A stretch of DNA of 64,000 nucleotides from Halodesulfurarchaeum sp. (lineage in GTDB: Archaea > Halobacteriota > Halobacteria > Halobacteriales > Halobacteriaceae): contig JAXHNL010000002.1 of NCBI GenBank assembly GCA_034520565.1, positions 192,001-256,000 of the forward strand. The letters are read 5' to 3'. This document shows positions 1 through 64,000 of this stretch, in pieces. Below the pieces are notes generated by a model that saw only the letters and a list, made by a program, of their open reading frames with translations, did no database searches and was not told where the DNA came from. The translations under genes were made by a program, and so were the position numbers. The first letter of the stretch is position 1, and every line of letters begins with the position of its first letter.

Positions 1-534
1 GCGGATCTCCGTTGCCCACTCGGCGACAGCGTCCGGGTCGAAGGTCATCTGGGTAACGATGTAATCGGCGTAGGGCTCCTTTTTCACGAGGTGTTCTCTG
101 AGGGTGTCGTCGTCGATGAACTGGTGACCCTCCGGATAGCCCGTAATGCCCACCCGTTCGAACTCGGTTCCGATCTCTTCGTCGAGATCGGTGAGCAACG
201 CGTAGGCGGAATCGTATGGGCCCTCGGGTTCCTCGTTGTCACCACCCGGAACGAAAATGTCCTCGATCCCGGCCCCCTTGAGCCGGTCGGTGAGTTCCTC
301 GAGGTGGTCCTCGCTCCGCACCGCGCGGGCGGCCACGTGTGTCGATACCTCGAAACCCATCTCGGCGAGTTCGATCGACCGGTCGATCGTCTCATCGACG
401 CCTTTGTCCGGAGAGGCGGTCAACGCGACCGTCGAGCCATCGGGAAGCTGTTTGGCCTCCTCGTACAGTCCCGAAAAGGGCAACAGTTCGTAATGCGGTT
501 CGGTCAGTAGTTCGCGGACGCCGTCCCGTGTCAT
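1..534 (-). CDS. metF: Methylenetetrahydrofolate reductase (MetF-type), 3' end runs off the window
   Basis: Not in the ORF track; read manually from ATG at 534: MTRDGVRELLTEPHYELLP...STHVAARAV...IFVPGGD...GITGYPEGH...YIVTQMTFD. These match the MTHFR motifs H-x-x-x-R, GGD, GYPEGH and TQ-x-x-F. Open to position 1. Confidence 0.85.
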   Translation of the reverse strand, partial: MTRDGVRELLTEPHYELLPFSGLYEEAKQLPDGSTVALTASPDKGVDETIDRSIELAEMGFEVSTHVAARAVRSEDHLEELTDRLKGAGIEDIFVPGGDNEEPEGPYDSAYALLTDLDEEIGTEFERVGITGYPEGHQFIDDDTLREHLVKKEPYADYIVTQMTFDPDAVAEWATEIR

Positions 535-686
535 GTGTGCTAGTTCTACCCGTGTCGAGGGTTTTACTCTTTGCCAAGCCGAAATTTAGGGGGCATTTAC
601 GGGACGGTGACGAGTCGGTCTAGAAAACCTCAAGGTGGGTTCCCGGGTAGTATACAGACGGCACGGACTCCGTGTTCGATCGACCA

Positions 687-1562
687 ATGGCATACATTAT
701 TGACGGCAACGAACTCGCGGACTCGATTCGCACAGACCTCGAAGACAGCGTACAGACCCTCGACGACGAGGGCGTTACCCCAGGTCTCGCCACCGTCCTG
801 ATGAGCGACGACCCGGCCAGTGAGACCTACGTCTCGATGAAACAGAAGGCCTGTGAGGAGATCGGCATGGAGAGTTTCCACGTCGAGATCGACCCGGAGG
901 CTCCCGCCGAGGAACTCTATGACACCATCGACGACCTCAACGCGGACCCGGAGGTTCACGGCATCCTCGTCCAGTTGCCGGTTCCGGACCAGGTCGATGA
1001 GAGCAAGGTCCTCGAGCAGATCGACCCGATGAAGGACGTGGACGGCTTCCATCCGACGAACGTCGGACTCATGGTGTCCGGAAACGCGCGGTTCAAGCCC
1101 TGTACGCCCCACGGCGTCCTCAAGATGATCGAGGACGCAGGCGTCGACACCGAGGGCAAGGACGTCACCGTCGTCGGCCGCTCGAACATCGTCGGCAAGC
1201 CGGTCGCAAACCTGCTCATGCAGAAGACGGAGTACGGCAACGCGACCGTGACGGTCTGTCATTCACGCACGGAGGACCTCGCGGAGAAGACCCGCAACGC
1301 CGACATCGTGATCGCGGCCGCCGGCGTCCCGGAGATGATCGACGGCTCGATGCTTTCGGAGGGCCAGACGGTCATCGACGTCGGCACCAACCGCGTCGAC
1401 GGCGAACTGGTCGGTGACGTCGACTTCGAGTCCGCAAAGGACGTCGTCGACGCCATCAGCCCGGTTCCGGGTGGCGTCGGCCCGATGACGATCACGATGC
1501 TCCTCTACAACACGGTCAAGGCCGCGAGCCTGCAGCACGACATCGACGTCGAACTGCCGTAG
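687..1562 (+). CDS. folD: Bifunctional methylene-THF dehydrogenase/cyclohydrolase
   Basis: Motifs YVSMKQKAC, GILVQLP, KDVDGFHP, PCTPHG, GRSNIVGKP, SPVPGGVGPMT; ATG at 687. Confidence 0.97.
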   Translation: MAYIIDGNELADSIRTDLEDSVQTLDDEGVTPGLATVLMSDDPASETYVSMKQKACEEIGMESFHVEIDPEAPAEELYDTIDDLNADPEVHGILVQLPVPDQVDESKVLEQIDPMKDVDGFHPTNVGLMVSGNARFKPCTPHGVLKMIEDAGVDTEGKDVTVVGRSNIVGKPVANLLMQKTEYGNATVTVCHSRTEDLAEKTRNADIVIAAAGVPEMIDGSMLSEGQTVIDVGTNRVDGELVGDVDFESAKDVVDAISPVPGGVGPMTITMLLYNTVKAASLQHDIDVELP

Positions 1563-1695
1563 GCACGATCGGTCTTTTCGCTGTTCTTCGGTCGGCACCC
1601 TGACCAGCGACCGCTCTCTCGGTGGCCAGCAAATCGCGTTTTCTCGAGTGGAACGACGATCCAAGAGAAAAACGAAAAATCCCGAGGTACTGTCG

Positions 1696-2664
1696 CTACT
1701 CTTTGGCGGCCGTGATGGCCTCGGTCAGTTCGGGAACGACCTCGTGGAGGTCGCCCACGATGGCGTAATCGCCCTTGTACATGATCGCCGCCTCGGAGTC
1801 GGTGTTGATAGCGAGGACGTTCTCCGCGCCCTTCGCACCGACCCAGTGCTGGACGGCGCCGCTGATGCCAGCGGCGATGTACAGGTCCGGCGAAATCTTC
1901 TGCCCGGTCTGTCCGATCTGGTCGTCGTGGGGACGCCACCCCTCGTCGACCGCAATGCGGGTCGCCCCGACGGCCGCGCCCTCGAAGACATCGGCCAGCG
2001 CTTCGATCTGGCCGAATTCCTCTTCGCCGCCGACGCCGCGGCCACCACCGACGACGATGCGGGCTTCCGGAAGCGGAACGCCTTCGACGTCGGCCTCCTC
2101 GGTCCGGTCGACTTTGACCTCGAAGGATGAATCGTCGACGTCCGGCTCGATCATCTCGACGACCGCTTCGGCGTCGCCGACGGCCTCGATCGGGAGTTCG
2201 TGATCCGGCGTCGAGAACACCTTCGTCTCGCCGTCCATCGTCGCGTGCTCGAGCAGGCTGCCACCCCAGCGGTGGCGGGTGAGTTCACAGGTTTCGCCGT
2301 CGGTCTCGATCTCGATGGTGTTCGCCGCCATCGCGTAGTCCCGCTTCGCACTGAGGTGTGCAAGCACCTCGTTTGCGGTATCGGTCCCGCCGCCGATGAC
2401 GGCCGACGGTCCGAGATCGTCGATCAGGTCGCCGAGCGCGTCCGCGCGGGCTTCCGGCGCGTAGGTCTCTGCCAACTCGCCCGTACAGACGTAGGCGGTG
2501 TCGACGCCGTATTCGCCGAGTCCGGCCGCGAGGGCTTCGCCGCCGAACATCGCAGCGGTCACGTCCTCGCCGACCTGTTCGGCCAGATCGCGGGCGAGAG
2601 TGAGCATCTCGAGGGACGTCTCGAGGATTTCGCCCTCTTTGTGTTCGATGAGTGTCAGCACCAT
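1696..2664 (-). CDS. etfA: Electron transfer flavoprotein alpha subunit
   Basis: Motifs VVGGGRG, QIGQTGQKISPDLYIAAGISGAVQHWVG, AINTD; ATG at 2664, directly downstream of etfB. Confidence 0.95.
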   Translation of the reverse strand: MVLTLIEHKEGEILETSLEMLTLARDLAEQVGEDVTAAMFGGEALAAGLGEYGVDTAYVCTGELAETYAPEARADALGDLIDDLGPSAVIGGGTDTANEVLAHLSAKRDYAMAANTIEIETDGETCELTRHRWGGSLLEHATMDGETKVFSTPDHELPIEAVGDAEAVVEMIEPDVDDSSFEVKVDRTEEADVEGVPLPEARIVVGGGRGVGGEEEFGQIEALADVFEGAAVGATRIAVDEGWRPHDDQIGQTGQKISPDLYIAAGISGAVQHWVGAKGAENVLAINTDSEAAIMYKGDYAIVGDLHEVVPELTEAITAAKE

Positions 2665-2665
2665 C

Positions 2666-3415
2666 TTAGAGCACCTCCAGTTCCTCGAGGACTTCGACGG
2701 CACGATCCACCGCCTCGGGGCCTTCGCCGAGGACTTCTGCCTCCTCGTCCTCCGACTCGGGCGTCTCGAGTTCCTGCATCTGCAGGCGGTCCGCGGTCTC
2801 GACCGGCTCGATGACTTCCAGTTCCGTCTTCTTGGCCTGCATCCGGCTCCGCATCGACGGGTAGCGCGGCGTGTTCAGGCCCTCCTTGACGGTGATAACT
2901 GCGGGCGTTTCGACTTCGAAGACTTCCGAGCCGCCGGGGACGTCGCGCTTGGCGATGGCCGTGTCCCCGTCGACTTCGAAGTCCTTGATGCCGGTGACGA
3001 CCGGGAGATCGAGCAGGTGGGCAACGCGAATGCCGACCTGATAGTTCGCGTTGTCTCCGGACTCGTTGCCGAAGAAGAGGAGATCGAAGTCCCGGTCCTC
3101 GACGGCGTCGGCGATGGCGGTGGCCGTCGACTCCGGCCCCCACTCTTCGCCGTCGGTTTCGAGGAGCATCCCCTCGTCGGCACCGCGGCCGATTCCTTCG
3201 TAAATCTGGTCCTCTATGTCCTCGGGGCCGAGACTCAGCACGGTCGACGTGCCGCCCTCCTCCTCGACTGTCTGGACGGCCTCCTCGATCGCACATTCCT
3301 CGTGTGGGCCCATCGTATACCCCACGGCGGAGGCGTCGACCGACTGTTTGTCGTCGGTCAGGACGATCTCTGCCCCGGTATCCGCGACGCGCTTGATACA
3401 GGCTAATGTTTCCAT
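2666..3415 (-). CDS. etfB: Electron transfer flavoprotein beta subunit
   Basis: N-terminal ACIKRVAD, AIEEAV, GADEG, GNESGD, NTPRYPS. Confidence 0.95.
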   Translation of the reverse strand: METLACIKRVADTGAEIVLTDDKQSVDASAVGYTMGPHEECAIEEAVQTVEEEGGTSTVLSLGPEDIEDQIYEGIGRGADEGMLLETDGEEWGPESTATAIADAVEDRDFDLLFFGNESGDNANYQVGIRVAHLLDLPVVTGIKDFEVDGDTAIAKRDVPGGSEVFEVETPAVITVKEGLNTPRYPSMRSRMQAKKTELEVIEPVETADRLQMQELETPESEDEEAEVLGEGPEAVDRAVEVLEELEVL

Positions 3416-3500
3416 AGTTGTGATAACGTGTAGTTAGTGACCGGTGGATGGCCCCGGACGCCCGAAAGGCGGACCCAGGAAAACTGACCGGTCAGTCAGT

Positions 3501-6035
3501 TTAGCTCAGGATCCGCTCGTTGCTCGGGTCGAACAGCGGGCGGCCGCCGACGACTTCGATCGTGACCGGATAGTCCTTCCCGAAGTACTCGACTTGCAGC
3601 TGCTTGCCCTCCTCGGCGACGTCCATCGGAATGTACGCCATCAGGATGTGCTTGCCGACGGAGGGGCCCGTCGCGGCGCTCGTGACGTAGGACCGGCGGC
3701 CCTCGTCGTCCATGAGCACCTCGCCGTCCATGTCTTTGACCGGCTCGCCACCGAGCGGGTAGCGTTCCTCGCCACCGTTCGGGGCGTGGTCGTCGACGGT
3801 CAGCATGCAGAGCTTGGCTGCGGGCTCTCCTTCGACCGCTTCCACGTAGGCGTCCTTGCCGATGAAGTCGGCGTCCTTGACGCCGTGGAAGTCGAGACCG
3901 GCCTCGACCGGGTTGTAATCGGTCTCAAGTTCGGCACCGAGCAGGCGGTAGCCCTTCTCCATGCGGCCGGTGGCACCGTAGACACCGGTCCCGACCGGAC
4001 GGAGATCGTACTCCTGACCGGCCTCGTAGATGGTGTCCCACAGACGACCGGTCTGCTCCATCGGCGCGTAGATCTCCCAGCCGAGTTCGCCGACGTAGGA
4101 GATACGCATCGCGAAGGCCTCGACGTCACCGATGTGGACCTGCTGTCCGGTGTAGGCCGGGAAGGCCTCGTCGGACATGTCCTCCTCGGTGATCTCCTGC
4201 ATGACCTTCCGGGCGTTCGGCCCCCAGACGCCCATCGTGCCCAGCGCGGAGCTCTTGGAGACGAGCTCGACTTGCATGTCGTCTTCCATGTGCTGGCGGA
4301 TCCACTGCTTGTCGTGGCCGGCGTCCCCGCCGCCGGTGATGAACCGGAAGCGGTCCTCGGCCAGTCGCACGACAGTCAGGTCAGCACGGAAGCCCGCTCC
4401 CTGGTCGAGAACCGGCGTGTAGACCAGTTTGCCAATGTCGACGTCCATCCGGCCGACGGTGAGCTTCTCGGCCATCTCGAGGGCGTCAGGGCCCTGGAGT
4501 TCGTAGATCCCGAAGCCCATGTCGCCGATCAGGCCGACGTTGTCCCGCATGTGCAGGTGCTCGGCCAGGATGATCGGTGACCACCAGCGGCGGTCCCATT
4601 CGTTCGGTCGGGAGAACTCGCTGATCGTCTCCTGGTACTTCTGGATCAGGTCCGCGTTGTCGCGGAACCAACGGGGTCGCTCCCAGCCGGCGGCCTCGAA
4701 GAACATCGGATCGAACTCCTCGAGGCGGTCGTGGAAGCCGGTCTGGCGGAGCGGCCGACCGGACATCCACTGCTCGGATGGGTGAATCGTACCGTAAATC
4801 TTGCGGAACCCTTCCTTCGAGCGCTCCTCGATGTAGCTCTTCGAGCGGCCGTATTCCTCGTAGCGGGCGATGTTCTCGCCCTCGAGGTCCACGTCGATTG
4901 CGCCGTAGCCTTGGGTCATCCACTTGGCCACTTCCTCGGCCAGCGCGGGTGCCTCCTTGATCCAGATGGCAGCGACCGACCACAGGTTGTCGAGTTCTTC
5001 GACCGGACCGATGACCGGCCCACCGTCGGCGGTCAGGGAGAGCAGGCCGTCGATCGAGTGCCGGATCCCCGCGTCGGGGTCGTCGAGGATCTCGGGCATG
5101 AGCTCGAGCGCGTGCTCCATGGACTCCTCGAAGGCGTCCTCGGTGAGCGGTGGCTGGGTCGGCGAGAGCGGCGCCTCGTCGATGGACGGAATGTCCTCGA
5201 CGTCCCACAGGATCGGGCGGTGGGAGTAGGAGCCGACCTCGATCTCGCTGCCGTGCTGGCGCTCGTACATCCGGTGGTCCATGTCCCGGACGATCGGGTA
5301 CTCGATGCCCTCGATGCCCTCGAACTGCTCGATCGGGCCCACGCTGATCATCTGGTGGACGGCCGGCGTGAGCGGGATGCGCGTGCCAGCCATCTCGGCC
5401 AGTTCGGGACTCCAGATCCCGGCGGCGATGACCAGGGTATCATCGACCTCGACGTTCCCGCGGTCGGTCTCGATGGCCGTGACTTCCTCGCCCTCGGTGA
5501 GAATGTCCGTCACTTCCGTGTTCGGGGAGACCGTCAGCGCGCCCATGTCCTTGGCGCGCTGGCGGCAGATCTCACCCCACTGAAGTGAGTCACACACACC
5601 GGCGTCGTCGAAGTAAACGGCGCCTTCGATGATGTCCTCGTTGATGTAGGGCACCATCTCTTTGACTTCGTCGGCGTCCAGCATTTCGGCGTGGCCACCG
5701 AAGGACTTCGACGACTGGACTCGCCGCCTGTTCTCCTCCATCTGCTCTTTCGTTCGAGCGACTTCCAGGCCACCGGACTCGGTGTAGACGCCGGCTTCCT
5801 TGTACTGCTCGATGGACTTGTATCCGAGCTCGGTGATCGCCTTGCCATGTGTCACCGGCATCAGGAAGTTCGACGCGTGGCCGGTCGATCCGCCGGGGTC
5901 CGGGAGGGGACCCTTGTCGACGAGAAGGATGTCTTCGACTCCCTGATCGGCGAGATGATATGCGAGACTGTTCCCCACGATACCGGCGCCGATAATTACT
6001 GTACCGGCGCTGTCGGGTAGTGTGTTTGAACTCAT
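3501..6035 (-). CDS. Dimethylglycine/sarcosine dehydrogenase-type flavoprotein (DAO FAD domain + GcvT folate-binding domain)
   Basis: 844 aa; GAGIVG dinucleotide motif, GSTGHA (covalent-FAD His of the DMGO/DMGDH family), GWERP, RISYVGELGWEIY, RMEKGY. Confidence 0.9.
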   Translation of the reverse strand: MSSNTLPDSAGTVIIGAGIVGNSLAYHLADQGVEDILLVDKGPLPDPGGSTGHASNFLMPVTHGKAITELGYKSIEQYKEAGVYTESGGLEVARTKEQMEENRRRVQSSKSFGGHAEMLDADEVKEMVPYINEDIIEGAVYFDDAGVCDSLQWGEICRQRAKDMGALTVSPNTEVTDILTEGEEVTAIETDRGNVEVDDTLVIAAGIWSPELAEMAGTRIPLTPAVHQMISVGPIEQFEGIEGIEYPIVRDMDHRMYERQHGSEIEVGSYSHRPILWDVEDIPSIDEAPLSPTQPPLTEDAFEESMEHALELMPEILDDPDAGIRHSIDGLLSLTADGGPVIGPVEELDNLWSVAAIWIKEAPALAEEVAKWMTQGYGAIDVDLEGENIARYEEYGRSKSYIEERSKEGFRKIYGTIHPSEQWMSGRPLRQTGFHDRLEEFDPMFFEAAGWERPRWFRDNADLIQKYQETISEFSRPNEWDRRWWSPIILAEHLHMRDNVGLIGDMGFGIYELQGPDALEMAEKLTVGRMDVDIGKLVYTPVLDQGAGFRADLTVVRLAEDRFRFITGGGDAGHDKQWIRQHMEDDMQVELVSKSSALGTMGVWGPNARKVMQEITEEDMSDEAFPAYTGQQVHIGDVEAFAMRISYVGELGWEIYAPMEQTGRLWDTIYEAGQEYDLRPVGTGVYGATGRMEKGYRLLGAELETDYNPVEAGLDFHGVKDADFIGKDAYVEAVEGEPAAKLCMLTVDDHAPNGGEERYPLGGEPVKDMDGEVLMDDEGRRSYVTSAATGPSVGKHILMAYIPMDVAEEGKQLQVEYFGKDYPVTIEVVGGRPLFDPSNERILS

Positions 6036-6544
6036 TTATTGTACCTCGGGACTGTCCACGTGCGATCTCCATGGTGCGGCGATCGGGAGGATCGTCGCAG
6101 GGTGTGAACCGGCCCCACATTCGTTTGTCTAGTCGGTTTTGCACATATAACTAACGAAGTGCGTGATAAACCATGTATAAAAGCATCGTGCCATCAAATA
6201 GAGGATAGCGTTTCACGTTATAGAAAACCGAAAGGCGGCGACGGCCCAAAGAAGTCGGGGAACCGATATGTCCTCGCCTCGGCGACAGGCCAACTCCAGT
6301 GTCGCGGTCGGAGTTTCGCATGGTAGCGTGTGACAATCTCCAAAAGTATCAGTTCGAAAGAATAGTAAATCAGGCACGATCGCCGGGAATCGGAACCACG
6401 GGATTGGAGCCGATCGAACTCGAATCGATTCCCTGGGACACGAACGGTACGCGGGTATCGAGTCGACTCCCTCGCTGTGTGACGATGGCGAGGGACTGGC
6501 CGAAACCGGTGGACTTCTCAACCCGTCCCCCGTACCGATCATTC

Positions 6545-8314
6545 GTGACCGGCGAGTCAGTTCCGCCCCGTCGAACGGCGATGCTCGAAGTTGACCTCAC
6601 CGAGCGGACGGTCCGTCGCGAGGAGATTCCGGTGGCGTGGCGGCAGCAGTTCATCGGCGGGAAAGGACTCGGGGCCCGATACCTCTACGAGCGGACCGAA
6701 GCGGGGGTCGACCCGCTCGGTCCAGGAAACGCCCTCCTGTTCATGACCGGGCCGATCTCGGGAGTGATCCCTGGTGAACCCCGCTATGCGGCGATCACGA
6801 AGTCGCCACTCACCGGCACGTTTCTCGACTCCTACAGCGGCGGTGACTTTGCCGCCCACCTGGCGGGGAGCCTCGCCGACACAATGGGCATCATCGTCAC
6901 CGGGCAGGCGTCAGAACCGGTGGCGCTGGTCGTCTCGAACGGTGACGTGTCGATCGAGTCCGCGACCGAATGGGGCGAGGACGTCGAGACGGCCTGTGGG
7001 GCCTATCCGGACGCCAAAGTCGCGTGTACGGGCCCGGCCGGCGAAAACGAGGTGGTCTACGCCACGATCGCCTCGGACGGCGGCGACCATCACGCGGGTC
7101 GTGGGGGCGCGGGCGCGGTCATGGGTTCAAAGCGGCTCAAGGCCGTCGTCGCGAGAGACCCACCGCCAGAGGGACTGGAATCGCTCAGAGCCGAGTACGA
7201 GGAGCGGTACGGCGACGGGGCGACCGACGGCTGGCACCGGGCCAGTGAAACCGTCGAATCGGTCGACTTCGCTGACGAGGTCGGGGCCCTCTCGACACGC
7301 GGCTGGCAGGAGAGCACCTTCGAGGGCACCGACAGCATCGGAATCGAAGCCGTCGAGTCCGCAGCGGACGCGCGCGAACACGAGGACAGTCCCATCCCGG
7401 GCGGGTTCCAGGTCGAGGTCGGCGACGAGACGAGCACGCCCCGCGGCGGGACCCAGATGACCCTCGGTGCCGGGCTGGGAATCGACGACTTCGAGGACGT
7501 GGCGACCCTCGGGCTCACCTGCGATCGGCTGGGCGTGGACATCATCGGCGTGGGCAACGCGATCGCGTGGGCGATCAGAGCCGGCACGGAAGGCGTGATC
7601 GACTTCGAGGGAGAGTTCGGCGACCTCGCAGCCGCCGTTTCACTCGCCGAGGACATCGCAAACCGGGACGGCGAACTCGGAGACGCGCTCGCGGACGGGA
7701 TCGACAACGCGGCCGCCCGTTTCGGGGGCGAAGACCTGATCCCGACCGTCAAGGGCATGGAACTGCCCTCGTATGACCCGCGCCGGGCACCGAGCATGGC
7801 GCTCGCGTACGCGACGAGTGACCGGGGCGCCTGCCACCGACGGGCGCGACCGATCGAGACGGCCGTCTTCGAGCCGGACACGGACGAGCCCGTGCGTCGC
7901 GCCCGCGAGGTCATCGCCGAACAGGACTTCCGGTCGTTGCTCTGGAGTCTCATCGCCGACGACTTCACGGAGACCCTCTTCGCGGGCGATTTCGGCTCGG
8001 AGTGGCTCGGGGCGGTCGGCATCGATCTCTCGCCGGCGGAGCTCAGGCGGGCCGGCACCCGTATCTGGACGATGACCCGACTGTACAACGTCCGCGAGGG
8101 GTTCGACCGAGCGGACGACGAGTTACCGCCGGTCCTCGAAGAACCCGTTTCCGACGGTCCGGGGGCGGGTGAGGCAGTCTCGATGGAGTCCTTCGAGGCG
8201 ATGCGCGAGGCCTATTACGCCGAACGCGGCTGGGACGAGCGGGGTGTCCCGACGGCCGATCTACTCGAGGGCCTCGGGCTCGACGGCATCGACGTGCCCG
8301 CCGAAATCGACTGA
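6545..8314 (+). CDS. aor: Aldehyde:ferredoxin oxidoreductase (tungsten-pterin AOR) family protein, atypical (no Fe-S Cys motif)
   Basis: IGGKGLGARYL, TKSPLTG, GPAGEN, AGRGGAGAVMGSKRLKAV, DRLGVD, VKGMELPSYDPR, RGACH, YYAERGWD. Start is GTG 6545 or ATG 6581. Confidence 0.85.
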   Translation: MTGESVPPRRTAMLEVDLTERTVRREEIPVAWRQQFIGGKGLGARYLYERTEAGVDPLGPGNALLFMTGPISGVIPGEPRYAAITKSPLTGTFLDSYSGGDFAAHLAGSLADTMGIIVTGQASEPVALVVSNGDVSIESATEWGEDVETACGAYPDAKVACTGPAGENEVVYATIASDGGDHHAGRGGAGAVMGSKRLKAVVARDPPPEGLESLRAEYEERYGDGATDGWHRASETVESVDFADEVGALSTRGWQESTFEGTDSIGIEAVESAADAREHEDSPIPGGFQVEVGDETSTPRGGTQMTLGAGLGIDDFEDVATLGLTCDRLGVDIIGVGNAIAWAIRAGTEGVIDFEGEFGDLAAAVSLAEDIANRDGELGDALADGIDNAAARFGGEDLIPTVKGMELPSYDPRRAPSMALAYATSDRGACHRRARPIETAVFEPDTDEPVRRAREVIAEQDFRSLLWSLIADDFTETLFAGDFGSEWLGAVGIDLSPAELRRAGTRIWTMTRLYNVREGFDRADDELPPVLEEPVSDGPGAGEAVSMESFEAMREAYYAERGWDERGVPTADLLEGLGLDGIDVPAEID

Positions 8315-8557
8315 ACCGTTCCCGGTCCCGTTACTCGTGGGAATCGAACGCCACGACACCCGTTCGGCAGGCCCCGTGATCCGGCCAACAAATTCAGTTT
8401 GTTTAATGAATGCTAGATTGTATAAACGACGTTCCAGTTGTATCCGAACAAAACCGCATGCAAGCGCCGGGGTCCATCGCGTCAATTATCGAAGGGTTCG
8501 ACCGGACTTTCAAAACCTTTATTCTTGCTACAGGGACCTATTTAGATAGGGATTCAC

Positions 8558-9232
8558 ATGACAGACGAGGACTCAGCCGACGACCTCGACCCCATCATCG
8601 AGGACATTCAACAGGCGATCATCGACCTCGAGGAGGACAAAACGGCCGAACTGACCCAGAAGGCCATCGACATGGACATCAGTCCACTGATCATCCTCCA
8701 GGAGGGGCTGACCAACGGGGTCAGGACGGTCGGCGACAAGTTCGGCAGGGGGGAAGTCTTCCTGCCCGAACTGGCCATGTCCGCTGACTGTATGCGAGCA
8801 GGGGTCGACCTCGTCGAACCATTGTTGGACGAAATGGATCTCGCCGACGAGGACACGGCCGGGAAGGTCATCCTCGGGACCGTCGACGAGGACATCCACA
8901 ACATCGGGAAGAACATTCTGCTCACGATGCTGAAGGCAAACGGCTTCGACGTCATCGACCTCGGCGTCGAGATCCCCAACGAGGACTTCGTCCAGGCCGT
9001 CAAGGACGAGGAGCCCGACATTCTGGGCATGTCCGCACTCATGACCATGACGATGGACCACCAGGAAGAGGTCATCGAACTCCTCGAGGAAGAAGGCATT
9101 CGCGATCAGGTCAAGGTCATGGTCGGTGGCGCACCGACCTCCGAAGAGTGGCGGGACGAAATCGGTGCGGACGGCTACGCTGACAACGCCGACGCGGCCG
9201 TGGAAAAGGCGATCGAGCTGCTCACCAAGTAG
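8558..9232 (+). CDS. Stand-alone corrinoid (B12-binding) methyl-carrier protein, MtbC/MttC/MtgC-like
   Basis: N-terminal helical cap (GDKFGRGEVFLPEL) plus the B12 motif D-I-H-N-I-G ... S-A-L-M-T ... MVGGAP. Confidence 0.92.
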   Translation: MTDEDSADDLDPIIEDIQQAIIDLEEDKTAELTQKAIDMDISPLIILQEGLTNGVRTVGDKFGRGEVFLPELAMSADCMRAGVDLVEPLLDEMDLADEDTAGKVILGTVDEDIHNIGKNILLTMLKANGFDVIDLGVEIPNEDFVQAVKDEEPDILGMSALMTMTMDHQEEVIELLEEEGIRDQVKVMVGGAPTSEEWRDEIGADGYADNADAAVEKAIELLTK

Positions 9233-9417
9233 CGCAATTCTTGACAGCGTCGACAGTTTTATTATAACCTATCAGTTGCAAAACCGCCGGAATGCAGCCG
9301 CGTCCCGAACCGATCGTTCGATCATGACGAAAAAAGAATAAATAATTTCATAAACCCCGAGTCGCATCGTTAGTGCGTATCGGACCCACAACCAACGGTT
9401 GGGTGACGATAACACAC

Positions 9418-11045
9418 ATGAGTACAGGAAACAAAGGTGCAATCGGCACGTTTATCGACGAACTGGACTGGGTAACGTATGGTGTCGGCCTCGGGGTATC
9501 GATCCTCGCGATCCTCGCGCTGATCCTCTCCCCGGAGGCTGCAAGACAATTCATCAACAACGCCTTCACCTGGATGACACAGCAGCTCGGGTGGGCCTAC
9601 CTGCTCGTGGGCTTTTCACTCGTGCTTTTCGCGCTCTTCCTGGTGTTGGGCCCGTGGGCGACATTCGTATCGGGAAACCCGACGAGGAGCCGGAACATTC
9701 GTTCAAATCCTACTTCGCGATGCTCTACTCGGCTGGCATCGCGGCCGGGATCGTGTTCTGGGGTCCGGCTGAAGCGATTTCCCACTACGAACTCTACGTC
9801 CCACCGGTTAACAGCCCGCTGGGCGGGGCCGAGGGAGGAACCCCGGCAGCCGCAGTCGACGCGATCACGTACACGTTCTTCCACTGGGGGATTTCGGCGT
9901 GGTCGTTCTACGTGCTGCTCGCGCTGCCCATCGCCTTCTTCGCCTACCGCTATGGCGCACCGATGCGGATTTCGACGGTGCTCGCCCCGTTCCTCGGAAC
10001 GGACAACCTCGATGGCGCGCTCCCGAAGGTGATCGACATCCTCGGCGTGTTCGCGACCATCGGCGGGATCGCCACCTCGCTCGGATTCGTCGGAGGCCAG
10101 TTCCTGGCCGGGCTGAATTACATCTTCGGCATCCCGACCACTGACGTCCTCACCATCGTGATGATTACCGGCTTGACGGCCTTCTTCACCATCTCGGCCG
10201 CACTCGGCGTGGAGAAGGGGATCAAGCGGGTCTCGAACTTCAACATGATGGTGTTCTTCTTCCTGATGATCGTGGTATTCGTCTTCGGCCCCACCGCCTA
10301 CATCCTCGACATCGGGGTCGAATCCATCGGTGCATACCTCAACAACTTCATCCAGGTGAGCACGTTCACCAACTCCGCCGGCGTCGATCCGACCGGGTTC
10401 GTGCCCCTCTGGACCGTCTTCTACTGGGCCTGGTGGTTCGCGTGGGCCCCGTTCGTCGGCCTGTTCATCGCCCGCATTTCGAGGGGTCGAACGGTCCGAC
10501 AGATGGTCGGGACCGGCGTCATCGCCTCGACCGGCGTCACCATCCCGTGGTTCGCCGCCCTCGGTGGCTCCTCGATCTGGATGGAGATCAACGACGTCGC
10601 ACCGATCGTCGACACCTACAACAACATCGGGTACGACGGCCTCGGCTACCCGCTGTTCGAAGCACTGCTGCCGGGCGTGCTGGGCGTGTTCCTCATGCTC
10701 GCGTTCCTGGTGCTCGTGACGACGTTCTTCGTCACCTCTGCTGACTCCTCGACGCTCGCGCTGGGCATGCTCACGACGGGTGGCAAACGGAAACCCTCGA
10801 CGATCAACCGCACCATCTGGGGCGTCACGATGGGTGCCCTCGCGTCGCTGCTCCTCGTCTTCGGTGGGGCAAACGCGTTGCAGACCGCCTCCGTGTTGAC
10901 CGGTGGTCCATTCGCACTCGTCCTGATCCTCGCCGTCTGGGCGACGATCCGGACCTTCCGACAGGTCGAGCCCGTGTTCCTCACCGAGAAGGAACGCGAC
11001 GAAAGCGCAAGGGAGATCGACCCGAGCGGCGGTCTGGACGACTGA
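9418..11045 (+). pseudogene. BCCT-family (betaine/carnitine/choline) transporter with a 1-nt frameshift near 9656-9658 (possibly a sequencing error)
   Basis: First frame MSTGNKG...LGWAYLL...LGPW; second frame GDIRIG...AMLYSAGIAAGIVFWGPAEA...FHWG...YWAWWFAWAPFVGLFIARISRGRT. One extra G (tgg ggc gac) joins them. Confidence 0.9.
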
Positions 11046-11062
11046 TCGGCCGAAAATAATTC

Positions 11063-11086
11063 GGATTTTTTCTTCCGTTTTTCCCC
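11063..11086 (+). terminator. Candidate oligo-T archaeal terminator after the BCCT gene
   Basis: ggattttttcttccgtttttcccc just after the stop, between convergent genes. Confidence 0.45.
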
Positions 11087-11119
11087 GCCGAGCGACGGCA
11101 CCGGCGACGGAGCAAACAG

Positions 11120-13522
11120 TTAGGCCCGGTCGACGCCGCCGCTCGTCCGCACGGCTGCCAGGTTTTCCGCCACGTCGTGAACGCGGAGCGCTGCTGCCCC
11201 TCGCTCTGCGGCCATGGCGGAGGCGACGACCGTCGGAAGCAGCCGGTCCCCGTCCCCGTAGCCGATCCCGGCAAAGAGGGACTTTTGGGAATGGGCGAAG
11301 AGCACGGGCAGCCCCAGGCCCGTCAGTTCGTACAGCCGATCGAGCAACTCGAAGTTCTCCGCGGGCGTCTTGCCGAAGCCGATCCCCGGATCGGCGACGA
11401 TCTGCTCGCGGTCAATGCCAGCCCGCTCGGCCAGCCGAACCCGCTCGTTGAGATCGCTGATGACGTCTGCGACCACGTCGTCGTAGGGAACCTCGGCGTC
11501 GGGGTCGACTGGCGTATTGATGCTGTGCATCAAGATGACCGGCACGTCGTACTCGGCGACGACGGCACGCATCTCGGGGTCTTCGAGACCGTCCTGGTCG
11601 TTGATGATGTCCGCGCCGGCTTCGATCGCGGCTTCGGCGACCTCGGCCTTGCGGGTGTCGACCGAGATGGGCACGTCGAGCTCCTGCAGGGCCTCGAGCA
11701 CCGGCACGATCCGATCGATCTCCTGTTGAATTTCGACCGGGTCGGCCCCGGGCCGGGTGCTCTCGCCGCCGACGTCGAGGACATCCGCTCCCTCCGCAAC
11801 GAGCTGCCGGGCCCGCTCGAGGGCCTGTTCGACAGTGTCGTACTCCCCGCCGTCGTGGAACGAATCGGGCGTGATGTTGAGAATGCCGAGCAGGGCCGGC
11901 GTTCGCCCCGTTTCGACCGGCAGTTCCGTGGAGTGGGGCTCGAGTGCCGCCCGAACGTCGTTCGGAAGTGTCGGACAGCCCGTTCGTGAGTCGACTCGCT
12001 CCAGGAACCGCTCGAAGGTCGCTCGGGTGCCCGAAAGGAGAACGTCCACGAATCGGGCCACGTCAACGAGCGCCGAGACCTGACACTCCCCGCCGACCCG
12101 GAGCATCTCCTTTTGGACCATGCGCGCACACGGCCGGGGAAGACGGGTCCGGAGCGTGACGTGTCGCCGCGAATCGGGGTCTGACGGGTCCGCTGCCACG
12201 TCGAGTTCGGCGACTGGCGACGTCCCGTCGGCCTCGCTGGCCAGCTTCACATCGGTCGGAACGACCGTTCGGGTCCATCGCTGTCTGGCTTCCGAGACCG
12301 TGTAGAGCGAGCCGGCGACGACGACCAGATCGTCGGGGCCAGCCAGGTCGATGGCTCGGTCAACGCTCTCGAGCACGGACGGAACGGGCGTGGCGTCCAC
12401 CCCGACCGCCTCGAAACCCTTCGCAAGTACCTGCTCGTCTTCGGCGCGTTTCGTGTCCGGGCGACAGGTGAAGACCTGATCGGGGCGGGGGAGGGCCTCG
12501 ATCATCGCCCCCTGATCCTTGTCGTGCATGGCCCCGAAGACGAGATAGAGGTCCGCGTACTCGAGATCCGAGATCACGCGTCCCAGCTGTTCGCTCGCGT
12601 CCGGGTTGTGTGCGCCGTCGAGCAGCACCGTCGGGTTCCGTTCCATCACGTCGAACCGGCCCGGCCACTCGGCCTTCCGGAGCCCGCGGGCGATCGTGTC
12701 CCCATCGACGGTGGTGACCTGACTGGCCAGTGCGACGGCCACGCCGGCGTTGAGGGCTTGATGGCGACCGGGTTGTGGGATCTGTGCCACGAGTTCGATG
12801 CCGACACCCCGGATCGAAACCGTCTGTGCATCGACTCCGTCCCGCTCGAGCGATTCGACCACCACGTCGGTCCCCTCGGTCCCGACCGTCAGCAGCTCGC
12901 TCCGCTCCCGGAGGGTCTCGAAGACGTTCTCGGCCGCCGTGACGAGTGGGCCGTCGTCTGGAGCGACGTGGACCTTATCGCGAGCGATCTCCTCGACGGT
13001 GTCCCCGAGGACGTCGGTATGTTCGAGTGAGACGTTCGTGACACAACTCGCAACCGGCGAGACCACGCTCGTCGCGTCGTACTTGCCGCCGATGCCGACC
13101 TCGAGGATGGCCACGTCGACGTCCCGGCGGTCGAAGTACCAGATAGCGAGGGCGGTCGTCGCCTCGAAGTGCGTGAGCGGTTCGTCGCGAGCGGCCCCGC
13201 TGTCGATCCCGTCGCGGTAGGTTTCGACGAACTCGGTCACGGCCGATTTCGGGATCTTCCGCCCGTTGACCTGGATACGCTCTCTGAACTCGTCGAGTTC
13301 GGGCGAGGTGTAGAGCCCGACGTCGAGGCCGGCCTCACGCAAGATCGAATCGAGCATCCGCGCCGTGCTCCCCTTCCCGTTCGACCCCGCGACCTGGACG
13401 AAGTCCGTGCCCGTGTGAGGCGAACCGGCGCCCTCGAGAAAGTTCCGCGTGGCATCGGTCCCGAGCTGGGTTCGGAACCGTCGCAAGCCGAGGAGGTACG
13501 TCGCCGCCTCGCTGTAGTGCAT
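11120..13522 (-). CDS. folCP: Folylpolyglutamate synthase / linker / dihydropteroate synthase fusion
   Basis: ATG 13522 MHYSEAA; FolC motifs VAGSNGKGS, LEVGIGG, WPGRF, LDGAHN; FolP motifs GILNITPDSFHDGG, GGESTRPG, DPGIGFGK, RVHDV. Confidence 0.93.
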   Translation of the reverse strand: MHYSEAATYLLGLRRFRTQLGTDATRNFLEGAGSPHTGTDFVQVAGSNGKGSTARMLDSILREAGLDVGLYTSPELDEFRERIQVNGRKIPKSAVTEFVETYRDGIDSGAARDEPLTHFEATTALAIWYFDRRDVDVAILEVGIGGKYDATSVVSPVASCVTNVSLEHTDVLGDTVEEIARDKVHVAPDDGPLVTAAENVFETLRERSELLTVGTEGTDVVVESLERDGVDAQTVSIRGVGIELVAQIPQPGRHQALNAGVAVALASQVTTVDGDTIARGLRKAEWPGRFDVMERNPTVLLDGAHNPDASEQLGRVISDLEYADLYLVFGAMHDKDQGAMIEALPRPDQVFTCRPDTKRAEDEQVLAKGFEAVGVDATPVPSVLESVDRAIDLAGPDDLVVVAGSLYTVSEARQRWTRTVVPTDVKLASEADGTSPVAELDVAADPSDPDSRRHVTLRTRLPRPCARMVQKEMLRVGGECQVSALVDVARFVDVLLSGTRATFERFLERVDSRTGCPTLPNDVRAALEPHSTELPVETGRTPALLGILNITPDSFHDGGEYDTVEQALERARQLVAEGADVLDVGGESTRPGADPVEIQQEIDRIVPVLEALQELDVPISVDTRKAEVAEAAIEAGADIINDQDGLEDPEMRAVVAEYDVPVILMHSINTPVDPDAEVPYDDVVADVISDLNERVRLAERAGIDREQIVADPGIGFGKTPAENFELLDRLYELTGLGLPVLFAHSQKSLFAGIGYGDGDRLLPTVVASAMAAERGAAALRVHDVAENLAAVRTSGGVDRA

Positions 13523-13640
13523 GTTCCGGATTTGGAGAACCGGTCGCTTTAACGTACCGGAGACGGCGATCCACAGATCGACCCCGGTGTCGTTCGCAAA
13601 CCGGAACAGGCTTAACCCGACTCCGGACTGCAGGTCTCCC

Positions 13641-14375
13641 ATGGCGGTGGCCATCATCACGGTCGGGGACGAACTCCTGGCCGGGGAAACCGAGAACACC
13701 AACGCGACGTGGCTGGCCCGCCGGATCACCGACCGCGGTGGGGACGTCCGTGAGATCCTGACCGTCGGCGACGATCGGGCCACGATCGCCTCGCGGGTCG
13801 AATCGCGGGAATCGCAATTCGACCGGGTGATCGTCACCGGCGGGCTCGGCGGGACCCCGGACGACCTGACCATGGCGGCCGTGGCAGACGCGCTCGACCG
13901 AGATCTCGAGGTCGACCCGGAGGTCCACGAGGCCGCCCGGGCGTCCTCGGAAGCCTTCGTCGAGGCCCATCCCGATCTGGCCGAGAAATACGAGCTGGGC
14001 CTGGACGCCGCGCGCGTCGCCGAAACGATCGCGGGCGGGCGGATCATCGAAAACCCGGAGGGACTCGCGAACGGCTGTGTCGCTGATGGCGTGTATGTCC
14101 TGCCGGGCGTTCCGAGCGAGTTGCGAGCCACGTTCGAACAGGTCGCCGGGGAATTCGCCGGCGAGAAACGCGTGGAGACGCGGTTCACGGACGCCCCGGA
14201 AGGCGTGCTGGGACGGCACATCGCCGACCTCGAGTCGCGATTTGCCGTACGGGCCGGGAGCTACCCGGGTGAGCGAACGGATCGCAACCGGGTCCGCGTA
14301 ATCGGCGACGATGCCGAATCCGTGACGGCCGCCCTCGACTGGCTGGGGGAACGGGTGGCTCTCGAACGAGAATAG
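13641..14375 (+). CDS. CinA N-terminal-like (molybdopterin-binding/MocF domain) protein
   Basis: TVGDELLAG..NTNATWL, TGGLGGTPDDLT, LPGVPSE; no C-terminal PncC domain. Confidence 0.85.
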   Translation: MAVAIITVGDELLAGETENTNATWLARRITDRGGDVREILTVGDDRATIASRVESRESQFDRVIVTGGLGGTPDDLTMAAVADALDRDLEVDPEVHEAARASSEAFVEAHPDLAEKYELGLDAARVAETIAGGRIIENPEGLANGCVADGVYVLPGVPSELRATFEQVAGEFAGEKRVETRFTDAPEGVLGRHIADLESRFAVRAGSYPGERTDRNRVRVIGDDAESVTAALDWLGERVALERE

Positions 14376-14425
14376 GGCGGGAGTTCGCGTCGGACCTCCT
14401 CTGGCGAGGGTTCCGTTCGACCGGG

Positions 14426-14719
14426 TTACACGTCCTCGCCCCAGGCCTCGTGGGTTTTGATCTCCTCCTGAATGGGTTCGAGGTCCGCCTCGCCGTCGAT
14501 CCCGAGGAAGTTCAGGACGTCCTGGCGGGTCTGCCGGTCGACCGTCTCGACGTCGCCCCCTTCGACCAGTTTAAACGACGGTTTTGTTCGCCCGCCGAGC
14601 AGATTCGAGACTTCCGCGTCCTCGTCGACGACCGGGACGGTTTCGGTCCGGGCCAGCAGTTCGATGGTTTCGGCCCGACCCGCGTCCATCGCTTCGCGGA
14701 GTTCGCTTTGCACCACCAT
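14426..14719 (-). CDS. Small acidic hypothetical protein (97 aa), paralog of 14820-15113
   Basis: 65/97 identical residues (manual ungapped count) with its neighbour; own TATA-like upstream element. Confidence 0.8.
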   Translation of the reverse strand: MVVQSELREAMDAGRAETIELLARTETVPVVDEDAEVSNLLGGRTKPSFKLVEGGDVETVDRQTRQDVLNFLGIDGEADLEPIQEEIKTHEAWGEDV

Positions 14720-14819
14720 GGTCCACCCGTACCTACCGGTTCGATGATAGTAAAATTTCACCCCCGTTCGGTTCTCGCTCGGTTCGTGGGAACGACCGGG
14801 TCAAACCCGACTCGCCGAA

Positions 14820-15113
14820 CTACGCCAGTTCGCCCCAGGCGTCGTGGTTTTTGATCGCCTCTTGCACCGGTTCGAGGTCGTCCTCGTCGTCGACGCCGAG
14901 GACCTCGAGGACTTCCTGTCGTGTTTGCCGATCCGTCGTTTCCACGTCGCCCGGTTCGCTCAGTTTGAACTCGGTGTTCGTCCGCCCACCGAGAAGGCTC
15001 GACACCTCCACGTCCTCGTCGACTTTCGGTACGGCTCGGTACTGGGCGAGCACTTCGATCAACGCGTCGCGGCCGCGTTCCATCGCCTCCCGGAGTTCGT
15101 TTTGGACGACCAT
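14820..15113 (-). CDS. Small acidic hypothetical protein (97 aa), paralog of 14426-14719
   Basis: Tandem duplicate; shared LLGGRT and DRQTRQ motifs and a C-terminal HxAWGE. Confidence 0.8.
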   Translation of the reverse strand: MVVQNELREAMERGRDALIEVLAQYRAVPKVDEDVEVSSLLGGRTNTEFKLSEPGDVETTDRQTRQEVLEVLGVDDEDDLEPVQEAIKNHDAWGELA

Positions 15114-15350
15114 GATCCATTCGAAAATACCGGTCGCATGATATTAATATGCGCTACGTTTCGGGGGTCGTAGGAATCGACCCCTGTAGCCGCTGAACGC
15201 CAGATTTGTGGCGGTTTCACTGCGTGCGTGACCGTCACTAATCACGTGCTCGCACCGATCGTCCCGGTCGAAGGACGCGGTTTGCCGGCCGAAGCACAAT
15301 TTCGATTGGAGTAGACAAATATAAGTTTCACAGTCCGGTTTGTCGAGGTA

Positions 15351-16406
15351 ATGCGTTACACACGACAACTGCTCGCCGTGGCACTCGCGCTGTTAGTCCT
15401 GACAACCGGGGCCGTCGGCGTCATGGGCACGGTAACCGCACAGGAGGAGACGACAACCGAATCGTTTCCGCTCACCGTGACTGACGCGACGGGCGAGGAG
15501 ATGACGATCGAGGAGCCACCCGAGCGGGTGGTGACCCTCGCACCGAGCGCGGCCCAGACCATGTACGAGATCGGCGCCCAGGACAAGGTCGTCGGGATCT
15601 CCGACCGGGGAACGTATCTCGACTGGGACGAGGAGAAGGCCATTATCTCGAGTGGCGGCACCGTGAACACGGAGAAGATCGTCAACCAGACCCCCGATCT
15701 GGTGCTCGCCCCGGACATCATCGGCGATGACAAGGTCGAGCAGCTCCGGAGTGCTGGCCTCACCGTCTACAACTTCGCGGGCGCGACCTCGATGGACCAC
15801 GTCGTGGAGAAGACCCGGCTGACGGGCCAGCTCGTCGGCGCGAGTGACGGCGCGAACGCCCGTGCCGACGAGATGGCGGAATCACTCGAGATCGTCCGCA
15901 CGGCCGTCGAGGGTGAGGAGCGTCCGACCGCACTCTACCTGCTCGGTGGCGGGTTCACGGCCGGTGACGAGACCTTCATCAACAGCGTCATCGAGACCGC
16001 AGGCGGCACGAACATCGCCGCGAAGCACTTTGCCGGCTACTCGATTATCAGCGAGGAGGTCGTCGCCAACGAGAGTCCCGAGTACCTCCTCGTGAGCAAC
16101 GAAGCGCCCGAGATGGTCCCGAAGACAGACGCGTATAACGGCACCCACGCCGTGCAGAACGACCAGATCATCGGAATCGACGCGAACTACCTGAACCAGC
16201 CCGCGCCGCGGACCGTCCAGGTCGTCGAGGACCTGGCGAGCACGTGGCATCCCGACGCCTACGAGTCCGCCGTCGAGAGCTTCGCCGAGGAGACGACCGA
16301 GAGCGCGGCCACGACCGCCGTGACCACGGAGACCGAAGCGCCCGGCTTCGGCCCGATCGTCGCCCTGCTCGCGATCGTCGGGGCGGCGTTCCGGCTTCGA
16401 GAGTGA
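15351..16406 (+). CDS. btuF: Cobalamin/corrinoid ABC substrate-binding protein with PGF-CTERM anchor
   Basis: Signal peptide, PERVVTLAPS, NQPAPR, Thr-rich linker then PGFGPIVALLAIVGAAFRLRE; directly upstream of cob salvage genes. Confidence 0.85.
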   Translation: MRYTRQLLAVALALLVLTTGAVGVMGTVTAQEETTTESFPLTVTDATGEEMTIEEPPERVVTLAPSAAQTMYEIGAQDKVVGISDRGTYLDWDEEKAIISSGGTVNTEKIVNQTPDLVLAPDIIGDDKVEQLRSAGLTVYNFAGATSMDHVVEKTRLTGQLVGASDGANARADEMAESLEIVRTAVEGEERPTALYLLGGGFTAGDETFINSVIETAGGTNIAAKHFAGYSIISEEVVANESPEYLLVSNEAPEMVPKTDAYNGTHAVQNDQIIGIDANYLNQPAPRTVQVVEDLASTWHPDAYESAVESFAEETTESAATTAVTTETEAPGFGPIVALLAIVGAAFRLRE

Positions 16407-16481
16407 GGTGGTGACCGCACCCCTCGCGGGACCACCGGACCGACCGACTGATATCCCACGCGCCGAAAACGCGAGGACGAC

Positions 16482-17468
16482 ATGGCAGCGATAGCCTCCC
16501 TGGCGGTCGCCGTCGCCTTCCTGCTCGATGCCACCGTCGGGGAGCCGCCCGAATCGGTCCATCCGGTCGCCAAACTCGGCGCGGCGATCGCCGTCCTCGA
16601 TCATCCCGGCCCGGCACCCCACCTCTATGGGGCGACTGTCGCGCTCGTCGTTCCCCTCCTCGCGGCGGGTCTCGCGGCACTTCCCGTCTGGCTCCTTGCG
16701 CCCGGCTACCCTGTTCTGGCCGGGGTGCTGGCCGGGACAATCCTCTTTACGACCGTGAGCCTCGACATGCTCACGGAGCTCTCGAGTACCGTGATCGGTG
16801 AAACTGATGCCGACCTCGAGCGCGCGAAAACCGACGTCGTGGGACTCGTCGGGCGTGACACCGCTGACCTCTCCGCAGCCGAGGTCCGAAGTGCCGCGGT
16901 CGAAAGTCTCGCGGAGAACCTCGCGGACGGGCTCGTCGGCCCGCTGCTGGCGTTCGCGTTCGGCAGCTTCGTCTCGCTCCCGGTCGCCGTCGGGGCCGCC
17001 GCGTGGGTCAAGGCAGTCAACACGCTCGATTCGATGCTCGGCTACCGCGATCGACCCCACGGCACCGCCAGTGCCCGTCTCGACGACGTGGTCGAGTGGC
17101 TTCCGGCACGGCTGAGCGCGGGCCTCATTGCCAGTGCCGCCCTCGACCCATCAGCACTCACGACCGCCCGGACCTGGGCCCACGAGCCAGCCTCACCGAA
17201 CTCGGGCTGGCCGATGGCGACGATGGCCACAGCAATCGGCGTCAGGCTGCACAAATCCGACCAGTACGATCTCAACCCGACCGCCCGACTGCCGACCGTC
17301 GCGGACGCTCGAGGGGCCATTACGGTCGGACACCGGGCCGGGCTGCTGGCGTTCGCCCTCGCGGCCGGAATCGCCTGGATCGGGGGCAACGCCGGCTTGC
17401 TGGCAGGCGGGGTCGGCTGGGCCGGCGACCTGCTTTCCCTCCGTGGCGGGGTGATCGAATGGTTCTGA
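16482..17468 (+). CDS. cbiB: Adenosylcobinamide-phosphate synthase
   Basis: GEPP..HPV, LVGRDT, ESLAENLADG, VNTLDSMLGY, ARLDD, SPNSGWP. Confidence 0.93.
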   Translation: MAAIASLAVAVAFLLDATVGEPPESVHPVAKLGAAIAVLDHPGPAPHLYGATVALVVPLLAAGLAALPVWLLAPGYPVLAGVLAGTILFTTVSLDMLTELSSTVIGETDADLERAKTDVVGLVGRDTADLSAAEVRSAAVESLAENLADGLVGPLLAFAFGSFVSLPVAVGAAAWVKAVNTLDSMLGYRDRPHGTASARLDDVVEWLPARLSAGLIASAALDPSALTTARTWAHEPASPNSGWPMATMATAIGVRLHKSDQYDLNPTARLPTVADARGAITVGHRAGLLAFALAAGIAWIGGNAGLLAGGVGWAGDLLSLRGGVIEWF

Positions 17469-18202
17469 GTGCCGTCCGGGGTGCGCTCGGTTTCCTGACG
17501 ACACTTCCCGTGGGCCACTCCACGGCCGCCTGGGAGGCCTTCGCCGACCGGCCGGCAGTCATGGTCAGTGTCGGCTATGTCCTCGGGGGCCTGCTCACGC
17601 TACCGCTCTTCCTCCCAGTCCCCGAAACGATCGCGGGCTTCGGATTCGTGCTGGGGATCGCGGTCTTCGCCGGCATCAACAACTTCGACGGGCTGCTGGA
17701 CGTCGCGGACGGTGTCGCGACCCACGGAGACCCGACCGAGGCTCGATCGGCGATGAAAGACAGCGCGATCGGAGTCGGTGCCGTCCTCGCCCTGGGAATA
17801 CTCCTGCTCGGCCTGTTCGCGGTGGGGTCCACGCTCGCCGGTGGATCGCCGCGAGTGGTGAGCGTCGTCGTCGCGGCCGAAGTCGGGGCGAAGCTGGGCA
17901 TGGTCGGCGTCCTGGCGCGCGGGACTGCCAGCCACGAGGGACTGGGATCCGCGCTTTCGACCAGCGCCGGTCCCTGGACCCTTCCCCTGGGTGTGCTCCT
18001 CGCACTCCCGGCGGCGATCCTGACGGTGCCCCATCCCGCCGCGGCGATCACCGTCGCGGTGGGACTCGGAACGGGGCTGGTGATCCAGCGCTGGGCGCGA
18101 GATCGGCTCGGGGGCATCAACGGCGACGTGCTGGGCGCGACGAACGAGGTGGCCCGGCTGGCTGCGCTCCTCGCGGGGGTGATCGCGTGGACGCTCTGGT
18201 GA
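17459..18202 (+). CDS. cobS: Adenosylcobinamide-GDP ribazoletransferase (cobalamin synthase)
   Basis: FLTTLP, DGLLDVADG, AMKDS, GGINGDVLGA; ATG overlaps the cbiB end. Confidence 0.9.
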   Translation: MVLSAVRGALGFLTTLPVGHSTAAWEAFADRPAVMVSVGYVLGGLLTLPLFLPVPETIAGFGFVLGIAVFAGINNFDGLLDVADGVATHGDPTEARSAMKDSAIGVGAVLALGILLLGLFAVGSTLAGGSPRVVSVVVAAEVGAKLGMVGVLARGTASHEGLGSALSTSAGPWTLPLGVLLALPAAILTVPHPAAAITVAVGLGTGLVIQRWARDRLGGINGDVLGATNEVARLAALLAGVIAWTLW

Positions 18203-18753
18203 TGTGTGGTGGACGCGGTTCCAGACTCGAGTTCGACGGCGAGAAGCCGCTCTACGAGATCGGCGGGATCCCAATGATCGACCGCGTCATCGACGCGCTG
18301 CGGGCGAGTGGAATCGGGGAGATTCACGCAGTCGGTTCTCCACACGTCCCCGAAACCATGGCCCACGTCGACGTGCCCACGATCGAGGGACCGGGTGAAG
18401 GCTACGTCGCTGATCTTCTCGTTGCCCTCGAATCCGTCCCAAAGCCGGTCCTGACCGTCGGGGCCGACTTGCCCCTGCTCGACGGCCCGGCCATCGATTG
18501 GGTCCTCGACGGCTACGAAACTGGCTCGGCGATGGTGGCGGTCCCGGCGGCCCGCAAGACCGAAATCGGCGTCTCGATCGACGAAACGGCAGCACACGAC
18601 GGCGAACGCGTCGTCCCGAGCGGCGTCAACGTCGTCGGCGACCCGGAACCCGAACAGACACTCATGACGACCGATACACGATTCGCGGTGAACGTGAACC
18701 GACAGAGAGACGCGATGATCGCGGCCCACCTGGTGAGTTCGGATGGATCGTGA
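18187..18753 (+). CDS. cobY: Adenosylcobinamide-phosphate guanylyltransferase
   Basis: MCGGRGSRL..EKP, GYVADL, ADLP, NVN; lies in the cob operon. Confidence 0.88.
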   Translation: MDALVMCGGRGSRLEFDGEKPLYEIGGIPMIDRVIDALRASGIGEIHAVGSPHVPETMAHVDVPTIEGPGEGYVADLLVALESVPKPVLTVGADLPLLDGPAIDWVLDGYETGSAMVAVPAARKTEIGVSIDETAAHDGERVVPSGVNVVGDPEPEQTLMTTDTRFAVNVNRQRDAMIAAHLVSSDGS

Positions 18754-19750
18754 CCGAACCGGGTCCGTCGGCCGGGTACCCCACGGAAGCGAGCCCGAGA
18801 GGGACGGGATCGACTTCAGCGCGAACGTCAACCCGGAGATCCCCCCCGGAATCGACTCGGTTTACGACTCGGCTTTCGAAGCGAGCCGACACTACCCCCA
18901 GGACGCCGCACCGACATACCGACTGGCGGCCGGGGAGTACGTGGACGTCGATCCACGACGGGTGATCCCGACCGCCGGTGGCCTCGCAGCGATCAGACTC
19001 GCACTCTCGGTCACGCTCTCGCCCGGGGACAGCGTCCTCGTCCCGTTTCCGAGTTTCGGGGAGTACGCCCGCGAGGTGCGCCTCCAGGGGGCTGAACCCG
19101 AGTTCGTGTCCCACGACGAGCTGCTTGCAGCGGACCCCGGCCCCCACGAACTCGCCATCGTCTGCAATCCGAACAACCCGACGGGGGACGCGTACGACGC
19201 TTCGGAGCTCCGGGACTTCGTCGAACGGGCCCGGAACGTCGAAACGCCGGTGCTCGTGGACGAGGCGTTCCTCGGGTTCACCGACGAGCCGAGCCTCGCC
19301 GGCACGGACGGGGTAGTCGTCGCCCGATCGCTGACCAAACTTTTCGGCTTGCCGGGGCTTCGGGCGGGCTTCGCGGTGGCGGCTGGGGACCTCCGGGAGC
19401 GGATGGAGACGGCACGACTCACCTGGAATCTCGGCGTGCCGGCCATGGAAGTGGGCGCCCAGGTCATGCGGGCGACCGAGTTCGTCGAGGAGACCCGTGA
19501 TCGTGTCCGGAGGGAGCGATCCCAGATTCGAGCAACGCTCGAGGACCGGTACGAGATCCACGAGTCCGCTGCCCCGTTCCTCCTGCTCGAGGTCGAGGGG
19601 TCCGTCACCGACCTGCTCGAGCGGGCCCGCGAGCGTGGCGTGATCCTGCGGGACGCGCGGACGTTCCGTGGCCTCGACGCCCACGTCAGAGTCGCGGTCC
19701 GCAAGCCTTCGGAAAACCGCCGGCTGGAGGAGGTATTACTGGATGTTTGA
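18743..19750 (+). CDS. cobD: L-threonine-O-3-phosphate decarboxylase (PLP-dependent)
   Basis: HG..DFSANVNP, CNPNNPTG, VDEAF, RSLTKLFGLPGLRAG. Confidence 0.9.
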   Translation: MDRDRTGSVGRVPHGSEPERDGIDFSANVNPEIPPGIDSVYDSAFEASRHYPQDAAPTYRLAAGEYVDVDPRRVIPTAGGLAAIRLALSVTLSPGDSVLVPFPSFGEYAREVRLQGAEPEFVSHDELLAADPGPHELAIVCNPNNPTGDAYDASELRDFVERARNVETPVLVDEAFLGFTDEPSLAGTDGVVVARSLTKLFGLPGLRAGFAVAAGDLRERMETARLTWNLGVPAMEVGAQVMRATEFVEETRDRVRRERSQIRATLEDRYEIHESAAPFLLLEVEGSVTDLLERARERGVILRDARTFRGLDAHVRVAVRKPSENRRLEEVLLDV

Positions 19751-20447
19751 GACCGAGATTCGGGATGGCGTTTTCCAGGCCCGCTCGCCCGGCGGCCGTT
19801 GGCTCCTCACGGGGTGGAGCGGCGGGTACACCGACGCCGACGCGGTCTACAACGTCTCGGTGCCAGAGGGGTGGGACCGCACGGATCTCGCGGCCTACAC
19901 GACCGAACGGCGGGAAGCGGCCGGGTTCGACACGCCGGGCCGGTCGCTTCTGACCGGCGTCGACATGAAACACGCCGTGGGCGCCGAACTCGATGGCGTC
20001 CGGGTCGTCGCCACCGTCGGGCTCTCGAATCCGGCACACCTCCCGCTGGAGCCGGACGGAACCGTGCCGGCGGGGCTCGTGCCCGAGGAGTCGCCCGAGA
20101 CTGGCACGGTCAACCTGCTCGTGGGCACGGAGCGCGCTTTGGCAGATGGCGCGCTCGCGACGCTGCTGGGAGTCGCCGTCGAGGCGAAAACCGCGACCCT
20201 CCAGGGGTTGACCGGCTTCTCGGGAACGACTTCCGACGCGGTCGCTGTCGGCACCGATCCAGACGGTGTGAAAGCGGCCTTCGCCGGGAGCGCAACGGTC
20301 GTCGGGGACGCCACGAGAGCCGCCGTCCGCGAAGCCGTTCGGGGAAGTTTCGAGTCGCGGTTCGCGACGGAAGCACCACCGACATCGGTCGACTCGGCCG
20401 ACGCCGGGATCGTGACGAGTCGAATGGCCGAGGTGTTCGATCCGTGA
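19743..20447 (+). CDS. cbiZ: Adenosylcobinamide amidohydrolase
   Basis: [29 protein letters not shown]; ATG 19743. Confidence 0.88.
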
Positions 20448-22015
20448 CCGAGCCGAGCGGGGGAGAATCCGACGCGACGACGATTCTCGTAGCCGGTACG
20501 GCCAGTCACGTCGGCAAATCCGTCGTGACGGCGGGGCTCGCACGACTGTTGGCCAACAGCGGGGTCGCCGTGGCGCCGTTCAAGGCCCAGAACATGAGCA
20601 ACAACGCTCGCGTGGTCGTCTCGCCGGATCGGGACGGCGAATCCGGAGACTGCGCCGGCACTGCCCGCGACGGGGAAGCCGAATGGGGCGAGATCGGCGT
20701 CTCACAGTACGTCCAGGCCCGGGCGGCCGACGTGACCCCGACGACGGATATGAATCCCGTGCTCCTCAAACCCCGGGGCGACGGCGAGAGCCAGCTCGTC
20801 CTCCACGGGCAGGCGATGGACCACTTCGAGCCCGGAACGTACTACGAGGACCACTGGGGGGCCGCACGGGACGCTGCCGTCGCCTCCCACCGCCGGCTCG
20901 CAGCCGAGTACGACGTAATCGTCGCCGAAGGGGCCGGAAGCGTCGCGGAGATCAACTTGCTCGACCGCGACCTCGCCAACGTCGAGACAGCTCGCTTTGC
21001 CGACGCCGAGATCATCCTGGTCGGCGACATCGAGCGCGGAGGCGTGTTCGCCAGCCTCTATGGCACTCTCGAGTTGATGCCGGCGGATATCCGCGAGCGA
21101 GTGGCCGGGCTCATCATCAACAAGTTCCGCGGCTCGAAAGCCGTCCTCGACCCGGGAATCGAGGAGTTCGAGTCGATGACCGGCGTCCCCGTGCTCGGCG
21201 TGCTCCCGGCCGACGATCCGGGACTCCCAGCGGAGGACAGCGTCTCGCTGCCGGCCGAAGGCGAGTACACCGTGTTCGGGGACGTTGACGGGGTCGACGC
21301 GGACCGGTCGGTCCACGTCGCCGTGCCCCGGATTCCGTTCATCTCGAACTTCACCGACCTCGAACCCCTTTCCGCCGAACCGGGTGTTCGGGTTCACTAC
21401 GTCCCCCTCGACGCCGAGTTGGGGACGTACGACGCGGTCGTGCTCCCGGGCTCGAAAAACACGGTCGACGACCTCCTCGCTTTGCAGGAGGCGGGATTCG
21501 GCCCACGGATTCGGGCCTTCGACGGGCCCGTGGTGGGCATCTGTGCCGGCTACCAGATGCTCGGCGACCGGATCGAGCGCGCCGGCATCGAGAGCACGGC
21601 GGTCGACGGCACCGTCGAGGGGCTCGGGGTGCTCCCCGTCGTGACCGAATTCTCCAGCGAGAAAACGGTCACCCGAACCACCTGCGAGGTCGAGGGTGCA
21701 GGGCCCATCGCGGGAGCGACTGGGCCCACCTCGGGGTACGAGATTCACATGGGCGACACGCGCTTTCTCGTTTCCCTCGAACACCCGCTCGAAGCCACGA
21801 GCGCGCTCGACGGCGACGTCCTTGGGACCTACCTCCACGGGCTCTTCGAGAACCGCTCAGTTCGGGAGGCGTTCGTCCGGACGCTCTTTTCCCGTGCCGG
21901 GCTGGAGCGGCCAGAAGCGAGCGGGCGAGGCAAGTCCCCATACGACCGGGCCGCCACGCTCCTGGAGGCGCATCTCGATTTCGGGCCAGTCGACGGACTC
22001 GGTGAACTTCGGTAA
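20444..22015 (+). CDS. cbiP: Cobyric acid synthase (CbiP/CobQ)
   Basis: [57 protein letters not shown]; GTG start overlaps the cbiZ stop. Confidence 0.93.
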
Positions 22016-22022
22016 CGCCGAA

Positions 22023-22982
22023 TCAGAACAGGTGTTCTTCCGAGACTTCGACGCCACCGCCCACGCGCCAGACGCGGGTCGGGATCCCCTCGTCCTCGAT
22101 TGCCTGTCGAACCGTCTCGACGTATTCGGCGGTCGTGTTGAGGTACGCGGTCGCGCCGGTATCCGCGGAGAAATAGACAGGGACCCCGTTCTCCCGGAGA
22201 TTGCGGGCGGTCTCGAGGACGGCAAGGGTCTCCGGGCGCCAGTAGAGCCACCCCTCCGGACCCGTCATCGTAACCCCCAGGAGTTCGATCGACTCGCGCT
22301 CTGCGATGGCGAAGGTGGCCTCGAAGTCCCCCGTCCGAATCGCCCGGCGGAGGTCGGCACTCGTCTCGTGCACGCCGGCCAGTCGGGCTTCGAAGTACGG
22401 CGAGTCCGGGGTCGTCGCGTGAGCGCGCGAGGTGTACTTTCGCTCCGGCAGCGAGGCGATGACGATTCGGATGTCCGCGTCGAACCCGGCGGGAATCGCT
22501 TTCGCGACGGCTGCCTCGGGCGCATCCTGGGTCTTTAGATGTGCGAATCCGCCGACGACGCTCCGGGCGGCGGAAGCAGCTCCCCGTCTGGCGAGACGGG
22601 AGAGTTCCGCTCTGGACGGGTCGAGACCGGCCGCGTCGGCCGCGGCCCTGGCCAGGGCCGCGTAGGCCGAGGCCGAGGCGCCGAGGCCGACGTTCGACTC
22701 GAAGGTGTTCTCGGAGACGACCCGCGCGCCGCTGTCCAGTCCGGACTGCCCACGAACGAGGTCCAGCACCTCCCGTGCCCGGCCAGCGCCCTCCTCGTCG
22801 ATCGGCTCGCCGTCGACGAGGATCGAATCGGCGTCGTGGCCGAACTCGACCGTGGTCGTGGTCCGGGAGGGGGCCGTACAGACCGAGATCGAGTCGTGGG
22901 CCGGGACGTTCCGCGACGGATCGCGGAACCCGTGGTACTTCAACAGGCCCTGGATCGGATGTGCGACGGCGGTCGCCTTCAT
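22023..22982 (-). CDS. mvaD: Phosphomevalonate decarboxylase (haloarchaeal mevalonate pathway)
   Basis: MKATAVAHPIQGLLKYHG, HDSISVCTAP, GHMP motif SNVGLGASASAYAAL, YFSADTGA. Confidence 0.92.
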   Translation of the reverse strand: MKATAVAHPIQGLLKYHGFRDPSRNVPAHDSISVCTAPSRTTTTVEFGHDADSILVDGEPIDEEGAGRAREVLDLVRGQSGLDSGARVVSENTFESNVGLGASASAYAALARAAADAAGLDPSRAELSRLARRGAASAARSVVGGFAHLKTQDAPEAAVAKAIPAGFDADIRIVIASLPERKYTSRAHATTPDSPYFEARLAGVHETSADLRRAIRTGDFEATFAIAERESIELLGVTMTGPEGWLYWRPETLAVLETARNLRENGVPVYFSADTGATAYLNTTAEYVETVRQAIEDEGIPTRVWRVGGGVEVSEEHLF

Positions 22983-23124
22983 GGCCTGTCGAAACGGTAC
23001 GGCCACCGCCCAATAACCAGTTCCGGTCTCGCCGGGCACTCGTCAGTCCCGACGAAGTGGACACTCCAGCCGGCGAATTACCGCCACGGGCACGGTTAAC
23101 TTCGTGGGGCCCATTTCCGGCAGT

Positions 23125-24015
23125 ATGAACATCTTGGTCACCGGAGCGACCGGCTTCATCGGAAGCAACCTGGTGCCGGCCCTGTTGGAGCAGGGACACG
23201 ACGTCTCGGCGCTCACCAGGGACCGGGAGCGGGGACGAGCCCAGTTGGATTCACGGGTCGACGTCCGCGAAGGTGACGTGTTGGCCCCCGAGACCCTCGA
23301 TGGGGTCTTCGAGGATTGCGAGGTGGTCTACTACCTCATCCATTCCCTCGGCATCGGTGACGAGTTCGAAGAACGGGACAAGCGGGCCGCCGAGAACTTC
23401 GCCGAGGCCGCAAGCGTGGCGGGGGTCGACCGGGTGATCTATCTCGGTGGACTCGGGGAAACCGGCGAGGACCTCTCACCCCATCTCCGGTCCAGACAGG
23501 AGGTCGAAGAAACCCTGCGAACCGGGAGCTACGATCTCACGGGCTTCCGGGCCGCGATCGTGGTGGGTGCGGGGAGTGCGAGTTTCGAGATGGTCCGTCA
23601 GATGGTCTCCAGACTGCCGGTGATGATCACGCCGAAGTGGGTCAGAACGCCCTCCCAGCCCATCGCGATTTCGGACGTGGTGGAATACCTCGTCGGGGCC
23701 CTCGATGTACCCGAAACCCGCGGTGAGACCCTCGAAATCGGCGGCCCCGAAGTGCTCTCCTATCAGGAAATGATGGAGCGCACGGCGGCGGCGATGGGGC
23801 GGCGGCTTTACATTGTGCCCGTCCCGGTGCTCACGCCCAAACTCTCGGTGTACTGGATCGACCTGGTAACCGACACGCCGAAACACATCTCACACCCGTT
23901 GATCGAGGGACTGCGCAATCCGGTCGTCGTTCGCGACGACCGAGCCCAGGCGCTGCTGCCGATCGAGCGAACGCCCTTCGACGAGGCCGTCCGGCGGGCC
24001 ATCGAAGCCGAATGA
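23125..24015 (+). CDS. Atypical SDR / NAD(P)-binding epimerase-like protein
   Basis: ILVTGATGFIG, YYLIHS, IYLGGLG, LSPHLRSR, QPIAISD. Confidence 0.85.
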   Translation: MNILVTGATGFIGSNLVPALLEQGHDVSALTRDRERGRAQLDSRVDVREGDVLAPETLDGVFEDCEVVYYLIHSLGIGDEFEERDKRAAENFAEAASVAGVDRVIYLGGLGETGEDLSPHLRSRQEVEETLRTGSYDLTGFRAAIVVGAGSASFEMVRQMVSRLPVMITPKWVRTPSQPIAISDVVEYLVGALDVPETRGETLEIGGPEVLSYQEMMERTAAAMGRRLYIVPVPVLTPKLSVYWIDLVTDTPKHISHPLIEGLRNPVVVRDDRAQALLPIERTPFDEAVRRAIEAE

Positions 24016-24746
24016 CCCGGCCAAAGTCGTCTCGTGGTGCCAGGAGTCGGTCTCGACCACCCGGTGACCGCGAATGGGTCTACGAGAGCATCGTGCGGAG
24101 CGTCCCCGGGGTCAACACGTCCCGGCGGGTCGCCGTCGCCGTCCAGTTTCTCGCCTTCGAGGCCGCCGTGCTTGGGTTTGGCTGGTATCACGGGTTGTGG
24201 AAGGCCGCACTCGCGGGGACGGCCGGGGTGCTCGTCGCCGTCGCCGGCAGCCTGTTCATGCTCCGGCTCTCACGGGGTCTCAAAAGCGGCGAGGGGCCGG
24301 ACCGGTACGTCGACCTCCTCTTCGGTTCGAGTATCGAACTCGTCCTCGGGCTGGTCTCCTTCACGATGTTGATCGTGTACGCCTTCGTGTACGACCCCCA
24401 GGGGGCCGGTCCGGCCCTCGTCGCCGATCTCCTCGGGGACCCCCCACCACTCGCGTTCACGTTCGTGCTCCTGCTCGTCGGCTGGGACGTCGCCTACCGG
24501 ATCGGAGTCGGGTGGTGGGCCAGTGTCACGGGGCTGTGGCGCTCGGTCGCCATGGCCGAGTCGCTCTCCGAATCGGCGCGTCGCCGCTTTACCAGGCTGG
24601 ACGCGATGACGATCGGGTTCGCCAGCTTGCAGCTGGTGCTGGTGCCGATTCTCGGTGGCCACCCGCTCGTCCAGATCGCCCTGCTGGGGCACGTCTTTGC
24701 CGTCGCGTTGGTTTCCGGGACGTCGATCCTGCTCCTCAACCGATGA
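24012..24746 (+). CDS. Hypothetical multi-pass membrane protein (haloarchaeal type)
   Basis: Several hydrophobic helices; WVYESIV and WDVAYRIG motifs; ATGA overlap with the upstream gene. Confidence 0.7.
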   Translation: MTRPKSSRGARSRSRPPGDREWVYESIVRSVPGVNTSRRVAVAVQFLAFEAAVLGFGWYHGLWKAALAGTAGVLVAVAGSLFMLRLSRGLKSGEGPDRYVDLLFGSSIELVLGLVSFTMLIVYAFVYDPQGAGPALVADLLGDPPPLAFTFVLLLVGWDVAYRIGVGWWASVTGLWRSVAMAESLSESARRRFTRLDAMTIGFASLQLVLVPILGGHPLVQIALLGHVFAVALVSGTSILLLNR

Positions 24747-24788
24747 GGATACCAGGCGGTTGGGTTTTCCCGGTCCCAACCGAAGGTC

Positions 24789-25280
24789 ATGGCGATGACC
24801 CGCGCTCGGTCCTGGCTGCTCGCTCTTTTCCTGCTCGTGATGGCCATGACGCTGGTCGTGGGCGGGCCGGTCGGGGAGGTCCGCGTCGGCGAGCACGCGC
24901 CGGCCGGGGCGGAGTACGCGACAGTCACGTTCGTGGACGAATCCGGCAGCGAGCTGGGACAGGTATCGGGCCCCGTCCTCGACAACCGATCCGAGCGATA
25001 CACCGGCCTCAGCGAGACCGAGAGCCTCGATCCGAACGAGGGAATGATTTTCGTCTACGACGACGAAGCCACGCGGAGCTTCGTCATGCAGAACATGTCC
25101 TTCCCCCTGGACATCATCTTCGTCGGGGCCGACCGGCGGATCACCGTGATCCACCACGCGGCCGTCGACGACGAGGGACGGTTCACTGGTAAGGCCCGGT
25201 GGGTCATCGAGGTCAATCGCGGGTACACCGACGAGCACGGCGTGTCCGTCGGCGACGAGGTCCAGGGCCTCCCGCGGTGA
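24789..25280 (+). CDS. DUF192 family exported protein
   Basis: Signal peptide; ERYTGLS, GMIFVY, FVMQNMSFPLDIIF, VIEVNRG. Confidence 0.85.
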   Translation: MAMTRARSWLLALFLLVMAMTLVVGGPVGEVRVGEHAPAGAEYATVTFVDESGSELGQVSGPVLDNRSERYTGLSETESLDPNEGMIFVYDDEATRSFVMQNMSFPLDIIFVGADRRITVIHHAAVDDEGRFTGKARWVIEVNRGYTDEHGVSVGDEVQGLPR

Positions 25281-25342
25281 AACATCCACAGGACGGGGGG
25301 ATTCGACAACCCTTTTGAACGAACGCGGCCCCACATTGACGT

Positions 25343-27277
25343 ATGGCCTATTCCGCCGACGAGGACGACCCCTTCGAGGACGTCCGGGAGCAGGCCTCGA
25401 ACCCGATGGAGCGCCTGTTCGTCGGCTACGGCGGGTCGTATTTTCCCTACTTCCTCGTCGGAGTCATCACGAGCGTCTTCGCCCGGCTGCTCGACCTCCT
25501 GCCGCCGATTCTCCTGGGGATCGCCATCGACTCGGTCTTTCGCGATACCGTGCCCTTCGATTCCAGGCTCCCCATCTCGTGGTTCCCCGATCCCTGGCTC
25601 CCCGTCACCCCCGAAGGGAAGTTCTGGTTCACCGTCGGGCTGATCGCCTTCAGCTTCGCCGGCGCGGCGATCTTCCACTGGACCCGCAACTGGGGCTGGA
25701 ACTCCTTCGCCCAGAAGATCCAGCACGACGTGCGCACCGACACCTACGACGAGATGCAGCGACTGGACATGCGCTTTTTCGCCGACAAGCAGACCGGGGA
25801 GCTGATGTCGATCCTCTCGAACGACGTCAACCGCCTCGAGCGCTTCCTCAACGAGGGAATGAACGGGGCACTTCGACTGGGGGTCATGGTGCTCGGGATC
25901 GGTGGGGTGCTGTTCGCGCTCAACTGGCAACTTGCGCTCGTCGCACTGCTGCCGGTTCCCCTGATCGCCGGGTTCACGTACGTCTTCGTGCGCCTGATCC
26001 AGCCGAAGTACGCCACCGTGCGGGCCTCCGTGGGAACGCTCAACTCCCGACTGGAGAACAACCTCGGGGGAATTTCAGTGATCAAGAGCTCGAACACCGA
26101 GGCCTACGAGTCCGAACGGGTCGAGGACGTCTCGATGGAGTACTACGACGCCAACTGGGACGCGATCCGGACCCGGATCACCTTCTTCCCCGGCCTCCGC
26201 TTGCTCGCCGGAATCGGCTTCGTGATCACGTTCACGGTCGGTGGTCTGTGGGTCTTTCGCGGGGTTGCCCCCGGTCCGTTTTCCGGCACGCTCGAGGTCG
26301 GGAGCTTCGTCACGTTCATCCTCCTGACCCAGCAGTTCATCTGGCCGATGGCCCAGTTCGGTCAGATCATCAACATGTACCAGCGGGCCCGGGCCTCCGC
26401 CGAGCGCATCTTCGGACTGATGGACGAGCCCAGCCAGATCCCCGAGGATCCCGACGCGCCGGCCCTCGAGGTGACCGACGGCGAGGTCGTCTTCGACGCG
26501 GTGAGTTTCGGCTACGAGGAGGAGGGCATTCTGAAAGATCTCTCCTTTCGGGCGGAAAGTGGGGACACGCTGGCGCTCGTCGGACCGACTGGTGCCGGGA
26601 AATCGACTGCACTCAAGCTCCTGTTACGCATGTACGACGTGGACGACGGCGCGATCCGCATCGACGGACAGGACATCCGTTCGGTCTCCCGGTCCAGCCT
26701 CCGCTCGCATATCGGCTACGTCAGCCAGGACACCTTCCTCTTCTACGGGACGGTCATGGAGAACATTCGGTACGGGGCAAGGGACGCCACAGATGAGGAG
26801 ATCATCGAGGCCGCGAAGGCGGCCCGGGCCCACGAGTTCATCGAGAACCTGCCCGAGGGGTATGACACCAAGGTGGGCGAACGCGGTGTCAAACTCTCCG
26901 GCGGCCAGCGCCAGCGTGTCGCGATCGCCCGGGCGGTCCTGGCGGACCCGAAGATCCTGATCCTCGATGAGGCGACCTCCGACGTCGACACCGAGACGGA
27001 GATGCTCATCCAGCGGAGTTTGCGCGAACTCACCGAAGACCGGACGACCTTCGCAATCGCCCACCGGCTCTCGACAGTCAAGGACGCCGAGACGATCGTC
27101 GTGCTGGACGAAGGGCAGGTCGTCGAGCAGGGCACCCACGAGGAGTTGCTCGAGGAGGGGGGCCTGTACGCCAACCTCTGGGGCGTCCAGGCCGGCGAAA
27201 TCGAGGATCTGCCCGATGCGTTCGTCGATCGCGCCCGCGAGCGACTGATCGACGGCGAGCTCGAGTTCGAGGACTGA
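25343..27277 (+). CDS. ABC exporter, fused permease/ATP-binding protein
   Basis: TM domain followed by GPTGAGKS, LSGGQRQR, ILDEATS, IAHRLST. Confidence 0.93.
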   Translation: MAYSADEDDPFEDVREQASNPMERLFVGYGGSYFPYFLVGVITSVFARLLDLLPPILLGIAIDSVFRDTVPFDSRLPISWFPDPWLPVTPEGKFWFTVGLIAFSFAGAAIFHWTRNWGWNSFAQKIQHDVRTDTYDEMQRLDMRFFADKQTGELMSILSNDVNRLERFLNEGMNGALRLGVMVLGIGGVLFALNWQLALVALLPVPLIAGFTYVFVRLIQPKYATVRASVGTLNSRLENNLGGISVIKSSNTEAYESERVEDVSMEYYDANWDAIRTRITFFPGLRLLAGIGFVITFTVGGLWVFRGVAPGPFSGTLEVGSFVTFILLTQQFIWPMAQFGQIINMYQRARASAERIFGLMDEPSQIPEDPDAPALEVTDGEVVFDAVSFGYEEEGILKDLSFRAESGDTLALVGPTGAGKSTALKLLLRMYDVDDGAIRIDGQDIRSVSRSSLRSHIGYVSQDTFLFYGTVMENIRYGARDATDEEIIEAAKAARAHEFIENLPEGYDTKVGERGVKLSGGQRQRVAIARAVLADPKILILDEATSDVDTETEMLIQRSLRELTEDRTTFAIAHRLSTVKDAETIVVLDEGQVVEQGTHEELLEEGGLYANLWGVQAGEIEDLPDAFVDRARERLIDGELEFED

Positions 27278-27342
27278 TCGAGTCCGTCTTCCCCGGACAC
27301 GCGAACGGGGTGTTTTTTGGTCTCGCCCGCCGCCCACTGCAC

Positions 27343-28077
27343 ATGGACCTCCACGCGAGCACCTGGACCGACGTCGACGCGGCCGGGACCGACCTGGCTC
27401 TCCTCCCCGTCGGCAGCACCGAGCAACACGGGCCCCACGACCCGCTCGGGACGGACTTCCTGACCGCCGGGCGGGTCGCGAGCGAAACCGCCGACCGAAT
27501 GGCGGATTCCGTCATGGTCGCGCCGCCGGTTCCGGTCGGAATCTCCGAAGAGCACAGCCAGTTCACCGGAACGCTCTGGGTCGCCCCGGACACGTTCCGG
27601 TCCTACGTCCGGGAGGTCGCCGAATCGCTCGTGCATCACGGCTGGAACCGGATCGTCCTCGTCAACGGGCACGGTGGAAACGTGCCGGCACTCGGGGAGG
27701 TGGCCGCTGATCTCTCCCGGCAGTCCGAGGCTCTCGTCGTCCCGTTCACCTGGTTCGATGCCGTCGACGGCCAGTTCGACATGGGCCATGCCGGCCCGAT
27801 CGAGACCTCCTTCCTCCTCCACACCCATCCCGAACTGGTCCGCGAGGATCGGCTCGAAGCGGGCCGTGACGGCGGGACGGACAGCTGGGGAGAGTGGGTC
27901 TCCGGGACGAATCTGGCCCACGACGCCGCCGAGTTCACCGAGAACGGGACGGTCGGCGACCCGACGAAGGCGAGTGCCGAGGCGGGCGAAAACCTGCTCG
28001 ATGGGGCCGTCACGGCGCTCGAAGCCCTCCTCGAGGCGGTCGCGGAGCGGCCCGTCGAAAAGCCAACCCACCGATAG
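27343..28077 (+). CDS. Creatininase-family amidohydrolase (ArfB-like)
   Basis: PVGSTEQHGPH..GTD, NGHGGN, GHAG..ETS. Confidence 0.85.
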   Translation: MDLHASTWTDVDAAGTDLALLPVGSTEQHGPHDPLGTDFLTAGRVASETADRMADSVMVAPPVPVGISEEHSQFTGTLWVAPDTFRSYVREVAESLVHHGWNRIVLVNGHGGNVPALGEVAADLSRQSEALVVPFTWFDAVDGQFDMGHAGPIETSFLLHTHPELVREDRLEAGRDGGTDSWGEWVSGTNLAHDAAEFTENGTVGDPTKASAEAGENLLDGAVTALEALLEAVAERPVEKPTHR

Positions 28078-28145
28078 TCGTCCATCCGGCCGGCCAGGAC
28101 CACCGCAAAGAACGATGCTGTCGTCACCGGTCGTCCCCCGATCGC

Positions 28146-28481
28146 TTACTCGACCGCGTCGAGGGTCATCAGCGGGTAGCCATCGACCATCGTCATGGAT
28201 CCCCGGGCTCGTTTCCCCTCCATCGCGACGACCACGTCGACGTTCATGTGCCGGCCCGCCAACCCGGTGTAGCCATACGGGCCGACGTCCGCGGCGACGG
28301 CCTCGCGGTCGATTGTCACCGTGACCGTCTCGCAGTGAGGCTGGTTCTCAATTGACTCCTCGATTGCGGTCTCGAGACTCGCCGCACTCGATTCGCCGAC
28401 CGGCGTCCCTATGAACTGGTGAAAGAGGGCGCCGAACTTGATGCCGAGTTCGAAACTCGCCTGCTCGCCGTCGGTGGGCAT
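28146..28481 (-). CDS. mptD: Archaeal dihydroneopterin aldolase
   Basis: FELGIKFGALFHQFIGTPV, AIEESIENQP, YPLM. Confidence 0.88.
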   Translation of the reverse strand: MPTDGEQASFELGIKFGALFHQFIGTPVGESSAASLETAIEESIENQPHCETVTVTIDREAVAADVGPYGYTGLAGRHMNVDVVVAMEGKRARGSMTMVDGYPLMTLDAVE

Positions 28482-28565
28482 GGCAGACACCTGTGGGGAC
28501 AGCGGCAAAGCCGTTCGGGTTCGAACCACATCCTACTTATTCCCGCTTGCCTACTCATCACTCGA

Positions 28566-29339
28566 ATGGACGAGCCGGTACTGCTGACCGGGGCTGCCGG
28601 GCGGGTCGGCACCGCGATCAGGGAGAAGATCGGCGAGAAGTACGACTTTCGCCTCCTCGACCGCGAGCCGCCCGCCGAACCCGTCTCCCACCCGCTTTAC
28701 GTCGGCGACATCACCGAACGGGACACCCTCGAGGAGGCGATGGAGGGAGTCTCGGTGGTCGTCCACCTCGCGGGTGACCCGCGCACGGACGCCCCGTGGG
28801 AGAGCGTCCTCCGGAACAACATCGACGGGACCCGGATGGTCTTCGACGTCGCGGTCGAAGCCGGGGTAGAGAAGGTGATCTTCGCCTCGACGAATCACGC
28901 CGTCGGCCATTACGAGACCGATCGCGAGCCCGAGATCTACCGGACCGACGACGAGTTCCGCCTCGACGGCACCGAACTGCCCCGGCCCAGCAACCTCTAC
29001 GGCGTGAGCAAGGCCGCGGGGGAGACCCTCGGACGCTACTACCACGACGAGTACGGGATCAGCGTCCTGAACGTCCGGATTGGGAATCTCACGAAGGACC
29101 ACCCGCCGCGGAACTACGAGCGCGGGCAGGCGATGTGGCTCTCCCACCGGGACTGTGCCCACCTCTTCGATCGGGCGATCGAGGCCGAGTACGGCTTCGA
29201 GATCGTCTACGGGATCTCCGACAACGACCGGAAGTTCTACTCCCTGGAGCGAGCGCGGGAGGTGCTGGGGTACGAGCCACGGGACAACTCCGGGGAGTAC
29301 ACGTTAAGCGGGGAGCCGAAAGACGGCGACGACTTGTAG
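28566..29339 (+). CDS. azf: NAD-dependent glucose-6-phosphate dehydrogenase (Azf, SDR family)
   Basis: LLTGAAGRVG, HLAGDPR, FASTNHAVG, YGVSK, RIGN, ERGQAMWLS; divergent from mptD as in other haloarchaea. Confidence 0.85.
   Translation: MDEPVLLTGAAGRVGTAIREKIGEKYDFRLLDREPPAEPVSHPLYVGDITERDTLEEAMEGVSVVVHLAGDPRTDAPWESVLRNNIDGTRMVFDVAVEAGVEKVIFASTNHAVGHYETDREPEIYRTDDEFRLDGTELPRPSNLYGVSKAAGETLGRYYHDEYGISVLNVRIGNLTKDHPPRNYERGQAMWLSHRDCAHLFDRAIEAEYGFEIVYGISDNDRKFYSLERAREVLGYEPRDNSGEYTLSGEPKDGDDL
29237..29302 (+). repeat. Direct repeat, copy 1 (3' end of azf)
   Basis: 60/66 identical to 34357-34421 (manual alignment); first 19 bp CTACTCCCTGGAGCGAGCG identical. Confidence 0.85.
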
Positions 29340-29699
29340 GTTGCCGATTGGTCGAATAATCCCGCTCCTGTAGCGTGTCGAAAGCCGCCTCTCGCGGGAC
29401 GGCATTTTCGTAGGCATACACGCCGGGTAGGGGGGTAGATTCCATCGGGCGGTTCGTCCGTAGGTTCGCCGGGAGGGTCTTAGAAGTTGGCCCTAAAATT
29501 GGTTTAGAAGGGTTGCGTCGACTGATTACAGACAAATCGATACTCCAGAGTCATACAATCTGTTGAAACTGCTTGGATGGTGATGAGAATAGGTTGCAAG
29601 ATATCGGGCCTGTATGCAGCATGCTGGTTCCGTGGCGACAGGCCATTATCGGTGGTGCCCACCAAACGGGTTTTCACTTTGGCCTTGGAGGTGGAGTGC

Positions 29700-30158
29700 A
29701 TGGAGGTCGTCGAGAACACACTTGAAGTACCACTGGACGAGTTTCTTGCCCGGCCGCTGTTCTGTTTTTTTGCACAGGAATCTAATGGCGGCCCCCGGGT
29801 GTCCCCACTCTGGTTCTTGTGGGAGGCAGGGGCCATTTGGAACGTCGCACGGTTGGATGGCCGGTCGTACCCCGAGCGGGTAAAGCAGTATCCGCAAACG
29901 GCACTCGCAGTCGTTGATTTCAACCCCGCTACGGGGCGGGTGGAACACGTCGGAATGCGTGGAAAGGCAACGCTCGAACCGTACGATACGACCCGAGCAG
30001 AACGCCTTTTCCAGAAGTATCTCGGTGACCAACAAAGCGAGTGGCCCGCGATGTTCGTCGAGTTCGATACGGACGATTACCGACTACTCAGATTCGAACC
30101 TGAGACGGTTGTGGCCCGTGATCAATCCTACCCGGCTCCGGCAGACAGTAGTAACTAA
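29700..30158 (+). CDS. Pyridoxamine 5'-phosphate oxidase-like (split-barrel flavin/F420-binding) protein
   Basis: FLARPLFCFFA, PRVSPLWFLW, VGMRG.A; GGAGG upstream. Confidence 0.8.
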   Translation: MEVVENTLEVPLDEFLARPLFCFFAQESNGGPRVSPLWFLWEAGAIWNVARLDGRSYPERVKQYPQTALAVVDFNPATGRVEHVGMRGKATLEPYDTTRAERLFQKYLGDQQSEWPAMFVEFDTDDYRLLRFEPETVVARDQSYPAPADSSN

Positions 30159-30326
30159 AATGGCAATTCACTTGGAAGACCCATCAGAATTCAGGGACGC
30201 ATGTGACCGACACGCGCGTTGTATTCAGCACATTCCTATCAACCTATCTGCTCGCTGTTAGAAAGCCCGTGCAAGATATAGAAAATGATTACAGCAGGAG
30301 TTCGATGGCACGTTCGTCCCACGGTA

Positions 30327-31985
30327 TCAGTTCGCCGTTAGTAGCTCCACCACGAACACACTCCCACCAGGCTCGTTATCCTCGACCCAAACCTGACCCC
30401 CATACTGATTGACTAACGTCTGAACGAGATACAGTCCGATACCGGTCCCGGGGCTATCGAGTCCTTTTTCACCCTTTCCGAAGATCTCGTCCTTTTGTGA
30501 ATCCGGGATTCCAGCCCCGTTATCAGCAATTCGAACCCGGACAACATCATCGCGGACCTCACCACTAACAGTTATTTTCGGTGTTTTCTCGTTATTGTGC
30601 ACAATGGCGTTGTTCAGCAAATTCTGAAAGACCGATGAGAGCATCGCGTTCGCCTGCACCCTGACGTCTGGTACCGTTCCGTCAATTTCAAATTTGGCGT
30701 GGGGATATGTCTCGCGTACCGCTTCCAGTTCCAGATTGATCTGTCGGCGTAGCGCGATTGGTTCGATGTCCACTTTCCCCTCACCAGTTACCGCATCCAC
30801 GAGGTCGCTCGCGTTCTCCGTGAGATTGATCACGTGTTCTGATTTGCGCCGGACGCGTTCGAGAACGTCTTCTACCGGATCATCGAGATCCCCCGGAAGC
30901 GTGTCCATCCACCCGACAATGACTGCCATGTCATTCCGAATGTCATGGCGGACGAGTCGATTCAACGCTTCGAGCTGCTCGGTCATTGTTTCGAGCTCCC
31001 GACGGTAGTGTTCCCGTTCAGTAACGTTAGAGAGGGTAATCACGTGGGCTGTAACCACTTCGCCAGCCAGTATCGGACTCGTGGCCACGTGGTAATACTC
31101 CGTATCGTCTCCATACTTTCTAGTGATTGGGTCCGGATCCTCCGCTTCAAGTCGCTCGGCAAGGGCCGGGAGCACAGCAGCAATCGGGCGACCAGTTGTG
31201 CCGTCGAGTTCGGGAAACAGGGCTATGGCTGGCTGATTTGAATCACGAATCGTTCCGTCCTGGTCGAGAAAAATCGTCGGCCCATCGCTGCCACCGACAA
31301 ATCGAATGGCCTCAAAGCGCTCGAAGTACACGAACAGCGTACCGACAGCAAAAATCGCCACTCCAAGTGGCTCATACCAGATCGGAAGCAGCGACTCTCC
31401 CATTGCACCGAGAATATTAAATACAATTGGGAGGGCTGTGATCCCCACAAGCGCGGCTAACGGCCGAGCACTGGCGCCAGACGAGTAAAACCGTTCAAGC
31501 AACATGAAAAAGCTCACGCCGATGGCGACGTAGGCGAATGCGAGAACAACCCAGTGAAGAATACCCTGCTGAAGGGCAAGGTGGGGGAACGGCTCGGTGG
31601 CCCACTCGGTCGTGAAGTAAAGTTGATGGAGCGGATTTGTGATTTTTAGCAGCACGAGAAAGAGAAATCCACCAATGATAAAACGCCGGTAGGGAGCCTG
31701 ACGGGGCGTTCGACCGGTATAAGCGGCACTAAAGTACAGCCACGCACCAACGCACCCAAGTGCGGCGATCAGTCCGAAGATGTACGATGCGACTTTGAGC
31801 TCTGCCGTCGGAAGGAGAAAGTATCCGAGGTAGCCGCCAGCCCAGAGCCCACACGTGAGCAAAATGGCGACGAACCCTTCGCGTGTCCCGCGATGTTGGA
31901 TCTGCTGCGCTTTCGCGATACTGGCAAAGCAAAGGAGCGCTGAAACAACAAAAACCGACAGATGACCGAGGTAGAGAAAGTTCAT
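30327..31985 (-). CDS. Sensor histidine kinase with N-terminal 7TM (HisKA_7TM-like) and PAS-like domains
   Basis: About 7 TM helices, H-box RHDIRN, N-box NLLNNAIVH, DNGAGIP, GTGIGL; ATG 31985. Confidence 0.9.
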   Translation of the reverse strand: MNFLYLGHLSVFVVSALLCFASIAKAQQIQHRGTREGFVAILLTCGLWAGGYLGYFLLPTAELKVASYIFGLIAALGCVGAWLYFSAAYTGRTPRQAPYRRFIIGGFLFLVLLKITNPLHQLYFTTEWATEPFPHLALQQGILHWVVLAFAYVAIGVSFFMLLERFYSSGASARPLAALVGITALPIVFNILGAMGESLLPIWYEPLGVAIFAVGTLFVYFERFEAIRFVGGSDGPTIFLDQDGTIRDSNQPAIALFPELDGTTGRPIAAVLPALAERLEAEDPDPITRKYGDDTEYYHVATSPILAGEVVTAHVITLSNVTEREHYRRELETMTEQLEALNRLVRHDIRNDMAVIVGWMDTLPGDLDDPVEDVLERVRRKSEHVINLTENASDLVDAVTGEGKVDIEPIALRRQINLELEAVRETYPHAKFEIDGTVPDVRVQANAMLSSVFQNLLNNAIVHNNEKTPKITVSGEVRDDVVRVRIADNGAGIPDSQKDEIFGKGEKGLDSPGTGIGLYLVQTLVNQYGGQVWVEDNEPGGSVFVVELLTAN

Positions 31986-32884
31986 TGGAGGATTTTGAAG
32001 ACCAAACCGGTTATACTTACCCCTAACCCAATAATCAGGAGATTGTGAAATCGGGAGGATCGGTGCTGCATACGCGCTGTATTCGGCACGTGGCCGTCGA
32101 ATTGTCATCTTTCAAGAATCAATGTGAGGTAGGAGTAATCTATCTTCGAATTTGAAAACCTCACACAATTTCCAATCGGCCCACTTCCGCCCTCTTTTCA
32201 GATATGACAGGTTAGCAGAGTTCGTATTCGAAAATGCTGACAATTCCATTGACCGTGATGATCACTTCTTGCGACGCAGGATCGAATAGCCTGAGTCAAA
32301 AGGCTGACTAAATTATCGTATTTGACCCCACGACGCCGAGAGGCAGGCACCACATCACCCGTCCAATACCCTTTCGGGCTTGAAAACCAAGCATACAACC
32401 ACTGTCGCATTCCACGATAATCCATAGCCACAAAGATCGCCACCCTATGAGAATCAGCAACCCAATTGAACCCCGTTCATGGTTACTTTATTCCTCCAAC
32501 ATTTTCGGCTACTCGGAGAGTTGACCCGCCAACATTTTTGAGAGTGACAATATCAGCGGCATGACGCCTGTTTCTGCAAATTTTGATGGGCAAATTGGGG
32601 ATTTTTAATTCGCTCAGGTAATATTTTAGTCAATATTGGAGCCGTAATCAGCAAGCTCAAAAACTGGTTCCGGCGCAGTCGGGCGATTATCCCCGAACGT
32701 AAGCAGCTTATCCCGGTAGTCGTACACCGGGAAAATTTCGTCGGATCGTGGCTAAAATCAAACGAATCGTTACCGTAGAGACACACGGTTACGTTGCAAT
32801 TTTACAATATTTGCACTGAATGGCAGGAAAGATACGGACGACAGCAAGACTGCTATCCCCACTACGGCATCGAGTACATTCCCC

Positions 32885-34126
32885 TTACCACTGAGAGAGG
32901 GCACCTCGGCCGTGGTCCCACAACAACACCCCGACGAACGTTGCGACGCCCGATAGCGCCGCGAACCCGCCGACGAAAAACACCCACTGGACGCCAGCAG
33001 TTCCCATCAGCCACCCGCCCAGCAGTGGCGCGAGAATGCTGCCGGGTTTCCAGATGAGCGAGCGGACGCCAAAACTGCTAGCGATGCCCTGGCCCTTACC
33101 CACGTCGGCGAACAGCGCCATACTGGCCGGTTCGCGGAAGGCGTCGGCAACGCCAAGTAAACCGTTGAGAAAGATCGCCGCCACGACTGTCCCCGTGATC
33201 TCTCCCATCAAGGGAACTGACACGGAAAGCAACTCTTCGAAGGCTGGAATGAACGGGAACGCTATCGCGAGCAATCCGTAGGCTCCGCCGCCGGTGAAGA
33301 CGAACAAAGCGCGTCCCTGGACGTCCGAGAGTCGGCCGGTGTAGGGCTGGACGAGCATGTTCATGAACTTCTCGGCGCCAATAACCGCCCCGACCACGAT
33401 CGAGCCATACGCGAGACCCCCCTTCGCTGCGGAGACCCCGATGAAGATGGGGACCCAATTGCGCACGAGCGTCAGGGCCACGGCGTATTGCAACCGAAAC
33501 GTCGATATGGTCAAAATCCGACGGTTCAACGCCAGCTTTGTGAACGCGAAACCCTCGAAGGAGGCCTCGTCGTCATCGACGAACTGCCAGACGCCGACGG
33601 CGGCAAATACGAACAATATTGCCAAGAGACCGAAGACGATGTCGAACCCGGTCAGCGAAAAGAGGATGCCGGCACCGAGCGTGCCGGCGATGCCAGCGGC
33701 CATTCGGAAGGAGTTGAAATACCCGATGGCGTTGGCCCGGCGGTCGACGGGCGCCAAGTCGCCGACGAGGGCAAGACTCAACAGCGCGGTCCCGGCGAGT
33801 CCGAATCCCTGCAACGTTCGGGCAGTAAGAAACCCGTTGACGGACGAGATCGAGGCGAAGGCGAGGTACGCGAGGGCGCTCACGCCCAGTGCCCCCAGGA
33901 GGATTTTCCGCTTGCTGTACCGGTCGCCAGCCCAGGCAATCGGGACGATCCCGACCGTCCGCGCGATTTCCAGAGCGCTCACGAACAGTCCGATCGTAAT
34001 CCCCGTGGCGCCCAGCGTGTCGATGTAGTCCGGGAGCAGCGTCAGGACCGTCATGAAACCGAAACTCGACGTAAACCCGGTCAGGTACAAAGAAGAGAAT
34101 TGTAACTGGTCCCGAGAAACATTCAT
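32885..34126 (-). CDS. MFS transporter
   Basis: About 12 hydrophobic segments; GDRYSKR and GRLSDVQGR loop motifs; ATG 34126. Confidence 0.88.
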   Translation of the reverse strand: MNVSRDQLQFSSLYLTGFTSSFGFMTVLTLLPDYIDTLGATGITIGLFVSALEIARTVGIVPIAWAGDRYSKRKILLGALGVSALAYLAFASISSVNGFLTARTLQGFGLAGTALLSLALVGDLAPVDRRANAIGYFNSFRMAAGIAGTLGAGILFSLTGFDIVFGLLAILFVFAAVGVWQFVDDDEASFEGFAFTKLALNRRILTISTFRLQYAVALTLVRNWVPIFIGVSAAKGGLAYGSIVVGAVIGAEKFMNMLVQPYTGRLSDVQGRALFVFTGGGAYGLLAIAFPFIPAFEELLSVSVPLMGEITGTVVAAIFLNGLLGVADAFREPASMALFADVGKGQGIASSFGVRSLIWKPGSILAPLLGGWLMGTAGVQWVFFVGGFAALSGVATFVGVLLWDHGRGALSQW

Positions 34127-34356
34127 ATCAGGTTCGGATGAGAATCTCCGGAATAAATCGATTGCGGTCCGGAAAAGCACCTCGCTGGAAGGGTGGGCGC
34201 AATCCTGGCATTTCAGTGTGACCGGTATCGTTCCGTAGAGATGGTGGGAGGACACGAGACCACGGCAAAGATAGTTGCGTTTCTTTCTGGACTGATTCGT
34301 CAAATTACTCTCTCCAAAATGACGAGGGAGGCAGCACGATACATTCGAAATGAAAA

Positions 34357-34443
34357 CTACTCCCTGGAGCGAGCGGGGAGGTGCTTGGGTACGATCCGCA
34401 GGACAACTCCGCGGAGTACACCTTCGACGGAAAGTCACGTTAA
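34357..34443 (+). pseudogene. Displaced/duplicated 3' fragment of azf (direct repeat copy 2)
   Basis: With one C restored it reads YSLERAREVLGYDPQDNSAEYTFDGKSR*, versus azf YSLERAREVLGYEPRDNSGEYTLSGEPKDGDDL*. Confidence 0.8.
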
Positions 34444-34512
34444 CCATGATTGGTTTCGTTACATCGGTTTCGATACCATTAATATGAACCTGCGCGAATC
34501 TTCACCCTGTCC

Positions 34513-35649
34513 ATGGGAAGAGACCGATCCGGTCCTGGGAGTTTCCCGTCGAGAAGAAGGCTCCTCCAGGCGATGGGTGGGCTCGGAATCGCCGCGTTGG
34601 CGGGGTGTTCGGGAACGAATGCCGTCGGATCGAATCCCTCGACGTCGGCGACGGGAACGACGAACGGAAACACCGTCACTGACGCCACGAGCCGAACGGT
34701 CACGCTTCCGTCCTCGATCGACGATATCGTCGCGGTCGGGCCGGGCGCTCTCAACCTGGTCGCGTATCTCGACGCGATCGAGATGGTCGCAGGCGTCGAG
34801 GAAAACGAGCACTCCTGGGGGCAGTACAACCCCTACAACCTCGCAAATCCCGAACTCCAGGAGTTGCCAGTCATCGGCCCCCACAAAGGAGGCGACGCCG
34901 AACTCATCGCCAGCGCCGAGCCCGACGTCGTGCTGGCGACGTACTTCACGGCCGGAACCGCCTCGGATCTCCAGGAGAAGATCGACGCGCCGGTCGTCGT
35001 TCTCAAGGCCTCGAGTCGGCCGCTGCACCGGTTGGAGGGGATGTACGAGGACCTGCGATTCGCCGCGGAGATCATCGGTAAACCCGACCGGGCCGAAACC
35101 GTCGTCGAGTACTTCGAGGACGAACGCGACGACCTCGCGGAGCGAACGGCAGACGTCCCCAAAGACGACCGATTGGGGGCGTATTACGCCGGCCGGAGCG
35201 ACTCCGGTGGCGCCGGGGCGACCTCGACGCAACATCCGCTGGCGTCATTCTCCTTCGTGAACGCGAACAACGTGGCCGACTCGATCGAGGGGCATGCCGA
35301 CGTCTCCAAGGAGGAGCTGGTGACCTGGGATCCGGCCGCGATCTTCGTCGCCGAGTCGAACCTCGACCAGGTCACGGAGTCGCTCTCTGGGGAAACGTAC
35401 GAGGGCATCCGTGCCATCGAAAACGATCGGGTCTACGGACTGCTGCCGACGCGGTTCTACGGGAACCTCTACGGAAGCACGATAGCCAACGCCTATTACG
35501 TCGGCTCGATCCTGTACCCTGACCGGTTCGATGACGTGACGCCCAGAGAGAGGGCCGGCGAGATCTACGAGTTCTTGGTAGGTTCCGAGGTGTACGGGGC
35601 CCTCGCCGAACAATATGGAGGATTCAAAAAGATCGACCTCGCGCAATGA
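34513..35649 (+). CDS. Iron-siderophore/cobalamin-type ABC substrate-binding Tat lipoprotein
   Basis: SRRRLL Tat motif, lipobox LAGC, VTDATSRTV, PDVVL, WDPAAIF. Confidence 0.87.
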   Translation: MGRDRSGPGSFPSRRRLLQAMGGLGIAALAGCSGTNAVGSNPSTSATGTTNGNTVTDATSRTVTLPSSIDDIVAVGPGALNLVAYLDAIEMVAGVEENEHSWGQYNPYNLANPELQELPVIGPHKGGDAELIASAEPDVVLATYFTAGTASDLQEKIDAPVVVLKASSRPLHRLEGMYEDLRFAAEIIGKPDRAETVVEYFEDERDDLAERTADVPKDDRLGAYYAGRSDSGGAGATSTQHPLASFSFVNANNVADSIEGHADVSKEELVTWDPAAIFVAESNLDQVTESLSGETYEGIRAIENDRVYGLLPTRFYGNLYGSTIANAYYVGSILYPDRFDDVTPRERAGEIYEFLVGSEVYGALAEQYGGFKKIDLAQ

Positions 35650-36737
35650 GCCAACCCACCGCCGGCGGAACTGATCTGGCCCGGGGCTACCGGCAGTACG
35701 TTCTCACGCGTCGAAACGGACTCGTCGCGTCGACGGTGGTCCTCGTTCTGGTGGCCGTTTTCTCGGTTGCGGTCGGTGCGACGACGATTCCGATCGAGCG
35801 GGTAGTGGAAGTGCTTCTCCAGGGCGCTGGCGGGGATTCGGTCGCCTCGACGATCATCTGGCAAATCCGTCTTCCCCGGGTGTTGACCGCGATCGCGATC
35901 GGCGCGGGACTCTCGCTGGCCGGTGTCGTCATGCAGAGCGTCCTCAACAACCCCCTCGGATCGCCGTTCACGCTGGGAATCTCCCACGGCGCAATGTTCG
36001 GCGCCGCGATCGCGATCGTCGTGTTCGGGGCCGGATCGATCACCCTCGGCGCCAGCGCCGAAATCACGTTTTCGAACCCGTATATCGTCACGATCGCCGC
36101 GTTCCTGGCGTCTCTGTCCTCGGCGGGAGCGATTCTCGCGCTGGCGAAATATCGCGGGGCCTCACCGGAGACGATGATCCTCACCGGAATCGCGCTGAGT
36201 TCGTTGTTCACCGCGGGAACGACGGCGTTGCAGTACTTCGCCTCCCAGAACGAGCTGGCCTCGATCGTGTTCTGGTCGTTCGGGGACGTCGGCCGGGCGA
36301 GTTGGAGTAACTTCTGGCTGCTGCTGGTCGTTCTGGCAGCGAGTATCGGCTACTTCCTGCGCGAGAGCTGGAAGTACAACGCTCTCGATGCCGGATCCGA
36401 GGCGGCCAAAGGGGTTGGCGTGAACGTCGAGACGGTGCGGAATCGGGGGATGCTGGTGGCGTCGTTTATCACGGCCCTGGGTGTTTCCTTCGTCGGCATC
36501 ATCGGGTTCGTCGGACTGGTCGTCCCTCACATCGTGCGAAAGTTGATCGGGAACAACAAGGCCTTCCTCCTGCCGACATCGGCGGTTCTGGGCGCGCTCC
36601 TGTTGCTGATCTCGGATACCGCCGCCCGGACCGCATTCGCTCCGACGGTGCTGCCGGTCGGCATCGTCACGTCCTTCGTGGGTGCACCGTTTTTCATCTA
36701 CCTGGTCGTCCGCGGGAAAGAATACTGGAACCAATGA
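35646..36737 (+). CDS. FecCD/BtuC-family ABC permease
   Basis: IRLPRV, MQSVLNNPLGSPFTLG, GIIGFVGLVVPH, PVGIVTSFVGAPFF. Confidence 0.92.
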   Translation: MSQPTAGGTDLARGYRQYVLTRRNGLVASTVVLVLVAVFSVAVGATTIPIERVVEVLLQGAGGDSVASTIIWQIRLPRVLTAIAIGAGLSLAGVVMQSVLNNPLGSPFTLGISHGAMFGAAIAIVVFGAGSITLGASAEITFSNPYIVTIAAFLASLSSAGAILALAKYRGASPETMILTGIALSSLFTAGTTALQYFASQNELASIVFWSFGDVGRASWSNFWLLLVVLAASIGYFLRESWKYNALDAGSEAAKGVGVNVETVRNRGMLVASFITALGVSFVGIIGFVGLVVPHIVRKLIGNNKAFLLPTSAVLGALLLLISDTAARTAFAPTVLPVGIVTSFVGAPFFIYLVVRGKEYWNQ

Positions 36738-37597
36738 CACTCCACGTCGACGACGCGACCTTCGGGTACGACGGCTCGGCGGTGCTCGAAGACGTCTCGC
36801 TCGCCGTCGAACGAGGGGAACTCGTGGCACTCCTCGGGCCGAACGGCTCCGGGAAGTCCACCCTTCTCAAGGTAATCGACCAGATACACGGAACAAGCGC
36901 CGGGACCGTTCGGGTGGACGGCGAGGACCTCGACGCCCTTTCACGCGAAGAGATAGCCCGCCGGATCGGCTATCTCCCCCAATCCCAGTCCGCCGTCCCG
37001 TCCGCGACGGTCTTCGATACGGTCCTTTTGGGACGTCAGCCGTACTTCGACTGGCGTCCCGGCGAGTCGGATCGGGTCGCCGTCGAACGGATCCTCGAGG
37101 AGCTCGCGATCGACGACCTCGCGATGCGGGAAGTTCCCACGTTGAGTGGCGGTCAACAACGGCTCGTCCTGTTGGCGCGGGCGCTCGTCCAGGCCCAGGA
37201 CGCGTTACTGCTCGACGAGCCGACCAGCGGGCTCGATCTGAAACACCAGCACGAGGTCATGCGTCGAGTGCGAAACGCCGTTCGTCACTCGAACCTGGCC
37301 GGGGTCGTCGCCATTCACGACATCGACCTCGCGACCCGGTTTTGCGATCGCTTCGCGTTCCTCCGGGGTGGCGAACTGATAGCAGTCGGCGGCGAGGACG
37401 TGCTGACCGAGAACGTCGTCGAACGCGTGTACGACGTCCCCGTCGAGGTCTTCGAGCGGAACGGCCGGACACACGTGGTGCAGAAAGATCCAGGCGAACG
37501 GACGGTAGAAATGTCCGCCACTGGCGGCCACAACCCCGCTTCAGATGAGGTGACCGCCATCGCGGACGGCAACGGGAGGAACAGTCGGACGGACTAA
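36734..37597 (+). CDS. FecE/BtuD-family ABC ATP-binding protein
   Basis: GPNGSGKST, LSGGQQR, LLDEPT, IHD. Confidence 0.92.
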   Translation: MTLHVDDATFGYDGSAVLEDVSLAVERGELVALLGPNGSGKSTLLKVIDQIHGTSAGTVRVDGEDLDALSREEIARRIGYLPQSQSAVPSATVFDTVLLGRQPYFDWRPGESDRVAVERILEELAIDDLAMREVPTLSGGQQRLVLLARALVQAQDALLLDEPTSGLDLKHQHEVMRRVRNAVRHSNLAGVVAIHDIDLATRFCDRFAFLRGGELIAVGGEDVLTENVVERVYDVPVEVFERNGRTHVVQKDPGERTVEMSATGGHNPASDEVTAIADGNGRNSRTD

Positions 37598-38112
37598 CGT
37601 CCCCACGTTCCGACCAGCAGATCGAGTATCCGATCCGGGAGTTCCTCCCGATTCGATTCGGTGACTTCGAGCCGTTCCAAAGGAGCATCGTCCGGAAACG
37701 CTCCGGCGACGAACGGGACGACTCCGTTCCGAACGGAGAAGAGCGTGCCGCGGTACGCAGTCGGATCCAAGTCCGAAAGAAGGGGAGCAAATCCCTCTCC
37801 TCGACGTTCCAGTTTGCCGATTTCGTCGATCACTAACACGTCCCCCTCCGCCCGGCTCGCAGCCAGGCCCGTCTCGATCGCGCCGGGGTTTACCGAATAC
37901 CGGCCGATCGTCACGCCGCCCGGAAATTCACGCGACTGCGAGCCGAATACCAGCGGCTCGCCCGGCCCGATCGGGACGAGTTCGAGGGTGTCCGGACCCC
38001 CGTCAGTGTAGAAGCCAACCGGCCGTAGCCCTCGCTCGCGGAGCCCCGAGACGACCCGTTTGACCAGGGTGGTCTTTCCGACGTTCCGATCGCCGGTCAC
38101 GACGAAATTCAT
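37594..38112 (-). CDS. NTPase_1 (THEP1-like) nucleoside triphosphatase
   Basis: VTGDRNVGKTT, GFYT, IGRY.V, VIDEIGKLE. Confidence 0.85.
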   Translation of the reverse strand: MNFVVTGDRNVGKTTLVKRVVSGLRERGLRPVGFYTDGGPDTLELVPIGPGEPLVFGSQSREFPGGVTIGRYSVNPGAIETGLAASRAEGDVLVIDEIGKLERRGEGFAPLLSDLDPTAYRGTLFSVRNGVVPFVAGAFPDDAPLERLEVTESNREELPDRILDLLVGTWGR

Positions 38113-38220
38113 CGCTGTCGACTGTCCAAATCGGGCCGAACGGTAAAAGGACAGGGGTGCACAGGGCCGAGAAACAGTCCGCTAACCCGCCTCAGTTCGA
38201 AAGTAAACCAACTCCCCGAC

Positions 38221-39624
38221 TTAGGAGAGAAAGACGTGTTTCGGCCGGTCGGCAAGCATCTCTCGACCCGCCGACACGGTCTCCCGGAACTCTTCCGACT
38301 CGAAAAAGCCCATCGCGTCCTCGCGGGAGTCCCACTGGCTGGCGATGAACATGTCGTTCTCGTTCGCGACGTTCACGAGCAGGTCCGTCTCGCGATGCCC
38401 GTCGAGGTCCGCAAGTGCCTGGGCGACGCCGTCGAACGTCTCGACGAATTCCTGGCGATGCTCGGGCTGAACGGTGTAGAACATGCCCATCGTGCCCCAG
38501 CCGTCGGGGGCGTCGCCTGGTTGGCCGACCGTGTCCGGAAGGTCGGCGAGAAAGCCGCTGGCCGTCTCGGCCGCCGACCGGGTGTCCCAGATACTCACGA
38601 CGGCGTTGGGTCCCTCGCCGCGGGAGCGGTACACCGCCGTCGAGACGTGGGTGTCGTAGTGCTCGAAGTTCGAGCGCATCCCGTCGATCGTGTCGGTGAG
38701 CGTCTCGACGGCCGCCTTTGAGTAGAGCGCGACCGCGTGAACGTCCTCGCCGTGGGGCTGGCCGGCGTAAACGTTCTCCGCCTCGAGAGCTCCCCTGACT
38801 GCACTGCCGTCCGATTCAGCCTCCGCGGCCTCGCCAACGTTCTCCTCGCTTCCCTCGACCGGGACCTCCTCCCCGGCCATGAACGCCCCGAGATCGGACG
38901 GCGGGAACCGTCGGCCCACGAAGAAGGGGCCGAACTCGCCGTATTTGGCCGTCGCCTCGTCGAAGCGCATCTCGTAGACGATCTGCTTGAGCGCTTTCGC
39001 GTCTTCGCTGAAGAGGGTGACCCCCCATTCCCAGTCGTCGAGCCCGAACCCGGAGGTGATGTACTGGACGATCTGTCCCGCATACCCCTTCCCGGTCTCA
39101 CCGTGTTCGGCCATCATTTCGGCTCGCTCGTCCATCGGGGTGTCATACCAGTTGTACTCGGGGTCGCGGCGCTTTCCCATCGGGTAGAAGGAGACGTAGC
39201 CCTCCTCCGGAATCGAGGGATAGAGCTTGGATTCCATGTACCGGGCGAGTCCGGGATCGACCTCGCTCTCCTCGTCGAAGTACTCCTGGGAGGTATAGCC
39301 CCCGACCTCCGTCACCGAGACGAACGAGCGAGTTGATTCGGCAAACCGGCCAAATGGGGTCAGGTCCAACTGGCGCTCGGCCCGCTCGACCGCGTCGAGG
39401 CTCGGACGCAGGTGGATGACGAGGAGGTCGGCTTCGTGGCCGGCAATGGTGAAGACGGCCGTCTCGCCGTCCATCCCCTCGCCGGTCGTCTCGAGGTACT
39501 CGACCGCACTCTCGACGGCCGACTCCCGTTCTGCCTCGGGGGTCTCCTGCCAGGCGGGCCAGTCGATTCGCCTGAAGTCATGGAGCACGAACCAGCCCTC
39601 ATCGGTGGGTGGTGGGTCAGCCAT
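38221..39624 (-). CDS. pitA: Chlorite dismutase/coproheme decarboxylase-like heme protein fused to an antibiotic-biosynthesis-monooxygenase domain
   Basis: EGWFVLHD, FYPMGKRR..NWY, MAEHG, GLDDWEWGVTL, VYEMRFDE; C-terminal MGMFYTV...MFIASQW. Confidence 0.85.
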   Translation of the reverse strand: MADPPPTDEGWFVLHDFRRIDWPAWQETPEAERESAVESAVEYLETTGEGMDGETAVFTIAGHEADLLVIHLRPSLDAVERAERQLDLTPFGRFAESTRSFVSVTEVGGYTSQEYFDEESEVDPGLARYMESKLYPSIPEEGYVSFYPMGKRRDPEYNWYDTPMDERAEMMAEHGETGKGYAGQIVQYITSGFGLDDWEWGVTLFSEDAKALKQIVYEMRFDEATAKYGEFGPFFVGRRFPPSDLGAFMAGEEVPVEGSEENVGEAAEAESDGSAVRGALEAENVYAGQPHGEDVHAVALYSKAAVETLTDTIDGMRSNFEHYDTHVSTAVYRSRGEGPNAVVSIWDTRSAAETASGFLADLPDTVGQPGDAPDGWGTMGMFYTVQPEHRQEFVETFDGVAQALADLDGHRETDLLVNVANENDMFIASQWDSREDAMGFFESEEFRETVSAGREMLADRPKHVFLS

Positions 39625-39787
39625 TGACGATCCTTTTCGGGCCGGATAGAAGAACGTTCGCAGTGCGGCAGTCCCGACTGGGACTGGCGGCGGGTGGACT
39701 CCCCGTATCTATCACGATCGATGGGGCAGCCAGCAAACGTTCGCTGAACCGAAAGGGCCTACTTGCCGACTGCGCGATGGGGAGGTA

Positions 39788-40291
39788 ATGAAATCGAAGG
39801 ACCGGTTCGATCTCGATGCGAGCACCGTGGCGTTTAGTGCCGTGATCGGAGCCGCCGTCGCCGTCGCGACGCTGTTCACGAGGATCCCCGTCGGCATCGG
39901 GTATCTCAACTTCGGAGAGGTGTTCATCTACACCGGCGCCTTCCTGTTCGGCGGAACCGTCGGCGGCCTCGCGGGCGGAATCGGAGCGGCCGCGGCCGAC
40001 GTCATTTCCGGATACGTCTTTTTCGCGCCCGTGACGCTCGTCGCGAAAGGGATCGAGGGCTACGTCGTGGGAGAAGTGGCCGGAGACTCGCTGCGAAGCA
40101 AGGCGATTGCGGTCGCGCTCGGCGCACCGTTCATGATCGTCGCGTACGTCCTCGCCGTGGCCTATCTGGAGGGACTCCCCCTGGCACTCGCCAAGGAACT
40201 CCCGGTTGACATCCTCCAGGCCGTCGTCGGCTTTGCCATCGCGGTCCCACTCTCGAAGCTTCTCGAGGATCGGGTCCCCGAACTCAGATGA
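39788..40291 (+). CDS. ECF transporter S component
   Basis: Small hydrophobic protein, RIP..GYLNFGE, GG.AGGIGAAAAD, KGIEG; GGAGGT RBS; first gene of the ECF operon. Confidence 0.85.
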   Translation: MKSKDRFDLDASTVAFSAVIGAAVAVATLFTRIPVGIGYLNFGEVFIYTGAFLFGGTVGGLAGGIGAAAADVISGYVFFAPVTLVAKGIEGYVVGEVAGDSLRSKAIAVALGAPFMIVAYVLAVAYLEGLPLALAKELPVDILQAVVGFAIAVPLSKLLEDRVPELR

Positions 40292-41034
40292 GCTTGCTCG
40301 CTGTCGAGGGATTGACCGTCCGCGCGAGGGACGAAACGACGCTGTTGGACGACGTTTCGCTCTCGATCGATGCCGAGGAGACTGTCCTGCTTGCGGGACC
40401 ATCGGGGAGTGGAAAAACCCTCCTCGGAAAAGCGATTGCCGGACTGCTCTCTCCGGTATCGACGGTCTCGGTGGACGGGACCGTCCACAGGGAGGGGACA
40501 GTCGGAATGTGCTTCCAGGACCCCCGGACCCAGTTGGTCAGGGAACGCGTCCGGTCGGACGTGGCCTTCGGACTCGAAAACCGGGGCGTCGCGCCGGCCG
40601 AAATCCACGACCGAATCGACGACTGGGCCGATCGTCTGGACGCCGTTCACCTGCTCGATCGCGAAATCACCGCCCTCTCCCGCGGTGAAACCACGCTCGT
40701 CGCCCTGCTGGGAACGCTCGTCACCGAGCCGGACCTCGTGGTGCTGGACGAACCGCTGGCCGCACTCGACGCCCGGAACCGCCGACTGGTGCTCGATGCG
40801 ATCGAGGAACTGCACGGGGAAACCGCCCTCTTCGTCGCCGAACACGACGCGAAACCCGTACTCGAGCTCGCCGACCGGGCGATCCTGCTCGAGGAGGGGG
40901 AGATCGGAGCGAACGGTTCCCCACGAGCGGTCGTCGGCTCGCTCCACGAGGCAGGGATCGAAGTACCATTCGCGACCGCCGTCGCGTTGGCCCGAGGGGA
41001 CCCGGCTGAATCCGTCCCGCTCTCCGGAGGCTAA
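40288..41034 (+). CDS. ECF transporter ATPase (A component)
   Basis: GPSGSGKT, FQDP, VAFGLEN, degenerate signature LSRGE, LDEP. Confidence 0.88.
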   Translation: MSLLAVEGLTVRARDETTLLDDVSLSIDAEETVLLAGPSGSGKTLLGKAIAGLLSPVSTVSVDGTVHREGTVGMCFQDPRTQLVRERVRSDVAFGLENRGVAPAEIHDRIDDWADRLDAVHLLDREITALSRGETTLVALLGTLVTEPDLVVLDEPLAALDARNRRLVLDAIEELHGETALFVAEHDAKPVLELADRAILLEEGEIGANGSPRAVVGSLHEAGIEVPFATAVALARGDPAESVPLSGG

Positions 41035-41037
41035 CCC

Positions 41038-41805
41038 GTGATCGACATCACCGGCCTGTCCTTCGCGTTCGACGACGGTACCCAGGTCTTCGAAGACCTC
41101 TCTATGACTGTCGAGACCGGCGGAATCGTCGCCGTCCTCGGGGCCAACGGAACGGGCAAGACGACGCTCCTGCGGTTGCTCGCTGGCCTGCTCGAGCCGG
41201 CTACCGGCACGATCGAGATCGACGACCGGACGGAGCCGGTCGTCGGCCTCGCACCGGAGACGCCGGCGGACGGGCTCTTCTCCCCGACCGTCGCAGCGGA
41301 AGTCGCTTTCTTTCCTGAGAACCGGGGCTTGCCGGTCGAAGCGCAGGTGAAAGCGGCCATGGAGCAACTCGGCATCGAGCAACTCGCCGACCGGGACCCA
41401 TACTCGCTCTCGGAGGGCGAGAAACGACTCGTGACGATCGCCGCCGTCCTCGCGGGCGATCCCGACGTCGTCGGCCTCGACGAACCCACGAGCGGCCTCG
41501 ACCGAAGGGCCAGGACGCGTCTCGGAAAGCGACTCGCCGACCTCGATCACACCGTCCTCGTGGTCACACACGACACCGACTTCGCGTGGCGGTACGCCGA
41601 CCGGGCGGTCGTCCTCGCAGACGGCGGTCTTCGTCGACAGGGGCCGGTCGAGTCAGTCCTTGCGGACCCCGACTTCGACCTCGGAGCCCTCGGCCTCGAA
41701 ACGCCACAGGCGGTAGCGTGGGCCCGCGAACGGGGTATCGATCCACCGCCGCGAACCGTTGCCGAAGCCGTCGACCGACTGGGAGGAACGGAGGACAAAC
41801 AATGA
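41038..41805 (+). CDS. ECF transporter ATPase (A' component)
   Basis: GANGTGKTT, LSEGEKR, LDEPT, VTHD. Confidence 0.88.
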   Translation: MIDITGLSFAFDDGTQVFEDLSMTVETGGIVAVLGANGTGKTTLLRLLAGLLEPATGTIEIDDRTEPVVGLAPETPADGLFSPTVAAEVAFFPENRGLPVEAQVKAAMEQLGIEQLADRDPYSLSEGEKRLVTIAAVLAGDPDVVGLDEPTSGLDRRARTRLGKRLADLDHTVLVVTHDTDFAWRYADRAVVLADGGLRRQGPVESVLADPDFDLGALGLETPQAVAWARERGIDPPPRTVAEAVDRLGGTEDKQ

Positions 41806-42545
41806 CGGGAGCGCCGCGCTTCGATCCACGAGCCAAACTTGCCCTCACCATCGGCTTCGTCCTCGCGGCGCTCCTGACCGGATCGATTCGGGGCCAGCTG
41901 GTTCTGCTCGGGTTGTTCGTCGTTGTCGTCGCGGTCCTCGGCGACGTTTCCCTCCGTGAGTGGGCTAGTGCCCTCGCCCCGCTCTCCGTTCTCGTGCTGC
42001 TCATCCTCGTGCTCAACTCGGTCTTCTACGCGTCGGGACCGGCCTGGGTCTCGGTGCCGATCGGCCCCGTCGAGCTCTCGCTTACCCCCGGGGGCGTCGA
42101 AACGGCCGTGTTGATCGCAGTTCGGCTCGTGCTCGTTGCCGGGGCGGCAGCCTGGTTCGCCCTGGGGACCGAGACCGAGCGGTTCGAGGCGGCACTCGGC
42201 GAACTCGGGGTCCCGTGGTCCGTCGCCTTTCTCCTGTCGCTCACGGTCGGACTCGTTCCGGAACTCCGGCGACGCTTCCGCCGGATCGAGGACGCCCAGC
42301 GGAGCCGAGGCCTCGATCTTTCGGGCGGTCCGATCACCCGCACGCGGGCCCGCATTCCAATGCTCGTCCCGTTTTTCGTGGCGACGATCCGATACGGATA
42401 CGAACTCTCGACGGCCCTGACGGCTCGTGGCTTCGACGAGCCGGGCCCGCGAACCTCGATCACGACGGTCGAGCACGGGTCGGCCGATCTGGTCCTGTAT
42501 TTCCTCGCTGTCGCCGTGGTGGTCGGGGCCGTCGTGCTACTGTGA
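41802..42545 (+). CDS. ECF transporter transmembrane T component
   Basis: DPRAKL, AQRSRG and ALTARGF coupling motifs; ATG 41802. Confidence 0.88.
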   Translation: MTGAPRFDPRAKLALTIGFVLAALLTGSIRGQLVLLGLFVVVVAVLGDVSLREWASALAPLSVLVLLILVLNSVFYASGPAWVSVPIGPVELSLTPGGVETAVLIAVRLVLVAGAAAWFALGTETERFEAALGELGVPWSVAFLLSLTVGLVPELRRRFRRIEDAQRSRGLDLSGGPITRTRARIPMLVPFFVATIRYGYELSTALTARGFDEPGPRTSITTVEHGSADLVLYFLAVAVVVGAVVLL

Positions 42546-42556
42546 GTGGACCCCAG

Positions 42557-43939
42557 CTAGATGGAACGCTCGTCGACCGACGCCGCCGCGTCCCGAAATG
42601 CCGCTTCCATGACTTTCGAGAGCGTGGGGTGGGCGTGGATCGCCTCGGCAACGTCCCACACGGTTCCGTTGCCGTTCCGCATCGCGATCACGGCCTCGTG
42701 GATCAGCGTCGAGGCCTCGTGGCCGAGCACGTGAACGCCCAGAATCTCGCCGTCCGGGGCGGCGAGGACCTTCGCAAGGCCCGTCAGTCCTTTCGCTCTC
42801 CCCATCGCGGTCTCCTCGAACCGTGCCCGACCCACGACGAAGTCCACTCCTTCGCTCTCGAGGGCTTGCTGGGTCGCCCCGACGCCGCCGATCTGCGGTT
42901 CGGCAAAAATGGCATGTGGCATGGCGATGTAGTCGACCGGCTCGCGCACGTCGTGGACGATGGCGTCGATCGCGTGCCTGGTCTCAAAGTCCCCGGCGTG
43001 TTTGAACTGGAATTTGCCGGCGACGTCGCCCTGGGCCCAGACGTTCTCGACGGTCGTTTCGAGGGATTCGTTCGTCTGGATAAACCCGTGGGTGTCGGTC
43101 TCGATGGCGGTGTGCTCCAGCCCGAGGTCGTCGGTGTTGGGCCGCCGACCGACGGCGAGGAGGAGGTCTGTCCCGGAGACAGTCGTCTCTTCGCCCGCCT
43201 CGCTTTCGGCGTGGACGGCCACGCCCGACTCGGTCGGTTCGACCGCAGTTCCTCGATACCCGGTCAGGACGGTGTGGCGCTCCTCGGCAATGCCCGTGAA
43301 TTCAGTCGCGATCTCCCGGTCCTCCCGGTCGAGGAGGATCTCGCCGGAGTGCATGATCGTGACCTCGGTCCCCATCAGCTCGAAGAAGTACCCCAACTCC
43401 GCGCCGATGTAGCCCCCGCCGACAATGACGAGACTCTCGGGCTGTTCCTCGAGGGCGATGGCGTCGTCGCTCGTGAGGAAGGAGACGCCTTCAAGGCCGG
43501 CGATCGGCGGGATCACGGGCCGGCTTCCGGTCGCGATGAGGATCCGGTCGCCCCGATAGGTCTCCCCACCAGCCTCGATCGTCCGGTCGTCGACGAAGCG
43601 AGCGTGCTCTTTGACGAGTGTGAGGTGATCCTGTTCGCGAAAGCCACGCTCCATCCCCTCGGCGATGTCGGCGAGAGTCGAGTTCACCGATTGGACGATT
43701 CCCTCGTAGTCCACGTTTTCGACCGTGGCGTCGATGCCGAACTGCCCGGCAGAGTCGATAGTATCGAGAATCGTCGCCCGGTGAATGAGCATTTTCGATG
43801 GATTGCAGCCGCGATTGAGACAGGTCCCGCCGAGTGGGCCCTTCTCGACGAGGACCGTCTCCAGTCCGGCCTCCGCCGCGGCTTCGGCGACGGAGTTGCC
43901 CGTTCCGCCACCGATGACGATCACGTCGACGTCGTGCAT
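42557..43939 (-). CDS. Pyridine nucleotide-disulfide oxidoreductase class I (dihydrolipoamide dehydrogenase/mycothione reductase-like)
   Basis: GGGTG, GGTCLNRGCNPSK redox disulfide, GGGYIG, C-terminal HAHPTLSK; ATG 43939. Confidence 0.88.
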   Translation of the reverse strand: MHDVDVIVIGGGTGNSVAEAAAEAGLETVLVEKGPLGGTCLNRGCNPSKMLIHRATILDTIDSAGQFGIDATVENVDYEGIVQSVNSTLADIAEGMERGFREQDHLTLVKEHARFVDDRTIEAGGETYRGDRILIATGSRPVIPPIAGLEGVSFLTSDDAIALEEQPESLVIVGGGYIGAELGYFFELMGTEVTIMHSGEILLDREDREIATEFTGIAEERHTVLTGYRGTAVEPTESGVAVHAESEAGEETTVSGTDLLLAVGRRPNTDDLGLEHTAIETDTHGFIQTNESLETTVENVWAQGDVAGKFQFKHAGDFETRHAIDAIVHDVREPVDYIAMPHAIFAEPQIGGVGATQQALESEGVDFVVGRARFEETAMGRAKGLTGLAKVLAAPDGEILGVHVLGHEASTLIHEAVIAMRNGNGTVWDVAEAIHAHPTLSKVMEAAFRDAAASVDERSI

Positions 43940-44222
43940 AGGGGGAGCAAGCGGGCCGGTGGTAAATAGACGGTGGGAGAAGGATGCCGCAGGAAGCGTG
44001 AGACTCGCGTCCGTTCGGGACAACCGGGGGACTCCGTCTCGATGAAGCGGAACCGGGACCATCGATTGCGATGGCCCGTCACGTCCTGGCCGAACCGGGC
44101 GCTCCCGAATCACCATCGGTGCGATAATCGGAACGGTGATCCGCTTTTGAAAAGCATCGTTCGGCTCCCAGAATATCGGCATGACCATTGTAATACATTA
44201 GCATGGGAGTGCTACGAAGCGT

Positions 44223-44450
44223 ATGGACTGCCCGCGCTGTGGCACACAGCTCACCGAAATATCAATTGAGGACGACGGGAGAGCGGTCTACTGTGAGGAG
44301 TGCAGTTTCGCCGACATCGAATCGAAACACACCCCAACTCCCGAATCCGAGGAAACGTGGGAGGATGCGTTCAGGCGGTTTTACGGGGAAAATCGGGAAG
44401 AACCCATCAAGGAGCCTGGACAAGCCCAATCCCAGTCGACGGAGAACTAG
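44223..44450 (+). CDS. Small CPxCG-type zinc-finger protein
   Basis: MDCPRCG...YCEECSF; 75 aa, acidic. Confidence 0.75.
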   Translation: MDCPRCGTQLTEISIEDDGRAVYCEECSFADIESKHTPTPESEETWEDAFRRFYGENREEPIKEPGQAQSQSTEN

Positions 44451-44510
44451 CGCAAAACGGACCTAGAGTACCGGAGTGTCCCCATCAGTCGTCGGAGTCC
44501 GAAACGTCAG

Positions 44511-45545
44511 TTACTCCTCCGTTTCGGGCTCTTCGTCCGCTACTGGTTCTTCGGTTTCCGCTTCAGCAGTTTCCTCCTCGGACCTCGCAGCCACGAGTGC
44601 GCCCCGTGCGACGCTATACATCGGATCACTAACATTTCGGACATCGCTGATAGAGAACGGGAACTCGGCATTTTCGATGTGGTCAGCGAACAGTTCTTTG
44701 AAGCCTTCCGGGCTCGACGTTCCCCCGGTGACCACGACGGGGATGTCCAGCCCCTCTTCGACGTCCTCTTCGTCGACTTCCCTGCTAATGTTCTCGATGA
44801 CGTAATCGAGGAGGTTCTCATAATAGATGGACAGTGCTCCTTCGACGCCACCGACATCCGTCGTGAAATCCAGCGTGAAGTCGTCTTCCTTGATGGACGT
44901 GACCTTGTCCACCGGTTTGCCCGTCGCCTGGGCACTCTGTTTGTCAATCCAATCTCCACCTCGTGCAATAGAGAACTTCATGACGGGGACCGCATAGTAC
45001 GCGAGACATACGTTCGTCATTCCCGCACCGAACGAAATTCCAAGTCCGGTGAAATTATTGTCCGCGAGTTCGCTATAAATGACCGCCATCCCTTCGTTTA
45101 TCGGTTCGGGGTCATAGCCGAGGTTCGACAACATCGACTCCATCGTCTTCTGGTGGTACAGCGTCGTAAGTTCGGAGTCGATTGGATCCGCCGGGGAGGC
45201 GAAGAAAATCTTCTCATTCGGGGCCGGGTCCCCAACAACCTGTTCGGTGATCAGTTTGATCATCGGGATGGCCGAGGCCTCCTCGCTCGAGAGAATCCCG
45301 TGTTCCATCGGCCGCCTCGTTTCTTTGTTGAATATATTCGCGAAATTGAGCGCGTCGTCGCCGACGACGTATACTTTGTCGTCCTTCCGGATGTGGAGGA
45401 CTTCGCTCCTCGAGAGCATCTGCTCGGCCATATCGCTGTACTCGATTTCGACGAACGAGTTGCGCTGCTGTACGAATTTCGTCCTGCCATTCTGGGGCGT
45501 GGAGGAGATAATGTTCATCGTGCCGACGTCAAGACCCTTTGCCAT
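44511..45545 (-). CDS. volA: Volactin-type actin homolog (haloarchaeal cell-shape protein)
   Basis: Actin-fold motifs GLDVGTMN (phosphate 1), SFGAGMT (phosphate 2), VTGGTS (adenosine); N-terminus matches my recollection of haloarchaeal volactin. Confidence 0.8.
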
Positions 45546-45727
45546 AGGGGCTACTTCTCAGCAAGATGTTAAAAATCTTCACACGTTTTTGCGGATGCAA
45601 AATGGATTATTTCGAGAGGACTTGCATATTGGTTGCACGGATGAACGAGGTCATATTTTACTTCGAGCGATTCCAAGAACGTGAATGGGGGCGAAGTTAT
45701 TTGAGTTTTGTCGCGGACTGTATAGAT

Positions 45728-46615
45728 ATGAGCCAAGAAAGGGACGAATCGTTTTTCGAGGATTTATATCGGGAATATATCGGTCCCGTATCAGAAAGCC
45801 AATCTGTTTTCGCGGGGTTCGGACTCTTCTTTACTGGAGTCGGATTAGTCGTCGTCTCGATTCTCGCGTTCCTCTGGAGTACCGCGATTCCACAGGGTGA
45901 AGTATTCAAATATGTACTCCGAGAACTCGCTGTGGCCACCGGTGCTTCCGGAATTCCAATCGCATTGCTCGGGGTCACGGTTTTGCTTCCCGTCTCCCGT
46001 CGAATCGCCGCGATCGGTGTCGTCGGGGTGACGACGACACTCATTGCGACAGTTCGATTTATCCAGGTGTACCCGCAAGCGTGGTATTCCAATAGTTCCC
46101 TCACGGTCGGCCTCTATGCGCTGGGCGGAGTTGTCGTGATAGCAACAACAGGAACGGCACTGTCGAGTTATCAGGCCGAACGGAGAGGCCAACGGATCGC
46201 TCAACGCCACCTCGACCGAGCGGAGCAGGCACCGACAGCGACCGATACAACAGTCACGAGAGAAGCGGTTGAGCGGGACATTGAGGAAGCGATGGAGGGG
46301 GTCGAGTTGAGTTGGGGCGGAGTGAAACGTGACGTGAACCGCGACCTCACGTTGCGGGAAACGGAACTAGATGGGGAATTGAGGGAAAATATGCGAAACG
46401 CCGGGATCAAGGAAACCGAAGGTGGTGGTGTAGACAGTGCGGTAAAAGGGCTCAAAAACCTCCGCGGCGGCGAAAAGAAGACAGCAAGCGGGTCGGGAAC
46501 GTCCGCTCAAACGAGCGCTTTGGCGGAGTTGCGGGCCACCCAAAAGCAGGAACCGGTCCGTGAGACGGGGCTTCTGGCCAGATTCGTCGCCTGGCTTCGG
46601 TCAATCGTCCGGTAA
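45728..46615 (+). CDS. Haloarchaeal membrane protein (DUF7139/CdpA-N-like), 4 TM plus soluble tail
   Basis: DLYREYIG..FAGFGLFF, YPQAW, LSWGG; amphipathic C-terminus GLLARFVAWLRSIVR; family name from memory. Confidence 0.6.
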   Translation: MSQERDESFFEDLYREYIGPVSESQSVFAGFGLFFTGVGLVVVSILAFLWSTAIPQGEVFKYVLRELAVATGASGIPIALLGVTVLLPVSRRIAAIGVVGVTTTLIATVRFIQVYPQAWYSNSSLTVGLYALGGVVVIATTGTALSSYQAERRGQRIAQRHLDRAEQAPTATDTTVTREAVERDIEEAMEGVELSWGGVKRDVNRDLTLRETELDGELRENMRNAGIKETEGGGVDSAVKGLKNLRGGEKKTASGSGTSAQTSALAELRATQKQEPVRETGLLARFVAWLRSIVR

Positions 46616-46837
46616 CGGCCGGTCTCGGACTGGCAATCCGACTCGGAAGAATTCAAACCCGTCCGGACTACATTTTCTCCCGGTTGTCGGGGGAAGAGCC
46701 GTCCCACGTCCGGGCCATGGTTTGAACGCGCCCAAACGATAGATCACTGTGTCTGCGGTGGACCTCGTCAGCTCGAATCTTCTCGGAGTTTCGGCGACGC
46801 GAACCGTTCTGTCGCTCCCGGTGTCGCACAGCAGAAA

Positions 46838-47037
46838 CGTTCTGACGGAGTTCCACGCGGGCGGACGCGAGCGTGGAGCAAGTCAGGACCCACGAGTGAG
46901 CAAAGCGATCGAATTGAGCGTCCTGGCGGAGTCCCCGGGAGCGGAGCGACCGGGGGCACGTCAGGACGTCATTCGACTCGCGACGAGCGACGGCGTCGCT
47001 CGTCGCGTGAGCGTGGAAGAATGACGTCCTGACGGAG
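46838..47037. repeat. Nested palindromic repeat array abutting the tRNA-Arg 3' end
   Basis: 16-bp IR 46959-46974/47019-47034, inner 13-bp IR 46979-47007, and three copies of CGT(C/T)CTG(A/G)CGGAG at 46838, 46919, 47025. Confidence 0.8.
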
Positions 47038-47097
47038 ATTTGAACTCCGGTCCCTGGCTCCGCAAGCCAGGAGGATGGTCCACTACCCTACCAGGAC
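47025..47097 (-). tRNA. tRNA-Arg(GCG)
   Basis: Cloverleaf with acceptor GTCCTGG/TCAGGAC, anticodon arm CTGGC-TTGCGGA-GCCAG, T arm CGGAG-TTCAAAT-CTCCG; CCA not encoded. Confidence 0.95.
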
Positions 47098-47193
47098 TCA
47101 CCCTCACTTTGCCCCACGCCGGTATATCCGTTACGGACCTGAGTTCCGACCCAAACGCTGGAATAGCCACCGGCCCTATCCCGGTCATCGACA

Positions 47194-47793
47194 ATGCCTG
47201 TCGACACGCGCGAGGACCCGACTGACGCACACCGCCACCTCCGGGCCGACGACCAGCTGGCAGCCCTCATCGACCGCCACGGCTATCTCGTCCTCCAGCC
47301 CGCTCCGGACCCGTTCCGCCGGCTCGTGAAAGCGATCGCCAGACAGCAGGTCTCGATGGCCTCGGCTGCGGCCACGTGGGAGCGGCTGACCGACGCCTTC
47401 GAGGTCACCCCGGCAGAAATAAAATCCACGGATCCGGCCGCGCTTCAGGACGTCGGGCTCTCGACTGCCAAAAGCGAGTACGTGAAAGCCGCCGCAGAAG
47501 CGTTCGCGGAGCGTGGCTGGTCCCGTGAGGCATTCGAGAACCTGTCCGACGAGGCCGTCATCGAGGAGGTGACCGAAGTCCGGGGGATCGGGCCGTGGAC
47601 CGCGAAGATGTTCCTCCAGTTCGGACTGGGACGCGAGGACGTCTTCCCGGTCGAGGACCTGGGCATTCGCAAGGCTATGCAGAGTCAGTACGGGATCGAG
47701 AGCCGCGGAGAAATGCGCGAGCGTGCCGCCGAATGGGCCCCCTATCGATCGATCGGATCGCTGTACCTCTGGCGAGTGGGCGACGGCACGTGA
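47194..47793 (+). CDS. alkA: DNA-3-methyladenine glycosylase II (HhH-GPD)
   Basis: IARQQVS, VRGIGPWTA, FPVEDLG, WAPYRS. Confidence 0.9.
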   Translation: MPVDTREDPTDAHRHLRADDQLAALIDRHGYLVLQPAPDPFRRLVKAIARQQVSMASAAATWERLTDAFEVTPAEIKSTDPAALQDVGLSTAKSEYVKAAAEAFAERGWSREAFENLSDEAVIEEVTEVRGIGPWTAKMFLQFGLGREDVFPVEDLGIRKAMQSQYGIESRGEMRERAAEWAPYRSIGSLYLWRVGDGT

Positions 47794-47824
47794 TAAAATG
47801 GGAACGTTTAGACCGCACTGAATC

Positions 47825-48238
47825 GTGGTGACGGACATGAGACGTCCGCGTTTCCGTGCGGCCGACGTGGCCCAGCAAGTGGTTGGGGGGCTGTTGTTGG
47901 CTGGCCCGTTCGTCGTCACGGAGGAGGTCTGGGTGCTCGCGGATCAGATGAGCCTTCTGCACACCCTGGTCGCCATAATTGCGGTCGTCGTGGTCGGCTA
48001 CAGCACGCTCTATAAGGCCGACAAGGACCGAGACGTGGAACGCGAGCGAAATTTTCTGGGGATTCCGCTCCGGTTCGTTTCCGTCCTTCTCGTTGCCGTC
48101 GGATCGGTGACGCTTTTGACGTTCGTCCTGGCCGCCCCGCAGACCTTCGGTGCGGATTCGATGACCACCCTCACCGCGATCAGCATCGGGTCGATCTTCT
48201 CGGTGATCGGCGCGGCGGCAGCGGACTCGCTCCTCTGA
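47825..48238 (+). CDS. DUF2391-like small membrane protein
   Basis: DVAQQVVGG.LLAGPFVVTEEVW, GIPLRF, GAAAADS. Confidence 0.75.
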   Translation: MVTDMRRPRFRAADVAQQVVGGLLLAGPFVVTEEVWVLADQMSLLHTLVAIIAVVVVGYSTLYKADKDRDVERERNFLGIPLRFVSVLLVAVGSVTLLTFVLAAPQTFGADSMTTLTAISIGSIFSVIGAAAADSLL

Positions 48239-48288
48239 GCGGGTCGAAGAAAAGGTTCAAGACCGAACGCGCGGCCTAGTTCAACTCA

Positions 48289-49767
48289 ATGGGCGATATC
48301 GAGACGATCTACGAGGATCTCGACACGGAGGAGGTCTCACTCGAGGAATTCCGCGAGGCAGTCGTTTCCAAGGTCGAGCAGATGGGCGGGCTCGCCGACG
48401 AGGAGACGGCGGCGATGTTGCTCGCCCACGAACTCGACGACGGACAGGTAGAGGGAGTCGCCGACGTGGAACCGGGCATGGAGGAAGTCGCCATCACCGC
48501 AAAGGTCCTCAGCGTCGGGGAGTTACGGACCTTCGAGCGTGACGACCCCGACCAACCCGACGGACAGGTACTCAACGCCGACGTGGCCGACGAGACCGGC
48601 CGGCTCCGGGTCTCCTTCTGGGACGAAATGGCCAGTTCGGCCGACTCGGAACTCGAGGAGGGACAGGTACTAAACCTGAAGGGGCGGCCCAAGGAGGGCT
48701 ACGACGGCGTCGAGCTGTCCGTCGATCGGGTCGAACCCGATCCGGACACCGAGATCGAGGTCGACCTCACTGACGAGTACCGCGTGGCCGACCTGGGCCT
48801 CGGAGCCTCGGACGTGAATCTTATCGGGGAGGTGCTTGCCACCGAACCGGTTCGGACCTTCGACCGGGACGACGGCAGCGAAGGCAAGGTTTCGAACCTC
48901 CTCGTCGGGGACGAGACGGGCCGGGTCCGGGTCACCCTCTGGGACGAGCAGGCCGACCGGACCGAGGACTTCACGGCTCACGACACCGTCGAGGTCATCG
49001 ACGGCTACGTCCGCGAACGGGACGGCTCGCTCGAACTCCATCTGGGGGACCGGGGAGCGATCGGGGAGAGCGACGCCGAGGTGGGCTACGTTCCGGACGC
49101 CACGCCGATCGAAGCCGTCGAACTCGACGAGACGGTCGACATCGCTGGAGTCGTCCGCTCCGCGGACCCGAAGCGGACCTTCGACCGGGACGACGGCACC
49201 GAGGGGCAGGTCCGGAACGTCCGCGTGCAGGACGAGACTGACGACATCCGGGTCGCGCTCTGGGGCGAGAAAGCTGACCTCGAACTCGGACCGGGAGACG
49301 AGGTCCTCTTCGTCGACGTCGCCATTCAGGACGGGTGGCAAGACGACCTCGAGGCCTCTGCAAACTGGCAGACGACCGTCGTCCCGCTCGAGGACGGTAT
49401 CGACACCGACCTCGATTCTGGGGAAGACGTGTCAGATACTGGGCTCTCGGCCTTTGGCGACGTTGATGGCGATTCCGCCGGCGCGGAGTCGACGTCTGCG
49501 ACCGGCCTGGAAGATGGACCGACGAGCGAGCCAAGTCCCGGGCCGGAAGCGGTCGATCCGAAATCGGAAACTGCGGACCCGGAATCCGTCGAGTTCACGG
49601 GCGTCGTCGTCCAGGCCGGGAACCCGATCATCCTCGACGACGGCGAACAGACGGTAACGATTCAGTCCGATCTCGACGTCGAACTCGGGGAGGAACTCAC
49701 AGTGGCCGGCCAACTCACAGAGGGTATTCTCGATCCCGAACGGGTCGAAACTGACGGAAAGGATTAA
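48289..49767 (+). CDS. rpa: Replication protein A (single-stranded DNA-binding, three OB folds)
   Basis: MGGLADEETAAML; repeated RTF(E/D)RDD..G.V.N..V.DET..R.(T/S/A)(L/F)W modules. Confidence 0.9.
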   Translation: MGDIETIYEDLDTEEVSLEEFREAVVSKVEQMGGLADEETAAMLLAHELDDGQVEGVADVEPGMEEVAITAKVLSVGELRTFERDDPDQPDGQVLNADVADETGRLRVSFWDEMASSADSELEEGQVLNLKGRPKEGYDGVELSVDRVEPDPDTEIEVDLTDEYRVADLGLGASDVNLIGEVLATEPVRTFDRDDGSEGKVSNLLVGDETGRVRVTLWDEQADRTEDFTAHDTVEVIDGYVRERDGSLELHLGDRGAIGESDAEVGYVPDATPIEAVELDETVDIAGVVRSADPKRTFDRDDGTEGQVRNVRVQDETDDIRVALWGEKADLELGPGDEVLFVDVAIQDGWQDDLEASANWQTTVVPLEDGIDTDLDSGEDVSDTGLSAFGDVDGDSAGAESTSATGLEDGPTSEPSPGPEAVDPKSETADPESVEFTGVVVQAGNPIILDDGEQTVTIQSDLDVELGEELTVAGQLTEGILDPERVETDGKD

Positions 49768-49793
49768 GCCGGTCACCGCCGGGGTTTGGGGAT

Positions 49794-50225
49794 ATGCGAG
49801 TCGAGCTTCCGTTTTCTCCCGTCGATTCGATCATCCGGGAACAGACGGGGGACCTCCGGGTCAGCGCGGACGCCGCAGGGGCACTGGCCCGCCAGATCCA
49901 GAACGACGGCGCCGAGATTGCCGGAAAAGCGGCCCAGCACACCGAAGCAGCCGGTCGCAAAACCATCATGGTCGAGGACTTCGGGGCCGTCGAGGTCCCG
50001 ACGCGTGATTCGCTGACGCTTCCGGTCGCGCCGATCGACCGGATCGCCCGGCTCGACGTCGACGACCGGTTCCGGGTGGCCGAAGACGCCCGACTGGCGC
50101 TGGCCAAACTCCTCGAGGACCGGGCGGCCGAGATCGCCGCCGGCGCGCGAGACCTCGCGGAACACGCCGGCCGGCGGACGATTCAGGCCGAGGACATCGA
50201 ACTATTCGTCGATCTCTGTTCGTAA
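49794..50225 (+). CDS. hstA: Haloarchaeal fused-doublet histone
   Basis: Two histone folds: ELPFSPVD..RVS..AGRKTI and LPVAPIDR..RVA..AGRRTI. Confidence 0.92.
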   Translation: MRVELPFSPVDSIIREQTGDLRVSADAAGALARQIQNDGAEIAGKAAQHTEAAGRKTIMVEDFGAVEVPTRDSLTLPVAPIDRIARLDVDDRFRVAEDARLALAKLLEDRAAEIAAGARDLAEHAGRRTIQAEDIELFVDLCS

Positions 50226-51581
50226 CCGGGGACTCGGGTCGAAGTACGCGGCGAGTTCCCGACCGAAGTCCGCCGCCAGTTCCGCCACGTCAGCGCCGGC
50301 GAGGACGGTGTATCCAGCCTCCAGCGCGGGCTCGATTTGGGCCCCGAGGGCCACGTCGAGGAGTCGGTTTTCGACGAAGTTCTCGGCACTCGTCGTCTCC
50401 CGCTCTCGCTCGACGACGTACCGGTCCGCCTCGATGAACGGACCGGTCGCCGATCCGTCGGCGTAGGTCTCGTAGAACCGCCTGGCGTGCTCGGCAGCGT
50501 AAACAGGGGGACCCTCGTGACGCTCGATCGCCGGGAGCTCCGCGACGGCCAGTTCGACGAACAGGGCCGCATCGTCGCGAGCCCACGTCGCACTCCGGAG
50601 CACCTCGAAGTCCGCGTTTTCCAGACCGCGGACCAGTCCCGTGAGCGAACGTCTGAGCTGGGGATAGAGTTGGTCGTCGACCAGATCGGGCGGGTCGAAG
50701 ACGACGGCGATTGGAGTGGTTTCCCGCTCGGTGACTGCCGTCCGAACCGCTTCCCTGTCCATCGATTCGGGTTCCAGCGGGAAGAAGTAGTCCAGCTCCG
50801 GGGTGGCGAGGAACTGACGGGCGAAGTGGACGAGCCGGGCGACGTTTTCGGCGGCGACGACCGCGGCGACGTTCCGCTCGGGATCGGTCGGGTCGACGAC
50901 GACGAGTGGATCCTCGAAGCTGACTGTCCCGTGGTCGGCCGGGTCGAGATGGACCGGCGGGTGCCAGTCCTGGGCCGCCGCCAGCGTCTCCCGGAAGCCA
51001 CCGTATTCGAGGACGAGGAGTTCGGCGATGTAACCCGAGTAGCCCCGCGTCCGGAGATCGCTGCCGTAGGCACCGACACCCTTGAGGAACTGCTTGAAGC
51101 GTCTCACTTCGGCGGCCACCGAATCGTCGAGTCGTTCGACGAGGTAGGCATTGTGAAACGGGGTTCGGTCGACGGCCGATTGGATCTCCGTGGCGGCGTC
51201 GACGTCATAGCAGGGAACGAGATCGACGGCAAACCCGTCGAACTCGCCAGTCACGTAGGGGTGCTCGGCGTACTCCAGATGGCCTTCGGGGAGTACGGCC
51301 CGCCCCACCTGCAGGCCGTAGCGTTCGAGGTCCTCGCGGGGGAGGTCCGGATCGAACTGGACGAACACGTCGATGTCTCGATCACCGCTCACCCAGGTCC
51401 CCCGGGCGGTCGAGCCCACGTGAAGAGGGGTGGCGTCGACCTCGAGATCGGCGATCGCGGATTCCGTCCGCTGGAGAAGTGACTCGACTGCTGCTTCGAG
51501 GGCGGCTCGCTCCGCCGGATCCGGGTCCACCCGCTCGCCGACGCGTTCGAGCACCGCTTCGTACCCGCTCCCGGTCGTCAT
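50202..51581 (-). CDS. cca: CCA-adding tRNA nucleotidyltransferase (class I)
   Basis: GSTARGTW..DRDIDVF, YAEHPY, DLVPCY, SAVDRTPFH, DPTDPERNVA. Confidence 0.95.
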   Translation of the reverse strand: MTTGSGYEAVLERVGERVDPDPAERAALEAAVESLLQRTESAIADLEVDATPLHVGSTARGTWVSGDRDIDVFVQFDPDLPREDLERYGLQVGRAVLPEGHLEYAEHPYVTGEFDGFAVDLVPCYDVDAATEIQSAVDRTPFHNAYLVERLDDSVAAEVRRFKQFLKGVGAYGSDLRTRGYSGYIAELLVLEYGGFRETLAAAQDWHPPVHLDPADHGTVSFEDPLVVVDPTDPERNVAAVVAAENVARLVHFARQFLATPELDYFFPLEPESMDREAVRTAVTERETTPIAVVFDPPDLVDDQLYPQLRRSLTGLVRGLENADFEVLRSATWARDDAALFVELAVAELPAIERHEGPPVYAAEHARRFYETYADGSATGPFIEADRYVVERERETTSAENFVENRLLDVALGAQIEPALEAGYTVLAGADVAELAADFGRELAAYFDPSPRLRTEIDE

Positions 51582-51626
51582 ACGGAGCCATTATCGGGGA
51601 TAGCCCGAAAGCATATCGATGGAGGT

Positions 51627-52424
51627 TTAGAGCATCGCAAGCGGCGTCATGACGACGACACCGACGACGATTCCGGCGACGAGTTCGAGGTGGCCGCCCC
51701 GCGGAAGGTCTTCGCCGAGATCGAGTGCCTCCGGGATGAATTCCGTAAGGACGAGATAGACCATCGCGCCTGCGGCGAACCCAAACCCGAACGGCAAAAA
51801 CTCGCGGGCGTAGCGGACGAAGGCAAACGCGAGCACTGCACCGACTGGTTGGGGCAGACTCGAGAAGATCGACCACCAGACCAGCTTCCAGTTCGAGACG
51901 CCCATCGCCCGGAGCGGGATCGAGATCGCGGTGCCCTCCGGGACGTTATGGATCGAGATGGCGACGGTCATGAAGATGGCGAGGATCGGGATCGTAAAGC
52001 CGAGGAACATCGGCCCGGTTCCCAGATTCAGATCCGCGAAGGAGACCCCGACAGCCACGCCCTCTGGAAAGCTGTGGACCGTGAGGATACCGAGTATCAG
52101 GACGAGTTTCTTGAAGTCGGCTTCGGCGTACTCCCGGGGGTCGATTTCGGCATGGGTGATGACCCGGTGGCCCACGATCACGAGGAGCACGCCGACGATC
52201 AATCCCGGAACGATGTCCTGGATCGTCCCCTCGGCCAACCCCTCCTTGAGCAGGCCGAACACGGAGGCGGCCACCATGATCCCCGAGGCCAGGCCCCAGA
52301 GCCCCACGTTCCAGCGGTCGGGGATGTCCTCAGCGAGGAAGAACGGGATGGCGCCCAACCCAGTTGCGAGGGCCGTGATCAGCCCGGCGACGAAGACCAG
52401 CGTCAGATTGGCCAGCAGACTCAT
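51627..52424 (-). CDS. ZIP-family metal transporter
   Basis: HSFPEGVAVG, HNVPEG, GFAAGAM. Confidence 0.92.
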   Translation of the reverse strand: MSLLANLTLVFVAGLITALATGLGAIPFFLAEDIPDRWNVGLWGLASGIMVAASVFGLLKEGLAEGTIQDIVPGLIVGVLLVIVGHRVITHAEIDPREYAEADFKKLVLILGILTVHSFPEGVAVGVSFADLNLGTGPMFLGFTIPILAIFMTVAISIHNVPEGTAISIPLRAMGVSNWKLVWWSIFSSLPQPVGAVLAFAFVRYAREFLPFGFGFAAGAMVYLVLTEFIPEALDLGEDLPRGGHLELVAGIVVGVVVMTPLAML

Positions 52425-52474
52425 CCGTTGTCCAATCGAATCCGTTCCGCGTAGTTAAAATTTCGGAAGAAAAG

Positions 52475-52503
52475 TTTGTAGAAACTAAATTAGTCTTTCC
52501 TAA
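52475..52503. promoter_or_regulatory. Candidate tandem DtxR/SirR-type operator upstream of the ZIP gene
   Basis: TTAGtctttcCTAA (52490-52503) next to TTTGtagaaaCTAAA (52475-52489), just upstream of minus-strand TTTTAA. Confidence 0.5.
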
Positions 52504-52625
52504 CTCGAAGATTTTCGAGGCGAACGTGAGCGAGGTCGAGGATTGGTGAACGGGACCGCCAATGGGAAAGTCGTGGCCGGGCGAAACGAAAGCCCTATCA
52601 AAAGTAGCCAAGTACGGTAATCCAG

Positions 52626-52698
52626 GCCGCCGTAGCTCAGCTGGTAGAGCACTCCGCTGTTAACGGAGTTGTCCCAGGTTCGAGCCCTGGCGGCGGCG
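52626..52698 (+). tRNA. tRNA-Asn(GTT)
   Basis: Acceptor GCCGCCG/CGGCGGC, anticodon arm CTCCG-CTGTTAA-CGGAG, T arm CCAGG-TTCGAGC-CCTGG. Confidence 0.96.
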
Positions 52699-52747
52699 CT
52701 TCTTTCGAAGGTAACGCTCAAGGCACCGCCAGCGGTAGGACGGGATA

Positions 52748-52822
52748 GGGCCCTTAGCTCAGTCTGGTTAGAGCGCGCGGCTCATAACCGCGTCGTCAGT
52801 GGTTCAAATCCGCTAGGGCCCA
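52748..52822 (+). tRNA. tRNA with CAT anticodon, most likely tRNA-Ile2 (agmatidine type)
   Basis: Acceptor GGGCCCT/AGGGCCC, discriminator A, anticodon loop CTCATAA. No intron and no initiator A1-U72 pair. Confidence 0.88.
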
Positions 52823-52893
52823 CATCTCAACGACCTAACCGTCGAGCGACCAGCTTGCTGTGTCGCGAGACGTGAGTCGACGTGATTGGGGAA

Positions 52894-52949
52894 GCGGATT
52901 TGAGCCCAGGAAACCGAACGGAGTGAGGTTTCCGCTGGTTCAAATCCGC
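52894..52949. repeat. Palindromic element containing a copy of the tRNA-Ile2 T arm
   Basis: GCGGATTTGA...GGAAACC-gaacggagtga-GGTTTCC...TCAAATCCGC; 52936-52949 is identical to 52800-52813. Confidence 0.75.
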
Positions 52950-53009
52950 GAAGGATTAACCCCTCATCCTGCCAGTTTACTTTTCCCCATCCCCCACCTC
53001 GCGTTCACC

Positions 53010-54049
53010 ATGCGCGCAGCCGTCTACCACGGCCCCGGCGAGATCGCCATCGAAGAGGTCCCCAAACCCGAACTCGAATCCCCGAAGGGCGCGCTGATCC
53101 GCGTCACCCACACCGCCATCTGTGGGTCTGATCTCTGGTTCTACCGCGGCCAGACCGACATGGAGGCGGGCGAACGGGTCGGCCACGAACCCATGGGCAT
53201 CGTCGAGGCGGTTGGAGAGGCTGTCACGTCAGTCGAACCGGGGATCGGGTCATCGCCCCCTTCGCCATCAGTTGCGGGGAATGTGAGTTCTGTCGGAAGG
53301 GCCTGTACACCTCCTGCGTCGAGGGAGAATCGTGGGGCGGCACAAACGGCGGCGGACAGGGCGAATACGTCAAAACCCCCTTCGCAGACGGCCATCTCGT
53401 CCGGGTGCCGGATCGCTACGCCGACGACCAGAAGACCCTCGAGAAACTCCTCCCCCTGACCGACGTGCTCGGAACCGGACACCACGCCGCCGTGAGTGCC
53501 GAGGTCGGGCCGGGCGATACGGTCGTGGTCATCGGCGACGGGGCGGTGGGCCTGAGCGGGGTGCTCAGCGCCCAGCGCCTGGGAGCCGAGCGGATCATCG
53601 CCGTGGGCCACCACGAGGATCGACTCGAAATCGCCGAGGCGTTCGGGGCGACCGAGACCGTCGCCGAACGGGGCGAGGCCGCAATCGAGCGGGTCACGGA
53701 ACTCACGTACGGCGGATCGAATCACGTCATGGAGTGTGTCGGGGCGGCCTCGGCGATGGACACCGCGATCGAGGTCGCCAGGCCGGGCGGAACGATCGGC
53801 TACGTGGGTGTCCCCCACGGCGTCGCTGAGGGGGGACTGGACGTCCTCTCACTGTTCCGGGACAACCTCACCCTGCAGGGGGGCGTCGCTCCGGTTCGCC
53901 AGTACGCCGAGGAACTCATGGGGGACATCCTCGGCGGAACCCTCGACCCCTCGCCGATCTTCACGAAACGCGTCGACCTGGAGGGCGTGCCGGAGGGCTA
54001 CGAGGCGATGGACGAACGAGAGGCAATCAAGGTGCTTGTGAAGCCGTAG
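53010..54049 (+). pseudogene. Zn-dependent alcohol dehydrogenase (MDR) with a 1-nt frameshift at 53240-53243 (possibly a sequencing error)
   Basis: MRAAVYHGPG..ICGSD..GHE..VEPG, then in the next frame DRVIAPFAISCGECEFCRKG..C..GDGAVG; one extra G restores the frame. Confidence 0.88.
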
Positions 54050-54058
54050 AATCGACTC

Positions 54059-54739
54059 TCACTGGTCGGTGAACGCCTCTATCAGGTCCTGCCCGTCGAC
54101 GTAAGGGATGTCGTGTTTGGCCGCGTAGGCCCGGGCATCGTCGATCGAGAGGGCCTCCCCGGTCTCGTCGTCCAGCATCTCACACACCACGGCCGCCGGG
54201 GGCAGTTGGGCCTCGTGGGCCAGCGCGACGGCCATTTCGGTGTGACCCTTCCGATCCGAGAGACCGTAGCGGGAGGCCCGAAGCAGGTGGACGTGTCCCG
54301 GGGCGCGGAACTCGCGGGGGAAGTCGGTCGATTCGGGATCGGCTGCGGCCTCCCCGAGACGACTGATTGTCAGTGCCCGGTCCTGATCGGTGATCCCGGT
54401 GTAGGTGTCCCGGTGGTTGACGGTAAGCGAGAACGAGGAGCGCTCGTCGTACCCGAGGTGGTCGCTCTCCGCGACCGGGTGGTCGATCTCGTCGGCCAGG
54501 AAGGGCAACTCGAAGGCATCTGCGATCTCCGGGCCCAGCGCGACACAGACCAGTCCGCCCGCGTCGTTTCGCAACTGTGCGACTGCCGGTGGATCGACGG
54601 CCCCGGCCGGGTAGACCATGTCGACTTCTCCCTCGCGGTCGTCGAAGTCGTGGATCAACACCGGCTGGCCGGCCGCAAACGCCGCGACGGCCCGTTCGAC
54701 GCCGGTCGCCCCCCGGGAAGCTTCACGCTGACTCGACAT
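54059..54739 (-). CDS. ribB: 3,4-dihydroxy-2-butanone-4-phosphate synthase
   Basis: DREGEVD, GLVC, TGITDQDRA, PGHV, GHTE, VCEMLD. Confidence 0.95.
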   Translation of the reverse strand: MSSQREASRGATGVERAVAAFAAGQPVLIHDFDDREGEVDMVYPAGAVDPPAVAQLRNDAGGLVCVALGPEIADAFELPFLADEIDHPVAESDHLGYDERSSFSLTVNHRDTYTGITDQDRALTISRLGEAAADPESTDFPREFRAPGHVHLLRASRYGLSDRKGHTEMAVALAHEAQLPPAAVVCEMLDDETGEALSIDDARAYAAKHDIPYVDGQDLIEAFTDQ

Positions 54740-55430
54740 TCACACTCACCTCGTCACCGTCGAGCAGGCCCAGTTCGTCCCGGATGCGTTCGGGAGCGAT
54801 GATCTCGAGTTCCTCGGCGTCGTGGTGGGTCCGATCGGGCACGATGACGTGGCCCCCGTCGAAGGAGTGGCCCGTGTCGGATTCGATGCTGGCCGGATAG
54901 CAAGTCGCCCCGCCGTAGGTGCGCTCCTCGTCCTCCCACTCGTCGATGTGGATCCCCTCGAGAGCGGCCAGAATCGAGCGCTCGCGCTTGCTCGTGGCCG
55001 TGAGGCTGACGTTGAGCGTGCCCGGGTACGGATCATAACCCAGCTTTTCCTCGAACTGAACCTTGTAGCCCGGGAGCGTGACGTAGTGGCGGCCCTCGCC
55101 CATGCCCGTGGTGATCTCACCGCGCAGCACGACCGTGCCCTTCGCCTCGAAGATGGCCCGGTAATCCTCGTATTCGGTCCTGAGCACCTCGATTCCGCGC
55201 TCCGTGAGCTCGACGAACTGGCCGTCTCCGACCGTCTCCCTGGTGATGCAATCCGCGTCCTCCAGCGCCTGAAGGCGCCGAGAGGCAGTCTGGTTCGAGA
55301 CGTCGAGATCCGCGGCGACCTCGGCCCCAGATATTTTCACCTTCCCGCGATGGCCCCCGTCGAGGGCCAGGAGTTTCAGGACGGCGAGTTCGTCAAAGCC
55401 GACGGCGAGACTGCCGGCGTCGACAACCAT
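54723..55430 (-). CDS. ribK: CTP-dependent riboflavin kinase with N-terminal wHTH (RbkR-type)
   Basis: HTH SNQTASRRLQAL; GMGEGRHY, PYPGTLN, PDRTHH, EIIAP. Confidence 0.92.
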   Translation of the reverse strand: MVVDAGSLAVGFDELAVLKLLALDGGHRGKVKISGAEVAADLDVSNQTASRRLQALEDADCITRETVGDGQFVELTERGIEVLRTEYEDYRAIFEAKGTVVLRGEITTGMGEGRHYVTLPGYKVQFEEKLGYDPYPGTLNVSLTATSKRERSILAALEGIHIDEWEDEERTYGGATCYPASIESDTGHSFDGGHVIVPDRTHHDAEELEIIAPERIRDELGLLDGDEVSVNVESA

Positions 55431-55462
55431 GCCCCGAGTTTGGCCCGTGGCCCGGATAAGGA

Positions 55463-55494
55463 TACCGGATTTGGGATGGTTCTCAAATTTGAGA
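55463..55494. promoter_or_regulatory. Candidate RbkR operator pair upstream of ribK-ribB
   Basis: Perfect 14-bp palindrome TCTCAAATTTGAGA (55481-55494) plus imperfect TACCGGATTTGGGA (55463-55476), adjacent to the TATA-like CTTATC. Confidence 0.55.
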
Positions 55495-55547
55495 CGGGGT
55501 GGCGGCCAACGAATCCCGCTTTGGGAAACGGTACGCGGTGCAACCAG

Positions 55548-56477
55548 CTACTCACCGGGTCCAGCCAGCTCCGGGACCATCGTTTCCGGGTCTTTCGCGA
55601 GCATCGCCACGTTCGAGGGCGGTGCCTCGCGGAATTCCCCGAAGGCCGGAAGGTGGTCCTGGACCGAGCGGGCGAACTCGACCACCTCCTCGTGGTCCGG
55701 CATCGCGTCCCGGTCCAGGCGATCACGGGACGTGCCGACGTGCATGTACCCCTTGATCTCGATGAAGTCGGGGTCAGCCTGCTCGTACCGGGCCGCGTAG
55801 CCGGCCGGATCTTCCATATTTTCGCCGGCGACGAGAGTTGTCCGGATCGTGGTCCGACTTTCGTGGGTTCGGAGCACGTCCAGGGACTCCATTAGGTCCT
55901 CCCAGGCGGTTTTCTCGCGGGGGCGGACCACCGCGTCGTAGGTCCTCCGGTCTGGGGCGTCGAGGCTCACGTAGAGCTGGGTGGGACTGGCATCCCGGAG
56001 CACGTCAGGTCGGGTCCCGTTGCTCACGAGAAAGGTGGTGAAATCCCGGTCGTGGTAGGCCTCGATCAGTTCCGGGAGAAGGGGGTAAAGCGTGGGTTCG
56101 CCGTCGAGGCTGATCGCGACGTGCTTGGGGTCGAGGGCATCGTCCAGCCGCGACTCGGGGACGTCGTCGTTGCCGCCGAAGCCCGCGAGGAGTTCCCGCT
56201 GGAGTTCGATCGACGCGTCGACGACGGCCTCGGGGTCCTGCCAGTCGGTTTCATCGAGTTCGTAGGCGTGGCCCGCGTGGTCGCGCCAGCAGAAGACACA
56301 GCGCTCGTTGCACCGGATGATGGGCGTCATCTGGATACATCGGTGGGACTGGATGCCGTAGAAACGATGCTTGTAACAGGTGCCCTCTCCCCGGAGGGCG
56401 TTTTTCGTCCACCCGCAGGTCTGGACGGCCGTGTGACCGATCGTATGGTAGTTCGGTCCCGAGACCTGCTGGGTCAT
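55548..56477 (-). CDS. taw1: 4-demethylwyosine synthase (radical SAM, TYW1/Taw1)
   Basis: QTCGWT..CYK..FYGIQSHRC, CNERCVFCWR, AISLDGEPT, LVSNGT; ATG 56477. Confidence 0.92.
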   Translation of the reverse strand: MTQQVSGPNYHTIGHTAVQTCGWTKNALRGEGTCYKHRFYGIQSHRCIQMTPIIRCNERCVFCWRDHAGHAYELDETDWQDPEAVVDASIELQRELLAGFGGNDDVPESRLDDALDPKHVAISLDGEPTLYPLLPELIEAYHDRDFTTFLVSNGTRPDVLRDASPTQLYVSLDAPDRRTYDAVVRPREKTAWEDLMESLDVLRTHESRTTIRTTLVAGENMEDPAGYAARYEQADPDFIEIKGYMHVGTSRDRLDRDAMPDHEEVVEFARSVQDHLPAFGEFREAPPSNVAMLAKDPETMVPELAGPGE

Positions 56478-56577
56478 CGCCCGCGCTTGGCGATGAACGG
56501 GCAAAAGAATGGTGCTCCCGGCGAGTGCACGGACGGCATGCAGAACCCCTATAGGCCGTGGCCGACACCCAACGCGT

Positions 56578-58332
56578 ATGTTGCTTGCCTTTCGCGAGGA
56601 AGTCGAGACCGCGCTCGCCGACGCGCTCGACGCGCTCTCCCTTCCCGGAGACGACCTGGGGATCGAGACCCCGCCCACGGACGTCCCTGCGGTCCTTGCT
56701 TCGAGTGTCTCCTTTCGCCTGGCCGGTCCAGCCGAGGCGGCCCCACCCGAAGTCGCCGCCGACATCGAAGGCGAGATCGACGTCGACTCGCTGACCTACG
56801 TGGGACACGTGGTGACCCAGGGCCCGTACGTGAACTTTCATCCCTCCGAGGCCTACTACGCGGAGACTCTCGAGGCGGCCCAATCGGAGACGTACGGGCA
56901 GTTGCCCGACCGCGAGAAGTCGGTCGTCGTCGAACACACGAGCGCGAATCCGACCGGTCCGGTTCACGTCGGCCGGGCCCGAAACCCCATCCTCGGGGAC
57001 GCCATCGCCCGGATCGTGAACGCCGCCGGCTACGACGTCGACACCCACTACTACGTGAACGACGCGGGCCGCCAGATCGCCGTGTTCACGTGGGCCTTCG
57101 AGACGTTCGACGAGGGCAACCTGCCCGAACCCGAACGGGACAGCCCCGAGTACGAGATGGTCCGGTATTACCGCACCGGCAACTCCTTTCTCGAAGACGG
57201 CCCGGAAGACGAGGTCGAAGCCGCCGAAGCGGAGATCCAGTCCATCATGCAGGGACTCGAGGCCGGCGACGAGGAAGCCTACGAGCGAGTCGGCGAGGTG
57301 GTCGACACGGTGCTCGCGGGCATGCGCCGCTGTCTGGAACGGCTCCCCGCGACCTTCGACGAGTTCGTCAAGGAAACCCGCTTCATGCGAGACGGCAGCA
57401 CCGACGGCGTGGCGAGCCGACTCGAGGAGAGCGGCCTCGCATACGAGGACGAGGGAGCCTGGCATCTCGATCTCTCCGACCGGGGTTTCGAGAAGGATCT
57501 CGTCTTCAAGCGGTCGGACGGCACCAGCCTTTACACGACTCGCGATCTGGCCCACCACGAGTGGAAGTTCGACCACTACGACCGGGCGGTGACCGTCCTC
57601 GGCGAGGACCACAAACTCCAGGCGCGCCAACTGCAGGCCGCCCTCGACATACTGGGGAACGACACCGCCCAGCTGGACGACGTGATCTACTCCTACGTGA
57701 ACCTCCCCTCCGGAAAAATGAGTACCCGGGCAGGCACCGGCGTCGACCTCGATGACCTCCTCGACGAGGCGGTCGACCGGGCTCGCGAGGCCGTCGAATC
57801 CCGCATGGGTGATCGAATCCGGGATGACGACCTCGCAGAGGACGACATCGAACGGATCGCCGAACAGGTCGGAATCGGTGCGGTGCGGTATGACATCGTC
57901 TCCAAGCAGCCGAGCAAGCCGATCACGTTCAAGTGGGACGACGCTCTCGACTTCGAGGGGCAGAGCGCTCCCTACGTGCAGTACGCCCATGCCCGCACCT
58001 GCGGGATCGTCGACGAGGCCGACGGCACCGTCTCGCCAGTCCCCGATGCCGAACTGCTCGATTCCGATCCCGAACGGGACCTGCTGGAGGCGATCGCCGC
58101 GTATCCCGCAAGGATCGACGAGAGCGCGAGCGACCTCGAGCCCCACGCGATCGCGACGTACGCCCGGGACCTGGCCGACGCGGTCAACGTGTTCTACCGG
58201 GAGTGCCCGGTCCTCGGCTCGGACGTGGACCCGAACGTCTCGGCGGCCAGACTCGCGCTGGTGATCGCGGCCCGCAACACGCTCGCGAACGCGCTCTCCG
58301 TTCTCGGGATCGCCGCTCCCGAGTCGATGTAA
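56578..58332 (+). CDS. argS: Arginine--tRNA ligase
   Basis: [47 protein letters not shown]. Confidence 0.97.
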
Positions 58333-58356
58333 CCCCGCGAAAATCGCCGCCCCGTT

Positions 58357-59580
58357 TCAGCCGAAGAGGCCGCCGAAGAGCCGTGCGATGAACGAACCAC
58401 CACCCGAGGAGTCCCCGGCGTCCTCGCTCGTCGATTTCGTCGGGCCCGGAACCACGTCCACGTCATCCCGGTCCCCATCGTCGGTCCCGTTCGTCTCGTC
58501 TTCCCCTGTGTCGAGGTCCGCACGTGTTTCTCCATCGTCTCCGCTCTCGACGGCGACCACGTCTTCCGTCGGGGGCGCCCCACCCGCATCGGATTCGCCG
58601 GCTGTCGCTTCGTCCCCGGCTGGCTCGTCCTCCATGGTTTCGAGCCGCTCGGCGATCCCCGCTGCCGGGGTGTCTTCTGGCTCCGCGTCATCGAGGTCAG
58701 TCCCCGCTGGTTCCGCCGATTCGGCGGCCGGTGTCTCGACTGCCGGGGAGTCCGCTGTGCCTTCGGGGGTCGTTTCCCCGGATGCTGGCTCGGACGACTC
58801 GGGAGCCGGGTCCGCGGGGACACTCGTCCCGACGGGGTCTTCGCTCTCCTCGACCCAGTCGCGAGGTAACGGCTCCCCGAGCAGGCTGTAGGCGATCTCC
58901 CGGTAGGACTGGGCGGCGGGGCTCTCCCGGTCGATCGACACGAGCGGGGTGCCCTCGTCCATGCTCATCTGGATCGCCCCGTCCTCCGGAACCGCCCCCA
59001 ACACGGAGAGATCGAGGCGATCGGAGACCACCTCGGGGGTCGCCCGGCCGGCACCGCCGATGCGCGTGACGATCATTCCCTCGACGGTGCCACCGATCCG
59101 TTCGACGAGTTCCGTGGTCAGTTCGGCGTTGGTGATCGCGGCGTCGGCCGGCGTCGTGACGACGATGACCCCGTCCGCGATTCCCAGAGGGACAGTCACG
59201 TCGTGGCTCAACCCCCCACCGCCGTCGAGAACCACGACGTCGTATCGCTCCCGGAGGTCATCCACGACCCCCCGCAGGTTCGCCGGGTCGGCCCGGCCGT
59301 AGTCCTCGAGGCCCGGGCTCCCGACGACGGCGTCGAAGTCGCCCGGAGCCGACACGACCGCCTCATCGATCGACGCCTCGCCGGCGAGCACGTCGTGAAG
59401 GGTCGTCTCGACCGAACCGACGTCGAGGAAGTCGCCGAGGTTGGCCATCCCCAGATCGACGTCGACCACCACGACCGAGCGACCTGCCTCCACGAACGCC
59501 GCGCCGAGGTTGACCGCAGTCGTGGTCTTGCCGACCCCGCCTTTTCCGCTTGCCACGGCGTACACGTGCCCTTCGGTCAT
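58357..59580 (-). CDS. minD: MinD/ParA-family ATPase with long acidic C-terminal extension
   Basis: ASGKGGVGKTT, DVDLGMANL, VPED; C-terminal SFIARLFGGLFG membrane-targeting-like helix. Confidence 0.9.
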   Translation of the reverse strand: MTEGHVYAVASGKGGVGKTTTAVNLGAAFVEAGRSVVVVDVDLGMANLGDFLDVGSVETTLHDVLAGEASIDEAVVSAPGDFDAVVGSPGLEDYGRADPANLRGVVDDLRERYDVVVLDGGGGLSHDVTVPLGIADGVIVVTTPADAAITNAELTTELVERIGGTVEGMIVTRIGGAGRATPEVVSDRLDLSVLGAVPEDGAIQMSMDEGTPLVSIDRESPAAQSYREIAYSLLGEPLPRDWVEESEDPVGTSVPADPAPESSEPASGETTPEGTADSPAVETPAAESAEPAGTDLDDAEPEDTPAAGIAERLETMEDEPAGDEATAGESDAGGAPPTEDVVAVESGDDGETRADLDTGEDETNGTDDGDRDDVDVVPGPTKSTSEDAGDSSGGGSFIARLFGGLFG

Positions 59581-59626
59581 TAGTGTGGTTTCCGCGTTTC
59601 CAACCTTAAAGGGTTGGGGCACGGCT

Positions 59627-60797
59627 TCAGGATTCGCCGGTCATGGCCGCGATGATCCGGTCGCCGAACTCCTCGATTGAAACGCCGTCGGATGGACCCA
59701 GCCCGTTCATGTGCTCGAGCGAGAGTTGTCCACCGCCCATCCGTGCATGACCCCCGGCCCCGGCCATGGGAATGTCATCGACCACCCCGTCGAGCACGTC
59801 GCCCATGTGCACCCGGTCGTCGCGCGAGCGGCCCGAGAGGTGCAACGTCCCTTCTTCTTCCCCCATGACCGACGACGGCAGTCACGCCCTCGAGGTGCAG
59901 GAGTTCATCGGCCGCCTGGGGAATCGCGTCCACGTTCGAGACCTCGCCCACGTAGCTCACCACGAATGGCCCCTCCTTTCGGCGATTTTCGATGGCGCCT
60001 GCCTTCACATCGAGCACTTCGGCGTCGACCTCGGGGGAGGCGATACGATCGAGGAGGTCCTCGTCGATGCCGGGATAGAGAAAAGAGCTGGCCTCGAACT
60101 CGGCGGCCGAACAGCCCCGCGAGAGGTGGTTCGTATCCGAGAGAATGCCGTAGAGGAGCCCGGTTGCGACGGGGATCGGGAGCGTCCGTTCGGGAGCTGT
60201 CTCGCCAGTGTCGGGTTCGTAGCCCAGATCCTCGAGGTACTCGGCGACGATCGTCGCACAGGCCCCGTAGTTCTGCCGGACGTCAGTGAAGGCGCTTCCC
60301 GTTCCGTCTCCGGGGTGGTGGTCGATGACGGCAAGCGGTTCGACGTCGCTCGCACCGGTGAGGCCCCGTACTTCGTTGTGGTCGACGAGGACGACGTCTC
60401 CATCGAGATCCGCTGTGTCCTCGATCCCGTCGACGTCGAGGCCGAGGACGGTGCGGAAGGCCCGGTTCTCCTGGTGACGGATCTCCCCCGGATAGCGGAT
60501 CGTGGTCTCGACCCCCGCGTCCTCGGCGATGTGTGCGATTCCCATGGCCGCGGCCATCGCGTCCGGGTCCGGATTGGGATGAAGGAGGAGGGTGATCGAC
60601 TCGCGGCCCGAAAGCACCCGTTTGAGGCGGGCGCCCGCGGAGCGACGATAGTACCGAACTGCCAGCCACGCGCCCCCGAGGGCGAAGAGCAGAACGATCG
60701 CAATCGCCCCCGCGAGGAGCGGGTTCTCGGCGACCCATCGGCTGACGGTTTCGAGGAGTTGCCCACCTGTCCCCGAGACCGCTGGTGACCACGGCAT
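59627..60797 (-). pseudogene. Membrane-anchored DHH-family phosphoesterase with a +1 frameshift near 59869-59870 (possibly a sequencing error)
   Basis: HPNPDPDA, VDHN, IDHH, GILSDT; removing one G gives VTAVVVMGEEEGTLHLSGRSRD...AGGHARMGGG (DHHA1). Confidence 0.85.
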
Positions 60798-60939
60798 ACG
60801 CCCAAGGATAACTCGGCCATGGGTTAAGAACTTTCAGGGGTGTAGCAACCGGGGCCCGGTCAGTTAACTCGGTCCCGTCCCGGGGCCGGGATTCCGGCAG
60901 TTTAACTGTCTTCGTGGAGAATTACACATAACTAACCAC

Positions 60940-62199
60940 ATGAGCTCGGATTCGCAGGGCGAGTCGACGGGGCACTCGGACCGCCGGAAGTACGAGTTCA
61001 GGAAGGTCATCGAGGACCTGAAAGAACATACCGGCAGCGGGACGCAACTCGTCAGCATCTACGTGCCCCCGGACATGCTGATCTCCGACGTGGTCGCCCA
61101 CGTCACCCAGGAGTACAGCGAAGCATCGAACATCAAGTCGAAGCAGACCCGGACGAACGTGCAGGACGCCCTCTCCTCCATCAAGGCCCGCCTGAAGTAC
61201 TACGACACGAAGCCGCCGGATCGCGGCATGGTGCTCTTTTCCGGGGCCGTCGACGAGGGCGGCGGGCAAACGAAGATGGTAACCGAGACCCTCGAGAACC
61301 CGCCGGACCCGATCGAGTCGTTCCGCTATCACTGCGACTCGGAGTTCCTGACCGAGCCGCTGGAACACATGCTCGCGGACAAGGGCCTCTACGGGCTCAT
61401 CGTCCTCGACCGCCGGGAGGCAAACGTCGGCTGGCTCAAGGGCAAGCGCGTCGAACCCGTCAAGTCCGCCTCCTCGCTCGTCCCGGGCAAGCAGCGCAAA
61501 GGTGGCCAGTCCGCCCAGCGATTCGCCCGGCTCCGCCTCGAGGCCATCGACAACTTCTACCAGGAGATCGCCGAGATGGCGGACGAACTCTTCGTCCCGG
61601 AGCGTCACGAACTCGACGGCATCCTCGTCGGCGGGCCCTCGCCCACCAAGGACGAGTTCCTCGACGGCGATTACCTCCATCACGAACTCCAGGAGACGGT
61701 CCTCGGGAAGTTCGACGTGGCCTACACCGACGAGTCGGGGCTCTACGACCTCGTCGACAAGGGTCAGGAGGCGCTCGCGTCCGCCGAACTCACCGCGGAC
61801 AAACAGGACATGGAGGAGTTCTTCAAGGAACTCCACGGCGGGGACCAGGCGACCTACGGGTTCGGGCCGACCCGCGAGAACCTCATCATGGGGTCAGTCG
61901 AGACCCTCCTTCTCTCAGAAGACCTCCGAAAGGACGTGGTGACCTACGAGTGTCCCGCAGAGCACACCGACCGCGAACTGGTCGATCCGCGTCACGAGAC
62001 CCCCGAGCACACCTGTGAGGAGTGTGGGAAAGAACCCGAGTCGGTCGAACGCGATGACGCCATCGAACACTTGATGGCCATCGCCGAACAGCGGGGGACC
62101 GAGACCCACTTCATCTCGACTGATTTCGAAAAGGGCGAGCAGCTCCTGACTGCCTTCGGCGGGATCGCCGGCATTCTTCGGTACCGGACCGGCGTGTAG
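60940..62199 (+). CDS. prf1: Peptide chain release factor aRF1
   Basis: NIKS, YxCxxxF (YHCDSEF), GGQS, GIAGILRY. Confidence 0.97.
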   Translation: MSSDSQGESTGHSDRRKYEFRKVIEDLKEHTGSGTQLVSIYVPPDMLISDVVAHVTQEYSEASNIKSKQTRTNVQDALSSIKARLKYYDTKPPDRGMVLFSGAVDEGGGQTKMVTETLENPPDPIESFRYHCDSEFLTEPLEHMLADKGLYGLIVLDRREANVGWLKGKRVEPVKSASSLVPGKQRKGGQSAQRFARLRLEAIDNFYQEIAEMADELFVPERHELDGILVGGPSPTKDEFLDGDYLHHELQETVLGKFDVAYTDESGLYDLVDKGQEALASAELTADKQDMEEFFKELHGGDQATYGFGPTRENLIMGSVETLLLSEDLRKDVVTYECPAEHTDRELVDPRHETPEHTCEECGKEPESVERDDAIEHLMAIAEQRGTETHFISTDFEKGEQLLTAFGGIAGILRYRTGV

Positions 62200-62227
62200 C
62201 CTGTTCGGCTGGGACTTCGGAGAAGCG

Positions 62228-64000
62228 TTACTCGGCCCACTCCACGCCGGTGATCTCGAAGCGGGCCCCACCGGACTCACTATCGGTGATCGCGATTTCC
62301 CAGTCGTGGGCCTCGGCGATCTCCTGGACGATGCTCAGGCCGAAGCCCGTCCCGTCCTCACGGGTCGAGTGGCCCGCCTCGAAGACGTTCTCGCGATCCG
62401 ATTCGGGAATTCCCGGCCCGTCGTCCGCGACAAAGAATCCATCGGAGAGGGAACCGACCGTAATGGTGACCGACGGGCCGCCGTGGTCGATCGCGTTTCG
62501 CAGGAGGTTTTCGAGGAGTTGTTCGAGGCGACTCCGGTCCGCCCGAATCCGGCCGTCGACGTCGACCGCGAGGGTCGCCTCGCTCGTCTCGACGTGTTCC
62601 CAGCCAGTCCGGCACAGGTCCCCCAGGTCGACGACCTCCAGCTGCTGGACCCGTTTTCCCGCCCTGGCGAGCGAGAGCATGTCCCCGACCAGATCCAGAC
62701 TGCGGTCGGTCGCGGATTGGGCCGCCTCGAGGTGGGTCGTCTCGCCGGTCTCCCTGGCGAGTTCGATCCGGCCCCGGGCCACGTTGAGCGGGTTGCGCAA
62801 GTCGTGTGAGACCACGCTTGCGAACTCGTCAAGTCGCTCGTTCCGGAGTTCGAGTTCCCGTTCGTATTCGAGCCGCTCGGTGACGTCCCGGGCGATCGCC
62901 ACCACGTACTCCGTTTCGAGGTCGACGGTCGTCAGGTTGACCTCGACCGGAATCGTCTCGCCGTCTTTGCGGACTTGGATTCCCTCGAAACGCAGTTGTC
63001 CCCGCTCGCGGACCGTCTCGACGTGAGTGGCCCACTCCTCGACGGTATCGAAAGACGCCTCGATGTCAGGGACCTGCAGCGATTCGAGTTCCGCCCGCGA
63101 GTAGCCCAGCCGGTCGGCTGCGGTCCGATTCGCGTACGTGATCTCTCCGGTTTCGGCGTCCGCGACCGTGATGAGATCACTCGACTCGTCGATCAGCTTC
63201 TGGAACAGCTCGAGGTTGGCCTCGTGAGCCTTTTGGTCGCTGATGTCGGTCTGGATCGCGACGAACTCCTCGATCTCCCCCGTCTCGTCGTAGATCGGTG
63301 CGATCGTCTGGTTCGCGTAGTACAGTTCGCCGCCCTGCTTCCGGTTGATGATCTCCTCCTCCCAGACTGCCCCGTCGAGGATCGTCTCCCAAAGGTCCGC
63401 GTAGTAGGCCCGATCCATCTCGCCGGACTTCAGAATGCGAGGGTTCGCGCCGAGGGCCGCCTCCCGGTCGTAGCCGGTCATTTCCTCGAAGGCGGGGTTG
63501 GCGTACTCGATGGTGCCGTCCCGGTCGGTGACGTAGATGGCGTGGCCGGCGGACTCGGTGGCCTTCTCGAACCGTTCGAGATCCCGCTCTCGCTCGATCC
63601 GATCCGTTATGTCCGCGAAAATGGCGGCAACCTGACCCGGCCGGGGTGAAAACGCGGAGACCCGAAAGTGGTGATCGAATCCGGGAATGGACGTCTCGAA
63701 GCGGACCGACTCGCCGGTCTCGATTACGGCCGCCAGTCGGTCCAGGTTCGGTGGCTCCTCGGTCCCCAGGAGGGCCGTGACCCGTTCCCCGACGATCGCC
63801 GATTTCGACACGTCGAAGAGCTCCTCGACCGCCGCGTTCGCGTCGATGATCTCGTAGTCGACCGGGTCGCCAGTCTCGTCCCTGCACAGTTCACACAGGA
63901 CCGCCCCCTCGTTCAGCTCCTCGAAAAGCGTCCGGTAACGTTCCTCCGCAGCCGTCAGTTGTTCTTGGGCCCGCCGGTGCTCGACGGCGTTCACGACCCG
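62228..64000 (-). CDS. Multi-PAS sensor histidine kinase, 5' end outside the window
   Basis: Three PAS repeats, H-box SHDLRNPLN, ENLLRNAIDH, DDGPGIP, GTGFGL; frame open to the window end. Confidence 0.92.
   Translation of the reverse strand, partial: RVVNAVEHRRAQEQLTAAEERYRTLFEELNEGAVLCELCRDETGDPVDYEIIDANAAVEELFDVSKSAIVGERVTALLGTEEPPNLDRLAAVIETGESVRFETSIPGFDHHFRVSAFSPRPGQVAAIFADITDRIERERDLERFEKATESAGHAIYVTDRDGTIEYANPAFEEMTGYDREAALGANPRILKSGEMDRAYYADLWETILDGAVWEEEIINRKQGGELYYANQTIAPIYDETGEIEEFVAIQTDISDQKAHEANLELFQKLIDESSDLITVADAETGEITYANRTAADRLGYSRAELESLQVPDIEASFDTVEEWATHVETVRERGQLRFEGIQVRKDGETIPVEVNLTTVDLETEYVVAIARDVTERLEYERELELRNERLDEFASVVSHDLRNPLNVARGRIELARETGETTHLEAAQSATDRSLDLVGDMLSLARAGKRVQQLEVVDLGDLCRTGWEHVETSEATLAVDVDGRIRADRSRLEQLLENLLRNAIDHGGPSVTITVGSLSDGFFVADDGPGIPESDRENVFEAGHSTREDGTGFGLSIVQEIAEAHDWEIAITDSESGGARFEITGVEWAE

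Follow-up and report, generated by a model that had tools for sequence, protein, structure and literature searches.

A candidate module for glycine betaine catabolism on tetrahydrofolate in the haloarchaeon Halodesulfurarchaeum sp.

The left end of the window, the 64,000-nucleotide stretch of a Halodesulfurarchaeum sp. contig (C2) analysed here, brings genes of folate-bound one-carbon chemistry together with a flavoenzyme, a free corrinoid protein and an importer, and raises the question of which substrate and which pathway they serve. The original prediction was that betaine and dimethylglycine are demethylated on tetrahydrofolate (THF), a reading that gene content, predicted pocket residues and conservation support at the level of sequence. 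On balance we favor the view that a ~28-kb module (C2:177953-205520) carries out glycine betaine catabolism with THF as the one-carbon carrier, and that the left 13.5 kb of the window represent its right half.

Every gene listed earlier was recovered at its place in window positions 1-13522 with Pfam and NCBIfam profiles, which agreed for all nine genes (metF to folCP) within these 13.5 kb:

1..534 (3' part; full gene C2:191698-192534), minus strand: MetF, a short divergent methylene-THF reductase; PF02219 (MTHFR) 35.3 bits on the fragment
672..1562, plus strand: FolD, methylene-THF dehydrogenase/cyclohydrolase; NF010764 515.2 bits, cut-off 477
1696..2703, minus strand: EtfA, electron-transfer flavoprotein large subunit; ETF_alpha and ETF domains
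2666..3415, minus strand: EtfB, electron-transfer flavoprotein small subunit; ETF 105.8 bits
3501..6035, minus strand: DMGDH-like (dimethylglycine oxidase/dehydrogenase-family) flavoenzyme with a folate-binding GcvT domain; DAO+FAO_M+GCV_T+GCV_T_C
6299..8314, plus strand: AOR-family tungsten/molybdenum aldehyde:ferredoxin oxidoreductase; AFOR_N and AFOR_C, PDB matches
8558..9232, plus strand: free corrinoid protein (CoP), MtgC-like; B12-binding_2 and B12-binding, TIGR02370 227.4 bits, cut-off 215.3
9399..11045, plus strand: BCCT-family (betaine/carnitine/choline-type) importer; BCCT 477.7 bits
11120..~13520 (start approximate), minus strand: FolC-FolP fusion, folylpolyglutamate/dihydropteroate synthase; Mur_ligase_M, Mur_ligase_C, Pterin_bind

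MetF falls far under the cut-offs of TIGR00676 and TIGR00677, its top PDB match being 7xg9 (96.4 bits). The true start of AOR probably lies later than 6299, since its domains begin at residue 95; we regard this enzyme, found within the clusters of only two of the five lineages examined (Halodesulfurarchaeum and G376), as accessory to the module. The folCP product exceeds the cut-offs of TIGR01499 and TIGR01496. Its reading frame extends to 14221, and the first ~233 codons were rejected as spurious, lying antisense to a CinA/MoCF-like gene (13521-14375, plus strand). No real second copy was found in the genome by tblastn, the sole other match (C2:1610697-1611209) aligning to the spurious antisense N-terminus. 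The gene is apparently single-copy and therefore probably provides housekeeping folate supply; a FolC-like gene is adjacent in four of five lineages, including G022, G376 and G326.

The remaining partners had been expected mainly to the left of position 1: a non-pyrrolysine MttB-family methyltransferase, an MtgA/MtrH-like THF methyltransferase, a RamA/RACo activator, Fhs and formate dehydrogenase. Profile searches placed all of them within 14 kb of that position:

C2:177953-179998, plus strand: FdhA1
C2:180046-180450, plus strand: cupin
C2:180554-182017, plus strand: MttB1, non-pyrrolysine
C2:182412-184115, plus strand: Fhs
C2:184294-186366, plus strand: FdhA2
C2:186406-186747, plus strand: membrane ORF
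C2:186749-187480, minus strand: YqeC-like
C2:187534-188496, minus strand: AstE-like
C2:188647-190602, plus strand: RACo activase
C2:190682-191590, minus strand: MtrH/MtgA-like methyltransferase

A genome devoid of any MttB/MtgA-type partner had been named as evidence against the pathway; both partners exist. Two further long ORFs left of the window were dismissed as high-GC artefacts. The module comprises six or more transcription units, divided between the two strands, among which no common promoter motif rose above shuffled controls, and cobamide genes lie immediately to its right. A median predicted pI of 4.70 across 77 called ORFs, a few of them spurious, marks the host as a salt-in halophile, and its MttB, 91-94% identical to those of three Halodesulfurarchaeum MAGs, places it in that genus.

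The grouping of these genes is not a matter of chance, because the whole set is syntenic and in the same order in a congener (G010), and thirteen of its genes (MttB, CoP, MtrH, RACo, cupin, MetF, FolD, Fhs, FdhA, DMGDH, EtfA, EtfB and BCCT) recur in a new order within ~20 kb in G394, which belongs to a different family. An ortholog of CoP with 74% identity is present in the clusters of G394 and of another haloarchaeal MAG (L015), which harbors a related five-gene module with a core-MetE-like gene in place of Fhs and Fdh; the relay can therefore also serve methionine synthesis. The MtrH-like gene occurs in 5 of 401 Halobacteria genomes and the dimethylglycine oxidase-like family in 128. A DMGDH-like gene lies 2-16 kb from MttB in nine of the ten other Halobacteria genomes with an above-cut-off MTTB match, a count in which the place in G073 is not listed. 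Acetyl-CoA synthase (CdhC) was found neither in the present genome (80.7% complete) nor in four relatives (98-99% complete), and folate-bound methyls must therefore be oxidised or enter biosynthesis.

The corrinoid protein carries the DxHxxG (DIHNIG), SxL (SAL) and GG motifs and scores 224 bits against the MtgC model, under the cut-off of 310. Among solved structures, the MtrH-like protein is closest to 6sj8, a methylcorrinoid:tetrahydrofolate methyltransferase. A MetH activation domain was looked for here and none was found. Cultures that reduce sulfur are reported to contain methanethiol in traces (Sorokin et al. 2017, PMC5437934), which is compatible, as circumstantial evidence, with active methyl-corrinoid chemistry.

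The flavoenzyme (844 aa, DAO+GcvT) finds its top PDB match in N,N-dimethylglycine oxidase 1pj5 (441.6 bits), followed by mammalian DMGDH (313.5-318.5 bits), with ~105 bits to aminomethyltransferases; it is the only DMGDH-like protein encoded in the genome, and separate GcvT and GcvP genes lie outside the cluster. The nearest solved chains of EtfA include CarE and LctC (151.7-125.8 bits, against 124.5-121.6 for Paracoccus and human ETF), which we take to be bifurcating. A second EtfAB is encoded elsewhere beside an ETF-QO-like gene, and a Psr-like operon is located at C2:138430-142517. Electrons would pass from ETF to quinone; at around 0 mV, ETF-level electrons are unable to reduce sulfur unaided. 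The original prediction also held that the methyls are stripped without O2. This fits the predicted enzymes and the closest congeners, which are devoid of COX1 and in which the flavoenzyme should therefore act as a dehydrogenase. It is less secure in the present genome, where a full COX1 gene means that strict anaerobiosis is not assured. Given this gene, and given that the flavoenzyme is closest among solved structures to an oxidase that uses O2, the module may here have an oxic or micro-oxic role.

The identity of the substrate hinges on MttB1, the reading frame of which has no internal stop. Its best solved relatives are the glycine betaine methyltransferases 9yce and 2qne (Desulfitobacterium MtgB) at 389.6 bits; 4yyc scores 265.7 bits and pyrrolysine MttB 146.4 bits. 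By alignment and manual count, the betaine contacts Y97, R312, H348 and F356 of MtgB correspond to Y148, R361, H397 and Y405, so that the predicted glycine-betaine pocket is kept as Y/R/H/Y; the two further MttB paralogs of the genome read GRHY and RRNF at these positions. We consider it very unlikely that the module acts instead on a different quaternary amine, be it choline, proline betaine, carnitine, gamma-butyrobetaine or some unrecognised compound, even though enzymes for each of the named substrates occur within the MttB superfamily (Picking et al. 2026, PMC13080624), the final pocket residue is Y instead of F, and the module proteins all fall under the cut-offs of the curated NCBIfam models for MtgA, MtgC and betaine-BCCT, as well as AcsV/RamA. 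The Y/R/H/aromatic pocket is retained, the F356Y variant of MtgB has Km and Vmax close to wild-type, and conservation of the aromatic pair does not extend to MtcB, MtpB, MthB and MtyB (Picking et al. 2026, PMC13080624). Furthermore, an enzyme that consumes the product dimethylglycine is adjacent here and in nine other genomes, and the importer favors the model for glycine betaine uptake (NF047988, 421.7 bits, under its cut-off of 650) over the BetT (291.1 bits) and CaiT-type (238 bits) models.

What appears to be the same cluster in Halodesulfurarchaeum formicicum HTSR1 (HTSR_1736-1750) has been read differently. In the published account, HTSR_1736, 1739, 1740 and 1746-1750 belong to formate/C1 metabolism (Sorokin et al. 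2017, PMC5437934), and their tags (FdhA 1736, Fhs 1739, FdhA 1740, MTHFR 1746, FolD 1747, Etf 1748-49, 'GcvT' 1750) match the gene order here, down to the number of genes in the gaps between them (two in the first, five in the next). FdhA would then oxidise cytoplasmic formate, Fhs, FolD and MetF would interconvert formate and methyl-THF to supply purine and thymidylate synthesis and methylation, EtfAB would be a bifurcating interface for FdhA, and the flavoenzyme would be the T protein of glycine cleavage. The increase of cytoplasmic FdhAs in thiosulfate-grown cells (PMC5437934) and the kinship of EtfA to CarE and LctC agree with such formate-centred housekeeping. However, MttB, the corrinoid protein, the MtrH-like enzyme, RACo and BCCT are left unexplained, yet co-travel into the rearranged cluster of another family, and the 'GcvT' is the dimethylglycine oxidase-like protein described above, with a distinct GcvT/GcvP encoded elsewhere. 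The main text of that paper contains none of the terms corrinoid, betaine, B12, cobalamin or MtrH, and betaine is not among the 13 failed electron donors named in its growth tests. Housekeeping is thus an unlikely account of the cluster, although as regards Fdh and Fhs the formate and betaine readings are compatible. It also seems improbable that betaine supplies methyl and one-carbon units (to methionine, purines and methylation reactions) rather than electrons, with energy drawn from formate or H2. MtgB/C/D of aerobic marine bacteria does combine betaine demethylation with methionine synthesis (Mausz et al. 2025, PMC12478193), cultured congeners require yeast extract as carbon source (Sorokin et al. 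2017, PMC5437934), and the relay genes MttB, RACo, MtrH and CoP are joined to the core-MetE-like gene in L015. Against this, the present cluster has no MetE-like gene, and its Fhs and two FdhA genes point to disposal of C1 units as CO2 with ATP gain. To our knowledge, the DMGDH-EtfAB pair is catabolic in all characterised cases. The original prediction had called for a literature check on betaine-using anaerobic haloarchaea, and the literature searched yielded no haloarchaeal corrinoid betaine pathway.

Under the preferred betaine reading, the direction of flux that we infer would be as follows, and the overall route would include no O2-requiring step. Betaine would enter through the BCCT carrier, and MttB1, as an MtgB-type enzyme, would transfer one methyl to the free corrinoid protein in its Co(I) state, with dimethylglycine as the product. 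The MtgA-like MtrH-family enzyme would pass this methyl to THF, and corrinoid fallen to Co(II) would be re-reduced by the ATP-using RACo activase. Methyl-THF would be oxidised to CO2 by MetF, FolD, Fhs and the two cytoplasmic FdhA, with one ATP gained at the Fhs step. The dimethylglycine oxidase/dehydrogenase homolog would yield a further methyl as methylene-THF and deliver electrons to the adjacent EtfAB, sarcosine may be demethylated as well, glycine could be passed to a glycine cleavage system whose genes lie elsewhere, and reducing equivalents would reach the respiratory chain, the acceptors of which in cultured congeners are sulfur, thiosulfate and DMSO.

The relay resembles the Mtg system of Desulfitobacterium hafniense (MtgB/MtgC/MtgA with a RamA-type activase) in its non-pyrrolysine MttB-family enzyme with the same predicted betaine pocket, its free His-on corrinoid protein, its MtrH-fold methylcorrinoid:THF methyltransferase and its RACo-type activase, and proteins of that system are its closest matches among solved structures. 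It differs in its archaeal salt-in host, in scoring under the cut-offs of all curated equivalog models, and in being joined within a single conserved module to DMGDH-EtfAB and MetF-FolD-Fhs-2xFdhA, without acetyl-CoA synthase; in Desulfitobacterium, demethylation of betaine is not known to go beyond dimethylglycine. The flavoenzyme shares the four-domain architecture of its best PDB matches, Arthrobacter globiformis dimethylglycine oxidase and mammalian DMGDH, the latter acting with ETF. DMGO-like genes lie near BCCT genes in four aerobic haloarchaea (Anderson et al. 2011, PMC3102087), whereas here the flavoenzyme is accompanied by EtfAB and a complete corrinoid relay. MtgBCD of Ruegeria pomeroyi likewise performs a B12-dependent first betaine demethylation in a respiring, non-acetogenic and non-methanogenic host (Mausz et al. 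2025, PMC12478193). However, it has the dual role of aerobic betaine demethylase and split methionine synthase, and in phylogeny its cobalamin domain stands apart from the domains found in anaerobes and archaea; the THF methyltransferase here is of the MtrH type. Compared with the HTSR1 account (Sorokin et al. 2017), formate/C1 housekeeping gives way to putative betaine demethylation. Finally, the MtgB pathway of Methanolobus vulcani also acts on betaine through an archaeal non-pyrrolysine MttB homolog and its cognate corrinoid partner (Creighbaum et al. 2019, PMC6855144), but it delivers the methyl to coenzyme M and on to methane, whereas here the methyl would go to THF and, ultimately, CO2.

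Pfam and NCBIfam searches confirmed every gene that the original prediction had listed for window positions 1-13522, the right half of a proposed betaine module of about 28 kb (C2:177953-205520 on this contig): a metF fragment that crosses the left edge, folD, etfA, etfB, a gene for an 844-aa DAO/FAO_M/GCV_T/GCV_T_C protein (DMGDH, a dimethylglycine dehydrogenase/oxidase-like flavoenzyme), and genes for an enzyme of the aldehyde:ferredoxin oxidoreductase (AOR) family, a free corrinoid protein of 224 aa, a BCCT (betaine/carnitine/choline-type) carrier and a FolC-FolP fusion. The long folCP ORF begins with ~233 spurious codons, which run antisense to a CinA-like gene (13521-14375), and the predicted end of the cluster at 13522 is therefore about right. 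Partners of these genes had been expected left of position 1, and the same model collections recovered MttB, MtrH-family, RACo, Fhs and two FdhA genes in C2:172001-192000. The assembly (1.86 Mb, two contigs, completeness 80.7%) holds three MttB-family genes, one of which ends 10 kb before the window. The left half of the module reads as follows.

Genes of the proposed betaine module left of the window and across its edge
C2:177953-179998, plus strand, FdhA1 (Pfam/NCBIfam)
C2:180046-180450, plus strand, cupin (Pfam/NCBIfam)
C2:180554-182017, plus strand, MttB1, the non-pyrrolysine MttB of the module (internal stop absent; homologs of 487 aa)
C2:182412-184115, plus strand, Fhs (Pfam/NCBIfam)
C2:184294-186366, plus strand, FdhA2 (Pfam/NCBIfam)
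C2:186406-186747, plus strand, small membrane ORF
C2:186749-187480, minus strand, YqeC-like
C2:187534-188496, minus strand, AstE/AspA-like
C2:188647-190602, plus strand, RACo activase of 651 aa (Pfam/NCBIfam)
C2:190682-191590, minus strand, MtrH-family methyltransferase (Pfam/NCBIfam)
C2:191698-192534, minus strand, MetF (Pfam/NCBIfam), followed by the genes of the window

Two longer frames in this region, one read as an unknown protein of 363 aa and one as a RACo of 967 aa, lengthened by 320 residues at its N terminus, were rejected as high-GC artefacts of basic, non-haloarchaeal composition and without any Pfam match; the true genes beneath them are the small membrane ORF, the YqeC-like and AstE-like genes and the 651-aa RACo. 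The proteome is acidic, with a median pI of 4.70 over 77 called ORFs. Long frames of high GC3 with basic, low-complexity products lie antisense or out of frame over true genes at positions 14563-15654 and 15699-16646 of locus L005, left of the window, and at window 13522-14221 (minus strand), and such frames make gene calling by ORF length a trap in this genome. The module genes form several divergent transcription units. A common promoter motif was not recovered from nine intergenic regions, the top 8-mers occurring in 3 regions, equal to shuffled controls, and Rfam returned no riboswitch in the window and L005, where 4 tRNAs were the sole matches. A role of the cupin as DMSP lyase was dropped, its matches being an uncharacterised cupin (36.5 bits) and weaker ones.

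MttB1 contains the full MTTB TIM-barrel domain (PF06253, 466.2 bits, model positions 25-496 of 500), with neither an in-frame UAG/pyrrolysine codon nor any stop within the family match, and scores 304.9 bits against the pyrrolysine MttB model TIGR02369, under the cut-off of 525. Its top solved relatives are the glycine betaine methyltransferase structures 9yce and 2qne (389.6 bits), followed by 4yyc at 265.7 bits and pyrrolysine MttB at 146.4 bits. Betaine is reported to be bound by Y97, R312, H348 and F356 in the MtgB of D. hafniense, where an F356Y variant has kinetics like the wild type and where the aromatic pair of the pocket is described as not conserved in MtcB, MtpB, MthB and MtyB (Picking et al. 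2026, PMC13080624). Counted along the structure alignment, these residues correspond to Y148, R361, H397 and Y405 of MttB1 (numbered on the 530-aa long ORF, with a chain-index offset of 2 applied). The same YRHY pocket occurs in 87 sequences of a MAFFT alignment of 123, made up of 120 homolog matches and the three paralogs of this genome, the other two of which read GRHY (MttB2) and RRNF (MttB3). With this pocket, MttB1 is predicted to be a glycine betaine:corrinoid methyltransferase of the MtgB type. Among 5 loci confirmed out of 73 pattern matches, it shares 91-94% identity with proteins from three Halodesulfurarchaeum MAGs. The homologs include strains named 'Haloarculaceae archaeon H-GB1-1' and 'H-GB2-1', names that hint at betaine enrichments; a literature search for a paper on these strains found none.

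The remaining components of a putative relay, in which MttB1 would pass methyl groups to the free corrinoid protein and the MtrH-like protein would pass them on to tetrahydrofolate (THF), with RACo as activase, were recovered at family level. The corrinoid protein has a B12-binding_2 cap and a Rossmann B12-binding domain (73.1 and 107.5 bits in Pfam), carries the motifs DIHNIG (DxHxxG), SAL (SxL) and GG, and exceeds the cut-off of TIGR02370 (227.4 against 215.3 bits), while falling under those of the MtgC-specific models NF047995 (224 against 310) and NF047996 (197.9 against 370). The MtrH-like protein has the MtrH fold (PF02007, 238.8 bits) and its top PDB match is 6sj8, a methylcorrinoid:tetrahydrofolate methyltransferase; it reaches 248.6 bits against the MtgA equivalog NF047990, under the cut-off of 550. 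Many hypersaline relatives share at least 62% identity with it, and the next nearest beyond haloarchaea are from an MSBL1 archaeon (50%) and Bathyarchaeia (41-45%). All four parts of RACo, the [2Fe-2S] ferredoxin, linker, middle and ASKHA C-terminal domains, were found by Pfam, with scores under the curated cut-offs for AcsV (NF040756, 452.8 against 800 bits) and RamA (TIGR04270, 99.2 against 500). For the BCCT carrier the NCBIfam betaine-uptake model gives the top score, yet one under its cut-off. Judged by these sequence models, with MtgA, MtgC, betaine-BCCT, AcsV and RamA all below cut-off, the module proteins are relatives and not certified equivalogs. On its right side the cluster is followed by cobamide-related genes, which encode a Peripla_BP_2 binding protein, CbiB and a CobQ whose N terminus carries a long extension (window 15351-22015), then a BtuFCD-like ABC set (34513-37597) and then CbiQ (41586-42545).

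The enzymes that could oxidise THF-bound methyl groups are also encoded in the module. Fhs (796.8 against 652 bits), FolD (515.2 against 477) and both FdhA proteins (720.3 and 774.4 against 666.25) pass curated cut-offs. For MetF, PF02219 gives 35.3 bits on the fragment (cut-off 24), and TIGR00676 and TIGR00677 give 49.3 and 57.7 bits (cut-offs about 300); the top PDB match is the 288-aa MTHFR 7xg9 (96.4 bits). DMGDH, the only gene of its kind in the genome, has the DAO, FAO_M, GCV_T and GCV_T_C architecture confirmed over about 830 aa and matches 1pj5 across residues 12-842 (441.6 bits); among solved structures, its nearest relative is an oxidase that uses O2. The context from which its acceptor and substrate may be predicted comprises the adjoining EtfAB and two congeners, G004 and G010, that lack COX1, the haem-copper oxidase subunit I. 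A full-length COX1 is present in this genome (C2:1504487-1505812, 484.5 bits) and in a third congener, G020. The genus has been described as strictly anaerobic and oxidase-negative, its cultured strains being reported not to grow at 0.1-5% O2 and to be oxidase-negative (PMC5437934).

EtfA resembles chains of the CarE and LctC types, which we take to be bifurcating, more closely than it does Paracoccus or human ETF, and EtfAB may carry out electron bifurcation. Electrons at the level of ETF are unable to reduce sulfur unaided. Elsewhere in the genome we found GcvT, GcvP, a second EtfAB adjoining an ETF-QO-like gene and, 50 kb upstream, a Psr-like operon (C2:138430-142517).

The destination of the methyl groups can be read in more than one way. 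Acetyl-CoA synthase (CdhC/AcsB, PF03598) was not found in this genome (80.7% complete), in G004, G010 or G020, or in G394, a haloarchaeon of another family, these four relatives being 98-99% complete and the search being positive in 2 control methanogens; this leaves the methyl branch without a route to acetyl-CoA. A methionine-type relay does exist among Halobacteriales, where a MAG carries a compact module (L015:2592-9719) of MttB, a core-MetE-like protein (Meth_synt_2), RACo, MtrH and a corrinoid protein without Fhs or Fdh, so that within the family the relay is also put to anabolic use. The MetH activation domain was not found in this genome. Fhs and two FdhA lie within its module, and their place there points to oxidation with ATP gain.

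The published reading of what is apparently the same cluster is different. In H. formicicum HTSR1, locus tags are given for FdhA (HTSR_1736), Fhs (1739), FdhA (1740), MTHFR (1746), FolD (1747), EtfAB (1748-49) and a 'glycine cleavage T' protein (1750) (Sorokin et al. 2017, PMC5437934), and these fit the gene order described here, in which the first gap likewise holds two genes and the second five. Gene counting puts the probable orthologs of the other module genes at HTSR_1738 (MttB), 1744 (RACo), 1745 (MtrH-like), 1751 (AOR), 1752 (corrinoid protein) and 1753 (BCCT). In that publication the cluster serves formate oxidation and a reversible housekeeping conversion between formate and methyl-THF, and EtfAB is taken as the partner of FdhA in bifurcation. 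Its main text contains none of the words corrinoid, betaine, dimethylglycine, MtrH, cobalamin and B12, and its passage on growth tests names 13 failed donors, betaine not among them. A reading as oxidation of betaine methyl groups would reinterpret a published gene cluster whose central genes had been left unread.

Comparison across genomes separates a common part of the module from a rare one. From FdhA1 to FolCP, the congener G010 (one 2.09-Mb contig) matches this gene order throughout, with AOR, the corrinoid protein and BCCT in place. In G394 the genes are rearranged within ~20 kb as EtfA, EtfB, DMGDH, cupin, RACo, MetF, MtrH, FdhA, Fhs, MttB, FolD, corrinoid protein and BCCT, without AOR, YqeC, AstE or FolCP. 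Among 401 Halobacteria genomes, this one counted, a DMGDH-like protein occurs in 128 (E<=1e-100), the MTTB family in 12 (11 over cut-off), and the MtrH-like protein in 5, namely this genome, all three congeners and G394. Besides this genome, 10 have an MTTB match over the cut-off, and in 9 of them MttB and a DMGDH-like gene are 2-16 kb apart (the place in G073 is not listed). Loci in three further genera (L020 in G022, L021 in G376 and L022 in G326) combine BCCT, EtfAB, DMGDH, FolC-like, Fhs and MttB, with FdhA and AOR in addition at L021. With the queries used, the corrinoid protein, RACo and MtrH were not found at these three loci, nor was an MtgC-type corrinoid protein or RACo anywhere in G022, G376, G326 or G073; consequently, the full corrinoid set is the rare part. 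The MttB genes of these four genomes are 'orphans' for which partner corrinoid genes were not found, and the copy in G073 (G073:C10:279303-280709) has one in-frame TAG.

Further corrinoid methyltransferase genes lie elsewhere on the contig. An island at C2:147572-162162 (loci L010 and L006), 30-44 kb left of the window, encodes a 661-aa RACo, three URO-D-family methyltransferases, two corrinoid proteins and a Pterin_bind (MeTr-like) methyltransferase, together with an MFS carrier, DUF1638 and an IclR regulator, and resembles O-demethylase or methanol/methylthiol-type systems that feed THF. Locus L008 (C2:32408-43388), of lower GC3, holds MttB2, an OpuAC betaine-type binding protein, a URO-D methyltransferase and a corrinoid protein; the family match of MttB2 passes into another frame near model position 450, which may reflect a frameshift or an error of assembly. 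MttB3 (C2:127647-129101, locus L009) is 30% identical to MttB1 and adjoins VWA/CoxE-like, AAA/CbbQ-like and lipoate ligase genes. Within the window, GC content falls to 0.54-0.55 at 30001-34000 and 44001-46000, against about 0.65; few ORFs were called at 29.4-32.9 kb, and a volactin-family gene (44511-45545) lies in the second stretch. A 467-aa protein (38221-39624, minus strand) fuses a chlorite-dismutase-like domain to an ABM monooxygenase domain.

Among the osmolytes released in hypersaline sediments, glycine betaine is a major one, and the anoxic fates described for it there are fermentation to trimethylamine and methanogenesis (PMC9796771). A tentative reading, to which we give somewhat less than an even chance, is that Halodesulfurarchaeum, described as formate/H2-only, is a respiratory methylotroph that oxidises betaine methyl groups on THF fully to CO2 and couples this to the respiration of sulfur, thiosulfate or DMSO. 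On this reading the DMGDH-ETF step would take an anaerobe beyond dimethylglycine. Under respiratory methylotrophy, O2 could serve as acceptor in oxidase-bearing species such as this one, and other methylated compounds would probably be oxidised likewise through the three further corrinoid methyltransferase sets of the genome. If the module works as read, sulfur-respiring haloarchaea would be competitors for betaine, whose methyl groups they would mineralise with neither trimethylamine nor methane as product. This would add a third fate, at salt saturation, for the main hypersaline osmolyte. A genus believed to be confined to formate and H2 would have a wider physiology, and a corrinoid relay would feed complete THF oxidation in an archaeon that is neither methanogen nor acetogen.

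In the literature outside subscription journals we found no haloarchaeal corrinoid betaine pathway; an earlier study noted haloarchaeal DMGO-like genes next to BCCT genes (Anderson et al. 2011, PMC3102087). The B12 relay itself is known from Desulfitobacterium, where structures are available (Picking et al. 2026, PMC13080624), and from aerobic marine bacteria (Mausz et al. 2025, PMC12478193), and a B12 betaine relay is known from methanogens (Creighbaum et al. 2019, PMC6855144). Relative to the literature found, what is new is a predicted complete relay in a haloarchaeon, placed in one conserved module with DMGDH-EtfAB and a full THF-to-CO2 route, and the occurrence of this module in a cultured genus whose published physiology omits a betaine route.
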